A stretch of 64,000 nt of DNA from Psammoneis japonica (lineage: Eukaryota): contig QPGO01000178.1 of the NCBI GenBank assembly GCA_008632985.1, forward strand, positions 1 to 64,000. The letters are read 5' to 3'. The notes beneath the pieces were generated by a model. The model made no database searches. It saw only the letters and a program-made list of their open reading frames with translations, and had not been told where the DNA came from. Shown here in pieces: positions 1 through 64,000 of the stretch. Within the stretch, counting starts at the first letter, position 1, and each line of letters begins with the position of its first letter. A program made the position numbers and the translations under genes.

Positions 1-416
1 GCAACACTGGCAGGCAGGTGCATCAACAAAGAAGCACATGTCTGACTCCCTGCATTTTGGCATTGCACAAAGTGGCTCCATGACACCTTTTGGCTCACCC
101 CTGTTGAGCAAGTTTTCTCTCCTTCTCAAGACAGGTCCAAATTTTTTCTCAAAACATGGGAAAGCATGGAGCTCACACTGCAATCAAGTGGTTGAATTTT
201 GTGCCAAGTCACATCACAAGAAATTGGCACCCCCTTTTTCCCACCTGTTTCTTGGAGCCCCCAAAATCCATTGAATTGGCAAGCTTCTTGTGAGCCACAG
301 CTGTGGACATTTTGGAAAGCATGCAGGTGAGAAGCTCTTTGGGTGTGAAATGACAGAAAATCCCATTGTGCTGTGCTGGCTGTTTTGAGGAACCCAAGCT
401 GTTGGAACATTGGGGC

Positions 417-690
417 AAGGGGCAGTTTTTGCAGGACAGCAGACAGACAACATTGCAGCAGAGGATGTGCCATCAAGCTGACAATTGTGTTTGATGTGGC
501 AAATTTACATTTTTGCAACTTGGGTTGAGTTGTGGGTTTTGTGCTCACTTTTCAGCTTCTGCACCCGGTTGACACAATCACAGCAGTTGACAGCATTGGG
601 AATGTGGTGTTTTCAAGCCATGCAGCGAGCCTGGGGTTCTTGGCAAGACAGAGTGTGTGCCAGTTGGTGAGCCATGATGCTCCAACTCAG
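417..690 (+). repeat. Diverged direct repeat, second copy at ~2578-2840
   Basis: Shared words ttttgcaggacag, cagacagacaacattgcagca, ggttgagttgtgggttttgtgctca and agccatgatgctccaac occur in both copies; many differences are CA<->TG swaps. Confidence 0.85.
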
Positions 691-899
691 AAGCCAAAAG
701 TCACAGCAAAGCACTCAAAGGAGTTGTGTTGTTCAAAGAAAAAGAAGCAGTCTCTGGAGCACTCTTGCTGTGTGCACAGGGCAACTGCAAGGGTCTGCTG
801 AAGGAGGGTGCAGCAAGGTTGTGTTGGGCTGGGGCAATGTGGGCAAGGGGATGCAGCTGAATGTGGAAGCACAAAAGATTTAAAGGAGCGGGTGTGTGA

Positions 900-2170
900 C
901 ACCATTGCTGAGTTGGGTCAACAGGCAGAAAATTGGTGAGCATGTTGGAAGAATGTTTGGGCCAGAGAGGCAGGTGCTGGTGTCTCTGCCAAGACAGGAG
1001 AGCAAGTCAGAAGAGCTGAAGCATCCATTGGGAGTGACCACATTGGAAAGGAACAAAGCAATCTGGAGCAAGCAATGTGACCACAATCCAAAACAGAGTG
1101 CAATCTGTGAGATGCAGAAGGCAAAGGCATTTGGCAACATCGAGGGACAGTGCACAAAGGCTGTTTGTCACAAGGTTGAAGGAGCAACAAAGTTTGCAAG
1201 GGTTGCAAAGGAGTGGGAAGTGGTGGCATCATTGGGAGCTCTCAAGTTGATCTTCTTTGGTGCAAATGGGAAAATGTGCTCACATGCCCAGGCAGTCAAG
1301 GCTTGGATGCAGTTGGTGCTCATTCATCAGGACAAAGGAGAGGCACACTTAAAGATCATTGCAATTGGCTCACAAGTGCTGTTGAGATGGTGGAAACATC
1401 CTGCAGAAGAGTCGTCCCAGAAGAAATTGCCAAAAAAGAAGATGTGTTCAGCTTGGATGCTGATGACACCCGGAACAAAGAAAAGAGCAAGTTGTTGGCA
1501 GCAGCGCCAATGGAAGGTGCCAAGGAACAGCAGCATGTCTTCAAAGACCTGCACCAGCAGTTTGCAATGGGGGTTGACAGTTGCCCCAATTTGGCCGAGG
1601 AGGCACTGCAGCTGATGGACATGCGTGGAGCCAACAAGAAGCCCAAGGGGGCAAGTTTGTGCAAAATGAAAAGAAGCAGAGTGATCAAGTGCTGGAAATG
1701 TGACAAGGTTGGGCATGTGAGGGAGGATTGTCCATTGCTCAATGGCAACGATGATCATTCATTGGTGGAGTTGGATGATGCAGGCCACGGGAATCTGCAG
1801 AGTGGTCAAAGTGGTGTTGGATGGCATGATTTCTAAGTGTCATCCTCCTGTGCTCAATTTCTGTTGTGGCCAAGGAATGCCTGTTGGGAATGACTCTTGT
1901 TTCTGTTGCATCTTGCACATGACAAATGTGCATGGAACCAAATGTGTTGTCATGCTGGTGGGACCATGGTTGCATGATGCAAATGTGCACAGATTTCAAT
2001 GCATGATTTCACCAGTGGGACCATGGGCCACTGCTGGATTTGTTGCACTGGAAGCACCAGTCACCATTCACTGGGGTGCCACATGGTGTGCATTGCCACA
2101 TCATGTGCCAAGGCTTCTCTGGCTTGACCACAAAGACACATTGCTGGAGAAGTGCTGGAGTGCAACAGAC
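900..2170 (+). mobile_element. Degenerate LTR-retrotransposon gag(-protease) fragment, probably Copia-like
   Basis: CCHC zinc knuckle CWKCDKVGHVREDC at ~1690-1732, followed by a possible protease remnant (NDS...LHMTN, ~1890-1925). Boundaries approximate. Confidence 0.55.
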
Positions 2171-4169
2171 ACTTGAGAAGAAGTCAATTTCAAACCAGCA
2201 AAAACATTTCCAAAAACAGTGCAGAACAGAAGTGGGCAGAATTGCACTGCCAAACAATGTGATGATCACTTGACAGACAATTGAGTCACTGCTGCATTGT
2301 TGAATGCACAGCACACTGCGCCACCAACACAAGAAGTCCAGAACACATTTCATTTGCACTCTGGTGTCAACTGCTTCCATCTGAAAATTGTCCAAGCCAG
2401 ATCCACTCAAGTTCTTGTTGTTTGAGCCATTGAGCAAGCACAAGCATGGTGTCAAGGTCAACTTGAGTGCTGATGTGGAATGAGCATGTGACACATGGCC
2501 TGCCTTTGGGTTCCAGGCCAACTTTGTGCACAATCCTTCAATGCAAACATGTGGCACCAACAATGGACCATCAAGGTGAGGGGCAGATTTTGCAGGACAG
2601 ACAGACAACATTGCAGCAATGGACACTCTGATGATTGTGTGCAATGTGGTGAATTCACAGTTCTTGCAACCCAGGTTGAGTTGTGGGTTTTGTGCTCATT
2701 TTTTAGCTTCTGCACCTGGCCAACACAACAGCGGGTGTGATTGGCAGCATCAGGAATGTGTTTGCAAGCCATGTGGCAAGTTTGGGGTTGGTGAGACCAA
2801 GCATCATGTGCCAGCCGGCAAGCCATGATGCTCCAACACAAGCACCCTTGTCCAACTCAAAAAATTGCAGCAAAGCCCAGAGTTCACCCTTTGACAGCTG
2901 TGTCTCATCACATTTTAAGGGGTCAATTGACATGCCCTGATTTTCAGGAGCAAAACAACCAGACATTGTGCACCCCTTGTTCATCCAGACAAGCAATGCT
3001 GAGCCCAGCTCCACACATGCAATTGCCAGATCAAAACACCTGCCTTCACAAGGTGCTGGGGGGCAAGCAAGATCAGAGCCCTGGTTGACCATGCTGTCAA
3101 TGACTCTGCATTTTTTTCATGTTCTGCACAGTCTTCCCATGCAAAGCTGTGTCTTGCAACTTTTCAGGTGCAAAACAAGACCCTGACATGACTGCTTTGT
3201 CCATGCACACTCTCTTTGACCATGGACAACATTGTTGCCCATTTCTTTCATGGCAAACACCACCTGGAAAGTTCACACCTCCCACCTGTGACAGGACTGC
3301 ACTGAGTCATGCTCAAGCAACATCCATCATGCAACATCTGTCATCCATGGTCTCCATGCCTCATTCCTTTGGTGATTTTCAAACTGCAGATTGGTTGTTT
3401 GTTGGCTTGCTGCACAGCACTGTGTTTTTGAGCCCTGAACTTGGCCTCTCATTTGTGCAGCAAGGCTGGCACAAAACCTGAATTCTGGCATGGCCTCCTT
3501 TTCACAAAATGATGGATGTGACTGAACAAAAGCAACCTTGGTGGAATTCCCAGCCATCAAGCAATCAGGCTTTTTGTCATGGCTGTCACAACTCTTGCCA
3601 CAAATGTGACAGCAGCATTTGGCCCTGTGCGGCTTGTGTGCCACACATGGACTTTGTGCCTTTCAAAATCTCGGTTGCTTTGCGCGAATGCGCACATCGG
3701 CCCCATCCGCCCAAAATCAAGTGCTGCGTATCATGCTTCTGCGGTACTTTTCCAACGACGAGGTCAGAATTCAAAAACCATCAACGGTGAAAATGGCGTT
3801 CGTCTCTGCGATGCTCGTTTCAAAGACGATCGGTTCGATACGGCCGATAGTCCCTATCCTATGACTGACATGTACAACATATGGTATTGTGATGAAAAAA
3901 GTTAGTGTATTGAGTTGCAGTTTTGCGTCTTGTGGTGCAGTGTCGTGTTTTGATGTTTTTGGGGGTGTTGCCGCGTTGCCTGCCGTTGTCTTACTCACAG
4001 TCGTTTATTTCGTATCATGTTCCAGAGCAAGGTATTGATATTATATTATTCACAGTATTGAAGCCTTATGATTGATGTGGATTGAGTCATGGATTGTGGG
4101 GGGCGAACCAAGCCAAAGCGGCTGATCATTTGGGGACGCTGCAAGTGCCGCTTCGCATTGTTTGTCCAC

Positions 4170-4790
4170 GATGGATCGACTTGATACTCAACAAAAGCAC
4201 CTGGAACGACTTTGGAGTGTTATTGGGTATCTGATTCGTTTGGTGACGCATCCTTGCACGGTATGGCGTCAATCTTGCATCTCATTCTTGGTTGTTGATT
4301 GTTGGTTGTTGGCCGCGGGGTCGTGCACGACTGCTCAACTTGATGCTGCACTCAACAAAAGCACTTGGAATGACTTATATGCAACAATTGCAGAGTACTG
4401 TTGCGTATTTGATTTGTTTTGTGAAGTGTCCTTGCACGGTATGGCGTCAATCTTGTGTCTCATTGTTGCTTGTTGGTTGTTGGCCGCGCGTCGTGCACGA
4501 CTGCTCAACTTGATACTGCACACAACAAAAGCACTTGGAACGACTTATATGCAACAATTGCAGAGTACTATTGCGTATTGGTTTGTTTTGTGATGTATCC
4601 TTGCACGGTATGGCGTCAATCTTGTGTCTCATTGTTGGTTGTTGGCCGCGCGTCGTGCACGACTGCTCAACTTGATACTGCACTCAACAAAAGCACTTGG
4701 AACGACTTATATGCAACAATTGCAGAGTACTATTGCGTATTGGGTTGTTTTGTGAAGTATCCTTGCACGGCAGGGCGTCAATCTTGTCTG
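4170..4790. repeat. Tandem repeat, ~3.5 units of 162-178 bp
   Basis: tccttgcacgg recurs at 4251, 4429, 4598 and 4760 (periods 178, 169, 162). Units are highly similar and retain TA and CG. Confidence 0.95.
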
Positions 4791-5402
4791 GAGATTTGAG
4801 ACAGAAGCAAGCGGCTGGCTCACCACACCAGTCAGTGGTGAGCGCATGCAATAAGTTCAAGGGTGTAAAGCCCTTCTAAACCAACAGTATGAGCATTCTA
4901 AAAGTATAGCTATATTGTTCAGTAGTGAATTTTGTTTAAGACTGGACGTGGAGGGGTCACATCCGTGCCCACCCCGCGCTTCATGCGTGCCAATGCATGC
5001 AGGATACCAAGATGCTGCATCGACAAATATCCCGGAAAGCAACCGAGAAATGCGAAAGGCACAAAGTCCATTGGAAACCATCTGCTTTAACACACCATTG
5101 TCAGAAAAATCACAAATGATTGTGTCATTAAACTGTCAGGTTGTCATGCCACCACGTGCCACTCCAATTGCAGAAAATTGTGCTGTGATGAGAAAGTGAG
5201 TGTGTGCAAGAAAGAAAACCCTGTGTGCACAAAAACCACAAATTCCCAACACTCAATTGCACACCTGCTCTGGTGGATGCATCTGTGCACAATTCAGAAG
5301 TTGTCAGGTGTTCTGCATTCATGGCCACACAAAGCACTTTGATTGGCTGAGTGGAGACAACAATGCTGTGCAGAGTTGTGTGCTCAATTTTGAAGCCAAC
5401 CC

Positions 5403-5474
5403 CAGCTGAGTGAAAAAGAAAAAAAAAAAGCCAGCCTCAACTCTTTTTATTTTGTCATTTTGGCAACCTGAGGC
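5403..5474 (+). repeat. ~72-bp hairpin-containing tandem unit split by the LTR element; second unit at 11374-11451
   Basis: cagctgag..aaaaagccagcctca..ctttttattttg..ttttggcaacctga versus cagttgag..aaaaagagccagcctca..ctttttcattttg..ttttggtgacctga. Confidence 0.75.
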
Positions 5475-5479
5475 CAGCC

Positions 5480-5827
5480 TGCTGGGCATCTAGAATTGGC
5501 TGAAAATGTGAGAAACCTGGAGCTGTTGAAACAAAGATTCTCTGATTCTTGATGTGGCAGATTTGGCAACATTTTACAGATGAATGTGCACTCATCACCA
5601 ATCTCACCTGCCTTTCAATCTGTCTCACTCTTTGGAGTGAATCATCTGGTTGCACAAATTGCATTGTGGTGTCATCAGGTGCCTGCTGTGTCACAAGTTT
5701 GAAGTTTGTTGTTGAGAGCTTCCAGGCAAACCACAGCCACCAAAGCAGCCAAGGCAAGTGCAGGAGTGAGCAGCATGGGAAGCCTCACAGGATTTGCTTT
5801 TGGCGACATTGACTTGCTGGTTCAACA
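5480..5827 (+). repeat. 5' LTR
   Basis: Starts tgctgg, ends ttcaaca; colinear with 11025-11373 (aaaatgtgagaaacc, atctcacctgcctttcaatct, ttgagagcttccaggcaa). Confidence 0.9.
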
Positions 5828-8800
5828 TTCACTCAAAAGAGTTGCAAGCACTGTGTTTGGTGCTTGCAAAGAACACTGACCAGTGCATGTGATCTTCTGA
5901 CACAGGAGACCTGCATCATCAGTGGCAGGTGAGGAGGTGGATCCAATGGCAGAGGCTGAGGTTGCAACCAAGTCAGAGGTGACAAAGGCTGCAAGTCTTC
6001 GTGCAACAAAAAAAAGGCCAACCCAAAGAAAAACTTCAAGGCAGAGATGAAGTCTCACCCATCATCAATGAACAGCAATGGTCAAAACGCAGCATGCAAA
6101 GACATCAAGGAAAAGATCATCCATCACACACAGAAAGAGTGTGATCAGGGCATGCATCTGTCAAGGTCTTTGGAAGACATGAAGTGCAAGGAGTTTGCCA
6201 ATGAGAGCCCATGTTGAGGTTGCCAATGACGGTGGTCTCAGGGACAGAGTCTGCCAATTGTCAGACCAAATTGGCCAAAACGTTGTGAGAAGAAAGGCAA
6301 CTGGAGCACAAGCACAATGTCATGCAGCACAGCTGCGCAGCCTTGTGAGAGAATGCTGCCCAGGCAGGAATTTACACCCAAGAACCCTTGAGAAGGAATG
6401 GATGCATTGCTGAACCACCCAAAGGGCAATGATCCCACAACAAGAAGAACAATGAGCACTCCAATTGCAAGAGTGGAAACAGGGCCAATGATGAGTCCAA
6501 AAACCAAGATCAAAGTCATGCTCAGAGCAGCAATCAAGGTGGCACTGTGGTGTGTTGTTGTTGTGGTGAGCCAAACCACAAGTCCTCAGACTTAAGACAC
6601 AAAGACAAGATGCCACAAAGGGGGGGGGGGGGGGTGGAATGGAGGCCATTTGGGGCCCGCCAACAGATGTGCAAAAAGAAAAATGCCAAGCACACACACC
6701 ATTTTTTTATGAGAGGAACAACATTGTTGCAATTCTGCCTGAGATTTGCGAGAAGCAGAGAGAAGGCACAATCCTCTGCACCGCCATTTTGGAAGCATGT
6801 GGTGCCAAGCTGCTGCACACAATTGACAAGACAATCAAGCGCCAATCAAGTGTGAGACTGAAGTCCAAGAAGCACAACATTTTTGCAAAGCCTTGGACAT
6901 GATTCTCTGACAGCACAACACAAGTGTGATCCCAAGTTCAAGGACATGCTGGTGGAAGTCACGGATGGCATGAATCTAGAACTTGCATCTGCAAATGCCA
7001 AGGACCATGTTCTGGAAGTTGAGCGGAGCATGCAGAGCCATCAAGGAGCAAACACAAGCCACTGCACATCATGTCTGTGCAAGATGACACCCAAGTTGAT
7101 GTGCAAGCAAGCTGCAATCAAGAACACGACTGTCAAAGAGATTTCCAACACTTGCAGTCCACACACCAATGTGCAACAAAAAAAAACTTAAATGTGACAA
7201 ACACTTTGAGTTCAAATTTGAGGAATTTGTGATGTCCCATGTTGAGAACAATGCAACAAATGCTGTGGAAGCACACGGCATTGACAGTGTTTGCCTGTGA
7301 CCACATTTTGATTTGCCCAGAGCAGACACTTTGCCATGAACCTGCAAATGAGCAAGCAGTTGACTCCCTGCAAATGTGCCTCCATTCCCTTGGCCAACAT
7401 GCACATTGCAGCTTTCAAAGAGATGGCCATTCAACAAGGCATTGAGGAGCTCAAGTTCACAAGGAAGTGCAGAGATGATTTGTGTGATGCTGATTGGGCC
7501 CCCGCATGAGTGGACAATGACAAAAATGAAAGCAACAGCAACAGCAACAGCAAAAACAATGAAAGCAAAAACAATGCAAGCTGCACAACTGAGTCAGAAG
7601 ATGTTGAAGACTGTGAAGATGAGTCTGGCTCAGATGACAACCGTGGTGAAGCAAATGACACACCAGCTGACAAAAGATCTGGTCCAAACCAACAGCGCCA
7701 AATTCAAGAAGAACAAGAGGTCAAGGAAGACCCAGAAGATGACAAAAAATGCTGCAACAATGAAGAGTCTGAAGAGGACAATGACACTCATGCTGATGAC
7801 AGATGGGTGAGCAATTGCAGGAGGAAGAAGCAAGAGACATGCCATGTGCAGAACTGCAAGAAGTGGAAAAGGATTGGGTGCATCCTTCAACATGAAATCA
7901 CACAAAAACACAGAAAAAGTTTGATTTGCAGGAGTGGCAGATGCTGACAAAGAGGTGAACAAGCAATGCAAGGTTGAGCACTGCCATCATTCATGTGCCA
8001 ATGCAAGCCCCAATCCAGAGGACAATGTTGGACATGGAGTGGAGACAGCAATGGTGCTCACACACTTCATGTGTGAGATCAACAACTGACTCCAAAGTGG
8101 AGAGGGCACACATTTTGTCCAGCAACATTTCCTCCATGAAGGGCACAAAGCATTTGGCCAGAAGGGGCACATGATGCCTCAGAGAAAGAAATCAGACAGT
8201 CACATGACCAAGTGTGCTTTGCACCAGCATCAGCCAAGGATGTGACCCCAGCTGAAAGAGCCAAGGCCATGGCGGCCTTGACTCACCAAGAAACAAGATG
8301 GTCGTGTGAAAGGGCTGATGGTTCATGATGGCAAAGCAACCTGAGAGCAGCTGGACAAAGACAAGTCAGCCAGCCATGCTGCATCCCTGGAGGAGATGTT
8401 GATGATGGCAATTGTTGATGCTCATGAAGGACAAGATGTGATGAGCGCCAACACACCAAAGGCATTCACACTGACACACAGTCCATGCCAGAGCCTGAGG
8501 AAGACAAAGACCAGACAAAGATGAAGATTGGCCTCTTGCAGGAGTGCCAGCCAGTGTGCTGGTGAGCATTGATCCCAGCCTGCATGGACCTCATGTTGTC
8601 CTGAAAAAGGGAAAGAGAGTCCTCTGCCTTCAACTCATTGAGGCTGTCTGCAGCATGTCAATTGCTGCTTTGCTGTGGTGCAAACAGTTTTGCAAAGACT
8701 TGGGAGCAAATGGGGTTTAAGTTGAACCCATGCAATCTGTGCATTGCCAGCCAAACAGTCAAAGGCAAGCAGCGCACTGTTTGATTTCATGTGGATGACA

Positions 8801-11024
8801 AGTTGTTGAGCCACAAGAACCCAAAAGCAAATGACAATTGTCTGAGCTGGCTAAATGAGATGTGCAGAAGCCATGGTGAAGTCATCACTGCATGAGGCAT
8901 GACCCTGGATTTGAGACAACAGGGCAAAGTGAAGGTTGAAATGATCAACTGTGTTTGAACATGATTGACCAACTTCTGGAAAAGTCAAAGTGTGCAGATT
9001 TTTCTGTGACTCCAGCTGGAGAGAACACATTTGACACCAGCGGCACAAGACTGCCAATTGAGAAGGCACTGATCTTCCACACATGGGTGGCCAAGGGGCC
9101 ATTTGTGTGAAAGAGAGGCCACATGGACATGTGCCCCACTGTTGCTGCATTGTGCACACATGTCAGAGAATCTGCCAATGAGGGTCAGAGGAAGCCAATC
9201 CATTGTCTCTCAAGTGTGTGAATTGGATGAGAGACACAAAGTTGCTGCATTGAGCATGAAGGACCTCCAAGTTGTCAAGTGGTGCATGGATGGGTCATTT
9301 GCGGTGCACCCTGATTTCAAGAGCCACACTGCCTTGGAGGAGTCATGACAATGGGCAATGGGCAGTGCAGGCTGTTTCAAAGTGCCAGAAGCTCAGCAAC
9401 ACCTGAAGCAGCACAGAAGCTGAACTTCTAGGAGTTGATGATGCCATCACTGTGATGCTGTGGACAAAGCTGTTCATGGAACACCCAAGAGCATCCAATT
9501 GACAAGATCATCCTGCATCAGGACAACAAAAGCATCATCCCATTGGAGACCAGTGGGTGCAAGAGTGCTGGCAAGTGGTCCAGGGCAGTCAATGTTGGGT
9601 GTTTCTTTGTCACTGATCAAATCAAAAAGGGCAACTTGCAAGTGCAATGCTGCCCTGCTGATGACATGCTTGGAGACTTCATGACTGAGCTGTTGCAGAG
9701 CAAAAAGTTTCAAAAGTCCAAATGAGCCATTGTGAGCTGTTGGCTTTAAGTGTGACAAAAGTGGTCCCTGTTCTTTGTGACATCAGACAAGAATTCTGAC
9801 ACATGTGGGTGAAAGATCCCTGTGACCTGGAGAGGGTGACAAGCCAAAAAGGTCAAGCAGCCACAACTTGTTTTGACAGCAAACCTCAGCCATGAGCAAT
9901 GGCAACATGATTGAGAGTGGCCTTGAACTGACTTTAAGAAGTTCATGAAAACCGCACATGAAAAGGTTCAAGTTGTTGCCACTGAGGAGCAATGTGTGCA
10001 AGGCACAAGGTTTTTGCATGGAGTGATGCAAGAGCTCCAGGACAAAATCACACTGCTGTCTGCACATTTGCCACAATGCCACAGACTCAAACAAAGTGTG
10101 CAAAGAATGGAAAAAAGCAAAAATCAAATCTCCAGATGAGTGTTCCAAATGTGGGGAGCCAGAAGAAATGGGTCTGTGGAAAGGACCATGGATGCAGAGG
10201 TGCAAAGCAATGTCAGAGACATGCATTGTGAGAGCTGGGTGGAGTGACAAGTTAAAAGCACCATGTCTGCTGCTGCACTGATGTTGCCAAGTGGGTGCAC
10301 AGGACCAACACTTCTGGCAATTCCCAGGCAGCAGCCCCATGAGACAGCAGAAGACATGCTGTGATGAAATGCATGGCAATGATGAGGTTCACTCAAGAGA
10401 CAAGAAGTGCATTGCTGGAATGAGAGGCAACAACAATGTGTGCCAGCCTTCTTCCCACAGGAAAAGTCAGTTGCCAGTTTTCCTGCCTGTGGCATGGACA
10501 CCTTGTGAAACTCATTGGCGCAGATCTCACTGTTTCACAGGATCAACATGGACTCATGATGGATGACAATGGAGTTGTCTGTCATGCTTGAAAGCAGGCA
10601 TCATTTTTCCAGCATGAGATTCAATGGTCACACCACAAGAAGAGATGGCATTGTCCCAACATGGTGTTCCTGGAGTTGACTCTGGAGATGGTCAATGGCT
10701 GGATTGTGGAGCTGGTTCATGACCAGGACAATGAAGATGAAAAAGAAAAGCTTTGCCACACTTGTGTGGTGGAGTGTTTTGTTGAGTGTGTTTGAGAAGA
10801 GACACGCTCATTCAACAACTTGGTTGACCACAGTGACAGTGACAAGTGCACACATTTTTGTGCATTTGCAACTTGCAGAATGACAATGCTGAGAGTCCCA
10901 ACACAGGTGGCAGTGATGCCAAGAATCGGGCCTCCTGAACAGACTCGAAAGCCCTAAAACTGCAACAAGCCCAATGAGTGTGGGTGGCATGAATGGCAGA
11001 ACATCATTGCAAGCATCAGGAGTG

Positions 11025-11373
11025 TGTTGGAGCACCTGGAACGAGCAAAAAATGTGAGAAACCCAGAGCCATTGAAAAGAAGATTTTTCAACTCCTCACA
11101 TGGTGGATTTGGTGATGTTTTGAAGATGGGTGTGTGTTCCTCATCACTGATCTCACCTGCCTTTCAATCTTCCTCACTCTTTGAAGTGAATCACCTGGTT
11201 TGTGCATGAGTTGCATTGTGGCATCAGCAGGTGCCTGTTGTGCCACAAGTTTGAACTTCATTGAGAGCTTCCAGGCAAGCCACAGCCACCACAGCTGCCA
11301 GAGCAAGTGTGGCAAGTGGCACAGGAAGCTTTGCAAGATTCCCTTTTGGCAACATTGACTCACTGGTTTGACG
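11025..11373 (+). repeat. 3' LTR
   Basis: Starts tgttgg immediately after the PPT; colinear with 5480-5827. Confidence 0.9.
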
Positions 11374-12133
11374 CAGTTGAGCAAAAAAAGCAAATGAAAA
11401 AGAGCCAGCCTCAGCCAGCTCCTTTTTCATTTTGCTGTTTTGGTGACCTGACCGGCACAGAACTTAAAAACTTAAAAAGCCTGGCACACTTGGGTGTCTT
11501 TGGCGTGTTGTTGTTGGTGGTGTGCGACAAAAAACCAGCATGGACGAGGGCGATGATGATGGCCCATGATGGCAAATTTTTCTGAGCCTGTGGGTGCTGT
11601 TTCTTTTTTTGTTCAGTGCAAATGCAATGGGGTTGTGGGGGGTGGTGATTTTTAAGTGGCTGTCAAGTGGGGGGAGAGTTTTTGCACACACTTCCTGCCT
11701 CTTCTCGGTCGAGGCCCCACTCTTCAAGCAGCCAATCAACACCATTGAATGCTTCGTGCAGTGTCTGCACAGTGCAATTGGTCAGTCTGTTCCCCAGCGA
11801 GTGAGCTGGTTTTCCTTTCAATTTGGTCGCAAGGCTTTTGATTGGCTACAGTGCAGTGTTAGTAGAATTCCGGGTCCTGTGCGGTTCATGGGCTGACGTA
11901 GAGCAGAATTCTATTGTGTTCTAAATTCTGAAATTCTGGGTGTGTTATTCCCGGAAGAATTTCCTGTAGGACTTCCGTATGTCTCGTAGTATGACAGTTA
12001 TTTGTTCGATGACGTCGCCTGCAAACCGAAACCGCGACCAAATGAAATTCTGCTCACTTTTTTTGTGAACAACGTTGTTGATCTAAAACTGCAACGATCA
12101 CCTGACTTCTCCATCTCAGACTTTTTTTCAACA

Positions 12134-14258
12134 ATGCTTGCACATCTACTTACTCTCAGCTATTTCATTTTCTTGAATGTTTCCGTCGCAAGCTTCGCGC
12201 CTTTGACAGCGGGTGGCAGCAATCCCCGAATCGACTCGCGCCCCTTTGGAGTCAACACGCCTTTAAAGTACCGGAATCAACCGGGCGAGCCCTTCATCGA
12301 AAGCTCTGATGAGTCGGAAGCCAAGCTGGTCATATTGCAGATCACAGATGTCTACACATTAGAGAATCTCGCATCCTTTCGCACCCTCGTCCAAGAAGCT
12401 AAGCGACAAGCACAGGGCGCTGAGGTTGTCTGCATGTTGACGGGGGATTTCCTGTCGCCCTACCTCCTCAGTTGTGTCGACAACGGAGCAGGTATGATGA
12501 ACGCGTTAAACAAAATACCGTTAGATTACCTGACATGGGGTAACCACGAGGCCGACATTGACCACAGGCAAGTCGTACGACATGTGCGAAATTTTCAAGG
12601 CAAGTTTATCAACAGCAACATGCTAGACCACGAAGCCATGGACTCGCAGCTTGAATGTGATTCGATCACAGTTACTTCCCGGATGGCACAAATACTCGCA
12701 AGGTTGGTCTATGTGCCGTCCTCTCGGACGATCCCAAGCTCTACGAACACTTCAAGGCACCAGGTGCGTTTGGCGGCGCAACCATAACAAACCCGTGGGA
12801 AGCACTGACCAAATACAAGGATATCCTAGAAGGCCCCGAGCACAATTGCGACGTGGTTATTCCATTGCAGCATTTGTATGTGCCTGACGATCATAAGACA
12901 TGCAAGAATTTTGAGTTTCCCGTGATTTTGTCGGGGCATGACCACCACGTAGTCGACGAAACAGTTTGTGGAACTCGTCTCCTCAAGCCCGGTCAGAATG
13001 CCGAAACCGCGACAATTCTGGAGGTATCGTGGAAGGATAACGACAAGTCTTCAAAGCCCACTATTCGCGGTCGATTCATTGAATGCAGCAACTTTGAGCC
13101 GGAACCTGTCCTAGCGGCAGAGAACGAACGAGCATACGATGCACTGCTTCCTCTTCGAAATACTGAGCTAACCACCGTGCCGTCATCCTTTGAGCCACTT
13201 TCCTCCAATAATTCTCGGGAGAGCGTCTGTACCATGGGACGATTCATCTGTCAGCTGATTAAAAAATCCATGAATATTTCACGGAATCAAAGAAATCACA
13301 AGGTCGACGCCGTTCTGTTGATGGGTGGCAACATCCGTGGCAATACGGACTATCCAGAAGGTTCTTTCTTTAGCTTGGAAGCTTTGGAGGCAGAAATCAA
13401 GTCGGATGAAGTGATTGCTGTTGTGCCCATGCCAGGTTGGCTCTTAGCCGAGGGAGTCCAAGCTACGCACGCTGGAGACCCCATTCCAGGTTGGATGCAA
13501 TACGATGATGATGTCGTAGCGGACACCAGCGTCCACCCGCCTGTGGTGACCCACGTGGGTGGCAAGCCGATTTCTCCGAATCGCATTTACCGAGTGGCCA
13601 CCAAATAAGCGACCTGACCAATGGACAATGTAAACCCTGGACGGAATACTACAATGCGCACCCAGAACTTCTGCCACCAAAGGGAGCTTATGTCAACATT
13701 CAGGCTGAGCTCTTGACGTACTTTGCTAGAAGTCTGTGGCGCAAGCTATGGAATGCGATTTCGAAAGAGGTGGATGTCGAGGAGTGTCGTCTGGACAATT
13801 CGTGCAATGTACCGGAAGAGTTCCTGGAGGCACTGGATTTGAGTGGAGACGGAATCATATCGGTGGAAGAGATCCATGTGGCATTGGAGGAGAAGTTGGG
13901 TGTCTCCGCCGACAGTCGCGAGACCGCCTTGGCTAAGTTTGTGCACGCTTTTGCGGATACCAACGGTGATGGGACCGTGACATTAAATGATTTCAAGGTC
14001 TTCTACAACGAAATGCTTGAAGACGACAACGAGCAATTGCAACTCGATGAGTATCCACGCGCACCGACACAAATAATGAGGGAAGTCGAATCCTATTACA
14101 AGGAATCAGAAGCAGCTCCGTCAGTGAAGGCGCTTGTGAATTCAGTTGGCAAGCAAATGAAGCATATTATCATGAAAGGAGCCCGTACAGGGAATGACAC
14201 AGTGGATCGACGTCGAACGTTGATGCCGCCGAAGAGATTACCGTTCCCAGCTCACTGA
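12134..14258 (+). CDS. 5'-nucleotidase-like calcineurin-type metallophosphoesterase with C-terminal EF-hand pair; probable bipartite plastid presequence
   Basis: Motifs QITDVY, TGDFLSP, WGNHEAD, LSGHDH and MGGNIRG; EF loops DLSGDGIISVEE and DTNGDGTVTLND; signal peptide ending VASFAP. Two -1 frameshifts in homopolymers (~12679, ~13604). Confidence 0.85.
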
Positions 14259-15078
14259 ACAGATTCCTGTAAGGAGTCTTCCACAGATGTTTTGTACCAA
14301 AAATCAGTTGCGTCCGTACTCTGTGGCCCCACCTCACTATGCTACGGCGTCCTCATCCTCCCGCGTATCGGCGACTCTATGGTATTCGCCGGTTATATTG
14401 TTTATCACGGTCGTCATGGCTTTGCCTTCCTCTCCAGAGACATGGATCGGGGATGATATCCCTAGTTATGTGCCTGAGGGTATCCGTGCAGTCTTTCCGT
14501 CTAATCTGTAGTATCCTTTGCTCTCAAGATGCTCGTCTCGCATTCGATTGATGTGATAGGTGATAGCCGTGCTCGTCTACGTCTTTGTCGCGACTCTCCC
14601 GGATATATGGCTATCGCGCCAGAATCTCCAGGCCAAAATGGCTATGGCGCCTCCTATCGACGCATTGGACCTTGCTTCGATTGATGTGATAGCCGCGGTT
14701 ATATATACTGCTGCGTGGGGACTCCCCGGGCATCATGCCATCACGCCCCTTCCCCCTTCCTCTTGTCACATTTGTAACGTTTCTTTGACCACGATTCTCT
14801 CTTACGATGTCCCATGAATCTCAAGCAAACCCTCGGGATCACGATGGATTTTGCAACCATGTGCCACGTTGATTGCCGCACTCAGTGGCGTGGTGACAAC
14901 AGGAAGAAGAACTTGTTGCACTTGCACTGTTGACATACCTTGCCTCAACAACGTAAAGCGTTTCGGTAACATGTGAAAAAAAGATCAAGAGATCCGAGCT
15001 GACGGCTGGCGCTGAAAGCACTCCCAACTCCCAACTCCTTTCAATTTTCCGAAAAATACAGTACTGTACGCTCTACTA

Positions 15079-15104
15079 CTCTCTCTACTAGAGAGTAGAG
15101 AGAG
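15079..15104. promoter_or_regulatory. (CT)n-TA / TA-(AG)n hairpin motif
   Basis: ctctctctact-agag-agtagagagag is a perfect 11-bp stem. Related motifs at ~17446-17500, 36520-36558 and 41252-41284. Regulatory role is inferred from position only. Confidence 0.4.
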
Positions 15105-15527
15105 CGTAGTCGTAGCCAAAAAAAATCTTTTTGCCTCGCGGATGACCCTTTTTGAACTGATGTGAATTTCCGAGATCGCAAGACAAAATGGGGTGTAAAT
15201 GACTTTGCGAAAAAACAGTGCAACTGCCCATATAGTCATTGAATACCGAGACAAATATTGTAATAATTACTTTATTTAACAACAAAAACCATTTTCTATG
15301 TCTCTGTCTTTTTCTTACTTAAAGACAAAGTCATTTTGATTTTGTATAAATGTTCAGATCACATAACAAAAGAGAATTTCTTGAATTTGGTTGGTGACCG
15401 GTGACAACCATCTTCATCCACTTCGTCCTCTTTTCTTCTCACAAAAAAGCAAAATCACCAAAGAGTGATCAAATACACTTACAGTACACTACAGACAGCC
15501 AAAACGTTGACTCTTCGAAAGAGCACC

Positions 15528-16863
15528 ATGCGTATCTATCCCTTGCTTTCCTTTTGGCGACATGCGCCATCAGCGTCCATGGATCGGTGACTGAGGACAA
15601 CAACGCCTCTGTAAGTTTTGTTTTTAATAATGATTTCATTCATTCTTCTCGTTGCATAATCCCAGTTCTCATTACAATCCCTTGCCCCTCTGTCATGTGC
15701 AGCTTGAAGACCTATCTGGAGGAGATCCCATTGAAGAAGAACTAGGTGACGTTGTCGTCTTGGAAGGAGATGAGGAACACCGTTCTTTACGTCGGCGTCC
15801 TTCACGCAATCGACCCTCCACTAGAGATGCCTTGCCCACAGGCGTCACTGCTCATACCGATAACCGTGGCGTCACAACCTACACGTTGAGGATTGGCGTC
15901 TGGTATTGGCTTAGGGCGCGAGATGTGTGCATCAATCCTATCGAGTGGTGCAACACGTACATTTCGGAGAAGTTTGTTCTCGAACAAATGTACTTAGACA
16001 GGGGTGATGATTTGAGTGGTGCCTGGGCGATGGCGGAAGCAGGGGCCACCTGTTGGGCCGCTGCTAAGGCAGTGGCAAGGATGAATGGCCTTGTTCGTGG
16101 GCAAGCCGTGCTCACCGTCAAGCAACGAGGACGTATCGGGCCAGTCAACGAAATCAATTTCAGATCTCATTTGCATACGGCTTCGGTGTCTGTCGCATTC
16201 GCCGAAAGTGAAGCCCAAGCTGCCGCCGATTCTTCCGGGGTTGCTGGTGCTACGGTTGAACCGAATGGGATTTGCAAAACCATCGGAGTTTCCCACAGTC
16301 AATACAAGCAGCTCTGTACGGAGGGTTATGGAGAAGTGGAAGCTTATGGCGAGGCGGATGCTGTTTCGACCGCTACCGGTTTCTCCCGTGCGCTTGCAGA
16401 GTCCAGGACTTCTCAGGCAGTGAGCGTTATAGCCAAAGGCAGGAGCGTGGAGTACTTTGATGCCGTTGTGGTTGGAGGAGCGTCAACCTTCGCTAGGGCC
16501 AGATCCCGAAGTATTGCCACGGCCTACACCAATGTCATCGCCGATGCCCTAGCTTACTCTTGGGTCCAGAACTGTGTCGAGTGGAGGACGCACTACTGCA
16601 CTCAGCATTGGTTTCCTTGGTGCGGCTGGAATGTACAGGAATTCTGTCGCTCCGCAGAGGCTGACACCCGCGCAAGGGTTGGTTTCAGTTCCTCTGACGC
16701 CTTTGCCCAGGCTATCGCCAGGTCTTTCTCTAACCTCGAAGTGTCGGTTGCATTGAATGCGTATTTTGAACGCGACCCGCTTACTGGCAAGATCGACATG
16801 GGCTTGAACACTAAGTCTGGTTTCTCTGCAGCAGTCGCATCTACCTGCCGGGCTGAAACCTAG
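15528..16863 (+). CDS. Hypothetical secreted Ala/Cys-rich protein
   Basis: Signal peptide (YLSLAFLLATCAISVHG, needs a one-base correction after the ATG), intron gtaag..tgcag at 15611-15702, RSLRRR processing-like site, long ORF to TAG at 16863. Confidence 0.7.
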
Positions 16864-17729
16864 AGAGGAGGAATGATGGAACGTGTTGAGCTCGTCTATT
16901 CGTTCGGTGTTGGACGACTTATTAGGAAGTGCATGATGTTTAGGAGAGATCGAGCAGTAGAAGATAAAGGAGTTACTGAAACGGTCTCATCATGAGTGGT
17001 ACAAGTTGACAGGAGATGGCGGCTTGAAGCTTGTGTCGCAAAATGATAATGCGTACTTAGCAAGTATATCTGTTTTTAATCAGTTGCAAACGTCACAGCT
17101 CTACTCTACGTAGGGACGAAGGCTATAAATTCATGACACCTGTCGTGTGCGTTGAGTGTGGCGCCTGAAGATCGACCCAGTCGTTGTGCCGTATCATCAC
17201 TGGACCAGGCGACGAAATCTTTGCTCGTACGGTACCAGCATTGCTGGCTTTACATTCTACCACCGTACCGCGCACGGTATAAATTCAAACCGGGAGTTTG
17301 TGGAGGCGACGATCGGATTCTTTGGACTCTAGTAGACAGCCTATGGCATATTTTTCATGTTGTTCACGACCAAGGTTGAGGTATCTACACGAGAGCCGTT
17401 GTTTCTGTTGAACTTTCTTCTCGTACTCTAGCATGCATGAATGCATAGCTCTAGCTAGAGAGGAGCTAGCTAGAGTAGTAGCTACTCTCTACTCTCTATT
17501 GGCTCTACCGGTACTTCCTACCGGTATTCTCTATCTACCTAACATTCATTCATCTGGCATTGAGTCAGTCCGCCAACCGCCCAACCCACATGAGACGCAC
17601 GAGAATCGAGAATGCAACATGAGAAACGCTTCCGACTTCCGAACGACTGCCATAATGATGGGCATGCGGTGTTTGTTTGCTAGCTGTAAGCCATATTCTA
17701 AACGATTTCCATACAGTACGACCCAAAAC

Positions 17730-18983
17730 ATGAAGATCCTGAACTTCTTCTGTGCCGTGTCGTTTGTTGTATCGTGCTGCAGTGCCTTCTCTACGGGTAC
17801 TACTGCCGACACGGTGCGAGACATGCTTTGGGGAATGACCACGTACGTGTCGTCCATGGTGGACACTTCAAAGCAACGCTTCTATTCCTGTTCGTTGCCT
17901 CCATTGGGCGAGCGTATTCATACGCATTGTCCTATTCGAGAACTTGGTGTCGCCTGGGATTCCACCACTGTTCTTTCTTTCTGGAAAAATCAGTGTAAGG
18001 AGCAGCTGAACCGAGAGGAGTTTCACCTCTGTCAGCAGAGACTGCGCAGTGCCACATGCAATACTCTGCAAGTGTACAGTAAAGTATCAAACGTTCAGTC
18101 ACAAGAAGATGATGGTGCTATGGCTGTTAGTTTCGATATTTTGCGCGAACCTCCCAACGTGGCACATTCTGCGTTTGTCACCTTCGTCTCAATTGGTGCG
18201 CTACGTTTGTCATTTTTTCAAGATCCGAGTACGATTCCACCCATTAATGGCTTGGTTCAAGGTATTTTGTCCATGCAGCATTCCAATGGAGCCTTTTGTA
18301 GTCAGTTTGGTAGTGATGACATTTATGGTGGTATTGAGTTCTATCCGGGCGAAGCCATGGTGGCCTTGATGGAGGTTGATGAATTGGAGTGTTCTGATGA
18401 TCCGATAAAAGGCATTGTGGATGGAACAACGAGACAAGCGATTGTTCCAACCATGATTCGAGCTTTTCGTTTCTACTCCGACTACTACCGTACCGGTACT
18501 GTGGATACCAACTTTCACATTTGGCAGGTCCAGGCGTTTGCGAGACTCTATTATGCATTGAATCGCAACACCAATGAGCGGCAATCGAGATATGAGGCAG
18601 CTTCTGTAGCCGCTTTTGTTTTGGACATGTGTCAGGATATTATCAACTCGAGGGCTTGGAAGGAACTTGCCAGGGGAAAGAGTTTCTATCCAAACCTCGA
18701 AACGGTGGAGATTGCATGTGGTCTGGATGCTGTCGCTGAAGGTATCCGTGTGGCGCTAGATTCTTCTGAAGAACAAAAGGCAAAACTATTTTGGAGAAAT
18801 GCGGAGAACGCAGTGGACTTTTTGAAATTTGTGCAGGATCAAGTGCCTCCCGAAGCGACTGTTGGAAAAGGTGGACTTGGATACGGTGGAATGCAGGTTC
18901 TGGAACAAAGACTGGATGTGACCGGACATGCCATTAGCGCTCTGACAAAGATTTATCAGGTTAATGATAGGTGCCGTGTGTAG
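17730..18983 (+). CDS. Hypothetical signal-peptide protein, possibly an alpha/alpha-toroid (six-hairpin-like) fold
   Basis: 417-aa ORF from MKILNFFCAVSFVVSCCSAF; motifs MQHSNGAF, EFYPGEAMVAL and RLDVTGHAISAL. Fold assignment tentative. Confidence 0.7.
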   Translation: MKILNFFCAVSFVVSCCSAFSTGTTADTVRDMLWGMTTYVSSMVDTSKQRFYSCSLPPLGERIHTHCPIRELGVAWDSTTVLSFWKNQCKEQLNREEFHLCQQRLRSATCNTLQVYSKVSNVQSQEDDGAMAVSFDILREPPNVAHSAFVTFVSIGALRLSFFQDPSTIPPINGLVQGILSMQHSNGAFCSQFGSDDIYGGIEFYPGEAMVALMEVDELECSDDPIKGIVDGTTRQAIVPTMIRAFRFYSDYYRTGTVDTNFHIWQVQAFARLYYALNRNTNERQSRYEAASVAAFVLDMCQDIINSRAWKELARGKSFYPNLETVEIACGLDAVAEGIRVALDSSEEQKAKLFWRNAENAVDFLKFVQDQVPPEATVGKGGLGYGGMQVLEQRLDVTGHAISALTKIYQVNDRCRV

Positions 18984-19507
18984 TACGTTTTATGTTGAGG
19001 TTGAACACACGAACAAATGCGAGTTGAGAAGAACAACGACCGACGATGGTTGCGCTTGGAACGCTTTTTCTTTTGGTTTATCGTGGTAGCCAAAGCAATG
19101 CTCGCTCTGAAAGAATGTGGATTACACATTACACAACAACCAACGCCTCGAAATGAAAGATGTAGTATGTGAGAGCTGTTTGTGCCTTTTTGCAGAAAAA
19201 GCCAAAAATAAGACTAAAAACGACTATACGTCACGAAATTCCAAAAACGAATGAGAATGACCCGACGTTTTGCCGTCATTTTGAACTGCCCCGAAAACGC
19301 GTTTCTGCGCAAAAGCACGAGGTCATTGACACTTTCGGATCTTTGGACAAATACGAGAATGTTCGCGATATTCTTCTCACAATTTGGAAAACGTCGCCAC
19401 TCGTCTTGCTGCGATACTTATTGTCGCCGACCTTTTATCACCTCTGCGCAAACGATCGTTGGGCTCCCCTCTCATAACTTGCATCTTGAGCTCAACTTTA
19501 TTTCGCG

Positions 19508-20068
19508 ATGAAGTGGATTTCTGGCATCTTATCAGCCACGACCGTGGCATTCTCCGCCATGCAAGTCCACGGAAAACACCAAGAGGGCATCCAAGAAAAG
19601 CGCAAACTTCATCATCGTCGAAGACGACATGACAAAAATCTCCACACCCTCAAAATCCGTCAACTTCGTTACAACGACGTGGTTTTAGCCAATGGAAGTA
19701 CCAATGCTTCCGACATTGGCACCAGCTACATCTTTACCGAATACATTCTGGAACCTGATAATGAGCTTCCACTCGGATTCGTCGGTGGCCAATGCACAAG
19801 ATATGGATCAGCTGACGGTGAGAATCCAGGTTTCGGGTCGTGTCAGTTTACGTACGGGGATAAAACAGGAAACACTGTCACAGTCAATGGACTACTTTTC
19901 GATGGCGGCGGAGTTCTTGCTGTGACAGGCGGAACCGGTGAATTCATGAGAGCAAAGGGCCAGGTTTCATTGTGGCCATATGAAGAGGACTTAATCACTT
20001 CTGCTACTGGAGACATTTTTGAGGACGTGGCAGTCTATCGTGGAGAGCTGGAAATCGTTTATCGTTAA
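19508..20068 (+). CDS. Dirigent / allene oxide cyclase-like beta-barrel protein, secreted
   Basis: Signal peptide; G-x-C-T motif; LAVTGGTGEFMRAKGQV signature. Confidence 0.8.
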   Translation: MKWISGILSATTVAFSAMQVHGKHQEGIQEKRKLHHRRRRHDKNLHTLKIRQLRYNDVVLANGSTNASDIGTSYIFTEYILEPDNELPLGFVGGQCTRYGSADGENPGFGSCQFTYGDKTGNTVTVNGLLFDGGGVLAVTGGTGEFMRAKGQVSLWPYEEDLITSATGDIFEDVAVYRGELEIVYR

Positions 20069-20383
20069 AGGGATGGCGAAAATTAAAATCGGTCCGCAGC
20101 AGCGTTACTGTCGTATGGTAATGGCTCTAACGTAATGACAGAAGATTGTGAATAGCTTTCATAAGAATCCTTTCTTTTTCTTTGTTTTAATACACTCAAA
20201 TGACACTCATCACTATCGAACACTACATGCTGACTCCTGATGTCGCCAACTGCGTTGTTTTTGACGCGTTGTTAGACGAGAGGGCTCTCCGCATAATATG
20301 CTCTCTATGTCATGATTAAAATGCGCTGACAAGATAATATGAATTTGATGATTTAGTCCAAACAGTACAATGGGAAGCAGCAA

Positions 20384-23300
20384 CTAAGTTGGTCCGTAGT
20401 GGCTCAAGTCTGAGGCACCTCCTTGGCTTCCATGGCGACGTCCACCTCCGTAACTACGATTTTCTTGCCCGCAGGAACGGACGTAGCTCAAGTCTGAGGC
20501 ACCTCCTTGGCTACCATGGCGACGTCCACCTCCGTAACTATGATTTTCTTGCCCGCCGGAATGGACGTAGTATCTATCGCTGTCGTCGTGTTTACGGCCT
20601 CCTCTCCCATGACTCTGGTAGTAGCGCTTGTGCTCTTCGCTTCTATGAAATTCCCGACGACTCCTCTCACGAAATTCGCTTCGCACACCGCTGCTGTGAT
20701 GCCTGCGCCCGTCTCGGTTCTCATAGTAGCTGTGCTCACCATCTTCATAGTATCTGTCCCGGCCATGATGGCTTCGCTGTCCCCTACCATGGTCGCCTGC
20801 TCTCGAAAATCTCCTCGAGTCGTACGATGATTGGTTCCTGTAAGTGTCTCCGTTGCCGCAGTCGCTGGCACGGCGGTCGGATTGCGCCCGATGCCCATTG
20901 GTGAGTGTTTGAGGACGCCAATCGCGATTCTCGCCCTGTCGGTCTTCTGTGCTGCACTCTTTGCCTCTTCTACTTGTACTCGTAGAATCACCAGTTGAGC
21001 CGTAGGCAGAATGGCTTCTATCAGCACTTCTTTTTTCATCATCACTGGCACTGCTCTCAGAAGGCAAAACGTCAACATCCTGCTCACTCTTAATGCGCAC
21101 CTGAGACTGCCCACTGCGAATATCGCTATGACAGCCGTGAGCGTTCTCCGTTACGGCTGAGCTACGTTCACGCTCAGCGAACTCCCCGGGAGCTTCCGAC
21201 TTTGTGCTGTCGGAGAAAAGGAGTGTATCAGCAGGCTCATTCGAGTCTTGTTTAACAACGACTTCTCCATCCTTCGTATCTGTTGCCTCGAAGCAGTTCT
21301 GCAATGTAGCCCCCGACACCGCGTTGCTGTTCAATACGGCTGGCGCACACTCGGCGTGATCACGGTCAGCAGCATTTGTAACATCAGTTTCCGACGGTAA
21401 ACCGCCTTCTTCTTCCGCATGGTCCTCCTGCTGTTTAACCGGCGAAGCAGCTAAGGATGCACCATCAACACTTTCGGGCGGGACACCGTCACCATCGCCT
21501 AATTCTTCCACAGGTGCTTCGAGAATTGTAGTGTCCGCAACTGCTGTCTCCCATTCATACTTGCAAGAAAAACGCTCGTATTTCTGCGCAGCAAAATGAG
21601 TTGAAGGGCTTTGAGCAAATGCTCCATAATCGGGACCGAGAAAGCATTGCCAACTAAGCGCTTGGCATATGATGATGAATTGAAGTGTGATTTTGAACCT
21701 TGCGGCAACATCGACAACGACAAGACATAGCCATCCATTCCTACGCGATAAGCATCAGGCTTGCCGTGACAACCACCATTGAAATGATGGTACTTTTCAT
21801 CCAGTACTTCTTTCCAGTGTTTTCCAGTGACAATGGCCATCCCGTCATTCTGCAGCGTTTGAAAGAGGCTTTCAACGCTCTTCGACACGTATCCCCTGCA
21901 ATAAGTAGAACAAAAAATTAGACAAAGTAGCAATAGCAAATCAGGTAAGTTGTTTCAGTCTTCATACCTTGGATACCCCATCATAATCTCCCGTTCTTCT
22001 GCAGTCATGTACCGTCCTTCGTACTCGCCAGACTCAGTTTCCTTGTACACAAGCATGGTTGTCGTGTCAATTCGGGAAGCGGAAGCCATAAAAGTCCACG
22101 CGTTGGCCGACATGGTCTGTTCAAAACAGTGAGCGGCAAGTTTGTACCCATCTTCAAGGCATAAGGTGGCGGCGATCGGCGACAGATTCGTGGGGTGATC
22201 CAACGGACGCGACGGAATGTTTGTGAAAAACAAACGCTTTCGAACACAAGGCGACACATACTTGGCATCAAGCACAATTGGATCATAATCCCATCCAAAC
22301 GCGTCTTTGAGCTTCTCGAGGTCTTCATCCTTTAGAGGAACCTCCGAGTCATTCCTGATTACGACGTTTTCGACGCAATAGAAGAGAGGTCGTTCTTGTT
22401 TTTTGCTAATGTGACCAATCATCGTTGCTAAACGAAGCATATAGCTGCCCTGGATACCTTCCGTCCCTTTCCGGAATGCATTGACGGCTGAATAATCAAC
22501 ACAAGGCGGGCCTCCAATGATCAAGTCAATAGCTATGATGTATTCCGAGAGAGAAAAATTAGAGACAGCGGTTGGGCTTGCATAGCAAGTTGAGAAACAG
22601 CAACTTACGACCATGAGCTTCAAGAAAGCCATCCAGATTGCTTTCAATGTCTTCAAATTTTGAATAATACACGTACTCAATATTGTGGCTTTCCTTCAGG
22701 TCGGTATTGTAGCTGTCGTCATGATTCCAGCGATAAACGTGCGTGGCCACTTTGTCGTGCTCGCACACAATGACTTTGAGATTGCGATTCCGAGTCGCTT
22801 CAGAACAACAGACGCTGTTCCGACCCCTGCAAAGACATCCAAGACGGTAACCGGCTTTTTGTCATGCTGTATCTTTTTTGCCAACTCTTCGAACCATCTT
22901 CGGTTCTCGCGATAATCTGAGCTGAGGTTCAGAACTCCGGCTGGTTCTGGGTCATATTGTCCGTCGTACGCTTGCTGCTCCTGATTCTTGTACGATTCAT
23001 ACTGCTTGTGAACCTCTTTAGCACTAAACACATAAGGGCCCTTTTCTTCCGCTTCAGGCACTGTTTCAGCGTATGCAATGGTCTCGTAAGGTCCTGCCCA
23101 AGTGTCATCCGTGAAAAACGCCCCGTGGCAGCATCTACGATGGTGGACCATGCCGTCTCCCGACTGAATAAACAAACCACCACATACTTTGTCTATTCGT
23201 TCGGGTGGGCAAACGCACGTGGTACAGCAAAATGCAGTGTCAGCTGCCAGCACTTCCTCGGAGTGAATGATGGTTGCATCATCTGGCTGTTCATCCACAT

Positions 23301-23445
23301 TGGAAAAATCCCGATGCTCTTGTGAAACATGGTTGCGCTTGACACGCTTCTTCTTCTTTGGATTCTGGGCAGTGGATGAAGCACCTTTCGCTCTTGAAGG
23401 GCCTGGAGGAGGGTCTTTGCGGGGCAGTGGCTTGCGTCGCACCAT
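20384..23445 (-). CDS. DNMT3: DNMT3-like DNA (cytosine-5) methyltransferase with long low-complexity C-terminal extension
   Basis: Motif I VLDVFAGVG, II (V)CEHD, IV IIGGPPC, VI CVENV, VIII SPCVRKRLFFTNIP, IX RYMTAEEREIMMGYP, X KRLVGNAFSVPIMEHLL. Introns at 21896-21967 and ~22533-22608; -1 homopolymer frameshifts at ~22776 and ~21593. Confidence 0.85.
20402..20570 (-). repeat. 84-bp (28-aa) coding tandem duplication in the methyltransferase tail
   Basis: gctcaagtctgaggcacctccttggct at 20402 and 20486; peptide GQEN(H/R)SYGGGRRHGSQGGASDLS occurs twice. Confidence 0.9.
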
Positions 23446-24086
23446 GGTCGTGGACAATAATGCACAAGAAACAGCACAACAACAACCCACAACAACAACC
23501 TTGCAACTAACAACGCACTCAAAAACAAGAACTCGCCAAAAAAAGCTTGCGTGCGTATCCAGTATGCTGCCCAGAAAAAAGAAAAAAATGATGAGAAAAA
23601 CGACGATGACGTCACGAAATTTCAAGAACGGATTTATGAAACATGAAACATTTTCGAAAAAGACTTTTATTTGTCGAATATCTTTGGCCTTTTGAACAAC
23701 ATCTGGCGAAAAACACTCGAAACGAACCGAAATCCGCGACGTGTTTTTGGGTCGTGTTGCGTCAACTTTCGGTTTGGGTTGATGTTTTCTGCGTGACAAG
23801 AGGAGAACAGTTACACGTTCACTGCATTCGACTACTGTCTCTTGATGATGTTGGAACGAACGAGAGAATAACTGAAAAGCATAATAATGTCAAGGTATCC
23901 AGGTGCTCGAGGACAGCGACGAAGAAGAGTCGCACCGCTTCTTCACCGTGGGCGAGTATATGACGAGAACGTTGAAGTCGAACCTCTCATGGCTGCCTTT
24001 GAGAACCGCAATGTCGAAACGGGAATTGCAAGTCATGTAGTACCAGCCCCACGATTGTCAAATAATAATAAGAACCGGCTTGAACC

Positions 24087-25270
24087 ATGAATATCTCTCA
24101 GATGAGTGGCAGAGAACGAAATAAAAATAACATGGGATCGAGTGCAGACGAGTTGTTGTGGGCAAACGAAGAATCTTCCCCGTTGCTACAGAATCAATCA
24201 CCTCCATCATCCTCTCGCTACACATCACCTCAGCTTTCTCTTGTAGATCCAGCGGTACGCAAAGCAAAAGGCCATTTAGCCAAGATTCATCGTCATCATT
24301 CTTTATCAAGACACTACTCACCAACGAATCAAGGCAGCGTTGTTCTTGTCGTCGCACGGAATCGCAATCCCGCTCCCGACTCGGCCGGGTGGTTGTGTGC
24401 ACGTGGATGCTGTTGTTGTCAATGTGTCCGTACCAATCAAGTTGGAGTCGTGGAACACTTGGGTCGTTTTCAAGACTTGGTAGGGCCGGGTCGACATTGT
24501 ATACCGTTATGGCCCTTGACTCGTATTGCTGCTCGAGTATCCATGCGAATACAACAATTGGACGTCACGTTGGAAACCAAAACGCAAGACAATGTCTTTG
24601 TGCATTTGCAAGTTGTCATTTTGTTTCGTGTTTCCAATGTATACAAGGCTCATTACACCCTTTCCAATGCTCAACAACAAATCAAGGCGTATGTGTTGGA
24701 TGAAGTTCGATCGACCGTGCCACGCATGAATGTGAGCGAGGTGTTTGCGCAGTCGTCCGACATTGCGCTTAATTTGACACGACGATTGCAGGGTTGCATG
24801 TCCACGTTTGGATACGAAATTATAGACGCCTTGGTCAAACGGATCGCTCCCAATCCTCTTATTGTGGAATCCATGAATGAAATTAACGCCTCGAAACGAA
24901 TCAAGGATTCCATGCCCACAAAGCTGAAGCCTTCAAAGTGAAGCGATTGAAGGAAGCAGAAGCAGCTGCGGAACGATCTTTTTTGGAGGGAGTGGGTGTT
25001 GCAAATCAACGCAAGGCAATTGTAGCAGGAATGAAAGAAACTCTTCAAGCCTGCGAGGATCAGTTTGCGGCAAAGGACGTGATGGACATCTTGTTGCTTT
25101 CGCATTACATGGACGTGCTCGTTGCCATTGGAGGAACCAGCATGATGGTCCAACACAATCCAGGGAGACTTGTGGATCTTGAAGAACAATTATCTTGCTA
25201 TTTTAATGCAGAAAAGAACAAGAGAGACGAAGAGTCGGTTCCAGTAGAGATTCCCGATTTGCTGTGGTGA
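24087..25270 (+). CDS. SPFH/band 7 protein, HIR (hypersensitive-induced reaction)-like
   Basis: CCQCVRTNQVGVVEHLGRF, ETKTQDNVFV, IKAYVLDEVRSTVPRM, SMNEINASKR and LEGVGVANQRKAIVAG; one frameshift at ~24916; start codon uncertain. Confidence 0.9.
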
Positions 25271-25480
25271 GAAAAAGTGAGAAAGCTCCAAGATACTCGA
25301 GCTCTGTAGTACTAGGGCCCTAATAATACGTAGAATTCTACGGTGAATCCGATCAGATCTTTCGCTATCGGCATCGCGGCGCTGAAGTTTCAAGTTGTTG
25401 CTGCCATTTGTCTCGGTCTGAACTCTGCTACCTCCCTGTACCGCTATATATTTCGTCTTTCTCAAACATTTCATAAAATC

Positions 25481-27129
25481 ATGGCTACCGACAACAAGTA
25501 TGATCGTCAATTACGTTTATGGGGAGCCAACGGTCAGCGTTCGCTCAGTGAAACCACCGTGGTGTTGATTCGAGCCACCGCGGCGGGTACCGAGACTCTG
25601 AAAAACCTCGTTTTGCCCGGTATTGGACAATTTGTCATTTTGGATGATGCAATCATTGGAGACGAGTACAAGAGCAATTTTTTTGTCTCTCAATCATCTT
25701 CTGACGACATCAAACCAACATCATTGTTTCGCGGTCAAGTTGCCGTCGAGCTGTTGCAAGAGCTTAATCCAGATGTTCGAGGAAGTTACTACGACACCAC
25801 CACCACCAACAACAGCAATAAGTCCCTATTGGATCTCGATATGAAACAAACCCTTCAAAGTATCATGGCAAAGAATCCGAAATTGTTGGTGGTGGGTGCG
25901 GATTTGGAACCTCCGCTGTTAATCAAGGTATCTGCGGCGTGTGTCGAGCTCAAGCTACCACTTGTTGCGGTTCAGTCGTATGGATTGATTGGAACGGTAC
26001 GAGTCCAGAGCCCACCCCTCGTCTTGCTCGATCCCAAACCTGACAGTGAGGTTCCCGACTTGAGACTTGTCTCGCGATTTCCAGAGCTCTCTCAATTGGT
26101 GTCGTCCATGTGGAGTAACGAAATGACAAGTGCCGAGTATGGGCACGTGCCGTATCCAATCATTCTCATGAAGTTTATCGATGAATGGAAGGCGGCGCAC
26201 AACGGTCAGTTTCCGCAGGGACTTGAGAAAAGCAGCAATTCCAAGCACAACTAAAGCAGGCGGGGCGCAAGTTTGATCCTAATGGAGCGTTGAACTTTGA
26301 AGAAGCCAGCAGCATGGCATACTTGGCGTATACGCAGCGTGACTTTTCGGCAGAACGAATCGAGGAACTCTTGGACATTGCCAAAACACATGGACTTGAA
26401 ACGTTTCAAGTCTTGTTGGAGGCGCTTCAACAGTTTGTGGCTCGTCACAATCAAGTTCCATTGCACGGCACCATTCCCGACATGACGGCATCGACCGATC
26501 GGTACATTCAATTGCAACAAGTCTATCAGACCAAGGCCAAGCAAGATTTGGAGGAAATGCAAGGATACCTTTCTTCTTCTTCTGTTTCAAATGACGATTT
26601 GTTCAACTTTATCAAGAATATCTTTTCCTTGGACGTGCTTGTGTCTCCGCGAAACATTCAACAGGAATATGCCTTTGAGCCGACGACTGCTGACTTTGAG
26701 GAAATGGTGGGCGATTGGGCCATGGCAACCTTTGATCCCTGTGATGAGCCGCATCATACACCGCTCTTGTGGTACATGGCATTACGAGCCTGTCATGTGT
26801 TTTATACTCGTCATGGACACTACCCCGGACGACTCGGTTCGGATTACGTTAAGGACGTGGACAAGGTCCAAGCCTGCATTGTTCATGTTGCCCAAGGCAT
26901 GCAGCTATCCAACAATGATCTCGTGCAGCAAACGCTCTTGGCAAAGGAAGCAAAGTTTGCAATGGAAATGTGTCGCTATGCCAATGCACAAGTGCACGCC
27001 GTGGCTGCTGTAGTGGGCGGGGTGGCGGCGCAGGAAGCCGTCAAGGTCATTACGGGACAGTACGTTCCGTTGGACAACACCTATGTTTACAATGGAATCG
27101 CTTCGACCGGTGGAGTGTATCGCTTCTAG
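25481..27129 (+). CDS. NAE1: NEDD8-activating enzyme E1 regulatory subunit (APPBP1/AXR1/Ula1)
   Basis: KYDRQLRLWGANGQ, ETLKNLVLPGIG, HVPYPIIL, NFEEA, PLHGTIPDMTASTDRYIQLQQVY and AAQEAVKVITGQYVPLDNT; frameshift at ~26229. Confidence 0.95.
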
Positions 27130-27309
27130 AAATAGTGGGTATTGCTGTTTGATTGAGTAGTTTTAGACAACTAAGATAGACCTATAGTACAGAATACGAT
27201 AGGCGAATTTTCATCTCTACTTTCTATTCATACTTTGTCTTGCACAAACGCTCAAAAGCAGACTCTACCATGTTCCCCAGATTGCCAGCACGTCTCTTTA
27301 TATTCACTA

Positions 27310-28834
27310 CTACTTGCTGTCACTGAATCGAACAGACAGTGTGAGATTGATGTGTTCCATAATGGGATCCGTCACGGTCAATTCTTCTCCCGATTCAATC
27401 AAGGCCGACATTGGTTTGTCCAAATTGGGTTTGGTTGCCTTTTGAAGAGCCGGTGGCTTTTGCATGTACAGAGTGGTGCCCCGTCCCGACGTGATGCTGG
27501 GCGCGACGAGACGCATACTTCCGTCACACAATTGTTGAATGACTTGATTGAGCGTGGTGGTGGATGTGATTTCCATCGTCTTGACACTGGCGGTACAGAC
27601 GGGACACGTTTCGGATTGCGCATAGACAAAGGTGTGACTGTACACGCCGGTGGAACCTCGGTACATCATGTACGTATTGAGGGTTTGCGAGCAAAAGGTG
27701 AGAATCTTGACCGCCTCATTGACACAGGCTGCCGCAATAATGGCATTGGTACTGGCCACGGCGGGAATAATGTTTTTGACGACACCCATGGTGAGCATGT
27801 ACGTGACGCCCTCAATGTTGTGTTGCGTCGCACGGTCGAGCGCTCGTTCATAGACCCATTTCATGTCTTGAGGTGAGTCTGTATCCAGTTTTTTGTTTGG
27901 AAATTCCTTGGGCCACTGCAAGACATAGGCGTATGCAATACAATGTTCGGGTCTACGGGGTGTCTCGGCAATGGTACAGAGCGGAAAGGATGTTTGGGGT
28001 GGAAAGGCATCTAGAGAACACTCAAAGCAACTCGTGATGCGTGGCAAAATGACACGAGCCTGTCCCGAGAACCCCTCCGAGCCGCCGTCAATCAAGGGAA
28101 TAATGGTGGTTGGATCTGGATCACCGTCCTCATCAAAATCTACCAATCCACAAATGGTGGCATTGAGCCATCGGCGTGCTTCGACATTGTCTAGTCCAGA
28201 AATGATGCAATTGAAGCTCTTGTAAAACGCCGGTGGTTTGTCTTGAATCTTTCCAAAATGCGCCGTCACCTTCATCCACGGACACCGTTCGTTACAAAAG
28301 GCGGCAGCGACCGTTGCCTTGGGTGAACCCACGTCTTTTTGACGAAAGAGGAATTGCCGATTGAGATTGGTCACGTCAATGGTATCTAAATCAATCACGT
28401 CGACCTGCGAAATACCCGACATGGCCAAGTTCTTCAATAATTCACAACCCAAACCACCGGCGCCCACCACCAAGACGCGAAACTCGCTCAATGCAGCGTC
28501 AGTATTGGGCTCGAATTCACCAATCGGTAAGGCTCCCTCTTCGTTTGCAAACGGAGACGGACGGCTCAACAGCGTCTCAAGAGTCCCGCGACACGATGGA
28601 CTATCGGATTGAGCTGCAACGACACCGTTGCTTTCGTCAATATCCTAAAACATACGTATATAATCAAAGACATTTCAGATTGATCAGAACAAGTAGATCA
28701 TCACTACTGAGTCAATCACGTCCAATATTAAAGCATAGACTTACCATGGCATCGTCGCTGCTAGGATCACGCTGAATCGACATGCCCACGTCGTCATCTT
28801 CTTTACTCATTTCGTCAGCCGAACGCTTCCCCAT
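27310..28834 (-). CDS. UBA3: NEDD8-activating enzyme E1 catalytic subunit
   Basis: VLVVGAGGLGCELLKNL, TNLNRQFLFR, catalytic FPLCTIAETPRRPEHC and GVVKNIIPAVASTNA; intron 28645-28744. Confidence 0.96.
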
Positions 28835-29221
28835 GGAATCCTGAATCATTTCGAGAGAGAAGAAACTTTAAATATGCCGTTTATAAGGTGTTGCGCAGCG
28901 TATAGTGCAAGAAAGAGACGACGACAACAACAACAACAGCGGGAACGCAATGGTGTTGCAGGTTATATTGAGTTGTGGGTTGTGGCAGTTTCGTCGTGTT
29001 GAAAAGATCGTGAAGGATTTGAGACCTCGGACCTCGCAACCGGGTGGCGTGTTCCTTCTTGTGCGCAAGCCCACTCCCTCGGATCGTAACATATTTCAAC
29101 TGGCGCACAGAGAGATTTCTACGTGATTTCTACGTACCTCGTACGAATCACGTAGCCGTAATAGCACAAAACGTCTGGCCTCCACCCCAATCCTATGCCG
29201 GTAACACTCCACACTCCCGCC

Positions 29222-31433
29222 CACCCCTGTGGTATGAATAGGGGAGCTGTGTGTGTGCGTGGTTGTGCGCGCACGGCTTCGCCGTGCGTTGAGTTTTAAT
29301 GTTAATATCCACACGAATGTGTATATTCCATAAGTAAAAATTCCTATTCCACAGCTCCCCTAAAACTCTAACCACCAAAAACCGAGGGGTCGGAAGCGCA
29401 CTTTCGGGAGCTCTTTTTCTCCGCACAAAAAACACGCGTTTCGTCGACTCGACCATGATGATGCCTCGTGGTTCTTCCCCATCGCCTTCCCAGGACGCCG
29501 ATCCTGCTGACACCGTTGCTGGTGACACTGATGCAACAGGCAATGTCATCATTCCGGTTCTCGTGGGTGTGACACGTACAAAATAAGATGCTGCAAACTC
29601 ACACTGTTGTTTGCACGCTCCACCGCCTCCCACAGATGCTGTCACGAATTCCAACGCCGCACCTGCGTTTCGGGCCCCTGGCATGCCCGATGCTGTTGCT
29701 CCTGCCCTTGCTGCCGCAGGCACTGTTGACACTGTCATTGCATTTTGCCAATGACGTCCACAATGAAATGCCAATGACTCACACTTCTTTCATTCTCGCC
29801 CCACCGCCTCCCACAGATGCCATCACGAATTCCAACGCTGTGCCTGCGTTTCGCCCCCCTGGCATGCCCGATGCTGTTGCTCCTGCCCTTGCTGCCGCAG
29901 GTGCTGTTGATGCTGTCATTGTCTTTTGCCAATGACGTCCACAATGAAATGCTTGTAACTCACACTTCTTTCATTCTCGCCCCACCGCCTCCCACAGATG
30001 CCATCATGAATTCCAACGCCGTGCCTGCGTTTCGGCCCCCTGGCATGCCCGACACTGTCAATCCTGCCCTCACTGCTGCAGTTGCTGTTGACACTGTTGT
30101 TGTTTTTGCTTTGGAAGGAACACAATGGATGACGGATGACGGCGGACCAGGAAACCCACGCAACCACGGCCTGCTGATGGACGACACATCAATGGACATG
30201 AATGGGTGGTTGGCTCTCGAGTGCAGTCCAATCTTCAGAACACACAGACACATTGTGCAGCTCTCTGTGGGTTAGAAACCTGATGACAATTAGATGGCAG
30301 GCATGCTTTCACAGTTTTTTAGTTTCAAGTTGGAGAGGTCAGCAAATTGGCATTTGTTTGCAGGTGACTTGGCAAGGTTTCAAATGGTGCATGTGACTTG
30401 GACACTGCTCCATTTTCCAGGACTGGGTCATCATGTGCAATTCCATGAGAGGCCACTCTCGCCGTTTGAACTCCACATGTGATGCACAACATGCTGTTTT
30501 TGCACGTTGCTAAAATGGAGGCAGGCAGCAACGTGCTTTTGGCAAATGCTCACCATGTTTGTCACCATTGGACCTTCAAAACCAGTGCCTTGTCGACAGC
30601 CATGCTGCCACTTTGCATGCCGGCACCTTCTCTGCCCGTGTTCCATTGGCTGCGTCCTCCTTCACATGTTGCTGCGGTTCATCTTGACACTTGTTGTTGG
30701 CTCCGATTGGTTCCGCTGGGCTCTGGGTGAGTCTCAATCACCTTCAGACAGACAAGGTTCTGCTTGGGAACAATCATCCCGAGAAAGGTTGTCACCACAC
30801 CTCCTGTCATGGATGCTCCTCTGCCACGCCCACTGAACCTTGACGTCGGTTTGTTGCTTTTGTTTTTTGACCTGGTTTCGGAGCTGCACCCCAGACCGTT
30901 TGAGAGAAGGCTCATCAGTGCCTTCCACAACACGGCGACACGAACGAGAATCCATTTCTCTGGGGACGCAATGACAGGAGCAGACCAATCACGGCACTGT
31001 GTTTGTGTTTCAGGCACAGGATCCGGCGAACAGAAGCCCAAATCCTCCGGATGGCAAATCGGCTGTGTTTGGGTAACGACAGCGGGTGCAACGGTGCCGG
31101 CCAACACAGGAGGGACTGCCGCATCAGACATGGCAGGCGGGGATGCGTCATGTGGTGTGGGGGACGAAGAACGGGAGGTCGTCATGGTCGAGTCGACGAA
31201 ACGCGTGTTTTTTGTGCGGAGAAAAAGAGCTCCCAAAAGTGCGCTTCCACCCCTCGGTTTTTGGTGGTTAGAGTTTTAGGGGAGAACATGGTTCAGGATT
31301 TTTCCTGCTACTGTCAGCATTTGTGTACAAATGCATAAATAAATGTGAGGACATTTATATAAAAATATAATGAATAAGATATAAACTGCCACGTAACCAT
31401 GACATCACCATATTCTCCCCTACCACAGGGGTG
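29222..31433. mobile_element. Nested MULE-like element with long interrupted TIRs and 9-bp TSD
   Basis: TSD actcccgcc at 29213-29221 and 31434-31442; the empty site is visible in the second copy (50293-50301). Terminal IR cacccctgtggta; inner ~105-bp IR 29355-29458 vs 31182-31284; an ATG at the inner edge of each TIR. Confidence 0.92.
29596..30105. repeat. 181-bp tandem repeat, ~2.8 units, inside the nested element
   Basis: caccgcctcccacagatgc at 29621, 29802 and 29983. Confidence 0.95.
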
Positions 31434-31754
31434 ACTCCCGCCTATTTATTGTACCGGCCGGTACCAAGAGGTTCGATTCTCTCATGCTTTTGAACTTCAT
31501 TCAGCACCCCGTCTACTCACCACCAGTCCAAAACAACACGAGTGCATCTCTTTCAACTGGAAAGTTGATTGACAGAAGAGTGAAGAAAGATCTCTTTCAG
31601 AACTTTTACTCTCTTGACTGTACCAGCATAATGTAAGTGTGACGAATCGGGAAACTCGGGTCGAGTCGTCGACACGGCCGGATTGAAGTCAAAAGGAGGT
31701 CCGCAGGAAAACAAAACAAATAAAGAGCTAAGAGAGTTATAATAAGACTGTGAA

Positions 31755-32180
31755 AAGATGCCAGCTCGATTCCCAGATAAAGGTGACTCGATGCAAAAAA
31801 TCGATACTACTCATTGCATGGAGTGATCTGAGTAACAAACCCCGGCCAATCGCACGATACTTTGCACCTCGGGCAAGAATAAAGCCCACCCAACAGTATC
31901 TGAATAAATCCCATAGGAGTGATGTTTCTGTCACCAATCTTCTCCAAATCAAACATTGCCAGCATAACCACGTACACGTCCTTTTCCCACCTGCAAATGC
32001 TCCTTGAAACCAACTGATCCACCACGAATGACGTTGTTGTAACCTGCAAAGATGTCCTCCAAGAGATTGATATCTTTCGACCTCCTAATGATACCAAGTT
32101 TTCTGGGTTGTCAAATAGATCAGGGTGTCCATAATGTCATCGGATGCAGAGAGGTCTTCAAGGAATTTCTTGCAAGGCCA
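31755..32180 (-). pseudogene. Captured, internally deleted fragments of 1,3-beta-glucan synthase (GT48, FKS/callose synthase family)
   Basis: PLCIR*HYGHPDLFD, SKDINLLEDIFAGYNNVIRGGSVGFKEHLQVGKGR, GAKYRAIGRG and YRFFASSHLYLGIEL match GT48 hallmark motifs, with stops, frameshifts and deletions. Confidence 0.88.
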
Positions 32181-33009
32181 CCTAGCTTGCCAGAGAACTC
32201 ACACACCGTGTTTTAATACATGATCCATGAACACCACTGTTTGTATCATCAACATATTCCATAAAGTAAATCATGAGGCCCTTTCGTGGGGAAGAATCTG
32301 CGTGCGGACCGAGAAACAAACAGAATAAGTGCCGGACCGCTGTCGTCTGTTGGAAACACACCAACCACGAGCCGCGACGTCCAGAGCTCGTCTCAAACAC
32401 TCCAAAGGTGCCATACACATCAGCGCCTTTTATCTATATTTATTATGAAACGAATGAGGCATAGGTAAAGGGATGAGAGGAGGGAAATAATAACAAACTC
32501 GACGAAACATACCGGAACGACGACAACAGCGGCAGACTCATACACCGAAGGAATCGAAATCGATATTCTTGCGCGGAGTGGCACTTGTCAAAATTCAGCC
32601 AACACGTAATGGTGCTATAGACAAATGTCGACAATATCCTGAGTGACTCACCTCGTGAAAACAGGTGACAACGACGGTGGACGCGAAACAAATTCGCCAT
32701 GGTGGCTACGCAAATTCTGCGTAGAATTTTTCGTTTTTGTACCAGGAACCAAAAAAATCGCACGTTGCGATTTTTTTAAGCTGTGCCAGTTAGCCTGGTA
32801 CAGCGTTATGTTACGATCCGTGGGAGGTCTTCTCTGTCTTCTTCCGTACCACTTACAGACCTCCCAGTTGGGAGTGGCGCAAGCCACAAGCGAGCCTTCG
32901 TCTTGAGCTGGTCGAGTGACACAACATGGGCTCAATCACCCCGAAAGCAGCCATCAGCGCTCAGACGAGGAAACGGCTTACAATTCCAAGACATTTAATG
33001 AGACTGGTG

Positions 33010-34400
33010 TGGCAGCACGTCGTCTCGATTTAGAGTGGCTGCGAGAGTTGTGACCTCCTGTGATGAGACCTTGCTGGGCACAGAACAGAAACCATGAGAG
33101 AAGGTTTCTCAGGTGGTGGGACCACTTTGTTGACATGTGTCATCTCCAAAGTGCGCTGGCGCGTGTCTTTTGTTCTCAACCAACACCTGTGAGTTGTGTC
33201 ACTTCAAGAGCTTCGCAGTCACAGACAACGCTGTGCTCTCAAAGTCAAAAAAGCCTTCAGCACTTTTGGGGGAAGCAGCAGCAGCAGCAGCATCCACATT
33301 GCATTCAAACAGGGCACTGTGGTCCTTGACAGAGCTCAAAGGTGCACGTCCAGACCCCTCGACCCACCAATGTCATTCAGAAAAGGTTGCTGGGCTGGGG
33401 CAGCTGCAACACCAAAGTTCTTGTGAAGAGCTTGTTGCACATTGTCAGCGACTTGACAGCAGTGGATTTCCTTGGGAGTCAGCAGAGCAGGTGCCAGGGC
33501 ACTGCAGTTGGCTTCAATCACCTCGCAAACTGCCTTGTTGTCATGATGATGATGGCTTCCAGAGCAGTTGGGAGCTCGGGATGAGCAAAGCTTGCCAGCA
33601 CAAATGACTTGAGCTTGACAAAGCCACTGGCAGGTCCAAAATGGTCATCAGCACATGAGGACACAGCACTGAGACATGAAGAGCAGAGCATGGTGTGAGA
33701 GTTTGCATGAGACAAACAGATGTCTTGTGTGCTGAACACAGCAAGCTGGCATGCTGGCCGGATGTTCCAGCATCTTGACTGTGATGGAAGTCATCATGGG
33801 GAGCCACCTTGTTGGCAGCAATGGCTGTCCAACCATGGGCCTGTGGGCAGCATCACTAAAAAACAATGGAGCCACATGCTTTTTGCAAGCTGAGCGAACC
33901 TCAAAAGCAGAAAATCTGGTCTTGATGGACTGAGCCAGCTGAGGTTTTGCAACCATGATGGTGAAAGAGATCAAAGTGGGTCTTGCCTGATGGAGCTGAG
34001 CGAGGTGAGACCAAGTCTCATGCCAACAGGCAAGACAAGCTGGAGCGAGCCAGAGAAAGTCAATGTCATGTGCAAAGAGATGTTCCAGACATTGTGAGAG
34101 GATTAGAGCTGGTCTCTGATCTGAAATGGTGATCAACCGTGTCAACACCCAGCCCATTCCTCAAGATAAAGTTCAGTCATGGTTTCCTGGATGAAAACAA
34201 TGTTTGGTCAAGAGGTTTGATGTGGAGCAAGGGAATGATCATTCCCTGTCAGAAAATGAGTGCAAGGATGGTCATTTTGGTGATGGTGTTGAGTTTGGCA
34301 GCTGTGTGTTGGATGCAAAGCATGGCAAATGGCAAAGTTGATCCCCAACGGCAGTCATGGTGTTGCATGACTGAACATTGTGGTTTTTGAACAAGCAAGG
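33010..34400. other. TpA-depleted degenerate block D, origin not recognised
   Basis: TA nearly absent (survivors ctaa, ttag, one ataa); Tyr-free ORF fragments. Confidence 0.8.
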
Positions 34401-34601
34401 ACATGTAATGTGATCGCAGCAATGAGCCGCAGAAGCTAATGATTGCTGTGATCTCTCCCTCTTCATCATGTCATGATGAAGTTGAAATCCTACAACCGTT
34501 ACTACACCTTCCGTTAAAATCCGGCCTAAATACTTTAATTCAAAGGTCTTAGTCGTAGAACACATCATGACATCTTTCCGCACTGAAATTCGCCCTCTGT
34601 G

Positions 34602-36043
34602 TTATTCACGAGCAAGAATCCGTGCGAAATTATTGACACTACTTCTATGCACCGACTGGTAATCCTCAGGATCAGCCTTCTTGAAATGAAAATACTCGGA
34701 GAGACGATAGGCAAGTTCGTAGAAGTGCTCCTCACTTTGATGGTACGTCAAGTATTTATCATAGAAAGCTCGACCGTTGTCCGCGATTTCCTTGACCTTT
34801 TCTGGATTGTCTCGGACCCAAAGGAGTACCTCCTCCAAATCATGTAGATCTTCTGAAAGCGGTATGTAGTGTACATATGGTTTCAAATATGGAGTGTACC
34901 ACAGCACTTTTCCATAATCTTGCAGCACTACGGCAGTCCTTGTCATCAAGTGATCTTGCAAACGAAATGCTGCTCCAATTCCCCTCAGCACCAGCGCCAC
35001 CTGATAATTGCTGTAATACTCATTTTTTCTGATACTATCAGCAGTAGCAAGGTGAGAAATGCTGTCATTGTGTTCCTTGCAATCAAATGAGCCTCCAGAA
35101 CTAAACTTGGCGTCCAAGAGATCAGGGTGGTTGTAAGAAAAGTCAACGGCACGGAAACGCTCTGGTAGTTCGGCCAGGATTTGTTCAGAAGTTGCATTCG
35201 GATCGTTGCAAAGTTGATCCAGTCGATTTCCGGATATTCGCCAAGCCGATCCTCGAAAGACTGGCGTCGAACTGCGCTCCTGCCACGGTTTATCGCATAG
35301 AATATCGAAGTGCGCCACTCCGCGCTGTCATGATATTGATTGTATCTTTTATTCATTTGTTCCATTGCACATGAATCGGTCATTCCATGCTTTCCTCCGG
35401 GGCTGGAGCTGACGAAGCAAGCTGAGTTCGCTTTTTCTTCCGAAGTTTCATCTCCAATTTCGAATCCAATGGTCACATTGTAAGCCATAACTCTCGACTG
35501 AAAGATGTGAGTCATGAAGTCGCAACGAATCTTCGTCGGGTTACTGTCATCGGAGCATTCGACTACTGGTGTGCTGTATGGGGTTGGGACAATGACCGAC
35601 AGGGAGTAGAAACAGTCTGTTGGATTCCAGCTCATGTTCCAACTACCGATAATGCCAAGGACGCGGTTGGTAAATCTCGTTCTCGGAAAATTCGACCACG
35701 AAGGTAGGAATTCACCTTTGTAGCTAGAAGATGTATCAATCAGGCTAAGCGAATTCACACCATCTGTCACATTCCCTTTTGCAGTGATGTTGGCGCTTTT
35801 GCTCTCGAGTGTAGTGTTTCCTGTGAAGATTTTTTTGACTTGCGGCAGTTTCTTCTCATTTCCCATCATCACCAGCATAGTCATGAACAAGGTAGAAAGC
35901 AGAAGATAAACAAACGCAAGCCTTACGCCAAATTTGCGACGATGCCGTGGCTGCGCAGCTTGTTGGGTTTCGTTTCCAACTTTTTCCTCCTCCTCCTCCT
36001 CCTCAGTCTTGACAAGGGCACGACACTCTTCCAATTTCAGCAT
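34602..36043 (-). CDS. Glycosyltransferase family 90 (CAP10/KDELC-like), type II membrane protein
   Basis: N-terminal TM helix; PWQERSSTPVFRG and LKPYVHYIPLSEDLHDLEEVLLWVRDNPEKVKEIADNGRAF; frameshift at ~35316; start uncertain. Confidence 0.85.
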
Positions 36044-38869
36044 CCTCAATCTTGGTCGCTTCAAGATAAGTCAACACGGGGTTGAACTAAACAAACAACA
36101 ACTTGTGCGAGCTCTGGGTAGCCGCCTGGGTTGAAGTCACCATCGTGGCCTATGTACTCGACAAATTACACGTTGTACTCGTACACTGCAACAGAGTCAT
36201 GCTCGTTTTCATAGTCTGTTCATGTAGTGCAAATAAATCCAGTTTGCATCCCGCATTGAGCACCGCTCTTTGTCACTCTCTCCAGAAATCCGGAACAGCA
36301 TCGGCCTGGACAACAAGAACACCGCAGAAGTTATTATAGTAGAGTCGAAAGCTTTTTTTTTGCTGCTTCGATGATTAAGGATTAAGGCCCTAGCTAGAGG
36401 GCCGTTCTGTATTGATTGTTCGCTGCCCGCGGCGGGGGACGTCTCCAGACGACTCCAGCCGGCCAGCTCTGCTGGCCGAGAAATCTTGTGTGCGGTACGG
36501 TACATACATTGCGACCGGCAGCTCTCTCTCTACGGCACTAGCTACTAGAGAGAGAGCTACCGTACCGGTAGCTGCAATAGAATTTGTATTGAAAGAGTCT
36601 GTCAATCAGTGCGTTTGAGAGTTTTGGCCAAATTCGGTGAACGCAGGACAGAATCGACGTCGTTTTCGTGCACACTGGGGCCCTGCGAATTGCTGAACCA
36701 TTGCGCGATTTATCCCGGGTTGGCGTCAAGCAAACTGAGTGTGGTTGTTGTCCATTCGTCGAGTGTCGACAAGTTGACAAAGACGCTCTGCCGTCTGCCA
36801 ATGCAAGGACAAGGCGTCTTTGCGCCACGCTCTTGGTGCACGCCATTTGGGTCCGCCTCTTCCTTGACACTGCCTGCATCATCATCGTTGACGCGTTGGC
36901 ACCTTTTCTTGTCCTCATCACCAGCAGACAAGGGAGAGAATTCTCCATCTAGAATCAAGGCATCTTCAACGTCTCCATCATCATCGTGCTCGTCGGCAAG
37001 CGGGAAGACAAGCTGTCGTGCTTTCATGAGCTGGTGAAAGTGCAGCACCTCCAGTTCCTCGCGAATGTCTGCATTGTCAACAGAGAGAAAAATGAAGATT
37101 GTGAATTTGGGGTCACAAACAATGCACCACTGCCTCAAGCATCTTTCAACTCACTGATTCCGTCAAGGGTCATGAACACAGCAAACGGGTCCTCCAACAC
37201 TTGGATGCACTCAAACAAGGTGGATGAACCAAGTGCTGCAAACACAGCAAAGCATGTGCCAATGCCAAGGGATCCCACATCCAGAGCAATCTGAGCAAAT
37301 GTGTCGGTGTGCAGAATGGTGGAAGAAACAGCACAAGCAGCCGAGCAAAAAAGCCAACAACGCCTGCGGAGTTTGGCACATCTTCACAATTCTCAGTCCC
37401 TCCAGGCTCTTCCCAATGTGTTGCAAGCACTGCTGCAGATGAGACACTTCCAAGCCAGAGAGTCTGGCAGCTTTTAGATTCTCACAAAGGACAGTCAGCA
37501 CCACCAGTCTCCTGGTGCAGGCTGGTTCAAAGAGAGCACAACTGACTTCCATGGTCCTTGCCGCCTCTTTTCGACCACGACTGGTCAACCAATGGCGGCC
37601 ACATGATGAAGTCGGCAATGTGAGAAAACGCAAGATCTCATCCCCAATCAAGGCAAGTTGTCTCAGAACATTGTCAGGATCCAGTTGACACACATGGCCT
37701 TGCGTCTTCCGGAGCCTCCATCCCAGTCACAAAGGGCGTGACTCAAACAAATTTGGAAGGCAAAGGATCGAAACTCTGTGATGTGTGGGAGAGCATCCTC
37801 TCAATGACGAAAGGCGAGACCAATTGAAATGGACAGGGGCATTGCCATGGCTGTTCGTAAGAACCAGAAAGATTAGAGTGCAGTGTGAGAGTTACAAAGT
37901 CAAAAGCCGTGACACCATTCTCTCTCAAACGAACCAACGATTCTCACGATTCTGAGCTGAAAGGAATCACTTGCCAAAACCAAGGAGAATCCACTCCATG
38001 GCAGAGGCACTCCACAATTCATTGTCTTTCTTGGCATCGTGCCAGCAGATTGTCAGCCCAACACTCACAGATGCAGACACAACAGTCACGACCTTGATCA
38101 GGCAGCAGAAAATGACTTTCAGAGCAGCAACAACATTGAGAACAAAGAGAACGACTGGACGTGTCTCTTCTGTGTCCCTTGCAAGGTCCTCCTTTCATAA
38201 AAGTTCTTCTTTTTGCTTCTTTGCAACACTGGACATGTTCAGATCCCAAGCAGCCATTTTCATTGGAGATTTGGAGTTCTCAGTGGACGATTTTAGTCCA
38301 GCTTGCATCATGACCACCTCCTCTTTTTTGGAGTTCTCACTCTTCCTGTTTAGATTGGCGCTGGCCCGCTGGTGCTCATCCCCATGAGACATGCCTTCTA
38401 CATCACCAAGACTGGGTCTGGAGGAGGGACGCATGTCAGCCATTTCCTTGCTTCCCGACTCCCCCAAAGTGCTGCCAGTCGAGGCGGCTCAATGCAACAT
38501 TTTGGCAGAACCGGGACTGCCAACCATGCTGTCATCAAAACCAAAAGTTGCAAGCAAGTGAGCATCAACCTGGTGCTGTCTTCTTCATCTCAGAGAGTGG
38601 AGAGTCATTGTCGTCATCAAACAAAAGTCATTGCAAATCCAAATCGCAGCACTTGACTGTTGCCTGACAAAACCATGAATGTTTGTGTGCATGTGCACAT
38701 GTGTGACAATTGTGCAACTTCAAGTCACCACAAGTGCGTGTGACATCTTCAGGGCCCAGACATTGAACCCGGATTTGCCTCATTTTTCTGTGATCCAAAT
38801 GACATCCAAACTTCAAATCTTTTGGTTGGAGCTTCAAACCATCATCATCTTCTGTCTCAACTCTTAACA

Positions 38870-40960
38870 TGATCATTGCAGCAAAAGCGATGATCAGATC
38901 ATGCATTGCATTGTTCCTTCTCTCTTTCCTGCTTCTGTTTCTTGTCCTCTTCTCTGTCTCTTTGCACTCTGTGCTGGCCCCACTGGATCCGTCGTGGCAG
39001 GGCAGCTGGCAGAACCGGGACACAAGGCCCTGTTGCTCGAGGTGGGAGGTGACCAATGAGATCCAGTGTTTCATGCCATGTCCAGCCACTTCAGCATTTC
39101 ATTTGATCCATTTGCGCACGGCTTTCTTCAGTGTTCTGACTGCTGCAAGACAATGCCACAAAACAGTGTCAACCAATTGCAAACTTTTCCGCAGCAATCA
39201 GATTGCAAACAGTCGATTGCATTGCTGCAGAGCAGCAACCAGTTGACTGCAATCACAAAGCAATTGTGTGGTGTTGTGAACTGACTGCAATTGTGGCTGC
39301 AATTGCCCTGCCGGCCAGGTGCACCCCCCTGTGCAGGGGCACCCCCTGCACAAGAGCGCAATCCGCACAGAAGAAAAGCCCACTGCAGGCAAAGAAATCG
39401 AGCTGTTTCACTGATTTCAGCTAAAAAAGAGCTCAAATTTTGATTGCAGTTGATTGCAATGGCTGATTGTGACTGCAACCTCAGCTCTTCCCCGACAATC
39501 AGGTCATTGCAATCAAGTTTGCAACAGCGATTGTAATCAAAGTGGGGCTGATTGCAGTCAATCCTGGCAACAAGTCAATGGTGCCACAAAATGTCTTGGG
39601 AGGACAAGAGATTTCCTTGCTGTGGGGGAGAGTTTTGGGTGGATCCAATTCAATCAACACCGCCGCCTTTGTGATGGGAAAAGCTGCCTGCTTTGATGAC
39701 ATTGCCAACACAACTGGTGATGCCGATTGGTCTTGGGAAGCAACAGAAAAAATCCAGATGTTGTTGATGGAGCGGCAGAAGATTGTCAAATTTGGCAAAG
39801 AAACAGGGCGGTGCTCCTGAATTCATTCAGGTGGTGGAAACAACACTCGGCTTGCCCTGCAATGACGATCCGAGTTCCAGCATTCAGAATGGCACAGCAG
39901 CCACTGGCTGGATTGGACATCCAGACAGTGGGGGAGTTTGCAACACTGTGCATCAGGCTTTCATCTGATGAAGTGTCAAACAGTGTCCAGCAGGCAACGG
40001 AGGTCTGACAGTGATTGCATGTCACCTGGTGGAGTCTCTCATCCTTGCAAATTCTTTGGAAGTTCCAACGGCATTGTGCGTCAATGTCTTGAACCAGCAG
40101 ACTTGTCAATCCACCCAATTCTTTGCCAACAAAGAGGTTGTTCTTTCCACAGGTGCTTGTGACACTCCCCCAATTTTGTTCAAGTCTGGCATTGGCAACA
40201 TGGAGAATGACACCACTCCACTGCCTGGTGTTGGCAAGAATTTGTGCAATCACTGGAGTGTGGGGACCTTTTGGGGATTGGGGTCCAAGGCTGTGGAAGA
40301 TGCACCATTTCTTTTCCAGTCTCCAACACGCAAAGTTTTTGGACCCAAGGTGTCTGGGACACCCTTGTTTCAAATGGAGGTGTCTGGAAACTTTGGACAT
40401 CTTGCATGCCGCTGGTGCCCACAAATGCTTTGGGCTCTGTCTCTCCATCTCCAAACTCTTCTCAACCACTCGTCAAGGCCAACATCTCTTTGGAACACAT
40501 TGATGCCACCACGGATTGTCTTTTGCAACAATCTTTTGCCATTCTTTCAAGAGCTCGTGGAACAGGACATGGTGGTCCCTGGCAACCTGTGCCTCCCAAT
40601 GCTGCAATGGAACAAGTCCAAGCCTTTTTGGTGGAAAGTCTTTCCTCCAATCACCATCCTGCTGGCACTTGCAAAGTCGGGTCTGATGAAATGGCTGTCG
40701 TGAATTCCAACTTTGAAGTGCTTGGGACCAAGAAACTTCGGGTCATTGATGCATCCGTCTTTCCCCTGCCCCCCTCTGGGAACACCTTGGCACCAACCAT
40801 GATGGTTGCCTTGCTTGGAGCAGAGAAAGTGAAAGCTTCTTTTGATGAAGGCATGAACATGCTGACAAGTGCCCCAACATCTGCTGCAATGGGATCTGGG
40901 TTTCTTGCATGTCACACCTTTTGGAAATTGGCTGTCGCTGCTTTCCATTTGTTGAGATGA
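38870..40960 (+). pseudogene. GMC oxidoreductase pseudogene
   Basis: AGPTGSVVAGQLAEPGHKALLLEVGG (~38973), GRVLGGSNSIN (~39625), KEVVLSTGACDTPPILFKSGIG, LPGVGKNLCNH and HHPAGTCKVG...LRVIDASVFPLPPSGNT; frameshifted, Tyr-free, interrupted at ~39150-39560. Confidence 0.9.
39170..39563. repeat. Array of ~11 degenerate GAYTGCAATC-like motifs within the GMC pseudogene
   Basis: gattgcaaac, gactgcaatc, gattgcagtt, gattgcaatg, gattgtgact, gattgtaatc, gattgcagtc and similar words, on both sides of a G/C-run core at 39315-39350. Confidence 0.7.
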
Positions 40961-41530
40961 TGCAGAGCGCAGCTTCAGTCTCCCCGGCGGTGCTCATCAG
41001 ACCTTTGTGCTCCACTGTGCAGCACACTGTTGGAAGCAGATGCACTTCCGAACCTGATCTGAGGTGTGCCAACAGCAGCAAAAACTTCGAGATGATTTCC
41101 AGCGACATCCGAGTGGCCATTTTTAAGAAGCAGAACATGTGTCTGTCACTCCAGACCTGCGCCAGAAGTGGTGGAGAGTGGAGACTACAACTGCCATACG
41201 AGAGTGTTGTAGACTCTAGCTAGAACTGCCGTACTCTAGCAGAGGGCCCCACTCTCTACTGTGCTCTGCTGCTAGAGTAGAGAGAGAGAGAGAGAGGGCC
41301 CTGCAGTGCATTTCCCTGGACTCGACTTGTTGTTGGACTCATCACTCTCCCGGGACTCATCACGCACGACGCACGTACTGATCGCTTTTCTTTCTCACAT
41401 TTTTTTATTCGACTTTCGACGAGTGTCACTTCTTGTTTCTCTGTTTACGATACATATCGCTGTTGTCGTTGTCTTATTCCAACTGTGTGCTGCTCGCTAT
41501 CTCTGCAATCGTATACAGTCTTGTCGGATA

Positions 41531-42720
41531 ATGTGCTATCATGTGATTGTGATTCTTTCTCTAATCAATTTGGGCTTTTCGTCGGCGAAAATACCGTTTC
41601 GAAATTCTCCATGGGGAATAAGGGTGATTCAAAGCAAGCAATTCAAGCCATTGACAATCCTAAAAGGTGGATACAGCGATGCAGTGCAAGAGAAAGGAAC
41701 CACCGCCGCACTGTTGGAAAGTAACGAAAATGGAACTAGTGCAATCGAGTCAGTAACAGCGAACGAGAATGATTCAGGAAACAACAGCAGCACCGTCGAG
41801 GACGAAGAAGCTCCTCCTTCTTGGGTCTTTACCTGTTGCAAGCATGGAGATGGAAGTGAGAGTGATCCGGATGGTTTGCCGAGGCGCTTTTTGAAAATGC
41901 AAAAATACAACCGAGAAAAAGCGATTCATGCCTTGAATAGCACCCTGACATGGCGAGACAATCACGACGTGGATACAATTCTGCAGCGGCCTCACAGTGT
42001 GTTTGATGTGTGCAAGCGAGTGGCGCCGCATTACTTTGGTGGTCGCGATCCGAGCAACCACATTATCTTTATTCAACGCCCCGGATTGCTGGATTTGAAT
42101 GTGGCACATGCCAACAATGTTACCGTCGATGAGTTGCTCATGCATTATGTTTACGTGCTAGAGTATTGTTGGAATATCGCAGCTCCGTTGCACGACGAGA
42201 CCATGACGTCTGTTTTGGACTTGACGGGCATTAACTTTGGGATTGTCACCAAGGGCGAAATGATTAATTTCATCAAACGATTTGTCAACATGATGAGCCA
42301 TCACTATCCATCACGATCTTACAAGACCTTGTTGATCAATACGCCTCGATGGTTTGGTGCAATCTACAAGCTGATTTCACCCTTACTTCGTGAATCCACA
42401 CGAGCCAAGATTCGAATTTGTTCGCGTGGTAAAAAACAAGACAGAATCCTCAAGGATCTCTTGGGACCAGAAAATGTCCCAACAGAACTGCTCTTCGAGA
42501 AACCCAAAGGAGGCGAAAACACAGAATCGCACAGCTGTCAGGATACGGAAATGGAACGTGAATTCCGATCGTTTGTAAGTTCGAATCGTGCCCAATTGTC
42601 TTGAATGTTGTTCCTTGACGCAAACCCAACAAGGTGTTCTAATGTTTTTTGAATACTACATTTTACTAGTGTGTGGCTCGTTTGGACGAAGCCGGATCTG
42701 AAATGAAGGCTGTGGTATGA
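41531..42720 (+). CDS. CRAL-TRIO (Sec14-like) lipid-binding protein with signal peptide
   Basis: RRFLKM..TLTWR, SVLDLTG, HYPSRSYKTLLINTPRWF and ISPLLRESTRAKI; intron 42575-42669. Confidence 0.9.
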
Positions 42721-42784
42721 AGGAAGTTTGCGCCGCACCACGACGGGTGCAACATCGCTTACGGTGCGAATGAATTACTTCCCC

Positions 42785-43118
42785 CTACATTCGAAGAATG
42801 GATTCAAGCATTCTTCGTGCTTGATTTGTGTACATTCCACCAAACAGAACATCGTGGTTAAAAGTGATAGAGATTGCATACAGTTTCCCTCTTTTCGTGA
42901 CCCTGTACAGTAGTAGAGCGATCTGTATGCGAGGAACAATGTGCCCATGGAGAGCGCAAAAGGTCTGAATCCTCCTTACCTCTGGTAACGGCGGTTCGCT
43001 CTCATACCCATTGTAAAAGTCGAATCCAAAGCTGCCAAACAACGACGTCATTGCGACATCTGCCTCTCTGTCCCACAACAAATTCAGGGTCGAAAATCAC
43101 TGGAACGACGCCATCATC
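42785..43118 (-). pseudogene. Truncated 3' duplicate of the fructosamine kinase gene
   Basis: Colinear with 53874-54212 (DREADVAMTSLFG); frameshifted; 5' part replaced by block F. Confidence 0.9.
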
Positions 43119-45540
43119 AAATGTTGCGTCTCCCTCAGCTTCGGAAAACAATCCATTTGCAAAGTTGCCGGTGACAGATTCTGAGTCGGAAGACAACGAG
43201 AAAGAATGGGGAGAGCCACTTGAACTCTTGGCCAGTGGGAATCACATGGACTCTTCAGATGAGAGACAAGAAAATGAGCATGCAAAAGAATTTCTGTGGA
43301 AAAATAAAATAGAGAGGGAAGCCTTGGATTGGAGCGTGCCATTCACTGCAGTGCTTTCAGCATTGCCATGCCCTTCTTGACCTTGAAACCACCAAAAGCA
43401 CTTGCCACCTTGATGAAATGAGGACATCAAGCAATCCAAGATGTGTTGGACAAAACATGTCAGAATTGGACCTTGGGATTCAGAGCTGGCAAGTGCAACA
43501 AGTGGAGAATGAACTTCCCTGCACAATGTTCCAGAAGAGGGAAAGCAACCTCAGGAGAGGGAGTGCTCCAGTGCTTTCCTCAGAGTGGATCATCTGTGCC
43601 CACATGCCAGCAAGAATGATGCCACCCATTGCCATCTGCAATTTGCAGCTGTGAGGGACTTTGACTCAAATGAATTGTGGGGGTGCATTGAAAAGCTTTG
43701 CAAGGCCTTTTTTGCAGATGTTGAGAGTGGCAAATGAGTTGGAAAGGAGCCCAATTTCTTTCCAATCAACACAATCTCAGTGCATTGGATGGCATTGGAT
43801 GGCTTTGTGAAAGTGCAAAAATGACAAGCAATGACACTCTCCACTTGAAAGCTCTTGCTGGTCTGAAAAAAAGAACCAGACTGTCTTAGTTTGCTGCCAT
43901 GGATGGCAAACCATCACCACAAAGCAAGATGAGAAACATTCCAAGCATTGCCAATGCAAAAACCAAACAAACACCGGAAAGCACATCACATCATTGTGGA
44001 AAGGCACCATGCAATCTCTGTCCAAGTCACTCTGGAAAAGCCATGGAGAGTTGGGACTCAGAAAAAACCTTGGGGAGTTTGGACCCAAGGTGTGTGCCCT
44101 TTGCTCCTGCTTGTCACACTTCACTCATCATGCAGTTCATCCCAGACAACATAAAGAAAAGTGTCAACAAATTGGCACCCAGACAGAAGCTCTTCTGGTG
44201 CAATCAAATGTTCAGACAGATGTGTTGCAGTTTTGCAACCTGTCTGGATTTGCCAATCAAAACAGCAGACAAGTCAACGCACTTGTTGGGACAGTGTGTT
44301 TAAAGAGAAAATGGTTGTGCCTCTTCTGACCCATCATGTTGAAACTAGCCCAATGGAATTTGTGTGCCACCAACCACATTGTCATCTTTCCAAAAAGTCA
44401 CTTCAGTTGGCAAGCTGGATGAGGACAAACAGTGCTGTTCTGGAGCATCTGCTTGTGCTCAGATCTGAGGTGGGACAAAGGCTCAATCAAAACAACAGGT
44501 GCTGCCATGATTTGGAACACACCAGTGCACAACAACCCCAAATCCCAAAACACCAGAGCCCAACATTGTCTGAAAACAGCAATCCTCAGGAAACCAAAGA
44601 AAGTTTTCAAAAGGAGATGAGTGCTGCAATGGAGTCATCTGCCAAACACACGCATCTTCCAAAGGCAGGGCACCAAAGTGCAGAAAGCAAAGTGGTTCAC
44701 TGCAAAGACAGCAAGCAACAGAAAAAAGGAAAAACTCCGTAACATGAAGCAACCAACTGCCAGCAATCTGATGACTCCAATTGGGAGCTCCCCTCTGCTG
44801 CACACCAAGATTGTGAACTGACACATTGGGCTGGCTCAACAAACATGTTCACAATGAAGGTTTTGAACATGCGTGCAAAAGCCACTTGGTGCAAGCAGCA
44901 CCCAATGATGTGAAAAAATGACTGAGATTTGACAAATGACATTCATAAAAAACACAGTTGCTTTGGCTTCAGTCTGGCAACTCTGCAGCTGTGATGCCTT
45001 GCACTGGGATCCCAAGTTGACAGATGTTGGCCTGGCTTAATGAGCACATCTGCAATGAAGATTTTACACATGTGCACACATGCCGCTTGGTGAGAGGCAC
45101 CCAACTCAGGTGACATGATGCCAAACACAAGGATCCTGGCTGAATGTTGGCCCACAACTCTCAACAAACATGTGCTGATGTGACAAAAAAGTGTTGGCAA
45201 TCATGCGGAAAATGTTCTCAAATTGGCAAAACCTTTAAAAACAGCACCTCTTGTTGTGTGTCGCCACCAATTGGTTGGTCAATGTCTCATCACACTCCTC
45301 TTCAGAGAAGCACACAGCAGTTCTCCATTCCATCAACCAAATTGGCACCTTGCACCCAACCGGCTCCGCACATTGACTCACATCTCTCTTCAGGGAGTGC
45401 CAAAGAAATGGACCCATTTCTTGTCTTGACACCAGAGAGCATCACTGAAACCCAGCTTTGGGTGTGGCTCCAACTATGAACAAACACAGCATCTACACCA
45501 CTTCCTTGCAGTTTGTGCCTGACATCATCATCATGGCAGA
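43119..45540. other. TpA/CpG-depleted degenerate block F, origin not recognised
   Basis: Same composition as blocks A and B; surviving TA mostly in ttaa/ctag/ttag/ataa. Confidence 0.8.
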
Positions 45541-45993
45541 GAGAAACTGTGGCATAGCCAATGCACCTGTGTGGAATAAAACATAAAGCGCGCACCGAGC
45601 AACCACCTCTGGCGATTGCACTGATGCTAGAGTAGAGAGTGGATGTTGTAACAGAAGCACACTGTGCAGAAATGTACACCAGACACTTGACAAAAAGATG
45701 GAAAGACAATGCACCATAACTCTAAATACAAAGCAAAAAACCAATGTACGACTACTTCGGTGATCTGGGATATTTGGGGAGAAAGAGAATGCAGCCCTCC
45801 TTTGAGAAGGCCGCGTTTGATTTAGAATTTAGGGTAGTTGAGTGGCGTTGTGGAAAGTTCAAGCGGTGTGCACATGTCAATCGTTGTTTATACATCAAAA
45901 CATTTTGTTGGTATAAAAGTGGAAGCTTCGGATCGCCGCAATTCTTGCAGTGCAACACAACCTGTAGATTTACAGTATCGTCACAGTAAGCCG

Positions 45994-48900
45994 TTAAATA
46001 GATACATCATCCTCGTCGTCTTGCGATGAATCACTTGTCGCTGTCGTATCAAGCGGAAGCTCCGTGTCTTCAATCGGGATTGAAGATGAGCTCATACTTT
46101 CTCTGCCGTGCTGGAAGAGAACAGCAGGAATCAAACGCTGGGAGGAAACACGCATAGGCTGAAATGTCTTGTTTCCCTCATCATCAACCATCTCCGTCAT
46201 GACCTCCACTTCCTCACAATTTGCACTGTGTGCCTCATCATCTCGGTCATTGTGATAACAATGTCTTTGAAGCCAAGGCATTAGAGCAGTCACAAATATC
46301 AACCTCCAGACGGATCCGACTCGCGTTCCAAAGTCTTGGTGGTGAAGTTTCATTAGGTACATTGTTCCCAAACGCTCCAAATAGGGGTGACGATGGGCCT
46401 CACTGACAAGGACGTCCGTCAAAAAGATGGACGGAGTGTCATCCAGGTCCCACCACAAAACTTTGCCAACACCCGGAGCAAAAAAGAAAGTGTCGACGCG
46501 GCCGACGTAGAGCGCCGCGACAAACACAAGCTTGGCCATGCGGATGAACGCAAATGCGACGGACAAGGCAAAGTTTGCGCATTCCGTTACAATGGCAATG
46601 AGGTTCGCCATCTTTGGATCTGTGCGGTAAAGCGACCTCCAGTAGGTTTCTTTACACTTTCGGAGTACAATGAATTTGATCAAGAGTGTTATCGAAACTC
46701 CTGTCAAGTAAGAGGCAGATAAATGAAACGTGAGGGATTGTACAGTGTTCTGCAGAATCAAACAAAGAGAAACTTGTTTCGCATCTTAACGCAACATACC
46801 TATTCCAATTGCTAACACCTTAAGCATCAGATGACGTGTAACCTGAATGCGAATTGCAGCATCAAATTAGTGTGAGGCGTGAAAGCAGCTTTACGGGTAT
46901 TACTCGATTTTACCGATCCTTACCTGCCAGACGGAAACAAACACAATGAATCCGACCAATGCGCCACATAGTAGAGAGCTGAAAAAGATACCCCAAAACA
47001 TAAACCCAGACAGCTGGGTGATTTGATTTGTTTTGTGCCGATATTTGACAAAATCACCGCTTGTGAGGGTCGGAATGACTCCACTTCGTAGCTTGAAGAT
47101 AGTTGAAACAATCGAAGGCGTGTAGATCACAGCGGTCCCCATTGCTACAAAAAATGCAACTGCAGTCCCAAGTAGAAAGGGCAATACTAGCCTGAAGGCA
47201 ACAGAGCAACAAGAGAGGTGAACGAAAGCATCAATACAGAGCAGTACGAAAACAGAATAACGCGCTTACATGTACTTCTCTTCAGGATACAAGCTCTGTA
47301 TGGCCATTGCCGTCGCATTTCCCGCAATGTGTGCTGCTGCCATGTAGATCTTATCAGAGGAGTCAAATCCGGTTCGATTAAGGATGCCAAGATCCCAGAA
47401 CATCTCGGTTACATTTTCGGGGGTATTGTTGCTCATAGTCGTAGCTTCAATTATCTGACAGAGCGAGTCTGATGAATTGGCTAGCTCGATGAAGGCGCAG
47501 TCACGCGAGAAGGGAAGATCGGAGCACCTTTCAATTTGACTATCGGCGTACTGTGTGATCGAGGTGCAATTGACATCATATCCTGACCCCCCGAGGAAAG
47601 TCAGATATTGAACGGCCCACTCCCCTGTATTATATCCTACGAGTTCCTGTAGTTCCTCCATTTGTTTCGAAGGGAGAGCCGTGTCAAAAAAAGAATGAAC
47701 AAGCGATGACACGCCACTTGCAATGTTGGTCTCGTCGAAGTCGTAATTCTCACTGACGTACTTGGTGGCGTAAAACCCAGCAACAGCAATAACTGTGGCG
47801 AGGATGAATTGAGAGACATTGCTAGCGACGAATCGGGCAGAGAGAGATATCCCATCACTCTTCACGAGCGTCTTGTTGCGGATTCCCTTGATCGTCCAGA
47901 AAATTCCGCCTTTAGTGCTTGTGTCTTCGGCCTTATTTGAATACGCCTTGAAGGCTCTCTGAATGAAGGACTCATCTACGTTGTCTCCTTCGTACCCGTT
48001 AAAAACATTGAAAGCATTTTCGATCATCAACGAAATCTTTTGCTCAGCTGCTTTCTTGCGTCGTGACTCTGAAAGAACGTTTCCTGGTCTGAAGAGTCTC
48101 TTCCAATAGTTCGCGATGCTGTTGCGCTTCTGCTCTGAGAAGAAATTTCCTTGCAAGATATGCAAAAAGAAATGCTTCCACGTCCCCGTTTCGGTATTTT
48201 GATCCATTTCTTGGAGTCTTTCTTGGAGTCTTTCTTGCATTCTAAGAATCCTCGCAACGTGAGTTAATTGGATGAAAACCACAACTAATCCAAGCAAGAT
48301 CGACATCCATTTAAGGAATTGGCCGCCGAAGTCGTCGAGCGTATGGTCGAAGAATCTCATAGGAACGAAGATGCAGCAAGATATAACCCCCATCCCGAAT
48401 AACGGATACCATGGATTCGTCGATGTAGCGCCATTTCCCGCAGAGCCCATGCCGAGAAAGATCAAGCCGTAGATGCTAAAAATTATCAAATTCGTTCGAA
48501 GGACAGTGCTGAGAGGTGACACGATAGACTTGGAATCGTACACAAGAAGCAGAAAACAAACACGAAAAGAAGCTACGTTACCTGAGAAGCACAAAAGTAA
48601 TAAGCCAGGTACGAACGTTGCTAAAAAGCTGACAGTAGAATGCATCACGGTTTCCACTCCAATCACTCTGAACCTCGAAGACTGGACATCCATTATAAGA
48701 GTTGGTCGCGCGCCAGTCTTCAAATGAGCACATGAACGAAAAGGACAGTGTGAGAACGAGATCGTTTATCCATGGATGAATCGACGCGATTACTTACAGT
48801 AAGTGAAATAGGTTACAAGAAAAGCGGCCCACAGTGAAACCACCTGCACCTTGCTTCTATGCGTTCCGGCTACCAAATCAATAGCCGAAAGCGTCCCATC

Positions 48901-49722
48901 TCGGCCAACGGCTCTAAGAAAGGCGGCCCGAGGCGACAGCACAAGCAGCTTTATCCAGTGCGTCCAAGATTCAGTCGAATCGCTTGCTTCGCCATCTCTA
49001 GATCCAGTTTCACCTCCCTCTTCTAAGTCTAGGGCAACGGCTGCAGTTTCAGATTTCACGTCGTCTAAGTTGAGGGAGAACTTGTTTACATTGCGATGAT
49101 CGTACTGCCAAACATCATGCGTCAGCGCCCTGGTAAACGATTCCACGTTGAGCGTGATGCCCTCTTCATCTCCAAAAACTTCAGTAATCATCTCGGCAAG
49201 AAACGTCTCCTCATCCTCCTCGTTTCTTGCTATATCGCAAATGCCGTATTTGTTGAAGATGAGTCTCAACAAGTCGGGATTCAAAAGCTTGGGTTCGGTA
49301 CCACCTGTATTGTCTTGTAAGATCCTTTCCAATACGCCTTCAAGTAGATCGGAATCAGGATCAGCGTTGAGTAACGTTGGAATACACAGGATGGAAACTA
49401 TTTCCATGAGATTGAGTCTGCTGCCGTTGCTGCAACTCAAACCAGGCAATATAACTTCCTGCACCTGCTCTTCGGTCACATCAATTCCGAATCTCGAGAG
49501 CAAGAATGTAGATATGTCTTTTGCTGTGGATAGAGACAATTTATGGCAATGTGAGTTTGATCTGAATTTGACGAAACTGCGCTCTCTTTCTCTACAAAAC
49601 ATACCGTCAATGGATCCATCCTGACGCAAGTTGCTTGGATCCGACTGGTGCAATGCAGAAATATACTCCAATTCCTTCACGTCGGCGTGAGCCCCTGTGG
49701 GGCATTCGAATTTTATTGTCAT
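45994..49722 (-). CDS. Large multi-exon, multi-pass membrane protein of unknown function
   Basis: ORFs 48790-49860, 47266-48723, 46900-47184 and 45994-46761 end at GT donors; many hydrophobic helices; C-terminal EAHRHPYLERLG..WRLIFVTALMPWL. Exon borders not all resolved. Confidence 0.8.
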
Positions 49723-50151
49723 TCTCAATTGTTTGAAAACGATGTGTCGTTTTGTGTTTGTGGAAAACGATGGACTCTGGCGATTGGAGGAATGCTGCAA
49801 GCGAATAGGGCAAAGGCGAGACGCGAGACACAGTGATGCCGCAGCAGCAAGCAGCAGCATGCATCATCAAGTACTTCGTAAAAAGTCAACCTCGCCACTT
49901 TCAGATACTACGAATTGCTGAACAATTGCGCGGATACACGTGCCCGAACGGTGATTGTTGCTTCGGGCACGAAATTCGAGCTTCGCGCACGTAGATACCG
50001 TAGAATATGTACCAGCATTCGAGAATGTCCGATTTGTGTAGATCACGTAGCACCGTACCGTACCACAGAGGTCATTTCCTGAAATTCCCGCGACGACTCA
50101 TACGACTCCAATGGTATTTTCAATACACCATATATACTACTATGTAGAATG

Positions 50152-51492
50152 CACTCCCTCGGATCGTAACATATTTCAACTGGCGCACAGAGAGATTTCT
50201 ACGTGATTTCTACGTACCTCGTACGAATCACGTAGCCGTAATAGCACAAAACGTCTGGCCTCCACCCCAATCCTATGCCGGTAACACTCCACACTCCCGC
50301 CTATTTATTGTGCCGGCCGGCACCAAGAGGTTCGATTCTCTCATGCTTTTGAACTTCATTCAGCACCCCGTCTACTCACCACCAGTCCAAAACAACACGA
50401 GTGCATCTCTTTCAACTGGAAAGTTGATTGACAGAAGAGTGAAGAAAGATCTCTTTCAGAACTTTTACTCTCTTGACTGCACCAGCATGGTGCAAGTGTG
50501 ACGAATCGGGAAACTCGGGTCGAGTCGTCGACACGGCCGGATTGAAGTCAAAAGGAGGTCCGCAGGAAAACAAAACAAATAAAGAGCTAAGAGAGTTACA
50601 ACAAGACTGTGAAAAGATGCCAGCTCGATTCCCCAGATGAAGGTGACTCGATGCAAAAAATCGATGCCACTCATTGCATGGAGTGATCTGAGCAACAAAC
50701 CCCGGCCAATCGCACGATGCTTTGCACCTCGGGCAAGAATAAAGCCCACCCAACAGCATCTGAATAATTCCCATGGGAGTGATGTTTCTGTCACCAATCT
50801 TCTCCAAATCAAACATTGCCAGCACAACCACGCACACGTCCTTTTCCCACCTGCAAATGCTCCTTGAAGCCAACTGATCCACCACGAATGACGTTGTTGT
50901 AACCTGCAAAGATGTCCTCCAAGAGATTGACATCTTTTGACCTCCTAATGATGCCAAGTTTTCTGGGTTGTCAAACAGATCAGGGTGTCCACAATGTCAT
51001 CGGATGCAGAGAGGTCTTCAAGGAATTTCTTGCAAGGCCGCCCAGCTTGCCAGAGAACTCACACACCGTGTTTTAACACATGATCCATGAACACCACTGT
51101 TTGCATCATCAACATGTTCCACAAAGTAAATCATGAGGCCCTTTCGTGGGGAAGAATCTGCGTGCGGACCGAGAAACAAACAGAGTGAGTGCCGGACCGC
51201 TGTCGTCTGTTGGAAACACACCAACCACGAGCCGCGACGTCCAGAGCTCGTCTCAAACACTCCAAAGGTGCCATGCACATCAGCGCCTTTTATCCATGTT
51301 TTTTGTGAAACGAATGAGGCATGGGTGAAGGGATGAGAGGAGGGAAACGACAACAAACTCGACGAAACACACCGGAACGATGACAACAGCAGCAGACTCA
51401 TGCACCGAAGGAATCGAAATCGACATTCTTGCGCGGAGTGGCACTTGTCAAAATTCAGCCAACACGCAATGGTGCTGCAGACAAATGTCGAC
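50152..51492. mobile_element. Second, right-truncated and TpA-hypermutated copy of the Pack-MULE-like element
   Basis: 50152-50301 is identical to 29072-29221; 50293-51492 is colinear with 31434-32632; lacks the nested insertion. Confidence 0.93.
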
Positions 51493-53550
51493 TGCCACTT
51501 GCTGCTGTGAGAATCCACTGGGTTCTCTCATTTTGGTGTGCCTCACCTTCCTCTTGGTGGCCTTGTGCAAACAAAAAGCCATTTTGCGAAAGATGGGAGC
51601 GAGCTTCAAATGATGGCTCATCAATCAAAAAGTTGCTTCAGAATCAAAATGTGCTGCAATGTGCCCCTTGGCACCTGCATTGCCATTGCTGGCATTGTGG
51701 CAATGACAGAGGGTCAAAACATGGTTGTTTTGGCTTTTCAGCCTTGCAACTCAGCTGCAATGACAGGATTTTGACAAAATGCTCACAACCCACCGCAAAA
51801 AACCTTTTTTTTTTGAGCACGGCACATGGCATGCTACCACTCTGCCACAGCAGGGGTTGCAGATTCACACTGGCACAACAGATTTGTCATTTTGCCACAG
51901 AGGCTGAGTGGTGCCTGATGCACAACAGCATGCGCCCCCAACTGCAACAAAGATTGTCTTGCACAGTTTTTTGTTGCAAAAAACCTGAGAAAGCATGTCG
52001 CTGCAGTTTTCAGTGGTGGACTCAATTCAAGGGAGGCTGTGCAATCACATGAGCAGTCAAGGTCACAGCTGCAGCTGCAAAAGCTTTGTTGGTTGGCAAA
52101 AAGCTGTGCTTGTTTGGGCAGGTGGCTAAAGTGGTTGCTGTGGATGGAAACTGTGCCCATTGAAAAACTTCATTGTGGGTGGGTGCACATTCACTGAGTT
52201 GGGCCAATCCATCAAGAATTTGCAACTCTGGTGTGCAGCATCATGGCAGCTGAGTTGCCAAACTTGAAGCTGAGACAGACATCATGTCTCCATGAACATT
52301 TGCAGGACTGCACTGCATTTTTTTGCCACTGGGTGTATCTTGCCAAGTGGCACACATTTGCACATTGAAAAACTTTTTAAAAAAAAGATGCTCTCCTTGA
52401 TTCATGCTGAAAGTTCGTCAACTCAGGATCCTGGCATGTGGCATCATGGCAGCTGAGCTGTCTGGTGAAAGCTGCTGAAGTGACCATGCTTCCGTGGGAG
52501 GAGCGCTCACTTGATTTCAGTTTTTTTGTTTGCCGTGAGGCCAAATCCAACAGCATCATGGAGAGGAGCAGAGTTCTCACTGACAGCAGTCTGCGTGACT
52601 GTTCCACAGGGTTGTGTTCTGCCAAAAGGGGGTGCGGGCAATGTTTTCTTGCTGGTGAAGATGCACCTCAGCCTTGTCTGTTCTTGTTCCTTGTTGATGG
52701 GAGTCAACCACAGCAGATTTCAGCTGCCACAGGTGTCAATCATCAAATCCTTGCTCTTGATGCCTGTGTGCCAATGCCTTTTGTCAATGTTGAGCCATGC
52801 CTTGATGACACAGCATTGAGCCGTCATGCCTTGGCTGCCAAGGGCAAAAACACAGTTTTTCAAAACACCAACACACTTCACTTCACCATGCAAGCTCAGT
52901 GCTTTTTCTGGAGTTGTGCCAACAATGATGAACATCAGCCACAAAACTGACTGGCACCCTCCAAGCTTGACACCCATCCCCCAAAGACAAACGGCATGTG
53001 TGTGGTGGTCAAAGTGCCCCTCAAAGTGTCAGGCAAAAAAAGCTTGGTGGCAAGAACAGCTGATGCCTTTGATGTTGGTGGTCTTCTCTGTCACAGCCAT
53101 CATCAAAGCCAAAGTTGTTTTTCCATTGTTTTGACAGCCCCTGCCAAAAATGGAAAAAGGAGCAACCCCCCTCATGTTTCATCGCAGGTGGCAACCAGTC
53201 TGACATGGGCTGAGGTTGGTGTCACCAATGTGGCCTTTCTTGTGGATGAGTGCACGCCACCATCATTGTTGGCCAGTCATTGTCAAAAGAGCAACAAGAA
53301 GCCAAGACAAATGCACCAATTTGTGAACGAGTTTCTTCAATGTGTGGAGCTGTGTGACTCAAGGGTTGATGGCCTCTCTTTTTCATCTGCACACAGGGTC
53401 ATTTCTGATGCACAGCTCTTTTGTCTCGAACTGCTGTTTCAGACGATGCCTGCGTTGATGTTGCCACTGGCAAAATTCCTTCATTTTTTGTGCTCCAACT
53501 CCTCTCGCTTTCGACCACTTCCACTGTGTGTTCTCAGCACTCTCCACCAG
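51493..53550. other. TpA/CpG-depleted degenerate block G, origin not recognised
   Basis: TA almost absent; ends abruptly at ctagctagtagaggttagagagag (~53554). Confidence 0.8.
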
Positions 53551-53609
53551 ATCTAGCTAGTAGAGGTTAGAGAGAGCCTGTGCTTCTTGGAGGGAGGTGG
53601 GTGCCTGCT

Positions 53610-53809
53610 TGTCAGGATACGGAAATGGAGCGTGAATTCCGTTCGTTTGCCAGTATGAATCATGCCCAACTGACTTGAATGTTGTCCCTTGCCGCAAACC
53701 CCATAGGATGTTCTAGTGTTGTTTGCATTGTAATTTGCATTCTAAATTATTACTCTAGTGCGTGGCTCGTTTGGACAAAGCCGGATCTGAAATGAAAGCT
53801 GTGGTATGA
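53610..53809 (+). pseudogene. 3' remnant of the CRAL-TRIO gene
   Basis: Colinear with 42536-42720; splice donor gtaagt changed to gccagt. Confidence 0.85.
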
Positions 53810-53873
53810 AGGAAGTTTGTGCCGCACCACGACCTGTGCAGCATAGCTTGTAGTGCACATGAATTAGTTTCCC

Positions 53874-54997
53874 CTACATTCGAAGAATGGATTCTATCAT
53901 TCCTCGTGCTTGATTTGCATACATTCCGCCAAACAGAACATCATGGTTTAAAATGTGATAGAGATTGTACACTGTTTCCCTCTTTTCGTGACCCTGTACA
54001 GTCGTAGATCGATCAGTATGTCAGGAACACTGTGCCCACGGAGAGCGCAAAAAGTCTGAATTCACCTTACCTCTGGTAACGGCAATTCGCTCTCGTACCC
54101 ATTGTAAAAGTCGGATCCAAAGCCGCCAAACAACGACGTCATTGCGACATCCGCCTCTCTGTCCCCATAGTACGTGGCAGGGTCGAAAACCACTGGAGCG
54201 ACGGCGTTATCATCCTCATCATTTCTGGCATAGCCCTTGTTTCCACCCCACAAATCTCCATGCAATAGGCTTGGTTTGGGATCATGCTCTGACAGCAATT
54301 CTCTTGTTTTGGCTCGAAGTTTGTCAATGGTGGCTTGGTCGAATCCTGCGTTGTCCGTCAGTTTCAGCATGTGTCCCAACCGATGTTCATCCCAAAAATC
54401 GGCCCAAGTATCCATCCACGGTAAATTAGGCTGAGGCGTGGCGCCAATTGTATTGTCCACGTGAAAGCCAAATTTTCCGTTTGCGCTTGTACACTTGTGC
54501 ATTTTTGCCAACTGCACTCCCAGTTCGTACTCGGATCCACCGCCACAAAAGCTCAGGTATTCAAACACCACGAATGCAACATGACCACTCTTTCCAAAAG
54601 CAATGGGTTTAGGCACACGTATAGTGTTGGAATCGGCCATTTCCTTGACGCCCATGTATTCTGCCCGAAGCATCTCGTACTCGCCAGACGCTGACTTGAC
54701 AAAGTACTTTGTGGATGTCTTTTCATCCACTACGGCAAACGTACTGGCTCCACCGCCACCAGAATAGCCTCCTCCTTCGGTCCGTTTCAAATCTACGGGA
54801 CGATTCAATGCCTCGGATACCGCGTCCTGCAAGTCGCCCAACAGTGTTGCTTTTGACATTTTCAGATTGGAACAAGTGCCGGCTGTTTTTCTCGCCGACG
54901 AAGCTTTCAACACGCTCAACGGAAAACTCGGAAATGAACAAACTGTTTTCGCACAACTACAAAGGAACAAAGAAAAGATCAACCTCAACGAATGCAT
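53874..54997 (-). CDS. Fructosamine/ketosamine-3-kinase family protein, probable plastid presequence
   Basis: YFVKS, FGFHVDNTIGATPQPN, PSLLHGDLWGGN, FDPATYYGDREADVAM and YNLYHILNH; intron 53994-54070. Confidence 0.93.
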
Positions 54998-55224
54998 CCT
55001 ATCATGACCACTCTGTTCTCTCATACTGGAATACTGTCATAGCGAATAGCGATCCGATTTTGCGGGTCGGATGTCGGATGTCGGCGGCAAATTCCGAAAG
55101 AAACCCGGATTTACCTCATTTTTGTTGCGTTCCGCGTTCCGCCCAGCGGGGTTCCGCCATCATGCACAGGCAAGAGGCGAGGACTTCATGTTCGACTGCA
55201 GCACAAAAACACACGAACTACAAC

Positions 55225-55368
55225 ATGGCAACAAGCCACCCGCTTCCATCTAGTAATGACGGGTTCCCTTGGATACTTTTGGTGGTTGTAGTCCTTGCCG
55301 TGATTTGTGCTCAACTCAATTGCTACATTGAACAGCGACGGGATTCTTCGCGTGCTCGTTCGCGGTAG
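55225..55368 (+). CDS. Possible 47-aa single-pass membrane microprotein
   Basis: aacATGG context; PWILLVVVVLAVICA helix followed by a basic tail; no homology recognised. Confidence 0.35.
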   Translation: MATSHPLPSSNDGFPWILLVVVVLAVICAQLNCYIEQRRDSSRARSR

Positions 55369-55648
55369 TCGTTGCGATTGCACGCAGCAGCGTTGCACCT
55401 AGGCGTGTATCCATTGGTCAATTAGTGCATTGATAGCACCGATTCTTTTGGAGAAGACAGTTGTGCTGTGAGAAAAAATACCGCCAACTCTCACCCGTGA
55501 GACGTCGTAGCCAAAATGATGTGCTTCGGATGTGGCAGGTCTTATCCCGGTACCGCAACGGCAAGCTTACAATGCCATGCTTTGAATAATAGCGACAATA
55601 ACTTTCAAAAGCATAACAAAACAAGATCAAAACTGCTCTAATTTTTTT

Positions 55649-56382
55649 TTAAGGGATCCAACTTTCCGAATAAGGATCCCATTCATTCTCTCCAACATTC
55701 TTTCTCGTCAAACCAACGCCGTTTTCAAATGGAACACCGTCCCAGCCGTACTTCATAAAGTTGCGAATATTTTGATGAGAATCACCATCGGGGTCGTCCT
55801 TTACCTCACGGTAGTATTGGCCCCACAACTTAATATAAAAAACAACACAAAAAGCAAAGTTCAATCACAAATGCAAGGTTCGCTTGCAATGCCATCATCA
55901 ATGTATCATAATTGACTCACCTTGAGAGTCGTTTCCTTATCGAGACCAGAAAGAGCTGCATACGACAGAATCTTTGCCGAGCCTTCGTTTTCACCTTGTT
56001 TGTTGAGCAAATCCCCGTTCTTGAACTCCAACAATTGCGATTCATAGTGCGTGTCAATGAGTTCAATCACGTCTTCAAATTTCAAATCGTTCGCATCCAT
56101 CTCGACATTGGCATTGAAAACTTCACACTCGTCTGGAATGGTTTCTCCAGCAGCACGAATATCTTCCAACATGCGAGCGGGCTTGGCATTCTCCACGGCA
56201 CCACCAAGGGCGGTCGTTCCATCCCAGCCGAAACGAAGTTCTTCCGCCTTTTCGGTTGGTCCACGAATCTTTGCATCCAACGCCGTTGTGGCTCGAGAAA
56301 CGCCAAACAGAGAAGCCGGCACAAAGGCCTCTGATGCTACCAAGGCTGCAACAAACGTAATGGCTCCCGTTGCAAACTTCAT
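55649..56382 (-). CDS. HopJ-domain protein with bipartite plastid presequence
   Basis: Signal + ASEAFVP; FEDVIELID, FKNGDLLNKQGENEGSAKI, LWGQYYREV and HQNIRNFMKYGWDGV; intron 55829-55920. Confidence 0.88.
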
Positions 56383-56697
56383 TGTCGATCTTGCTTGAGT
56401 GTATGTGTGTGTGTGTGATGTGCGATGATGTGTGTGTTGAAAAACCAAAAAACGTGTGAGGGCCAAAAAGTTCAACTTGGAGGACGGACGGACGGACGTG
56501 CGACGTGATGCTGACGTAAAAAGCACGTAGAATTGTACAGAGATTCATGTACTGAAAAACGGCGGGAAAACGAAAAAGGACACCCGGAAACGCTTCATCT
56601 ATTAGAATTAGGCGCGCGCATTTCATCTGGCTTCGCATCTTCGCATTTTTCTGAGATTCTGGCTGCGGGCGCTACGGCTTCGCATTGCGCATCGACC

Positions 56698-57417
56698 ATG
56701 ACAGCATCATCTGCAGCGGCCTCGATTCGCTCCTCGCTAAGACCCAAGTATCCCGAGATTGACCGCTTATACAGCGACAAGTACCTGGAAGACGTTGCTG
56801 CTGTTCCAGGTCGGGCCTTTGAGTATGCGCGGGACGAAAAGATTGGAAAAGCACTCGAGTGGCGACGTTCCTACCGTGTCGATGAACTTTTAAGCGCCTT
56901 TGAAAAGGACGGGAAAACATTTTCCTTGTCTCCTTTGAAAGAGTACGAGGCTTCCGCTGAGCTTGTCAAAGTTTGTAAAACGGGTGCGTTGTACGTTGGA
57001 GGAATTGACGAAAGCAGTGGTCGCGTCATTCTGCACGCGAAAACAGCGTTAATTGACTGGTGGATATGTGGTGTCGAGGCTGGGCTGCAATACCACGTGA
57101 TGGTCATTGAACAAGCACTAGAACTTATATCACATCGGAATAAGAACGGAAAAACAACGCCAGAGTCAATGATCCTTTTGGTCGACACGACAAACTCAAG
57201 CTATGTGCCTCCACCCGCAACGGCGTTAACCGGCTTGGTTAATCTTTTGCAACGGGCATACCCCGATCGCATCCATTGTATCCATGTGGGACCAGTCAAT
57301 GCAGCGCTCCGAAAAATTTATGATCTTGTCAGTCCTTTGTTGCGTCCGAGAAGTCGGGACAAAATTGTGCTATTGGGAAACGCTCCCAGCGCCGAATCCG
57401 TGTCAACTGCCTCATGA
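56698..57417 (+). CDS. CRAL-TRIO domain protein
   Basis: KALEWRR, GGIDESSGRVI, LLQRAYPDRIHCIHV and LVSPLLRPRSRDKI. Confidence 0.8.
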   Translation: MTASSAAASIRSSLRPKYPEIDRLYSDKYLEDVAAVPGRAFEYARDEKIGKALEWRRSYRVDELLSAFEKDGKTFSLSPLKEYEASAELVKVCKTGALYVGGIDESSGRVILHAKTALIDWWICGVEAGLQYHVMVIEQALELISHRNKNGKTTPESMILLVDTTNSSYVPPPATALTGLVNLLQRAYPDRIHCIHVGPVNAALRKIYDLVSPLLRPRSRDKIVLLGNAPSAESVSTAS

Positions 57418-57660
57418 GATTGAAGCGGAAGTTGTGAAAGTGTACGTCATGATATCATGTGATTCGGCACATGAGTGGCTAAAGCCAAACGGAATTCTTA
57501 CATGTATCGATTTTTACAGATCTACAGTGAGCTAGCTTTACGACAAAGGATCAAACGTGCTTATGCAAATGAAATAGACCAAACGGTAGGGAACAACGAC
57601 TTTCTCTTGAGAAATAGACCAAACAACGGAAAGTCACGAAATTTTCCCAGAACCAGATCA

Positions 57661-59523
57661 TCAGACAAACATTCCAAGTGCCACGAAGCAGAGGGCGCCA
57701 ATAATCTTTCCAGAGAAGAAGACCTGCGTACCAGCACTGGAGGCGTCCGTCGGCATGGGAGTACCAGCGGGAGGAGGAGTCGGCCCGGTTGGAGGCTCCG
57801 TCGGCCCCGTTGGTGGCTGCGTCGGCCCCATGTCACCATCGAGTGCCACAACAATCTGTACCATTTGGTAGTCGGCAGCTTTGAAATCGCCATTCACAAA
57901 GCGAGGGTCATCCAGAATGCCACCGCTTCCAGCCGGGTTGAATCCTGGATGAACAATAACAACGCCGTTCTCGTCGACACCGGTATTGGGCGTGGTCTGC
58001 CCAAAGAAGGCGGTGTTCTCGGGGATCTCGTCGTTGACTTCGGTACCGGCATCGAGAACCATGTCGCCCATAATGTCGAGAGTGAGGGGCATAAAGTTTC
58101 CTTCAGCGTCAAAGATCGGGTGGGCTTCTGGATTTCCATTGGAGATGAAAGCGTCGTTGGATGGCAAAACCATGGAGGCGTAGCTAAAGTAGTGGACTAC
58201 TCCCGGTACGAGGGCAAATGAAAAGGGGAGAGTCACCGTGTCAGCGTAGCAGATGGGACCCATTCCCACATTACCATCCCAGACGGTACCATTAGTTGCG
58301 TTAAAGTCGGCAATGATAGGATCGTTGTCGCCGTCTTCAGCAAGAGGTTCGAGAGCTTCTGAGGCTGGTTCGTCTCGATCGTACGTGTCAAATGTACCGG
58401 CATGGACTCCGACCCAGACAGGAGTTTGACACGTCCCGTTCATTGGAGCCTTGTTGGTGACCGTGACGGTGCCAGAAACCATCATCTGAACTTTAGCAGC
58501 TTCAACCGTGATTTTCATCATCTTGTAGTCGGCTGCTTTGAAGTCAGCATTGACGAACCTGGTATCGTCAAGAATACCACCGCTTCCAACTGCGTTAAAT
58601 CCTGGATGAGTTACAACAACACCGTCTTCGTCAACACCGGTATCGGGATCGGTCTGTCCAAAGAAGGCGGTGTTCTCGGGGATCTCGTCGTTGACTTCCG
58701 TGCCTGCATCAAGAACCATTTCACCCGTGATTTCAAGAGTAACTTGCACAAAATTTCCTTCCGCGTCAAAGATAATGTTGGCTTCTGGATTTCCGTTGGA
58801 TACAAACGCGTCGTTGGACGGCAAAACCATGGAGGCGTAGCTAAAGTAATGGATTGCACCGGGTGTGACGTCAATCTCAAACTCGAGTGTTTCGGTCTGA
58901 TTGTAACAAATGGGTCCAGTCCCCACGTTGTCATCCCAGACTGTTCCTGATGTTGCCGCAAAGTCAGCAATGATAGGATCATTGATGCCGTCTTCTGCGA
59001 GGGGCTCCAAAGCCTCGGACGAAGGCATGTCCCTGTCGTAAGTATCAAATGTACCGTCGTGGATTCTGGGGATAAAGAATAGAAACATGAACAATGTCGT
59101 CAGAAGCAGGCATATGCAATGAAAATGATGCAAACGATCATGACTCCAAACCAGCACGCAACGCATCGTCAGAGACAGCATTAGTTGAAACGACGCTCAG
59201 TCATCACGTACCCTACCCAAACTGGAGTTTGACACGTCCCGTTTAACGGTGCAAGGTTCTCAACCGTGATGGTCCCCTTGTACATGATGCCATGAACATA
59301 GTGGGGACTCATGGTCAAAGCGAGAGCGCCAATGGTCCTATGTATCAAGAGAAAGAGGAGAGAAAAGGTTAGACAACACATTGTCGTCGAATAACATGTT
59401 CGTGAACGCCTTGGCGTTCGCAGATCATTACGCAAGATAATGTCAAAGAATATGACAGCAGCAGTAAAATAATGATACTGAACTAGAGAATGACACTCAC
59501 ATTGAGGGGAGGCTGAGCTTCAT
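57661..59523 (-). CDS. Secreted / likely GPI-anchored protein with two tandem Spondin_N-like domains
   Basis: Signal peptide across introns 59338-59500 and 59066-59211; TPVWVG.H.GTFD, YFSYASMVLPSNDAF and LDAGTEVNDE each occur twice; PTGPT stalk; hydrophobic C-terminus. Confidence 0.88.
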
Positions 59524-59944
59524 GATGGCTTGGTAGGAAAGAAACAACGGCAAACAGGATTTTGGTGTCGATCTTTCTTTTTATGTGCAAACTTTTTGTC
59601 GCCGAGGATCTCATTTTGCGCAAAGATGGATAGAGTTCACCTCAAAACGCAGACAAAGATAGCAAAGAACGCCGCTTGAGCAAGGTGTAATCCATACACG
59701 TTGTGTACGGTGTTTGATCCGCCAACGTTTAGTCTTGAATCTTTCTTGAGCAGGAAGCGGCATCAAGTTTTCGAGATATCACGATTGAAATCTTCATTGC
59801 TGTAGAAACTTCGTGACAGAATCCAAAATCTCGAAAAATGCCGCCGACCTCATAACCTGATCCTGAGCGAACACACAACACGCACAACAATGAACATTGC
59901 ACAGTCGTCACAGTCGACGCTGCCACAAGAAGAATAACAAAGCA

Positions 59945-62643
59945 ATGAGCTTTACATTTAATGAATCCTCTTCGGAGGATGAAGACTTTGTGAATAGCTT
60001 CGCAGCATCTGCTTCCGCTCCGGTCAATGGCCTTGGCTCGTCGACTTTGAAGCCATCAGTAGTTGATACGAGTACTTCCATAGAGGCGGCCACCGGGGCC
60101 AATGCCGCGGACAGCCCCTTCTTGTCAGACGACGATGAGTCGTTACAAGATGTTGATTGGGAAGATGCGGAAAGTGTAGGAGAGGAGACTGGCAATGAAA
60201 TAGAAAAGGAAGAAGAAGAAGAAGCGATTATCGACCCGAAACCTGCGGGTCCTGTTCCAATCACGATTGATCTGAATTCCAAACCTCCAGCGAAGAAAAC
60301 ACCTGCGAAAAAGAAGAGAAAGATATCGAGGAAGGCCTACGGCTTTAATAGGCTTCCTGATGGACTCAAAAAGGTGCTGCTAAACATTCACCGGTCTCAT
60401 ATGCTGACTCTTACGAGTCGCGTCGTGCACCTTTCTCGATGTTGCTCCGACGTGGAGTTGTTGCACTTGGCGAGTAGTATATGCCCAGAAGAGTATGTTT
60501 CTGCCAATAATGAAATCCCTACTGAATCTCAGCTGCGAGCCTTTTGCTTGTGGTACTTTGATCTTGTAAACAATGCGGAGCAGAGATTGCAGAGACGACT
60601 AGAGTACAATCGACGTGCCGGGGCACCCACAGCACGGCGTAACCGCGGATCAAACAAGTGGCAAAAGAAAATGCCTTCACGTCAGACAAATGTAAGTGCC
60701 ATGTTCAATGAAATCCCAGGGAGTAACAAGTCCGCATGGAAGAGTTTTGACTCGTGTGATTACCTTTTCGCAGATTCAAGGAGAAGGAAGAACCAATCCG
60801 TTTCATTTCACCCGACTGTGTTGCTACTTGCCTACAACCTTGGACGAAAACCCACAGCTGTTCGAAAATGATGACGATCGCCCCTCAATGACACAAAATG
60901 ACAAAGCTCAACTGCTGGTCGCAATGGCTAGGTACGCATTTGGCACCGTAGACCTTCCCTGTCTTCTTTTGGTATATACTTCTTACATTTTTCATTTTTG
61001 CGAACAGGTCAATTGGATGGAGAGCCCGACTTGTCGTTGATTTGGATCCAATCAGCTGTAATCTTCATCCTGATCATCCGTTCTTTGTTAGTGGTTTTAA
61101 AAACGTGTTTCAAAGCATTCTTCAAAATGGGAGCTGCGTGCACGACGCAGCAAAAAAGATGCCAGCCAAGGAGAATGGGAGAAATGGCAATGTCGCACGC
61201 CGTCAGTCCGATTCTCCCCGCGAAGAGATTAGTAGCGACGTTCTGATGTGGGTAGAAATCCTCTGTCAGCGGAATATGGACTCCGCATCGAAACAGACCG
61301 CCAACAGAAAGTCGGGATACCGCTGGATGCATGTTGACCCAGGCCAAGAGCTCATAAATCAACCCAAAACGGTGGAATCAATTCTTGGGAACCTACGAAG
61401 CGTCCAAACGACACAACGGAGAAATCAAACCATTTCCTATGCTCTTGCAGTAGAACACTGTGTCACTGATTTTGAAGAGAGCAAGTACAGTGTTCGAGTG
61501 ACGGACGTGACGGCTCGATACGCCGCGGCATGGTCAAAAACTCTAGCTCAACGAGGTTTCGCATCACCTGGTCTTCAAAAGAAGAAATGTGTTCATCAGC
61601 CGTGGTGGGAGGAAACTTTAAAGCAAATCAACAGTGCCTTTTCATCGGCTAAACCGAAAAGTGTTGCGGCGAAGGCACACAGTTCCGACGCTCCTTTTCA
61701 CTCTAGTGATCATCACGATGAAGCAGAGTCTCTCGAGAAGGCTGAACTTTTGGAATCGGTCACCAATGAGGCTCTCCCTACCAGCAAGAAAGCTTTCAAG
61801 AACCATCCTCTTTATGCAATTGCTTCCTTGCTCAATTCTACTCAAGTGTTGGCCCCAGACGCCAAGAAGCGGGTGTGCGGCATCTTCAAAGGAGAACTTG
61901 TATACCGTCGAAACGACGTTAGTACCGCGCTTACCGCAAAACAGTGGCTTTATCAAAATCGACAAGTCAAGAGTGTGGAAATCGAGAAGCCAATTAAGCG
62001 TGTCAAGGCAAGGAAGAAACCAAGTACGTCAGCTGGTGGCTTCAGGGCGCTGAAATCTTATGGCGTCGGTAGTACTAACGACGGTTCTGCGCGAGCTAGG
62101 GAACGAGACATTGAGCAAGCGTCCATTCCAATAGACGATCAGCCCGAGATGGACAAGCTTTATGCCATATGGCAGACAAGACAGTGGTCTCCACCATTCG
62201 TAGGGCCGGACGATATGATACCTGTCAACGAGTACAACAACGTTGATGTGGCGCTGCTAAATCCAGGTTTGATTCATCTTAGAGAACAGAGAATATCAGT
62301 GGTGGCGAAACGCCTCGGAATGTGAGTCTTTCTTGTCTGTCCACAGCAAGGCATTGTTCATTCTCACAGTCTATTTGTCTGTTGTCAATGCAGCCCATAC
62401 GCTCCCGCTTTGTTGGGATTCGAAGGACAAGGCGGAAATCGCGTTCCAACAATAAGGGGCATTGTGGTCCATGAACATAACGCAGAGTTACTGCGAGCGG
62501 CTCATGCTGAATATCAAAGCGAGGCAATTGAAACTGAGATTGACAAGCGCCAAGAACTGATATACAAGAGATGGAAGAAACTAATTGTTGGAATCCAAAC
62601 CAAAGTTCGGTTGGAACGTGAATACGGAAGCAAGGAATCATGA
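59945..62643 (+). CDS. XPC: XPC/Rad4 nucleotide-excision-repair damage sensor
   Basis: WVEI..RWMHVDP, DVTARYA, LPTSKKAFKNHPLYA, IPVNEYNNVDV, VAKRLG and GFEGQGGNRVPTIRGIVV; several introns. Confidence 0.92.
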
Positions 62644-62766
62644 GAACTCTTGCTCTTTTTTTTTTTGAAGTCGTGAACAATCTGCTGTTGAAAATATATG
62701 TTATAAAATACACATGCTATTATTCCCCCCCCCCCCCCCCCGTCATCAAAGGCTCAAGCTTCATTT

Positions 62767-63779
62767 TCAATCGACGTAAGAAAAGTGAACAGACTCAAGA
62801 GTGCCCTTCGTATCCTCGCAATTGTCCGTGATTTCCTTCTTCATCCCTTCTTCCATCCACATTCTGAAATCCTTAGTGCTTTTGTATGCCATCCTGTGCC
62901 ACCCTAAAGCTCCAGTCGTACCACCGGAATCATTGTCGTCGGGTCTGCAAAGACTACACTCTGCGATGACCCTCACCTCAACAGCCCACCGGTCTCGCTT
63001 GGGGCTTTTCTTCCTTCGACGAAGCATGCGGTCCCCACTGTTTCCTTGACGTCTTTCCAGTTCTTTGATGGCTTGGTTTGCCCACGCCTCTATTTCATTG
63101 TGTGCCTTTTCATGTTTGGACTTTGCACCCACGACCGTCTCTTCTCTAAGCTTCGTTGCCTCCTGCAACTCCATTTCGAGCACTGTCCCGCCTCCTTTTT
63201 GGTTCTCTCAAAAAGATCTTTCGCCGCAGCTTCTGCACGTTCAAAGTCCTTGGAAGCATTAGCAACGAGCTCGTCCTTATTCGGCTTGCTTGAGGCGCTC
63301 TTCTCTTCGCGCACAAGATCGTCAACTGCTTTCTTGAGCGCTTTCTCAAGAAAAGCTTCTGCCTTGCGAAGTGCATTCTCGAAATTTCTCTTCAATGTTG
63401 ATTCCGTAGCCTTAAAGACTTTATCCGCATCTATTTCAGTGGTTTCCAACTCTTTCTTGAGTGCGTTCTGTTCTTGTTCCTTGATCTTCTCGACGGACTC
63501 GACGCTCGTAACTTTGCCCCATTTGGTATCAGGAGGGTATCCCTTCACTTCCACCAAATAGCTCTGTGCGATATCAGCCATTTTATGCTGAATAGTCTTC
63601 TCTAGACAATGTTGATGGGTGGGTGGATGTTCGCTTTCTTTGAACACAATTTCAAAGAGGTATTGGTCAGTGTTCAGTTTTCTGTTCCACTGGGCGGTTT
63701 CGCTGACTCGACGCAGCCCATTGTCTCTGGCCATTGCAGTGCCGACGAAAGCAAGTAACACGATCGATTGAGGAATCAT
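62767..63779 (-). CDS. Hypothetical secreted coiled-coil protein
   Basis: Signal peptide MIPQSIVLLAFVGTAMA; E/K/A-rich helical ORFs 63090-63827 and 62767-63183 joined by a probable frameshift at ~63185. Confidence 0.65.
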
Positions 63780-64000
63780 ATGGCTAGAAAAGTATTTCGT
63801 GTCTTCCTTGTCGTTGACTCTGCACAAATAATAAACTACAGTGCAAAAAAAAATGAGAGGGTTCCGTCACTACGTTACTTGGTTCTACGGAGTTTTTCGT
63901 CATGAAAGGGCTTAAGTGTTGATGACACCAAAGACATCCGAAGGCATAGTCGTAGAGTACAACTAACTCCACACATGGTCGTAGAAAGACTCGAGGTCAT

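What the first reader, a model, noticed from the sequence alone, without database searches (positions are those of the whole stretch)
1..11850. Sequence-context rule: 5'-TAY hit, YTAR spared
Seen: in the saturated blocks almost every surviving TA lies in TTAA, CTAA, TTAG or CTAG (~880, 1349, 1834, 2704, 2916, 5491, 6593, 6977, 7188, 8718, 8852, 9428, 9747, 9934, 10253, 10955). In the 31.4 kb/50.3 kb alignment about three quarters of mutated adenines are in 5'-TAY on the mutated strand, most others are in RTAR, and only one is in YTAR. Inference: a tetranucleotide preference like this suggests an enzyme footprint and can be compared with known deaminase and polymerase signatures.
Basis: seen in the sequence. 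Interest (0 to 1): 0.8.

Follow-up and report, generated by a model that had tools for sequence, protein, structure and literature searches.

The report
Sequence fingerprint of diatom TpA mutator
In this diatom genome a process rewrites the A of TA steps to G inside silenced repeats, several times faster when C or T follows than when A or G follows, and this fingerprint can be used to identify the unknown enzyme.

Summary
Confirmed and refined. Comparing intact and erased transposon copies from the same diatom genome (2,558 copy-site events) gives rates per adenine: +1 base T 1.0, C 1.2, G 0.5, A 0.3; an A at -2 doubles the rate, an A at +2 or a T at -3 about halves it. YTAR survives because both strands are TAR, and mainly with an outer T or A (120 of 190 kept, against 11 of 258). 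The model predicts survivors in independent blocks (rho -0.77 over 131 hexamers). Rare non-TA hits also prefer +1 pyrimidine. Changes are almost pure transitions, on both strands independently, and are real DNA. Pol eta, ADAR-type RNA editing and RIP fail their tests. Best reading: DNA adenine deamination in silenced chromatin (about 50%); Pol iota, which the genome encodes, is a rival. TpA hypermutation is published for Bigelowiella, without a flank rule in its main text. This scan noted the process and a TAY rule before on other pieces of this genome.

The parts
1..3728 (.). Saturated TpA- and CpG-depleted block (6 TA, 22 CG); zinc-knuckle remnant in the frame 1180-1833
3729..5129 (.). Undepleted island: intact copy of a repeat whose relatives L094 and L095 are erased (40 of 44 and 29 of 37 TAs changed to TG or CA)
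5130..11846 (.). Saturated block (18 TA, 41 CG); 6500-9750 is a multi-copy degenerate repeat that looks like a Ty1/Copia pol remnant by recalled motifs (no Pfam match for 10 fragments)
506..11654 (.). The 24 surviving TAs: 19 YTAR, 5 TTTAY, 0 RTAY; 23 of 24 have T at -3 or A at +2 (46% in undepleted DNA)
29072..29221 (+). Left end of an intact family-1 element (1.6 kb, 9-bp target duplication; Mutator-like by recall)
29222..31433 (+). Family-2 element nested in family 1 (9-bp target duplication, inverted ends); interior erased, terminal ~150 bp intact
31434..32877 (+).
50152..51492 (+). Partly erased family-1 copy (L007): 45 of 49 differences from L003 are A>G or T>C
33032..34405 (.). Further depleted block (3 TA)
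36588..41123 (.). Further depleted block (13 TA) with GMC-oxidoreductase remnants
43015..45474 (.). Further depleted block (11 TA)
50598..53553 (.). Further depleted block (11 TA)

Best explanation
Shown: inside bounded repeat domains, A:T pairs at TpA are converted to G:C after insertion, one site and one strand at a time, at a rate set by about six bases around the adenine (best A-A-T-[A]-Y, worst T-Y-T-[A]-A-A). A hit on either strand destroys the TA on both, so a site survives only if both of its strands are poor targets; this is why YTAR, and above all TTTAAA, TCTAGA and CTTAAA, remain. Inferred: the agent is a zinc-dependent adenine deaminase (ADAT2/TadA fold, or the diatom ADAR-fold protein) acting on chromosomal DNA in silenced, CpG-methylated chromatin; the hypoxanthine pairs with C at replication and fixes as G. 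It works like a slow, inverse RIP, probably as genome defence. Confidence in the context rule is about 0.95; the figure given is for the deaminase.
For: Purity: at 126 family-2 TA sites, 1929 of 2463 copy-sites are TG or CA, 519 TA, 8 CG and 7 anything else. TpA specificity: 157 of 424 TA adenines against 10 of 714 AA, 9 of 616 CA, 5 of 640 GA in three family-1 copies. Rates with site bootstrap: +1 A 0.30 [0.19-0.42], G 0.52 [0.34-0.70], C 1.23 [0.85-1.69], T 1; -2 A 2.0 [1.4-3.1]; +2 A 0.44 [0.30-0.56]; -3 A 2.6, T lowest. A +1 term fits far better than a -2 term alone (AIC 1086 against 1170 in the pairs). Non-TA adenines, which have no competing partner, show the same +1 rule (130 of 8445 before a pyrimidine, 20 of 8809 before a purine, p 3e-22). 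Independent survivors are predicted, and an additive two-strand model fits ten tetramer classes (deviance 14 on 6 df; flat model 490). TadA-derived editors are best after T, better before C and worse before A, with under 1% transversions (PMC8989541, passages), and ABE8e off-targets fall at TA (PMC13225742, passages). The Bigelowiella study proposes ADAT2 (bioRxiv 10.64898/2026.01.13.699255, parts 1-3 of 5). The genome has ADAT2-like, TadA-like and two ADAR-fold genes; no match to the glycosylase family PF02245 was found. Element ends are kept where the flank is undepleted (rho 0.65, 30 ends), which fits a chromatin domain.
Against: No enzyme was tied to the process; every candidate is also a housekeeping or diatom-wide gene. 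TadA editors are lowest after A and their context effects are only 25-52% inside the window (PMC8989541), whereas here AA is the best secondary context (13 against 6 per 1000) and TA exceeds it about 60-fold; TadA8.20 has little context dependence (PMC10625715, passages). No strand-coordinated runs were seen (925 of 1906 neighbours on the same strand, 48.5%, against 49.2% permuted), although bursts on single-stranded DNA would give them. Endonuclease V is present. The sequence cannot show whether A or T carries the lesion. Methylation is inferred from CpG decay only. The tetramer model leaves a significant residual (p 0.03 and 0.006) and the hexamer model over-predicts RTAY survivors with outer T/A (25 predicted, 5 seen). 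Copies share sites, so events are not fully independent; in the pairs alone the +2 A effect is weak (0.89 of T, about 0.65 of C or G).
Confidence: 0.5

Rival explanations
1. DNA polymerase iota fills short gaps in silenced DNA and puts G opposite template T; the TpA and flank rule come from the polymerase or from whatever opens the gap.
For: The genome encodes a Pol iota (G000 C22:252.3-253.5 kb; best solved relative human Pol iota, E 2e-26; the aligned steric-gate and finger stretch is kept). Pol iota inserts dG opposite dT 3-10 times more often than dA, and some diatoms have POLI while others lack it (PMC8595933, PMC3979402, passages). The direction of change is exactly A>G on the new strand. 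I recall that the error is strongest when the template T is preceded by A, which would give TpA>TpG, but I found no passage for this.
Against: Fungal Pol iota also inserts dT opposite dT more often than dA (PMC8595933); here TT or AA outcomes are 3 against 1929 transitions. Direction and rate do not depend on the side or nearness of a CpG, so gaps are not anchored at decayed 5mC (rho -0.12, p 0.26; total rate rho +0.20, p 0.05). Human Pol iota made in yeast did not raise mutation rates (PMC3031609, discussion).
Confidence: 0.18
2. A modified base laid on silenced DNA miscodes or is converted: a methylated adenine in TA(Y), or an oxidised thymine in RTA on the other strand.
For: A writer with a short motif would explain the very sharp TpA specificity and the domain limits. 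The data are symmetric between A and T.
Against: TAC is hit as fast as TAT, so ApT methylation is not the mark. No Tet/JBP match in the genome (absence is not shown by this). 6mA writers were not searched.
Confidence: 0.17
3. Pol eta patch synthesis (WA>WG), as in immunoglobulin hypermutation.
For: Two eta-like genes; AA is the best secondary context. Pol eta mutates A after A or T to G (PMC2213188, passages).
Against: TA adenines are hit 157 of 424, AA 10 of 714; transversions are almost absent; no link to CpG position.
Confidence: 0.04
4. A-to-I editing of transposon RNA, copied back by reverse transcription.
For: Two ADAR-fold genes.
Against: Both measured families have inverted ends and 9-bp target duplications, as DNA transposons do; each copy carries both A>G and T>C without strand runs; ADAR2's hot spot is UAG (PMC10661471, passages) but TAG is hit at about half the rate of TAY.
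Confidence: 0.01
5. Basecalling or consensus artefact at modified bases, or inherited composition or selection.
For: The library type of the run that holds the sequence is not on record, and it may be the sample the window was assembled from.
Against: Run X1 holds 91% of 702 sampled words of 5130-11850, and its contigs match other depleted blocks with 0, 0, 10, 12 and 13 differences over 0.7-8.5 kb. Intact and erased copies of one element coexist. Copies choose TG or CA independently. Reverse changes are 8 in 16 pairs against 529 forward.
Confidence: 0.02

Closest known systems
TpA hypermutation of integrated viral DNA in Bigelowiella natans (Mettrop et al., bioRxiv 10.64898/2026.01.13.699255; parts 1-3 of 5 and a term search read; supplements closed)
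   Same: Almost only A>G and T>C, at TpA, on both strands, in foreign or repeated DNA, about 1000-fold above background; TpA-depleted clusters with transposon domains; adenine deamination proposed.
   Different: There it was measured in two viral regions and TpA persists (3.3% in the NCLDV region); here about half of 19 sampled 10-kb stretches is erased (92.8 of 187 kb), transposons and gene remnants are hit, and a six-base flank rule and secondary NAY hits are measured. The words flank, context, trinucleotide and diatom do not occur in its main text. The host is a diatom, not a rhizarian.
TadA-derived adenine base editors (ABE8e, ABE8.20)
   Same: A>G on DNA, best after T, better before C, worse before A, under 1% transversions (PMC8989541); genome-wide off-targets at TA (PMC13225742).
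   Different: Engineered enzymes with mild context effects, lowest after A; here TA dominates about 60-fold, AA is the best secondary context, TAT equals TAC, and -2 A and -3 A help.
Repeat-induced point mutation (RIP) of ascomycetes
   Same: Repeat-confined, saturating dinucleotide hypermutation linked to silenced DNA (recalled; PMC7296669 seen as a listing; DNMT4 link in PMC9998398, passages).
   Different: Opposite chemistry (destroys TpA rather than making it); no strand runs within copies; the most repeated parts, the element ends, are spared next to undepleted DNA.
DNA polymerase iota (dG opposite template dT)
   Same: Same direction of change; an orthologue is in the genome.
   Different: No known role as a regional mutator; the T:T by-products expected are nearly absent.

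Membership tests
Bigelowiella-type TpA hypermutation | Almost only A>G / T>C transitions | tested here: met
   1929 TG/CA, 8 CG and 7 other outcomes at TA sites; 191 of 213 differences in three family-1 copies
Bigelowiella-type TpA hypermutation | Restricted to TpA | tested here: met
   157 of 424 TA adenines against 24 of 1970 others; a secondary class of about 1% exists
Bigelowiella-type TpA hypermutation | Confined to foreign or repeated DNA, about 1000-fold above background | tested here: met
   Sharp blocks; TA exposure 1.27 per site against 2 transversions in 4505 bp, ratio about 2,850 but resting on 2 events
Bigelowiella-type TpA hypermutation | Active only in some lineages or at some times | not testable with these tools
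   Needs mutation-accumulation lines; 3 of the 9 closest family-1 copies are hit
Bigelowiella-type TpA hypermutation | Same flank rule, hence same enzyme | not testable with these tools
TadA/ADAT2-type DNA deamination | 5' T best; 3' C up and 3' A down; transitions only | tested here: met
   against PMC8989541
TadA/ADAT2-type DNA deamination | 5' A worst, mild context effects | tested here: not met
   AA 81 of 6241 against CA+GA 66 of 10994; TA about 60-fold above AA
TadA/ADAT2-type DNA deamination | Inosine intermediate and an enzyme active on DNA | not testable with these tools
   Candidates exist; activity needs the bench
RIP | C>T transitions, mainly at CpA | tested here: not met
   C>T at CA 1 of 629 in family 1 and 1 of 6176 in family 2
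RIP | Homology-triggered, premeiotic, RID/DNMT4-dependent | not tested
   DNMT4 was not searched; sparing of element ends speaks against homology alone
Pol eta signature | Both TA and AA are hot (WA) | tested here: not met
   157 of 424 against 10 of 714
ADAR editing | UAG hot spot, RNA substrate, one strand per molecule | tested here: not met
   TAG 0.52 of TAT; both strands mixed in each copy
Pol iota signature | Orthologue present; G opposite template T | tested here: met
   direction of change agrees
Pol iota signature | T:T misinsertion as a by-product (A>T) | tested here: not met
   3 TT/AA against 1929; repair could hide them
Pol iota signature | Flank dependence of the G:T error | not testable with these tools
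   No passage found; the review asked for is not held

The most novel reading that the evidence does not exclude
Diatoms, and perhaps SAR protists at large, have a dedicated genome-defence mutator that converts A to G in double-stranded chromosomal DNA of silenced repeats with an A-A-T-[A]-Y preference: a natural DNA adenine editor (ADAT2/3, the diatom ADAR-fold protein without RNA-binding domains, or a Pol iota-dependent pathway) that has rewritten about half of this genome.
Probability: 0.45. Interest if true: 0.9.

Novelty: new variant of a known kind. Interest (0 to 1): 0.7.

Why it matters
Natural enzymes that deaminate adenine in genomic DNA are barely known, and the one published case of TpA hypermutation has no identified enzyme and, in its main text, no motif beyond TA. 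A quantified six-base fingerprint makes the question testable: candidates can be assayed on a hexamer library, and the Bigelowiella mutation list can show whether two distant lineages share one enzyme. If the agent is Pol iota, it would give that polymerase a biological role. The process also distorts transposon dating and annotation in diatoms, since it removes TAA and TAG stops and tyrosine codons from dead elements.

Tried and rejected
Literature: searches found no paper on TpA erasure in diatoms; one search found only the Bigelowiella preprint. The library lacks most subscription papers, so this is not proof of absence. An intact relative of the 8200-9750 repeat was sought: 54 matches, the 29 fetched relatives all erased over the matched part, so the finding's own blocks have no direct ancestral reference and undepleted DNA and intact elements served as proxies. 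The 42536-43100 duplicate has only two copies and was not used. An equilibrium (loss and regeneration) model fits survivors worse than finite exposure (deviance 42 and 60 against 14 and 18), and rate heterogeneity adds nothing. A purine/pyrimidine-only rule is too coarse (deviance 116 and 80). I first read the coexistence of deep CpG decay and high TTAA survival as a sign that the process stops; resistant hexamers explain most of it, and TA density still falls from 5.6 to 2.4 per kb with CpG loss. The no-context row of the joint fit is faulty and is not used; its +2 and -3 terms include survivor data that are confounded by block composition, so one search is quoted instead. A compositional trace of secondary NAY hits in 1-11850 was not clear. 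No link of hits to CpG position. No RNA holder was listed for 5130-11850; run X2 shows spliced joints, and its lack of cover over depleted blocks is not used as evidence. Pfam gave no retroelement match for 10 fragments of 6433-9722. A plasmid search with family 1 was empty and irrelevant. Atlas look-ups only repeated the Pfam families. PMC11334849 and PMC5558901 gave no neighbour-preference figures. UV TA photoproducts (recalled to give A>T) do not fit. Rows dropped: family 2 used 23 of 30 loci (one near-duplicate and six diverged copies left out) and 126 of 180 candidate columns; the pair set used 16 of 93 matches, chosen as non-redundant and for unequal TA content; the repeat set used 27 of 30 loci (the window's own copy and two overlapping loci left out; the scripts label it copia29).
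Full report
Setting. The window is G000:C177:1-64000 of a 91.4-Mb genome in 597 contigs. It is a diatom or close to one: named relatives of two of its proteins come from Skeletonema, Thalassiosira, Seminavis, Nitzschia, Fistulifera and Chaetoceros, and the listed hits are 33-58% identical. Seven blocks (23.7 kb) have 1.6-4.5 TA per kb against 35-49 elsewhere, with CpG loss and TG/CA excess at unchanged GC. In 19 arbitrarily placed 10-kb stretches, 92.8 of 187 kb scored as depleted.

Observation. All 16 listed sites are surviving YTAR TAs within one base. 19 of 24 survivors in 1-3728 and 5130-11846 are YTAR (241 of 1594 in undepleted DNA, p 9e-12; 30% expected from block composition, p 1e-6), none is RTAY, and the other five are TTTAY. 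The span also holds an intact island, 3729-5129, whose relatives L094 and L095 are erased.

It is real DNA and it happens after insertion. Run X1 holds 91% of 702 sampled words of 5130-11850, and its contigs match other depleted blocks with 0-13 differences each; its library is not on record and it may be the source sample. Family 1 has five copies within 1-5 differences of each other, one intact copy with 26 mixed differences, and three copies with 45 of 49, 64 of 73 and 82 of 91 differences being A>G or T>C. In these three, 158 of 220 TA sites are hit, 16 of 233 CpG sites have decayed and 2 transversions occur in 4505 bp. In 23 family-2 copies the choice of TG or CA agrees between copies at 42-76%, around the 59% mean within sites, with no close sisters, and neighbouring hits share a strand 925 of 1906 times (49.2% in permutations). 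So hits are single, on either strand, and spread over many rounds.

Why survivors alone mislead. TA is palindromic, and a hit on either strand removes it from both. Survival therefore depends on the sum of two rates, and a '+1 pyrimidine' rule cannot be told from a '-2 purine' rule by survivors. Survival by tetramer in the 19 stretches runs TTAA 0.54, CTAA 0.31, CTAG 0.20, GTAA 0.16, CTAC 0.12, ATAA 0.047, GTAC 0.018, ATAG 0.013, ATAC 0.007, ATAT 0.004 (387 survivors). An additive two-strand model fits (deviance 14 on 6 df, still p 0.03) far better than flat (490), Y/R (116) or equilibrium (42) models.

Direction of change resolves it. In 16 intact/erased pairs, 406 of 529 hit adenines are in TAY, 82 in RTAR and 41 in YTAR. 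At mixed sites the TAY strand takes most hits in both data sets (TTAT over ATAA 87:37 and 219:155; TTAC over GTAA 41:12 and 131:55; CTAC over GTAG 39:7 and 154:52). A competing-risk fit to 700 site rows and 2,558 events gives, relative to T: +1 A 0.30 [0.19-0.42], C 1.23 [0.85-1.69], G 0.52 [0.34-0.70]; -2 A 2.0 [1.4-3.1], C and G near 1; +2 A 0.44 [0.30-0.56]; -3 A 2.6 [2.0-3.7], G 1.8, C 1.4 (150 bootstraps over sites). The +1 and -2 terms agree between pairs and family 2; the +2 and -3 terms are weaker in the pairs alone. YTAR sites are kept 11 of 258 times without an outer T(-3) or A(+2), 100 of 163 with one and 20 of 27 with both (41, 35 and 5 site rows). In the finding's blocks 23 of 24 survivors have such an outer base, against 46% elsewhere. 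The commonest survivors in the pooled blocks are TTTAAA, TGTAAA, CTTAAA, TCTACA, GCTAAA, TCTAAA, GTTAAA and TCTAGA.

Secondary targets. Non-TA adenines change to G at 130 of 8445 copy-sites before a pyrimidine and 20 of 8809 before a purine (p 3e-22), with transversions near 1 per 1000; AAT is highest (48 of 1459) and AA exceeds CA and GA about two-fold. In family 1, 21 of the 24 non-TA hits listed are NAY. The +1 rule thus belongs to the mutator itself.

Where it acts. The terminal ~150 bp of family-2 copies are mostly kept where the neighbouring 500 bp are undepleted and lost where they are depleted (rho 0.65, 30 ends, p 1e-4; L089 is a clear exception). Hits do not depend on the side of the nearest CpG (rho -0.12, p 0.26). 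TA loss runs about 13-18 times faster than CpG decay in the same copies. I infer a silenced, CpG-methylated domain with an edge about one nucleosome inside the element; diatom transposon methylation by DNMT5 is published (PMC9998398, passages) but was not measured here.

Mechanism. Outcomes at TA sites are 1929 TG/CA, 8 CG and 7 others, as expected of one miscoding product such as hypoxanthine. TadA-derived editors share the 5' T, the gain before C, the loss before A and the purity (PMC8989541, PMC13225742, passages) but are lowest after A and far less selective. Pol eta (WA; PMC2213188, passages), ADAR (UAG; PMC10661471, passages) and RIP (CpA>TpA, recalled) each fail a defining test. The genome holds a TadA-like gene (C38), an ADAT2-like gene with an insert of about 60 residues between its zinc motifs (C26), two ADAR-fold genes (C40, C79; the C79 one has relatives across diatoms whose only listed Pfam family is the deaminase), Endonuclease V, no match to PF02245 or Tet/JBP, and five Y-family polymerases, one a Pol iota. 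Pol iota prefers dG opposite template dT (PMC8595933, PMC3979402, PMC10779026, passages), which is the right direction, but the T:T by-products are missing and I could not confirm its flank preference. I put deamination at 0.5, Pol iota at 0.18 and a modified A or T at 0.17. Whether A or T bears the lesion is open.

Known and new. TpA-only A>G hypermutation of integrated viral DNA is reported for Bigelowiella natans, with ADAT2 as candidate (bioRxiv 10.64898/2026.01.13.699255; parts 1-3 of 5 and a term search read; supplements closed, and they may hold flanks). Searches found no diatom case. This scan has noted the process many times in this genome, and a TAY/YTAR rule on three other pieces; these notes are not independent support. 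Verdict: real, a new variant of a recently described kind, interest 0.7.

Noticed in passing
window 21955-23889, minus strand: DNMT3-like cytosine methyltransferase gene with introns (Pfam PF00145 E 3.5e-8; best solved relative DNMT3A E 6e-10). Diatom DNMT3s are known (PMC9998398).
   Followed up: partly
G000 C22:252.3-253.5 kb, minus (L172:4316-5482): DNA polymerase iota orthologue; the finger motif matches xQKxxxxTxNY in 117 of 120 listed relatives.
   Followed up: partly
G000 C79:344.2-345.9 kb (L161:3171-4887): Second ADAR/ADAT1-fold deaminase with relatives across diatoms; the C40 gene looks like the ordinary ADAT1 by recalled motifs. No tree was built.
   Followed up: partly
G000 C26:119.7-120.6 kb (L162:2701-3644): ADAT2-like gene with an insert of about 60 residues between the HAE and PCxxC motifs.
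   Followed up: partly
window 29072-32877: An almost fully erased family-2 element sits inside a family-1 copy that is intact and 99.9% like its sisters. Either it moved after erasure or targeting is element-specific; not resolved.
   Followed up: partly
window 39972-40957: GMC oxidoreductase remnants inside an erased block: host-like genes can be hit.
   Followed up: no
window 42536-43100 and 53610-54193: Local duplicate (85%, two copies in the genome) near two CRAL-TRIO genes; each copy abuts a depleted block.
   Followed up: no
window 33659-37525: Differences between the assembly and X1 contigs in depleted blocks are mostly transitions at CpG or at NAY, with one CA/TG swap at 33675-33676; 20 sites looked at, of 40 rows shown out of 156.
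   Followed up: partly
window about 49900-50150 and 39222-39423: Short high-copy repeats (summed contig depth 1290 and 720 in their bins, about 60 around them).
   Followed up: no
window 50190-50889: Run X2, which shows spliced joints, has contigs over family 1, so some copies of that element may be transcribed.
   Followed up: no
window 57862-59276 and 20399-20566: Repeats inside coding DNA: spondin-domain gene with internal duplications; an 84-bp tandem pair.
   Followed up: no

Follow-up and report, generated by a model that had tools for sequence, protein, structure and literature searches.

A TpA-directed hypermutation signature in discrete regions of a 64-kb segment of the diatom Psammoneis japonica

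Several systems are known that change mobile or duplicated DNA by base transitions, or that act at the dinucleotide TpA. Repeat-induced point mutation (RIP) of Neurospora and other ascomycetes converts CpA to TpA, requires duplicated DNA and hits both copies, typically in strand-coordinated runs. The TadA/ADAT enzymes act on an A preceded by U or T, as at U33–A34 of tRNA, ADAR prefers a G as the 3' neighbor of its target, and 5-hydroxymethyluracil prefers TpA in dinoflagellate DNA. The closest described system is that of the chlorarachniophyte Bigelowiella natans, in which Mettrop et al. (bioRxiv 10.64898/2026.01.13.699255) report that integrated DNA of giant viruses and virophages is hypermutated de novo from TpA to TpG/CpA. 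In mutation-accumulation lines of this alga, two viral regions acquired 231 mutations, of which 230 were A>G or T>C, all of these 230 at TpA according to the text, and the preprint proposes adenine deamination as the mechanism. In diatoms, transposons are CpG-methylated via DNMT5a (Hoguin et al. 2023, PMC9998398).

Here, we analyze a stretch of 64,000 nucleotides from the diatom Psammoneis japonica (hereafter the window). Our comparisons make it very probable that a region-confined process acting on the nuclear DNA of this diatom turns TpA into TpG/CpA. A preliminary description of the window held such a signature to be undescribed, but the same signature had been measured in the B. natans lines. 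TpA hypermutation has so far been reported only in that one 2026 preprint; a literature search outside most subscription journals found no report of the TpA→TpG/CpA signature in diatoms.

TpA-free blocks in the window

Seven TpA-free blocks with a total length of 23,854 bases make up 37% of the window (Table 1), close to the 40% given in the preliminary description, and whole regions are affected as it had proposed. The observed/expected ratio (o/e) of TpA is 0.02–0.09 in the blocks, compared with 0.57 for the window outside them; in 1-kb bins within the blocks it is 0.00–0.10, and that of CA/TG is 1.6–2.06. CpG is also lost from the blocks (o/e 0.10–0.61), more slowly than TpA. CpG had been regarded as spared, which does not hold in the long run for the mature blocks. 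In the interior of the element with terminal inverted repeats (TIR; 29480–31160), TpA is gone (o/e 0.09) while CpG is retained (o/e 0.61). The block edges are sharp to about ten bases and adjoin active genes, and the leftmost block continues past the left end of the window.

The seven sharp blocks hold the Copia element, the inverted-end transposon and pseudogenes, with four blocks lacking recognizable content. A Pfam scan of the block frames, covering all those of at least 110 aa (among 75 scanned) and 150 of the 157 frames of 65–109 aa, matched only a single zinc knuckle, a fragment of fructosamine kinase and the GMC domains. The blocks showed no similarity to one another in sensitive BLAST, and their leftover CpG sites showed no significant periodicity (best p 0.08–0.10 at 160–178 bases). 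What the blocks contain, together with their depletion in CpG, suggests that their DNA is silenced. The repeat pair 42536–43110/53610–54203 proved to be an ordinary diverged duplicate of the fructosamine kinase 3' end and lacks the TA pattern. A DNA methyltransferase gene is present in the window. The Pfam scan of open frames found no deaminase gene in the window, which counts against the explanation favored below.

Table 1. Positions of the hypermutated blocks, the two GT48 copies and associated features in the window
Feature	Positions	Strand	Details
Hypermutated block; gag-type zinc knuckle 1180–1833, direct repeats 403–689/2564–2840	1..3729	+	TpA o/e 0.02, CpG o/e 0.10
Hypermutated block with Ty1/Copia-type LTR retrotransposon	5130..11847	+	LTR pair, polyprotein remnants
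TIR element, 2212 bases, inserted in the copy-1 unit; 9-base target-site duplication	29222..31433	.	
Copy 1, unmutated reference copy of the GT48 pseudogene fragment	31434..32632	-	TpA o/e 0.61
Hypermutated block, content unrecognized	32855..34406	.	6 TpA, TpA o/e 0.06, CpG o/e 0.29
Hypermutated block with near full-length GMC oxidoreductase pseudogene 38958–40852	36588..41124	+	
Hypermutated block, content unrecognized; begins within duplicated 3' fragment of fructosamine kinase gene	43015..45475	.	
150-base flank	50152..50301	.	100% identical to 29072–29221, all 11 TpA kept
Copy 2, hypermutated, decayed GT48 (1,3-beta-glucan synthase) pseudogene fragment	50293..51492	-	Alignment, homologues
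Hypermutated block adjoining copy 2, no family recognized	51493..53554	.	4 TpA, TpA o/e 0.03, CpG o/e 0.19

Substitutions between two copies of a GT48 fragment

The changes can be followed in a duplicated unit, which without interruption consists of the 150-base flank and copy 2 (50152–51492). Alignment of 31434–32632 with 50293–51492 by MAFFT and BLAST gives 95.75% identity over 1200 columns, with 50 substitutions and one indel. Read from copy 1 to copy 2, A>G and T>C account for 45 of the 50 substitutions, and 41 of these 45 lie at TpA: all 24 T>C changes fall on the T of a TpA and 17 of the 21 A>G changes on its A. The remainder consists of three changes at CpG (two C>T and one G>A) and two A>T. 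Copy 2 presents the 55 TpA sites of copy 1 as CA (23), TG (16), CG (1) or TT (1), or keeps them (14), so that 40 of the 55 became CA, TG or CG. This corresponds to change at 73% of TpA sites versus 5% of CpG sites (3 of 56; p = 3e-14). By comparison, only 4 of 548 A/T bases outside TpA underwent a transition (p = 9e-31 by Fisher test, TpA bases versus A/T bases elsewhere). A TpA in copy 2 always faces a TpA in copy 1, giving a direction of 40:0 (binomial p = 2e-12). The by-eye counts of the preliminary description, about 50 differences (51 differing positions in our alignment), about 40 of about 55 TpA and about 3 of about 55 CpG, are therefore accurate, as is its statement that the changes are restricted to TpA. 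Background differences between the copies number only about five, and the 150-base flank is identical; the duplication would thus be very recent.

Copy 2 is not evenly affected. From left to right, the fraction of changed TpA by quarter is 45, 79, 71 and 94% (Mann–Whitney p = 0.008), and this climb toward the neighboring block leads us to read the damage as grading in from that block. The left limit of hypermutation is sharp, at about 50307, and lies in the middle of the repeat unit, which we count against the favored explanation. Kept and changed TpA sites showed no significant nucleosome-like periodicity (best period 162 bases, permutation p = 0.225). Overall, TpA o/e has fallen to 0.18 in copy 2, whereas copy 1 remains at the level of the window outside the blocks.

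Both strands are equally affected. The 23 CA and 16 TG outcomes in copy 2 are interleaved, forming 22 runs versus 19.9 expected (z = 0.71), and the counts of CA and TG are about equal in all seven blocks. In addition, the mutator favors T-A-Y, and TTAA resists it: by hand tally, the 3' neighbor of the mutated adenines in copy 2 is C at 14, T at 16, G at 5 and A at 4 sites, and among the 73 TpA remaining in the blocks, TTAA makes up 26% (4% elsewhere) and CTAA another 26% (7% elsewhere).

The word depth of the copy-1 family is 700–1290, compared with about 62 for single-copy DNA. Since copy 1 is multi-copy yet untouched, and since damage in copy 2 follows a gradient, repetition is not the trigger; what counts is the location of the DNA, not the number of repeats. 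The repeat-directed action assumed in the preliminary description is thus contradicted by the TpA level of copy 1.

Direction, timing and read support

Identification of the two copies rests on a 44-residue stretch matching the GT48 profile PF02364 (39.9 bits in copy 1 and 38.1 bits in copy 2, with a cut-off of 37.2) and on further pieces that align to GT48 homologues in different frames. Neither copy carries an intact GT48 frame, the reading frame being broken in both by common stops and frameshifts, which indicates that their shared ancestor was already a pseudogene. Both are accordingly pseudogene fragments, not genes. The HYGHPD frame searched against PDB sequences gave no match at E ≤ 10.

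The homologues bear on the direction of change. Tyr occupies the HYGHPD position in 8 of 8 GT48 homologues, the AKYR position in 5 of 5 and the SHLYLG position in 4 of 5, and copy 2 has Cys or His at these Tyr positions; the motif argument of the preliminary description, built on HYGHPD, KYR and a third motif, thus stands up against real homologues. At INLSEDIF, 7 of 8 homologues agree with copy 1, and after LG the homologues keep the reading frame of copy 1. One site speaks against TA as the ancestral state: the Met (ATG) of copy 2 is shared by 4 of 5 homologues, from which the Ile (ATA) of copy 1 differs. In total, the homologues favor copy 1 at four of the five motif positions tallied.

The same loss of Tyr is seen in unrelated block sequences. 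The GMC pseudogene (38958–40852) contains no Tyr codon, compared with 13 Tyr in its homologue P0122, and 8 of these 13 positions are Cys or His; the control gene UBA3 keeps Tyr at 9–10 of 11–12 positions. A PDB sequence search confirmed the GMC identity, with no Tyr positions aligned there. In the Copia element, paired LTRs (5456–5822 and 11002–11368, 5.5 kb apart) flank a Copia-type reverse transcriptase polyprotein, as in Ty1/Copia. All 22 protein-search matches to the polyprotein remnants (6047–9734) carry PF07727 and align to that span, although a Pfam scan of the remnant itself, including whole frames with X at stops, returned no family. Where the homologues have Tyr, the remnant has Cys or His at 19 of 37 (P0392) and 22 of 43 (P0393) positions, with overlapping matches counted. 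Among the Copia peptides cited in the preliminary description, LLWY, NPY and YCP do occur in P0392 opposite LLWC, NPC and CCP of the window; in place of WYVD, P0392 has WFVD opposite WCMD. Comparison with homologues thus supports the direction TA→TG/CA at three loci, namely the GT48 fragment, the GMC pseudogene and the Ty1/Copia element.

The repeats inside the blocks also record when the changes occurred. The LTR pair shows an identity of only 74%, with CA↔TG swaps at 16 of its 33 adjacent double mismatches, which places the mutation after insertion. CA↔TG swaps make up 8 of 21 and 11 of 27 such mismatches in two further repeat pairs within blocks, compared with 1 of 13 and 1 of 24 in control repeats outside them. 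Base composition, copy depth and the swaps between the LTRs all agree with the direction TA→TG/CA. The direction that the preliminary description had proposed, and its statement that the course is opposite to that of fungal RIP with TpA lost instead of gained, therefore hold.

This evidence bears on RIP in its usual direction, according to which CpA/TpG would be ancestral and copy 1 would have mutated to TpA. The differences between the copies are indeed exactly of the CpA/TpG↔TpA class, and the Met codon favors copy 2 as ancestral. However, copy 1 sits at the normal TpA level of the window and the depletion lies in copy 2 and the blocks; homologues match copy 1 at four of five positions and in frame; the GMC and Copia remnants have exchanged Tyr for Cys or His; the TA state is carried by other copies of the family; and RIP mutates both copies, in conflict with the observed 40:0. 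We regard RIP as refuted on these grounds and its probability as extremely small.

Equally improbable is ADAR-like A-to-I hyperediting of RNA whose edited transcripts were then reverse-transcribed and inserted. In its favor, a retrotransposon is among the targets, and ADAR typically prefers a 5' U according to the B. natans preprint (bioRxiv 10.64898/2026.01.13.699255). The interleaving of A>G and T>C on one strand and the mutual divergence of the LTRs of one element after its insertion nevertheless contradict such retro-copying, the changes extend to a DNA transposon and to unrelated DNA in the flanks, and the observed 3' neighbor preference is C/T, not G. Only slightly less remote is selection without mutation pressure, in which mobile elements would avoid TA and CG in a codon-like manner, for example to escape a nuclease. 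Short-word avoidance is known in phages, but the blocks are dead, with stops, frameshifts and Tyr→Cys/His replacements, and copy 2 is a pseudogene fragment altered within the span of a very recent duplication.

A further concern is an artefact of base calling, in which TA would be read as TG or CA because silent DNA carries a modified base. Public contigs from run X1, a run whose platform and independence from the assembly are not on record, cover two blocks and reproduce 43200–45475 and 51498–53554 at word depths of 55–62. The letters of copy 2 are supported by X1 at some positions only, for example with a depth of 145.6 of 572.2 at 50599. At 50480–50493 this depth is 0 of 404.9, which counts against the favored explanation, and the X1 contig over 51498–53844 does not continue into copy 2, its first 473 letters failing to fit. 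Copy 2 itself is thus without full independent read support. The X1 contigs of other family copies differ from copy 2 at all 25 listed places between 50480 and 51424, and at 24 of these they show the A or T that belongs to a TA state. Furthermore, X1 and the window differ at 17 places in 2.35 kb (51498–53844), including CA↔TG swaps at 51926/7 and 51929/30, compared with only 9 in 6.5 kb of 43200–49772, an indirect hint of recent or continuing activity. In the spliced run X2 there is no depth over 43200–45563 and 51474–53443, which we do not count as evidence of silence.

The unrecorded platforms of the assembly and X1 and the partial support for copy 2 leave some room for the artefact. Against it, X1 contigs reproduce two blocks, and the CA↔TG swaps are unlike miscalls; the block pseudogenes contain stops and frameshifts, and the LTRs have diverged to 74%. 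Moreover, a two-strand consensus of miscalls would not resolve every site cleanly into either CA or TG. Taken together, we consider the artefact very unlikely.

Mechanism and comparison with known systems

In the explanation we favor, A:T→G:C transitions would arise at the palindromic TA step in DNA already in place in the chromosome, with both strands equally affected site by site. The targets would be silent, dispensable stretches between active genes, including the Ty1/Copia retrotransposon, the inverted-end DNA transposon, dead gene copies and unrecognizable DNA. The process would run to near saturation, bringing TpA o/e down to 0.02–0.09 with TTAA and CTAA left over, and could spread a kilobase into adjoining DNA, as in copy 2. 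The simplest account of the slower CpG→TpG/CpA loss in the same blocks is that methylated transposon DNA loses its 5-methylcytosines by decay. Observed directly are the signature and its direction, the occurrence of the changes after insertion, their sequence context and strand symmetry, and the sharp edges of the affected regions. We infer that the changes are made in defense of the genome by an enzyme that follows chromatin or silencing marks.

Among the possible mechanisms, adenine deamination to hypoxanthine by a TadA/ADAT2-like deaminase appears the most likely, and we put it forward tentatively, by analogy. The same process might instead use thymine chemistry, in which a TET/JBP-type enzyme converts the T of TpA to 5-hydroxymethyl- or 5-formyl-uracil, which mispairs with G and yields T>C. 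A strand-symmetric outcome at a palindromic step fits a mark on both strands and, R-T-A being the complement of T-A-Y, our data accommodate thymine chemistry and adenine deamination alike. The B. natans preprint names adenine deamination, as a proposal only, and we consider the thymine route unlikely, if less so than the rival explanations discussed above.

It is conceivable, and we advance it with some reserve, that diatoms and chlorarachniophytes share a chromatin-directed genome defense that edits A (or T) in double-stranded T-A-Y of silenced mobile or foreign DNA until its coding capacity is destroyed. Such a defense would be a repeat-independent A:T counterpart of fungal RIP and possibly an old feature of SAR, and would employ a naturally occurring enzyme that edits adenine in nuclear DNA. 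TpA-directed hypermutation was previously seen in a single rhizarian alga, in one preprint and at low saturation; here it occurs in a diatom, where it has run nearly to completion across one third of the 64 kb. The window adds features that narrow the mechanism: T-A-Y preference with TTAA resistance, strand symmetry without runs, edges of about ten bases, spread into flanks, copy-number independence and a link to the slower decay of CpG. If diatoms and chlorarachniophytes do share it, the pathway would be a widespread, unrecognized means of inactivating mobile DNA in eukaryotes, many diatom repeats would escape searches by protein or family for this reason, and the base-editing field would take an interest in the enzyme. 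Phylogenetic profiling of deaminases and TET/JBP proteins against this easily scored footprint offers a direct route to the enzyme.

Our comparison with known systems sets the window apart in several respects. Decay of 5-methylcytosine accounts for the CpG→TpG/CpA loss in the blocks but cannot remove TpA, and TpA loss runs ahead of CpG loss both in copy 2 (73% versus 5%) and in 29480–31160 (o/e 0.09 versus 0.61). APOBEC/ADAR editing of retroelements and the TadA-derived adenine base editors resemble the proposed process as deamination against mobile elements; unlike APOBEC/ADAR editing, the window shows no one-strand runs, and the substrate would be chromosomal double-stranded DNA in place. 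To our knowledge, no natural nuclear DNA adenine deaminase with such a role has been identified. RIP and the process seen here have in common dense regional transitions on mobile or duplicated DNA, loss of coding capacity, leakage to neighbors and shifted dinucleotide ratios. Their chemistry and direction are opposite, and the window differs from RIP in its untouched multi-copy member, its 40:0 direction and its lack of strand-coordinated runs.

By comparison, the resemblance to B. natans, as far as the preprint text describes that system, is close. Lineage and targets differ, the window being from a diatom (Stramenopila) with Copia, DNA transposon and pseudogene targets not identified as viral, while B. 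natans belongs to Rhizaria and its targets are viral DNA; the evidence consists of sequence comparisons alone in the window and of de novo mutations in B. natans. Depletion is deeper in the window (TpA o/e 0.02–0.09, compared with 0.45 for the NCLDV region of B. natans). CpG is lost from the window blocks and goes unmentioned in the B. natans text, and the T-A-Y preference and TTAA resistance seen in the window are not reported in the main text on B. natans. In both, changes are almost exclusively A>G/T>C at TpA, giving TpG or CpA according to strand; they affect particular regions, which in the window are putatively non-host or mobile DNA, and leave TpA-poor, CpA+TpG-rich clusters as a long-term footprint; and repetition is not needed, the NCLDV region of B. 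natans being single-copy.

Near-TpA-free blocks and the two GT48 fragments

A 1-kb dinucleotide profile, together with a scan of the gaps between TpA, located seven near-TpA-free blocks that sum to 23,854 bases, or 37% of the window. Within the blocks, the observed/expected (o/e) ratio is 0.02–0.09 for TpA, 0.10–0.61 for CpG and 1.64–1.92 for CA/TG, as compared with 0.57, 1.01 and 1.19, respectively, in the remaining 39.8 kb. The G+C content of the blocks stays at about 48% because TpA loss and CpG loss push in opposite directions. Block edges are sharp: TpA occurs every 5–15 bases until 36587 and next at 36711, and at the right edge of block 50598–53554 it reappears at 53554, 53558 and 53561. 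A sequencing or assembly artefact is unlikely because two of the blocks recur in contigs of the public sequencing run X1, although these contigs cover copy 2 itself only in part and the platform of X1 is not on record. Tandem or internal repeats (about 180–350 bases) lie at 4215–4787, between the two leftmost blocks.

Positions of the blocks and of the main annotated features
Feature	Position	Strand	Remark
Near-TpA-free block	1–3729		
Near-TpA-free block	5130–11847		
Near-TpA-free block	29370–31269		
Near-TpA-free block	32855–34406		
Near-TpA-free block	36588–41124		
Near-TpA-free block	43015–45475		
Near-TpA-free block	50598–53554		
GT48 pseudogene fragment, copy 1	31434–32632	-	
GT48 pseudogene fragment, copy 2	50293–51492	-	
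GMC oxidoreductase pseudogene	38958–40852	+	near full-length; inside block 36588–41124
Fructosamine kinase gene	54065–55036	-	intact

Alignment of the two GT48 (1,3-beta-glucan synthase) fragments with MAFFT and BLAST spans 1200 columns and gives 95.75% identity; they differ by 50 substitutions and one indel. From copy 1 to copy 2, all 24 T>C changes fall at the T of TpA and 17 of 21 A>G changes at its A; the three changes towards A/T (two C>T, one G>A) all lie at CpG. At the 55 TpA sites of copy 1, copy 2 has CA (23), TG (16), CG (1), TT (1) or TA (14), and every TpA of copy 2 stands opposite a TpA in copy 1. By comparison, transitions affect only 4 of 548 A/T bases outside TpA, and just 3 of 56 CpG sites are altered. 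These TpA contrasts are highly significant (Fisher tests, p = 9e-31 and 3e-14; direction 40:0, p = 2e-12), and the alignment and per-site tally agree with the counts of the preliminary description. Ordinary background change accounts for only about 5 of the 51 differences; therefore, the duplication is recent and hypermutation fast. Stops and frameshifts are common to both copies, indicating descent from a fragment that was already dead.

TA as the ancestral state

Five concordant lines of evidence read from the sequences, namely composition, family copies, GT48 homologues, the GMC pseudogene and a Copia element, show that TA is the ancestral state, in keeping with the TA->TG/CA direction first proposed. 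The TpA level is normal for the window in copy 1 and depleted in copy 2 and the blocks. The X1 word depth of the repeat is 700–2433 versus about 62 for neighbouring genes, showing that it is multi-copy. Over 50480–51424, X1 contigs of other copies differ from copy 2 at all 25 listed differing places, and at 24 of these they carry the A or T belonging to the TA state.

GT48 homologues were fetched with the single solid GT48 stretch (PF02364; 39.9 and 38.1 bits in copies 1 and 2, respectively) and aligned back to both copies. The Y of HYGHPD (8/8 homologues), the I of INLSEDIF (7/8), the Y of AKYR (5/5) and the Y of SHLYLG (4/5) are replaced in copy 2 by C, V, H and H, respectively. After LG, copy 1 keeps the frame of the homologues, and copy 2 carries a one-base insertion. 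One site is contrary: the M of IQM is found in 4/5 homologues and copy 2, and is I in copy 1.

The GMC pseudogene contains no Tyr, versus 13 in its closest homologue over about 500 aligned residues; Cys or His occupies 8 of these 13 positions, and Cys numbers 17 versus 4. The intact control gene, UBA3, keeps 9–10 of 11–12 Tyr positions. A gap of about 390 bases (39191–39584) separates the aligned parts of the pseudogene, and its named nearest relatives are choline dehydrogenases from marine bacterial genomes assembled from metagenomes; the pseudogene may be of foreign origin.

Block 5130–11847 is a Ty1/Copia element: PF07727 occurs in all 22 proteins (one from Pseudo-nitzschia) found with its read-through translation and aligned to 6047–9734. 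Homologue Tyr faces Cys/His at 19 of 37 positions for the Copia homologue P0392 and 22 of 43 for P0393, overlapping matches being counted, and the previously described contrasts LLWY/LLWC, NPY/NPC and YCP/CCP are visible against P0392.

Place, timing and target of the mutations

Copy 2 and the preceding 150 bases (50152–50301) form a single uninterrupted unit. These 150 bases are 100% identical to 29072–29221, and at the copy-1 locus the unit is split by a 2212-base inverted-end element (29222–31433) with a 9-base target duplication. Copy 1 belongs to a multi-copy family and is flanked by two hypermutated blocks, yet is untouched. In copy 2, the altered fraction is higher nearer the adjoining block (successive quarters: 45, 79, 71 and 94%; p = 0.008), and hypermutation ends abruptly at about 50307, with 11/11 TpA kept in the identical 150 bases. 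The outcome is set by location, not copy number, and the earlier reading as a reverse RIP of repeats does not hold, given that copy 1 is multi-copy yet unmutated, and given the damage in copy 2 graded towards the block.

The outer 130–150 bases of the inverted-end element keep TpA and its interior is TpA-free; its layout recalls that of Mutator-like elements, and no transposase was found for it. Abundant repeat families include the GT48-fragment unit and 250 bases to its left (49898–51473, at the same X1 depth). The spliced run X2 has a 699-letter contig over 50190–50889 that departs from the window at 17 letters, so the repeat is apparently transcribed from some copy.

The two LTRs of one element are identical at the moment of insertion; those of the Copia element (5456–5822 and 11002–11368) are now 74% identical. 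CA stands against TG in 16 of their 33 adjacent double mismatches, as expected if a palindromic TA or CG of the ancestor was resolved independently in each LTR. Two further within-block repeat pairs show such swaps at 8/21 and 11/27, versus 1/13 and 1/24 in two control pairs outside the blocks. The LTR divergence and swaps therefore place the mutations in the chromosome after insertion, rather than in RNA or cDNA. Between the window and an X1 contig over 51498–53844 there are 17 differences, among them the CA<->TG swaps 51926/7 and 51929/30; between the window and another X1 contig, over 43200–49772, there are only 9 in 6.5 kb. Thus, at least one block went on changing after the two haplotypes or strains had split. 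The first of these contigs carries 473 letters left of the junction at 51498 that do not fit the window, and the second haplotype or strain may lack copy 2 or hold a different version of it.

CA and TG outcomes alternate in copy 2 as by chance (22 runs versus 19.9 expected, z = 0.71), and their counts are about equal in each block. The process is strand-symmetric and acts site by site, in contrast to RIP or APOBEC, whose clusters are typically strand-coordinated. Tallied by hand, the 3' neighbours of mutated adenines in copy 2 are C 14, T 16, G 5 and A 4, and those of the 28 spared adenines of kept TpA are A 13, T 7, G 4 and C 4. Among the 73 leftover TpA in the blocks, TTAA (26% versus 4% elsewhere) and CTAA (26% versus 7%) are enriched, ATAT, GTAC and ATAC are almost gone, and A follows the adenine in 53% versus 20% elsewhere. 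T-A-Y steps are the preferred target. Loss of CpG proceeds separately and more slowly: in copy 2, 73% of TpA sites are gone versus 5% of CpG, and TpA and CpG o/e are 0.09 and 0.61 in the transposon interior (29480–31160) and 0.02 and 0.10 in the oldest-looking blocks.

Surrounding genes, mechanism and comparison with known systems

The 3' end of the fructosamine kinase gene is duplicated (42536–43110 and 53610–54203; 86% identical, with ordinary divergence), and the fragment copy adjoins hypermutated block 43015–45475. A 3526-letter X2 contig over 45812–49862 (minus strand), with six introns of 78–106 bases with GT..AG ends spliced out, links the open frames 45997–46785, 47269–48765 and 48793–49863 into one transcript. 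Two 545-base units of 77% identity lie at 57862–59063, within a gene with a Spondin_N domain. In the normal, gene-like part, the open frame 21958–22695 (minus strand) holds a C-5 cytosine DNA methyltransferase domain (PF00145, E = 3.5e-8), and the long open frames 20387–21754 and 22699–23889 lie on the same strand. According to the part of the source consulted, DNMT4 enzymes, relatives of the fungal RIP factor RID, occur in many diatoms with unknown function (Hoguin et al. 2023, PMC9998398).

The observation and direction of hypermutation are confirmed, and with them the proposed locus-targeted A:T->G:C mutator at TpA. For the mechanism, we infer adenine deamination ahead of mutagenic thymine modification, and the latter ahead of error-prone repair. 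A TadA/ADAT-like enzyme, directed to silent chromatin, would deaminate adenine.

The preliminary description knew of no account of such a process; one is given, in the portions of text available, by a 2026 preprint on the chlorarachniophyte Bigelowiella natans (10.64898/2026.01.13.699255). In its mutation-accumulation lines, 231 of 302 nuclear mutations fall in integrated giant-virus and virophage regions, 230 of these 231 being A>G or T>C, all at TpA per its text; 124 clusters of windows poor in TpA and rich in CpA+TpG are present in the genome, and an ADAT2-like DNA adenine deaminase is proposed without a test. Those portions do not mention diatoms, stramenopiles or CpG, and our literature search found no report of the signature in diatoms. 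The NEDD8-activating enzyme frame at 27313–28644 (minus strand) has full-length relatives of at most 77–78% identity. Its organism-named matches are nearly all diatoms (Striatella, Asterionellopsis, Odontella, Synedropsis, Seminavis, Cylindrotheca, Nitzschia, Pseudo-nitzschia and Epithemia; one row is labelled 'Tiarina...'), and the window is therefore diatom nuclear DNA, not Bigelowiella. The diatom represents a second lineage with the TpA hypermutation signature, which is far more saturated and anatomically more informative here than in B. natans.
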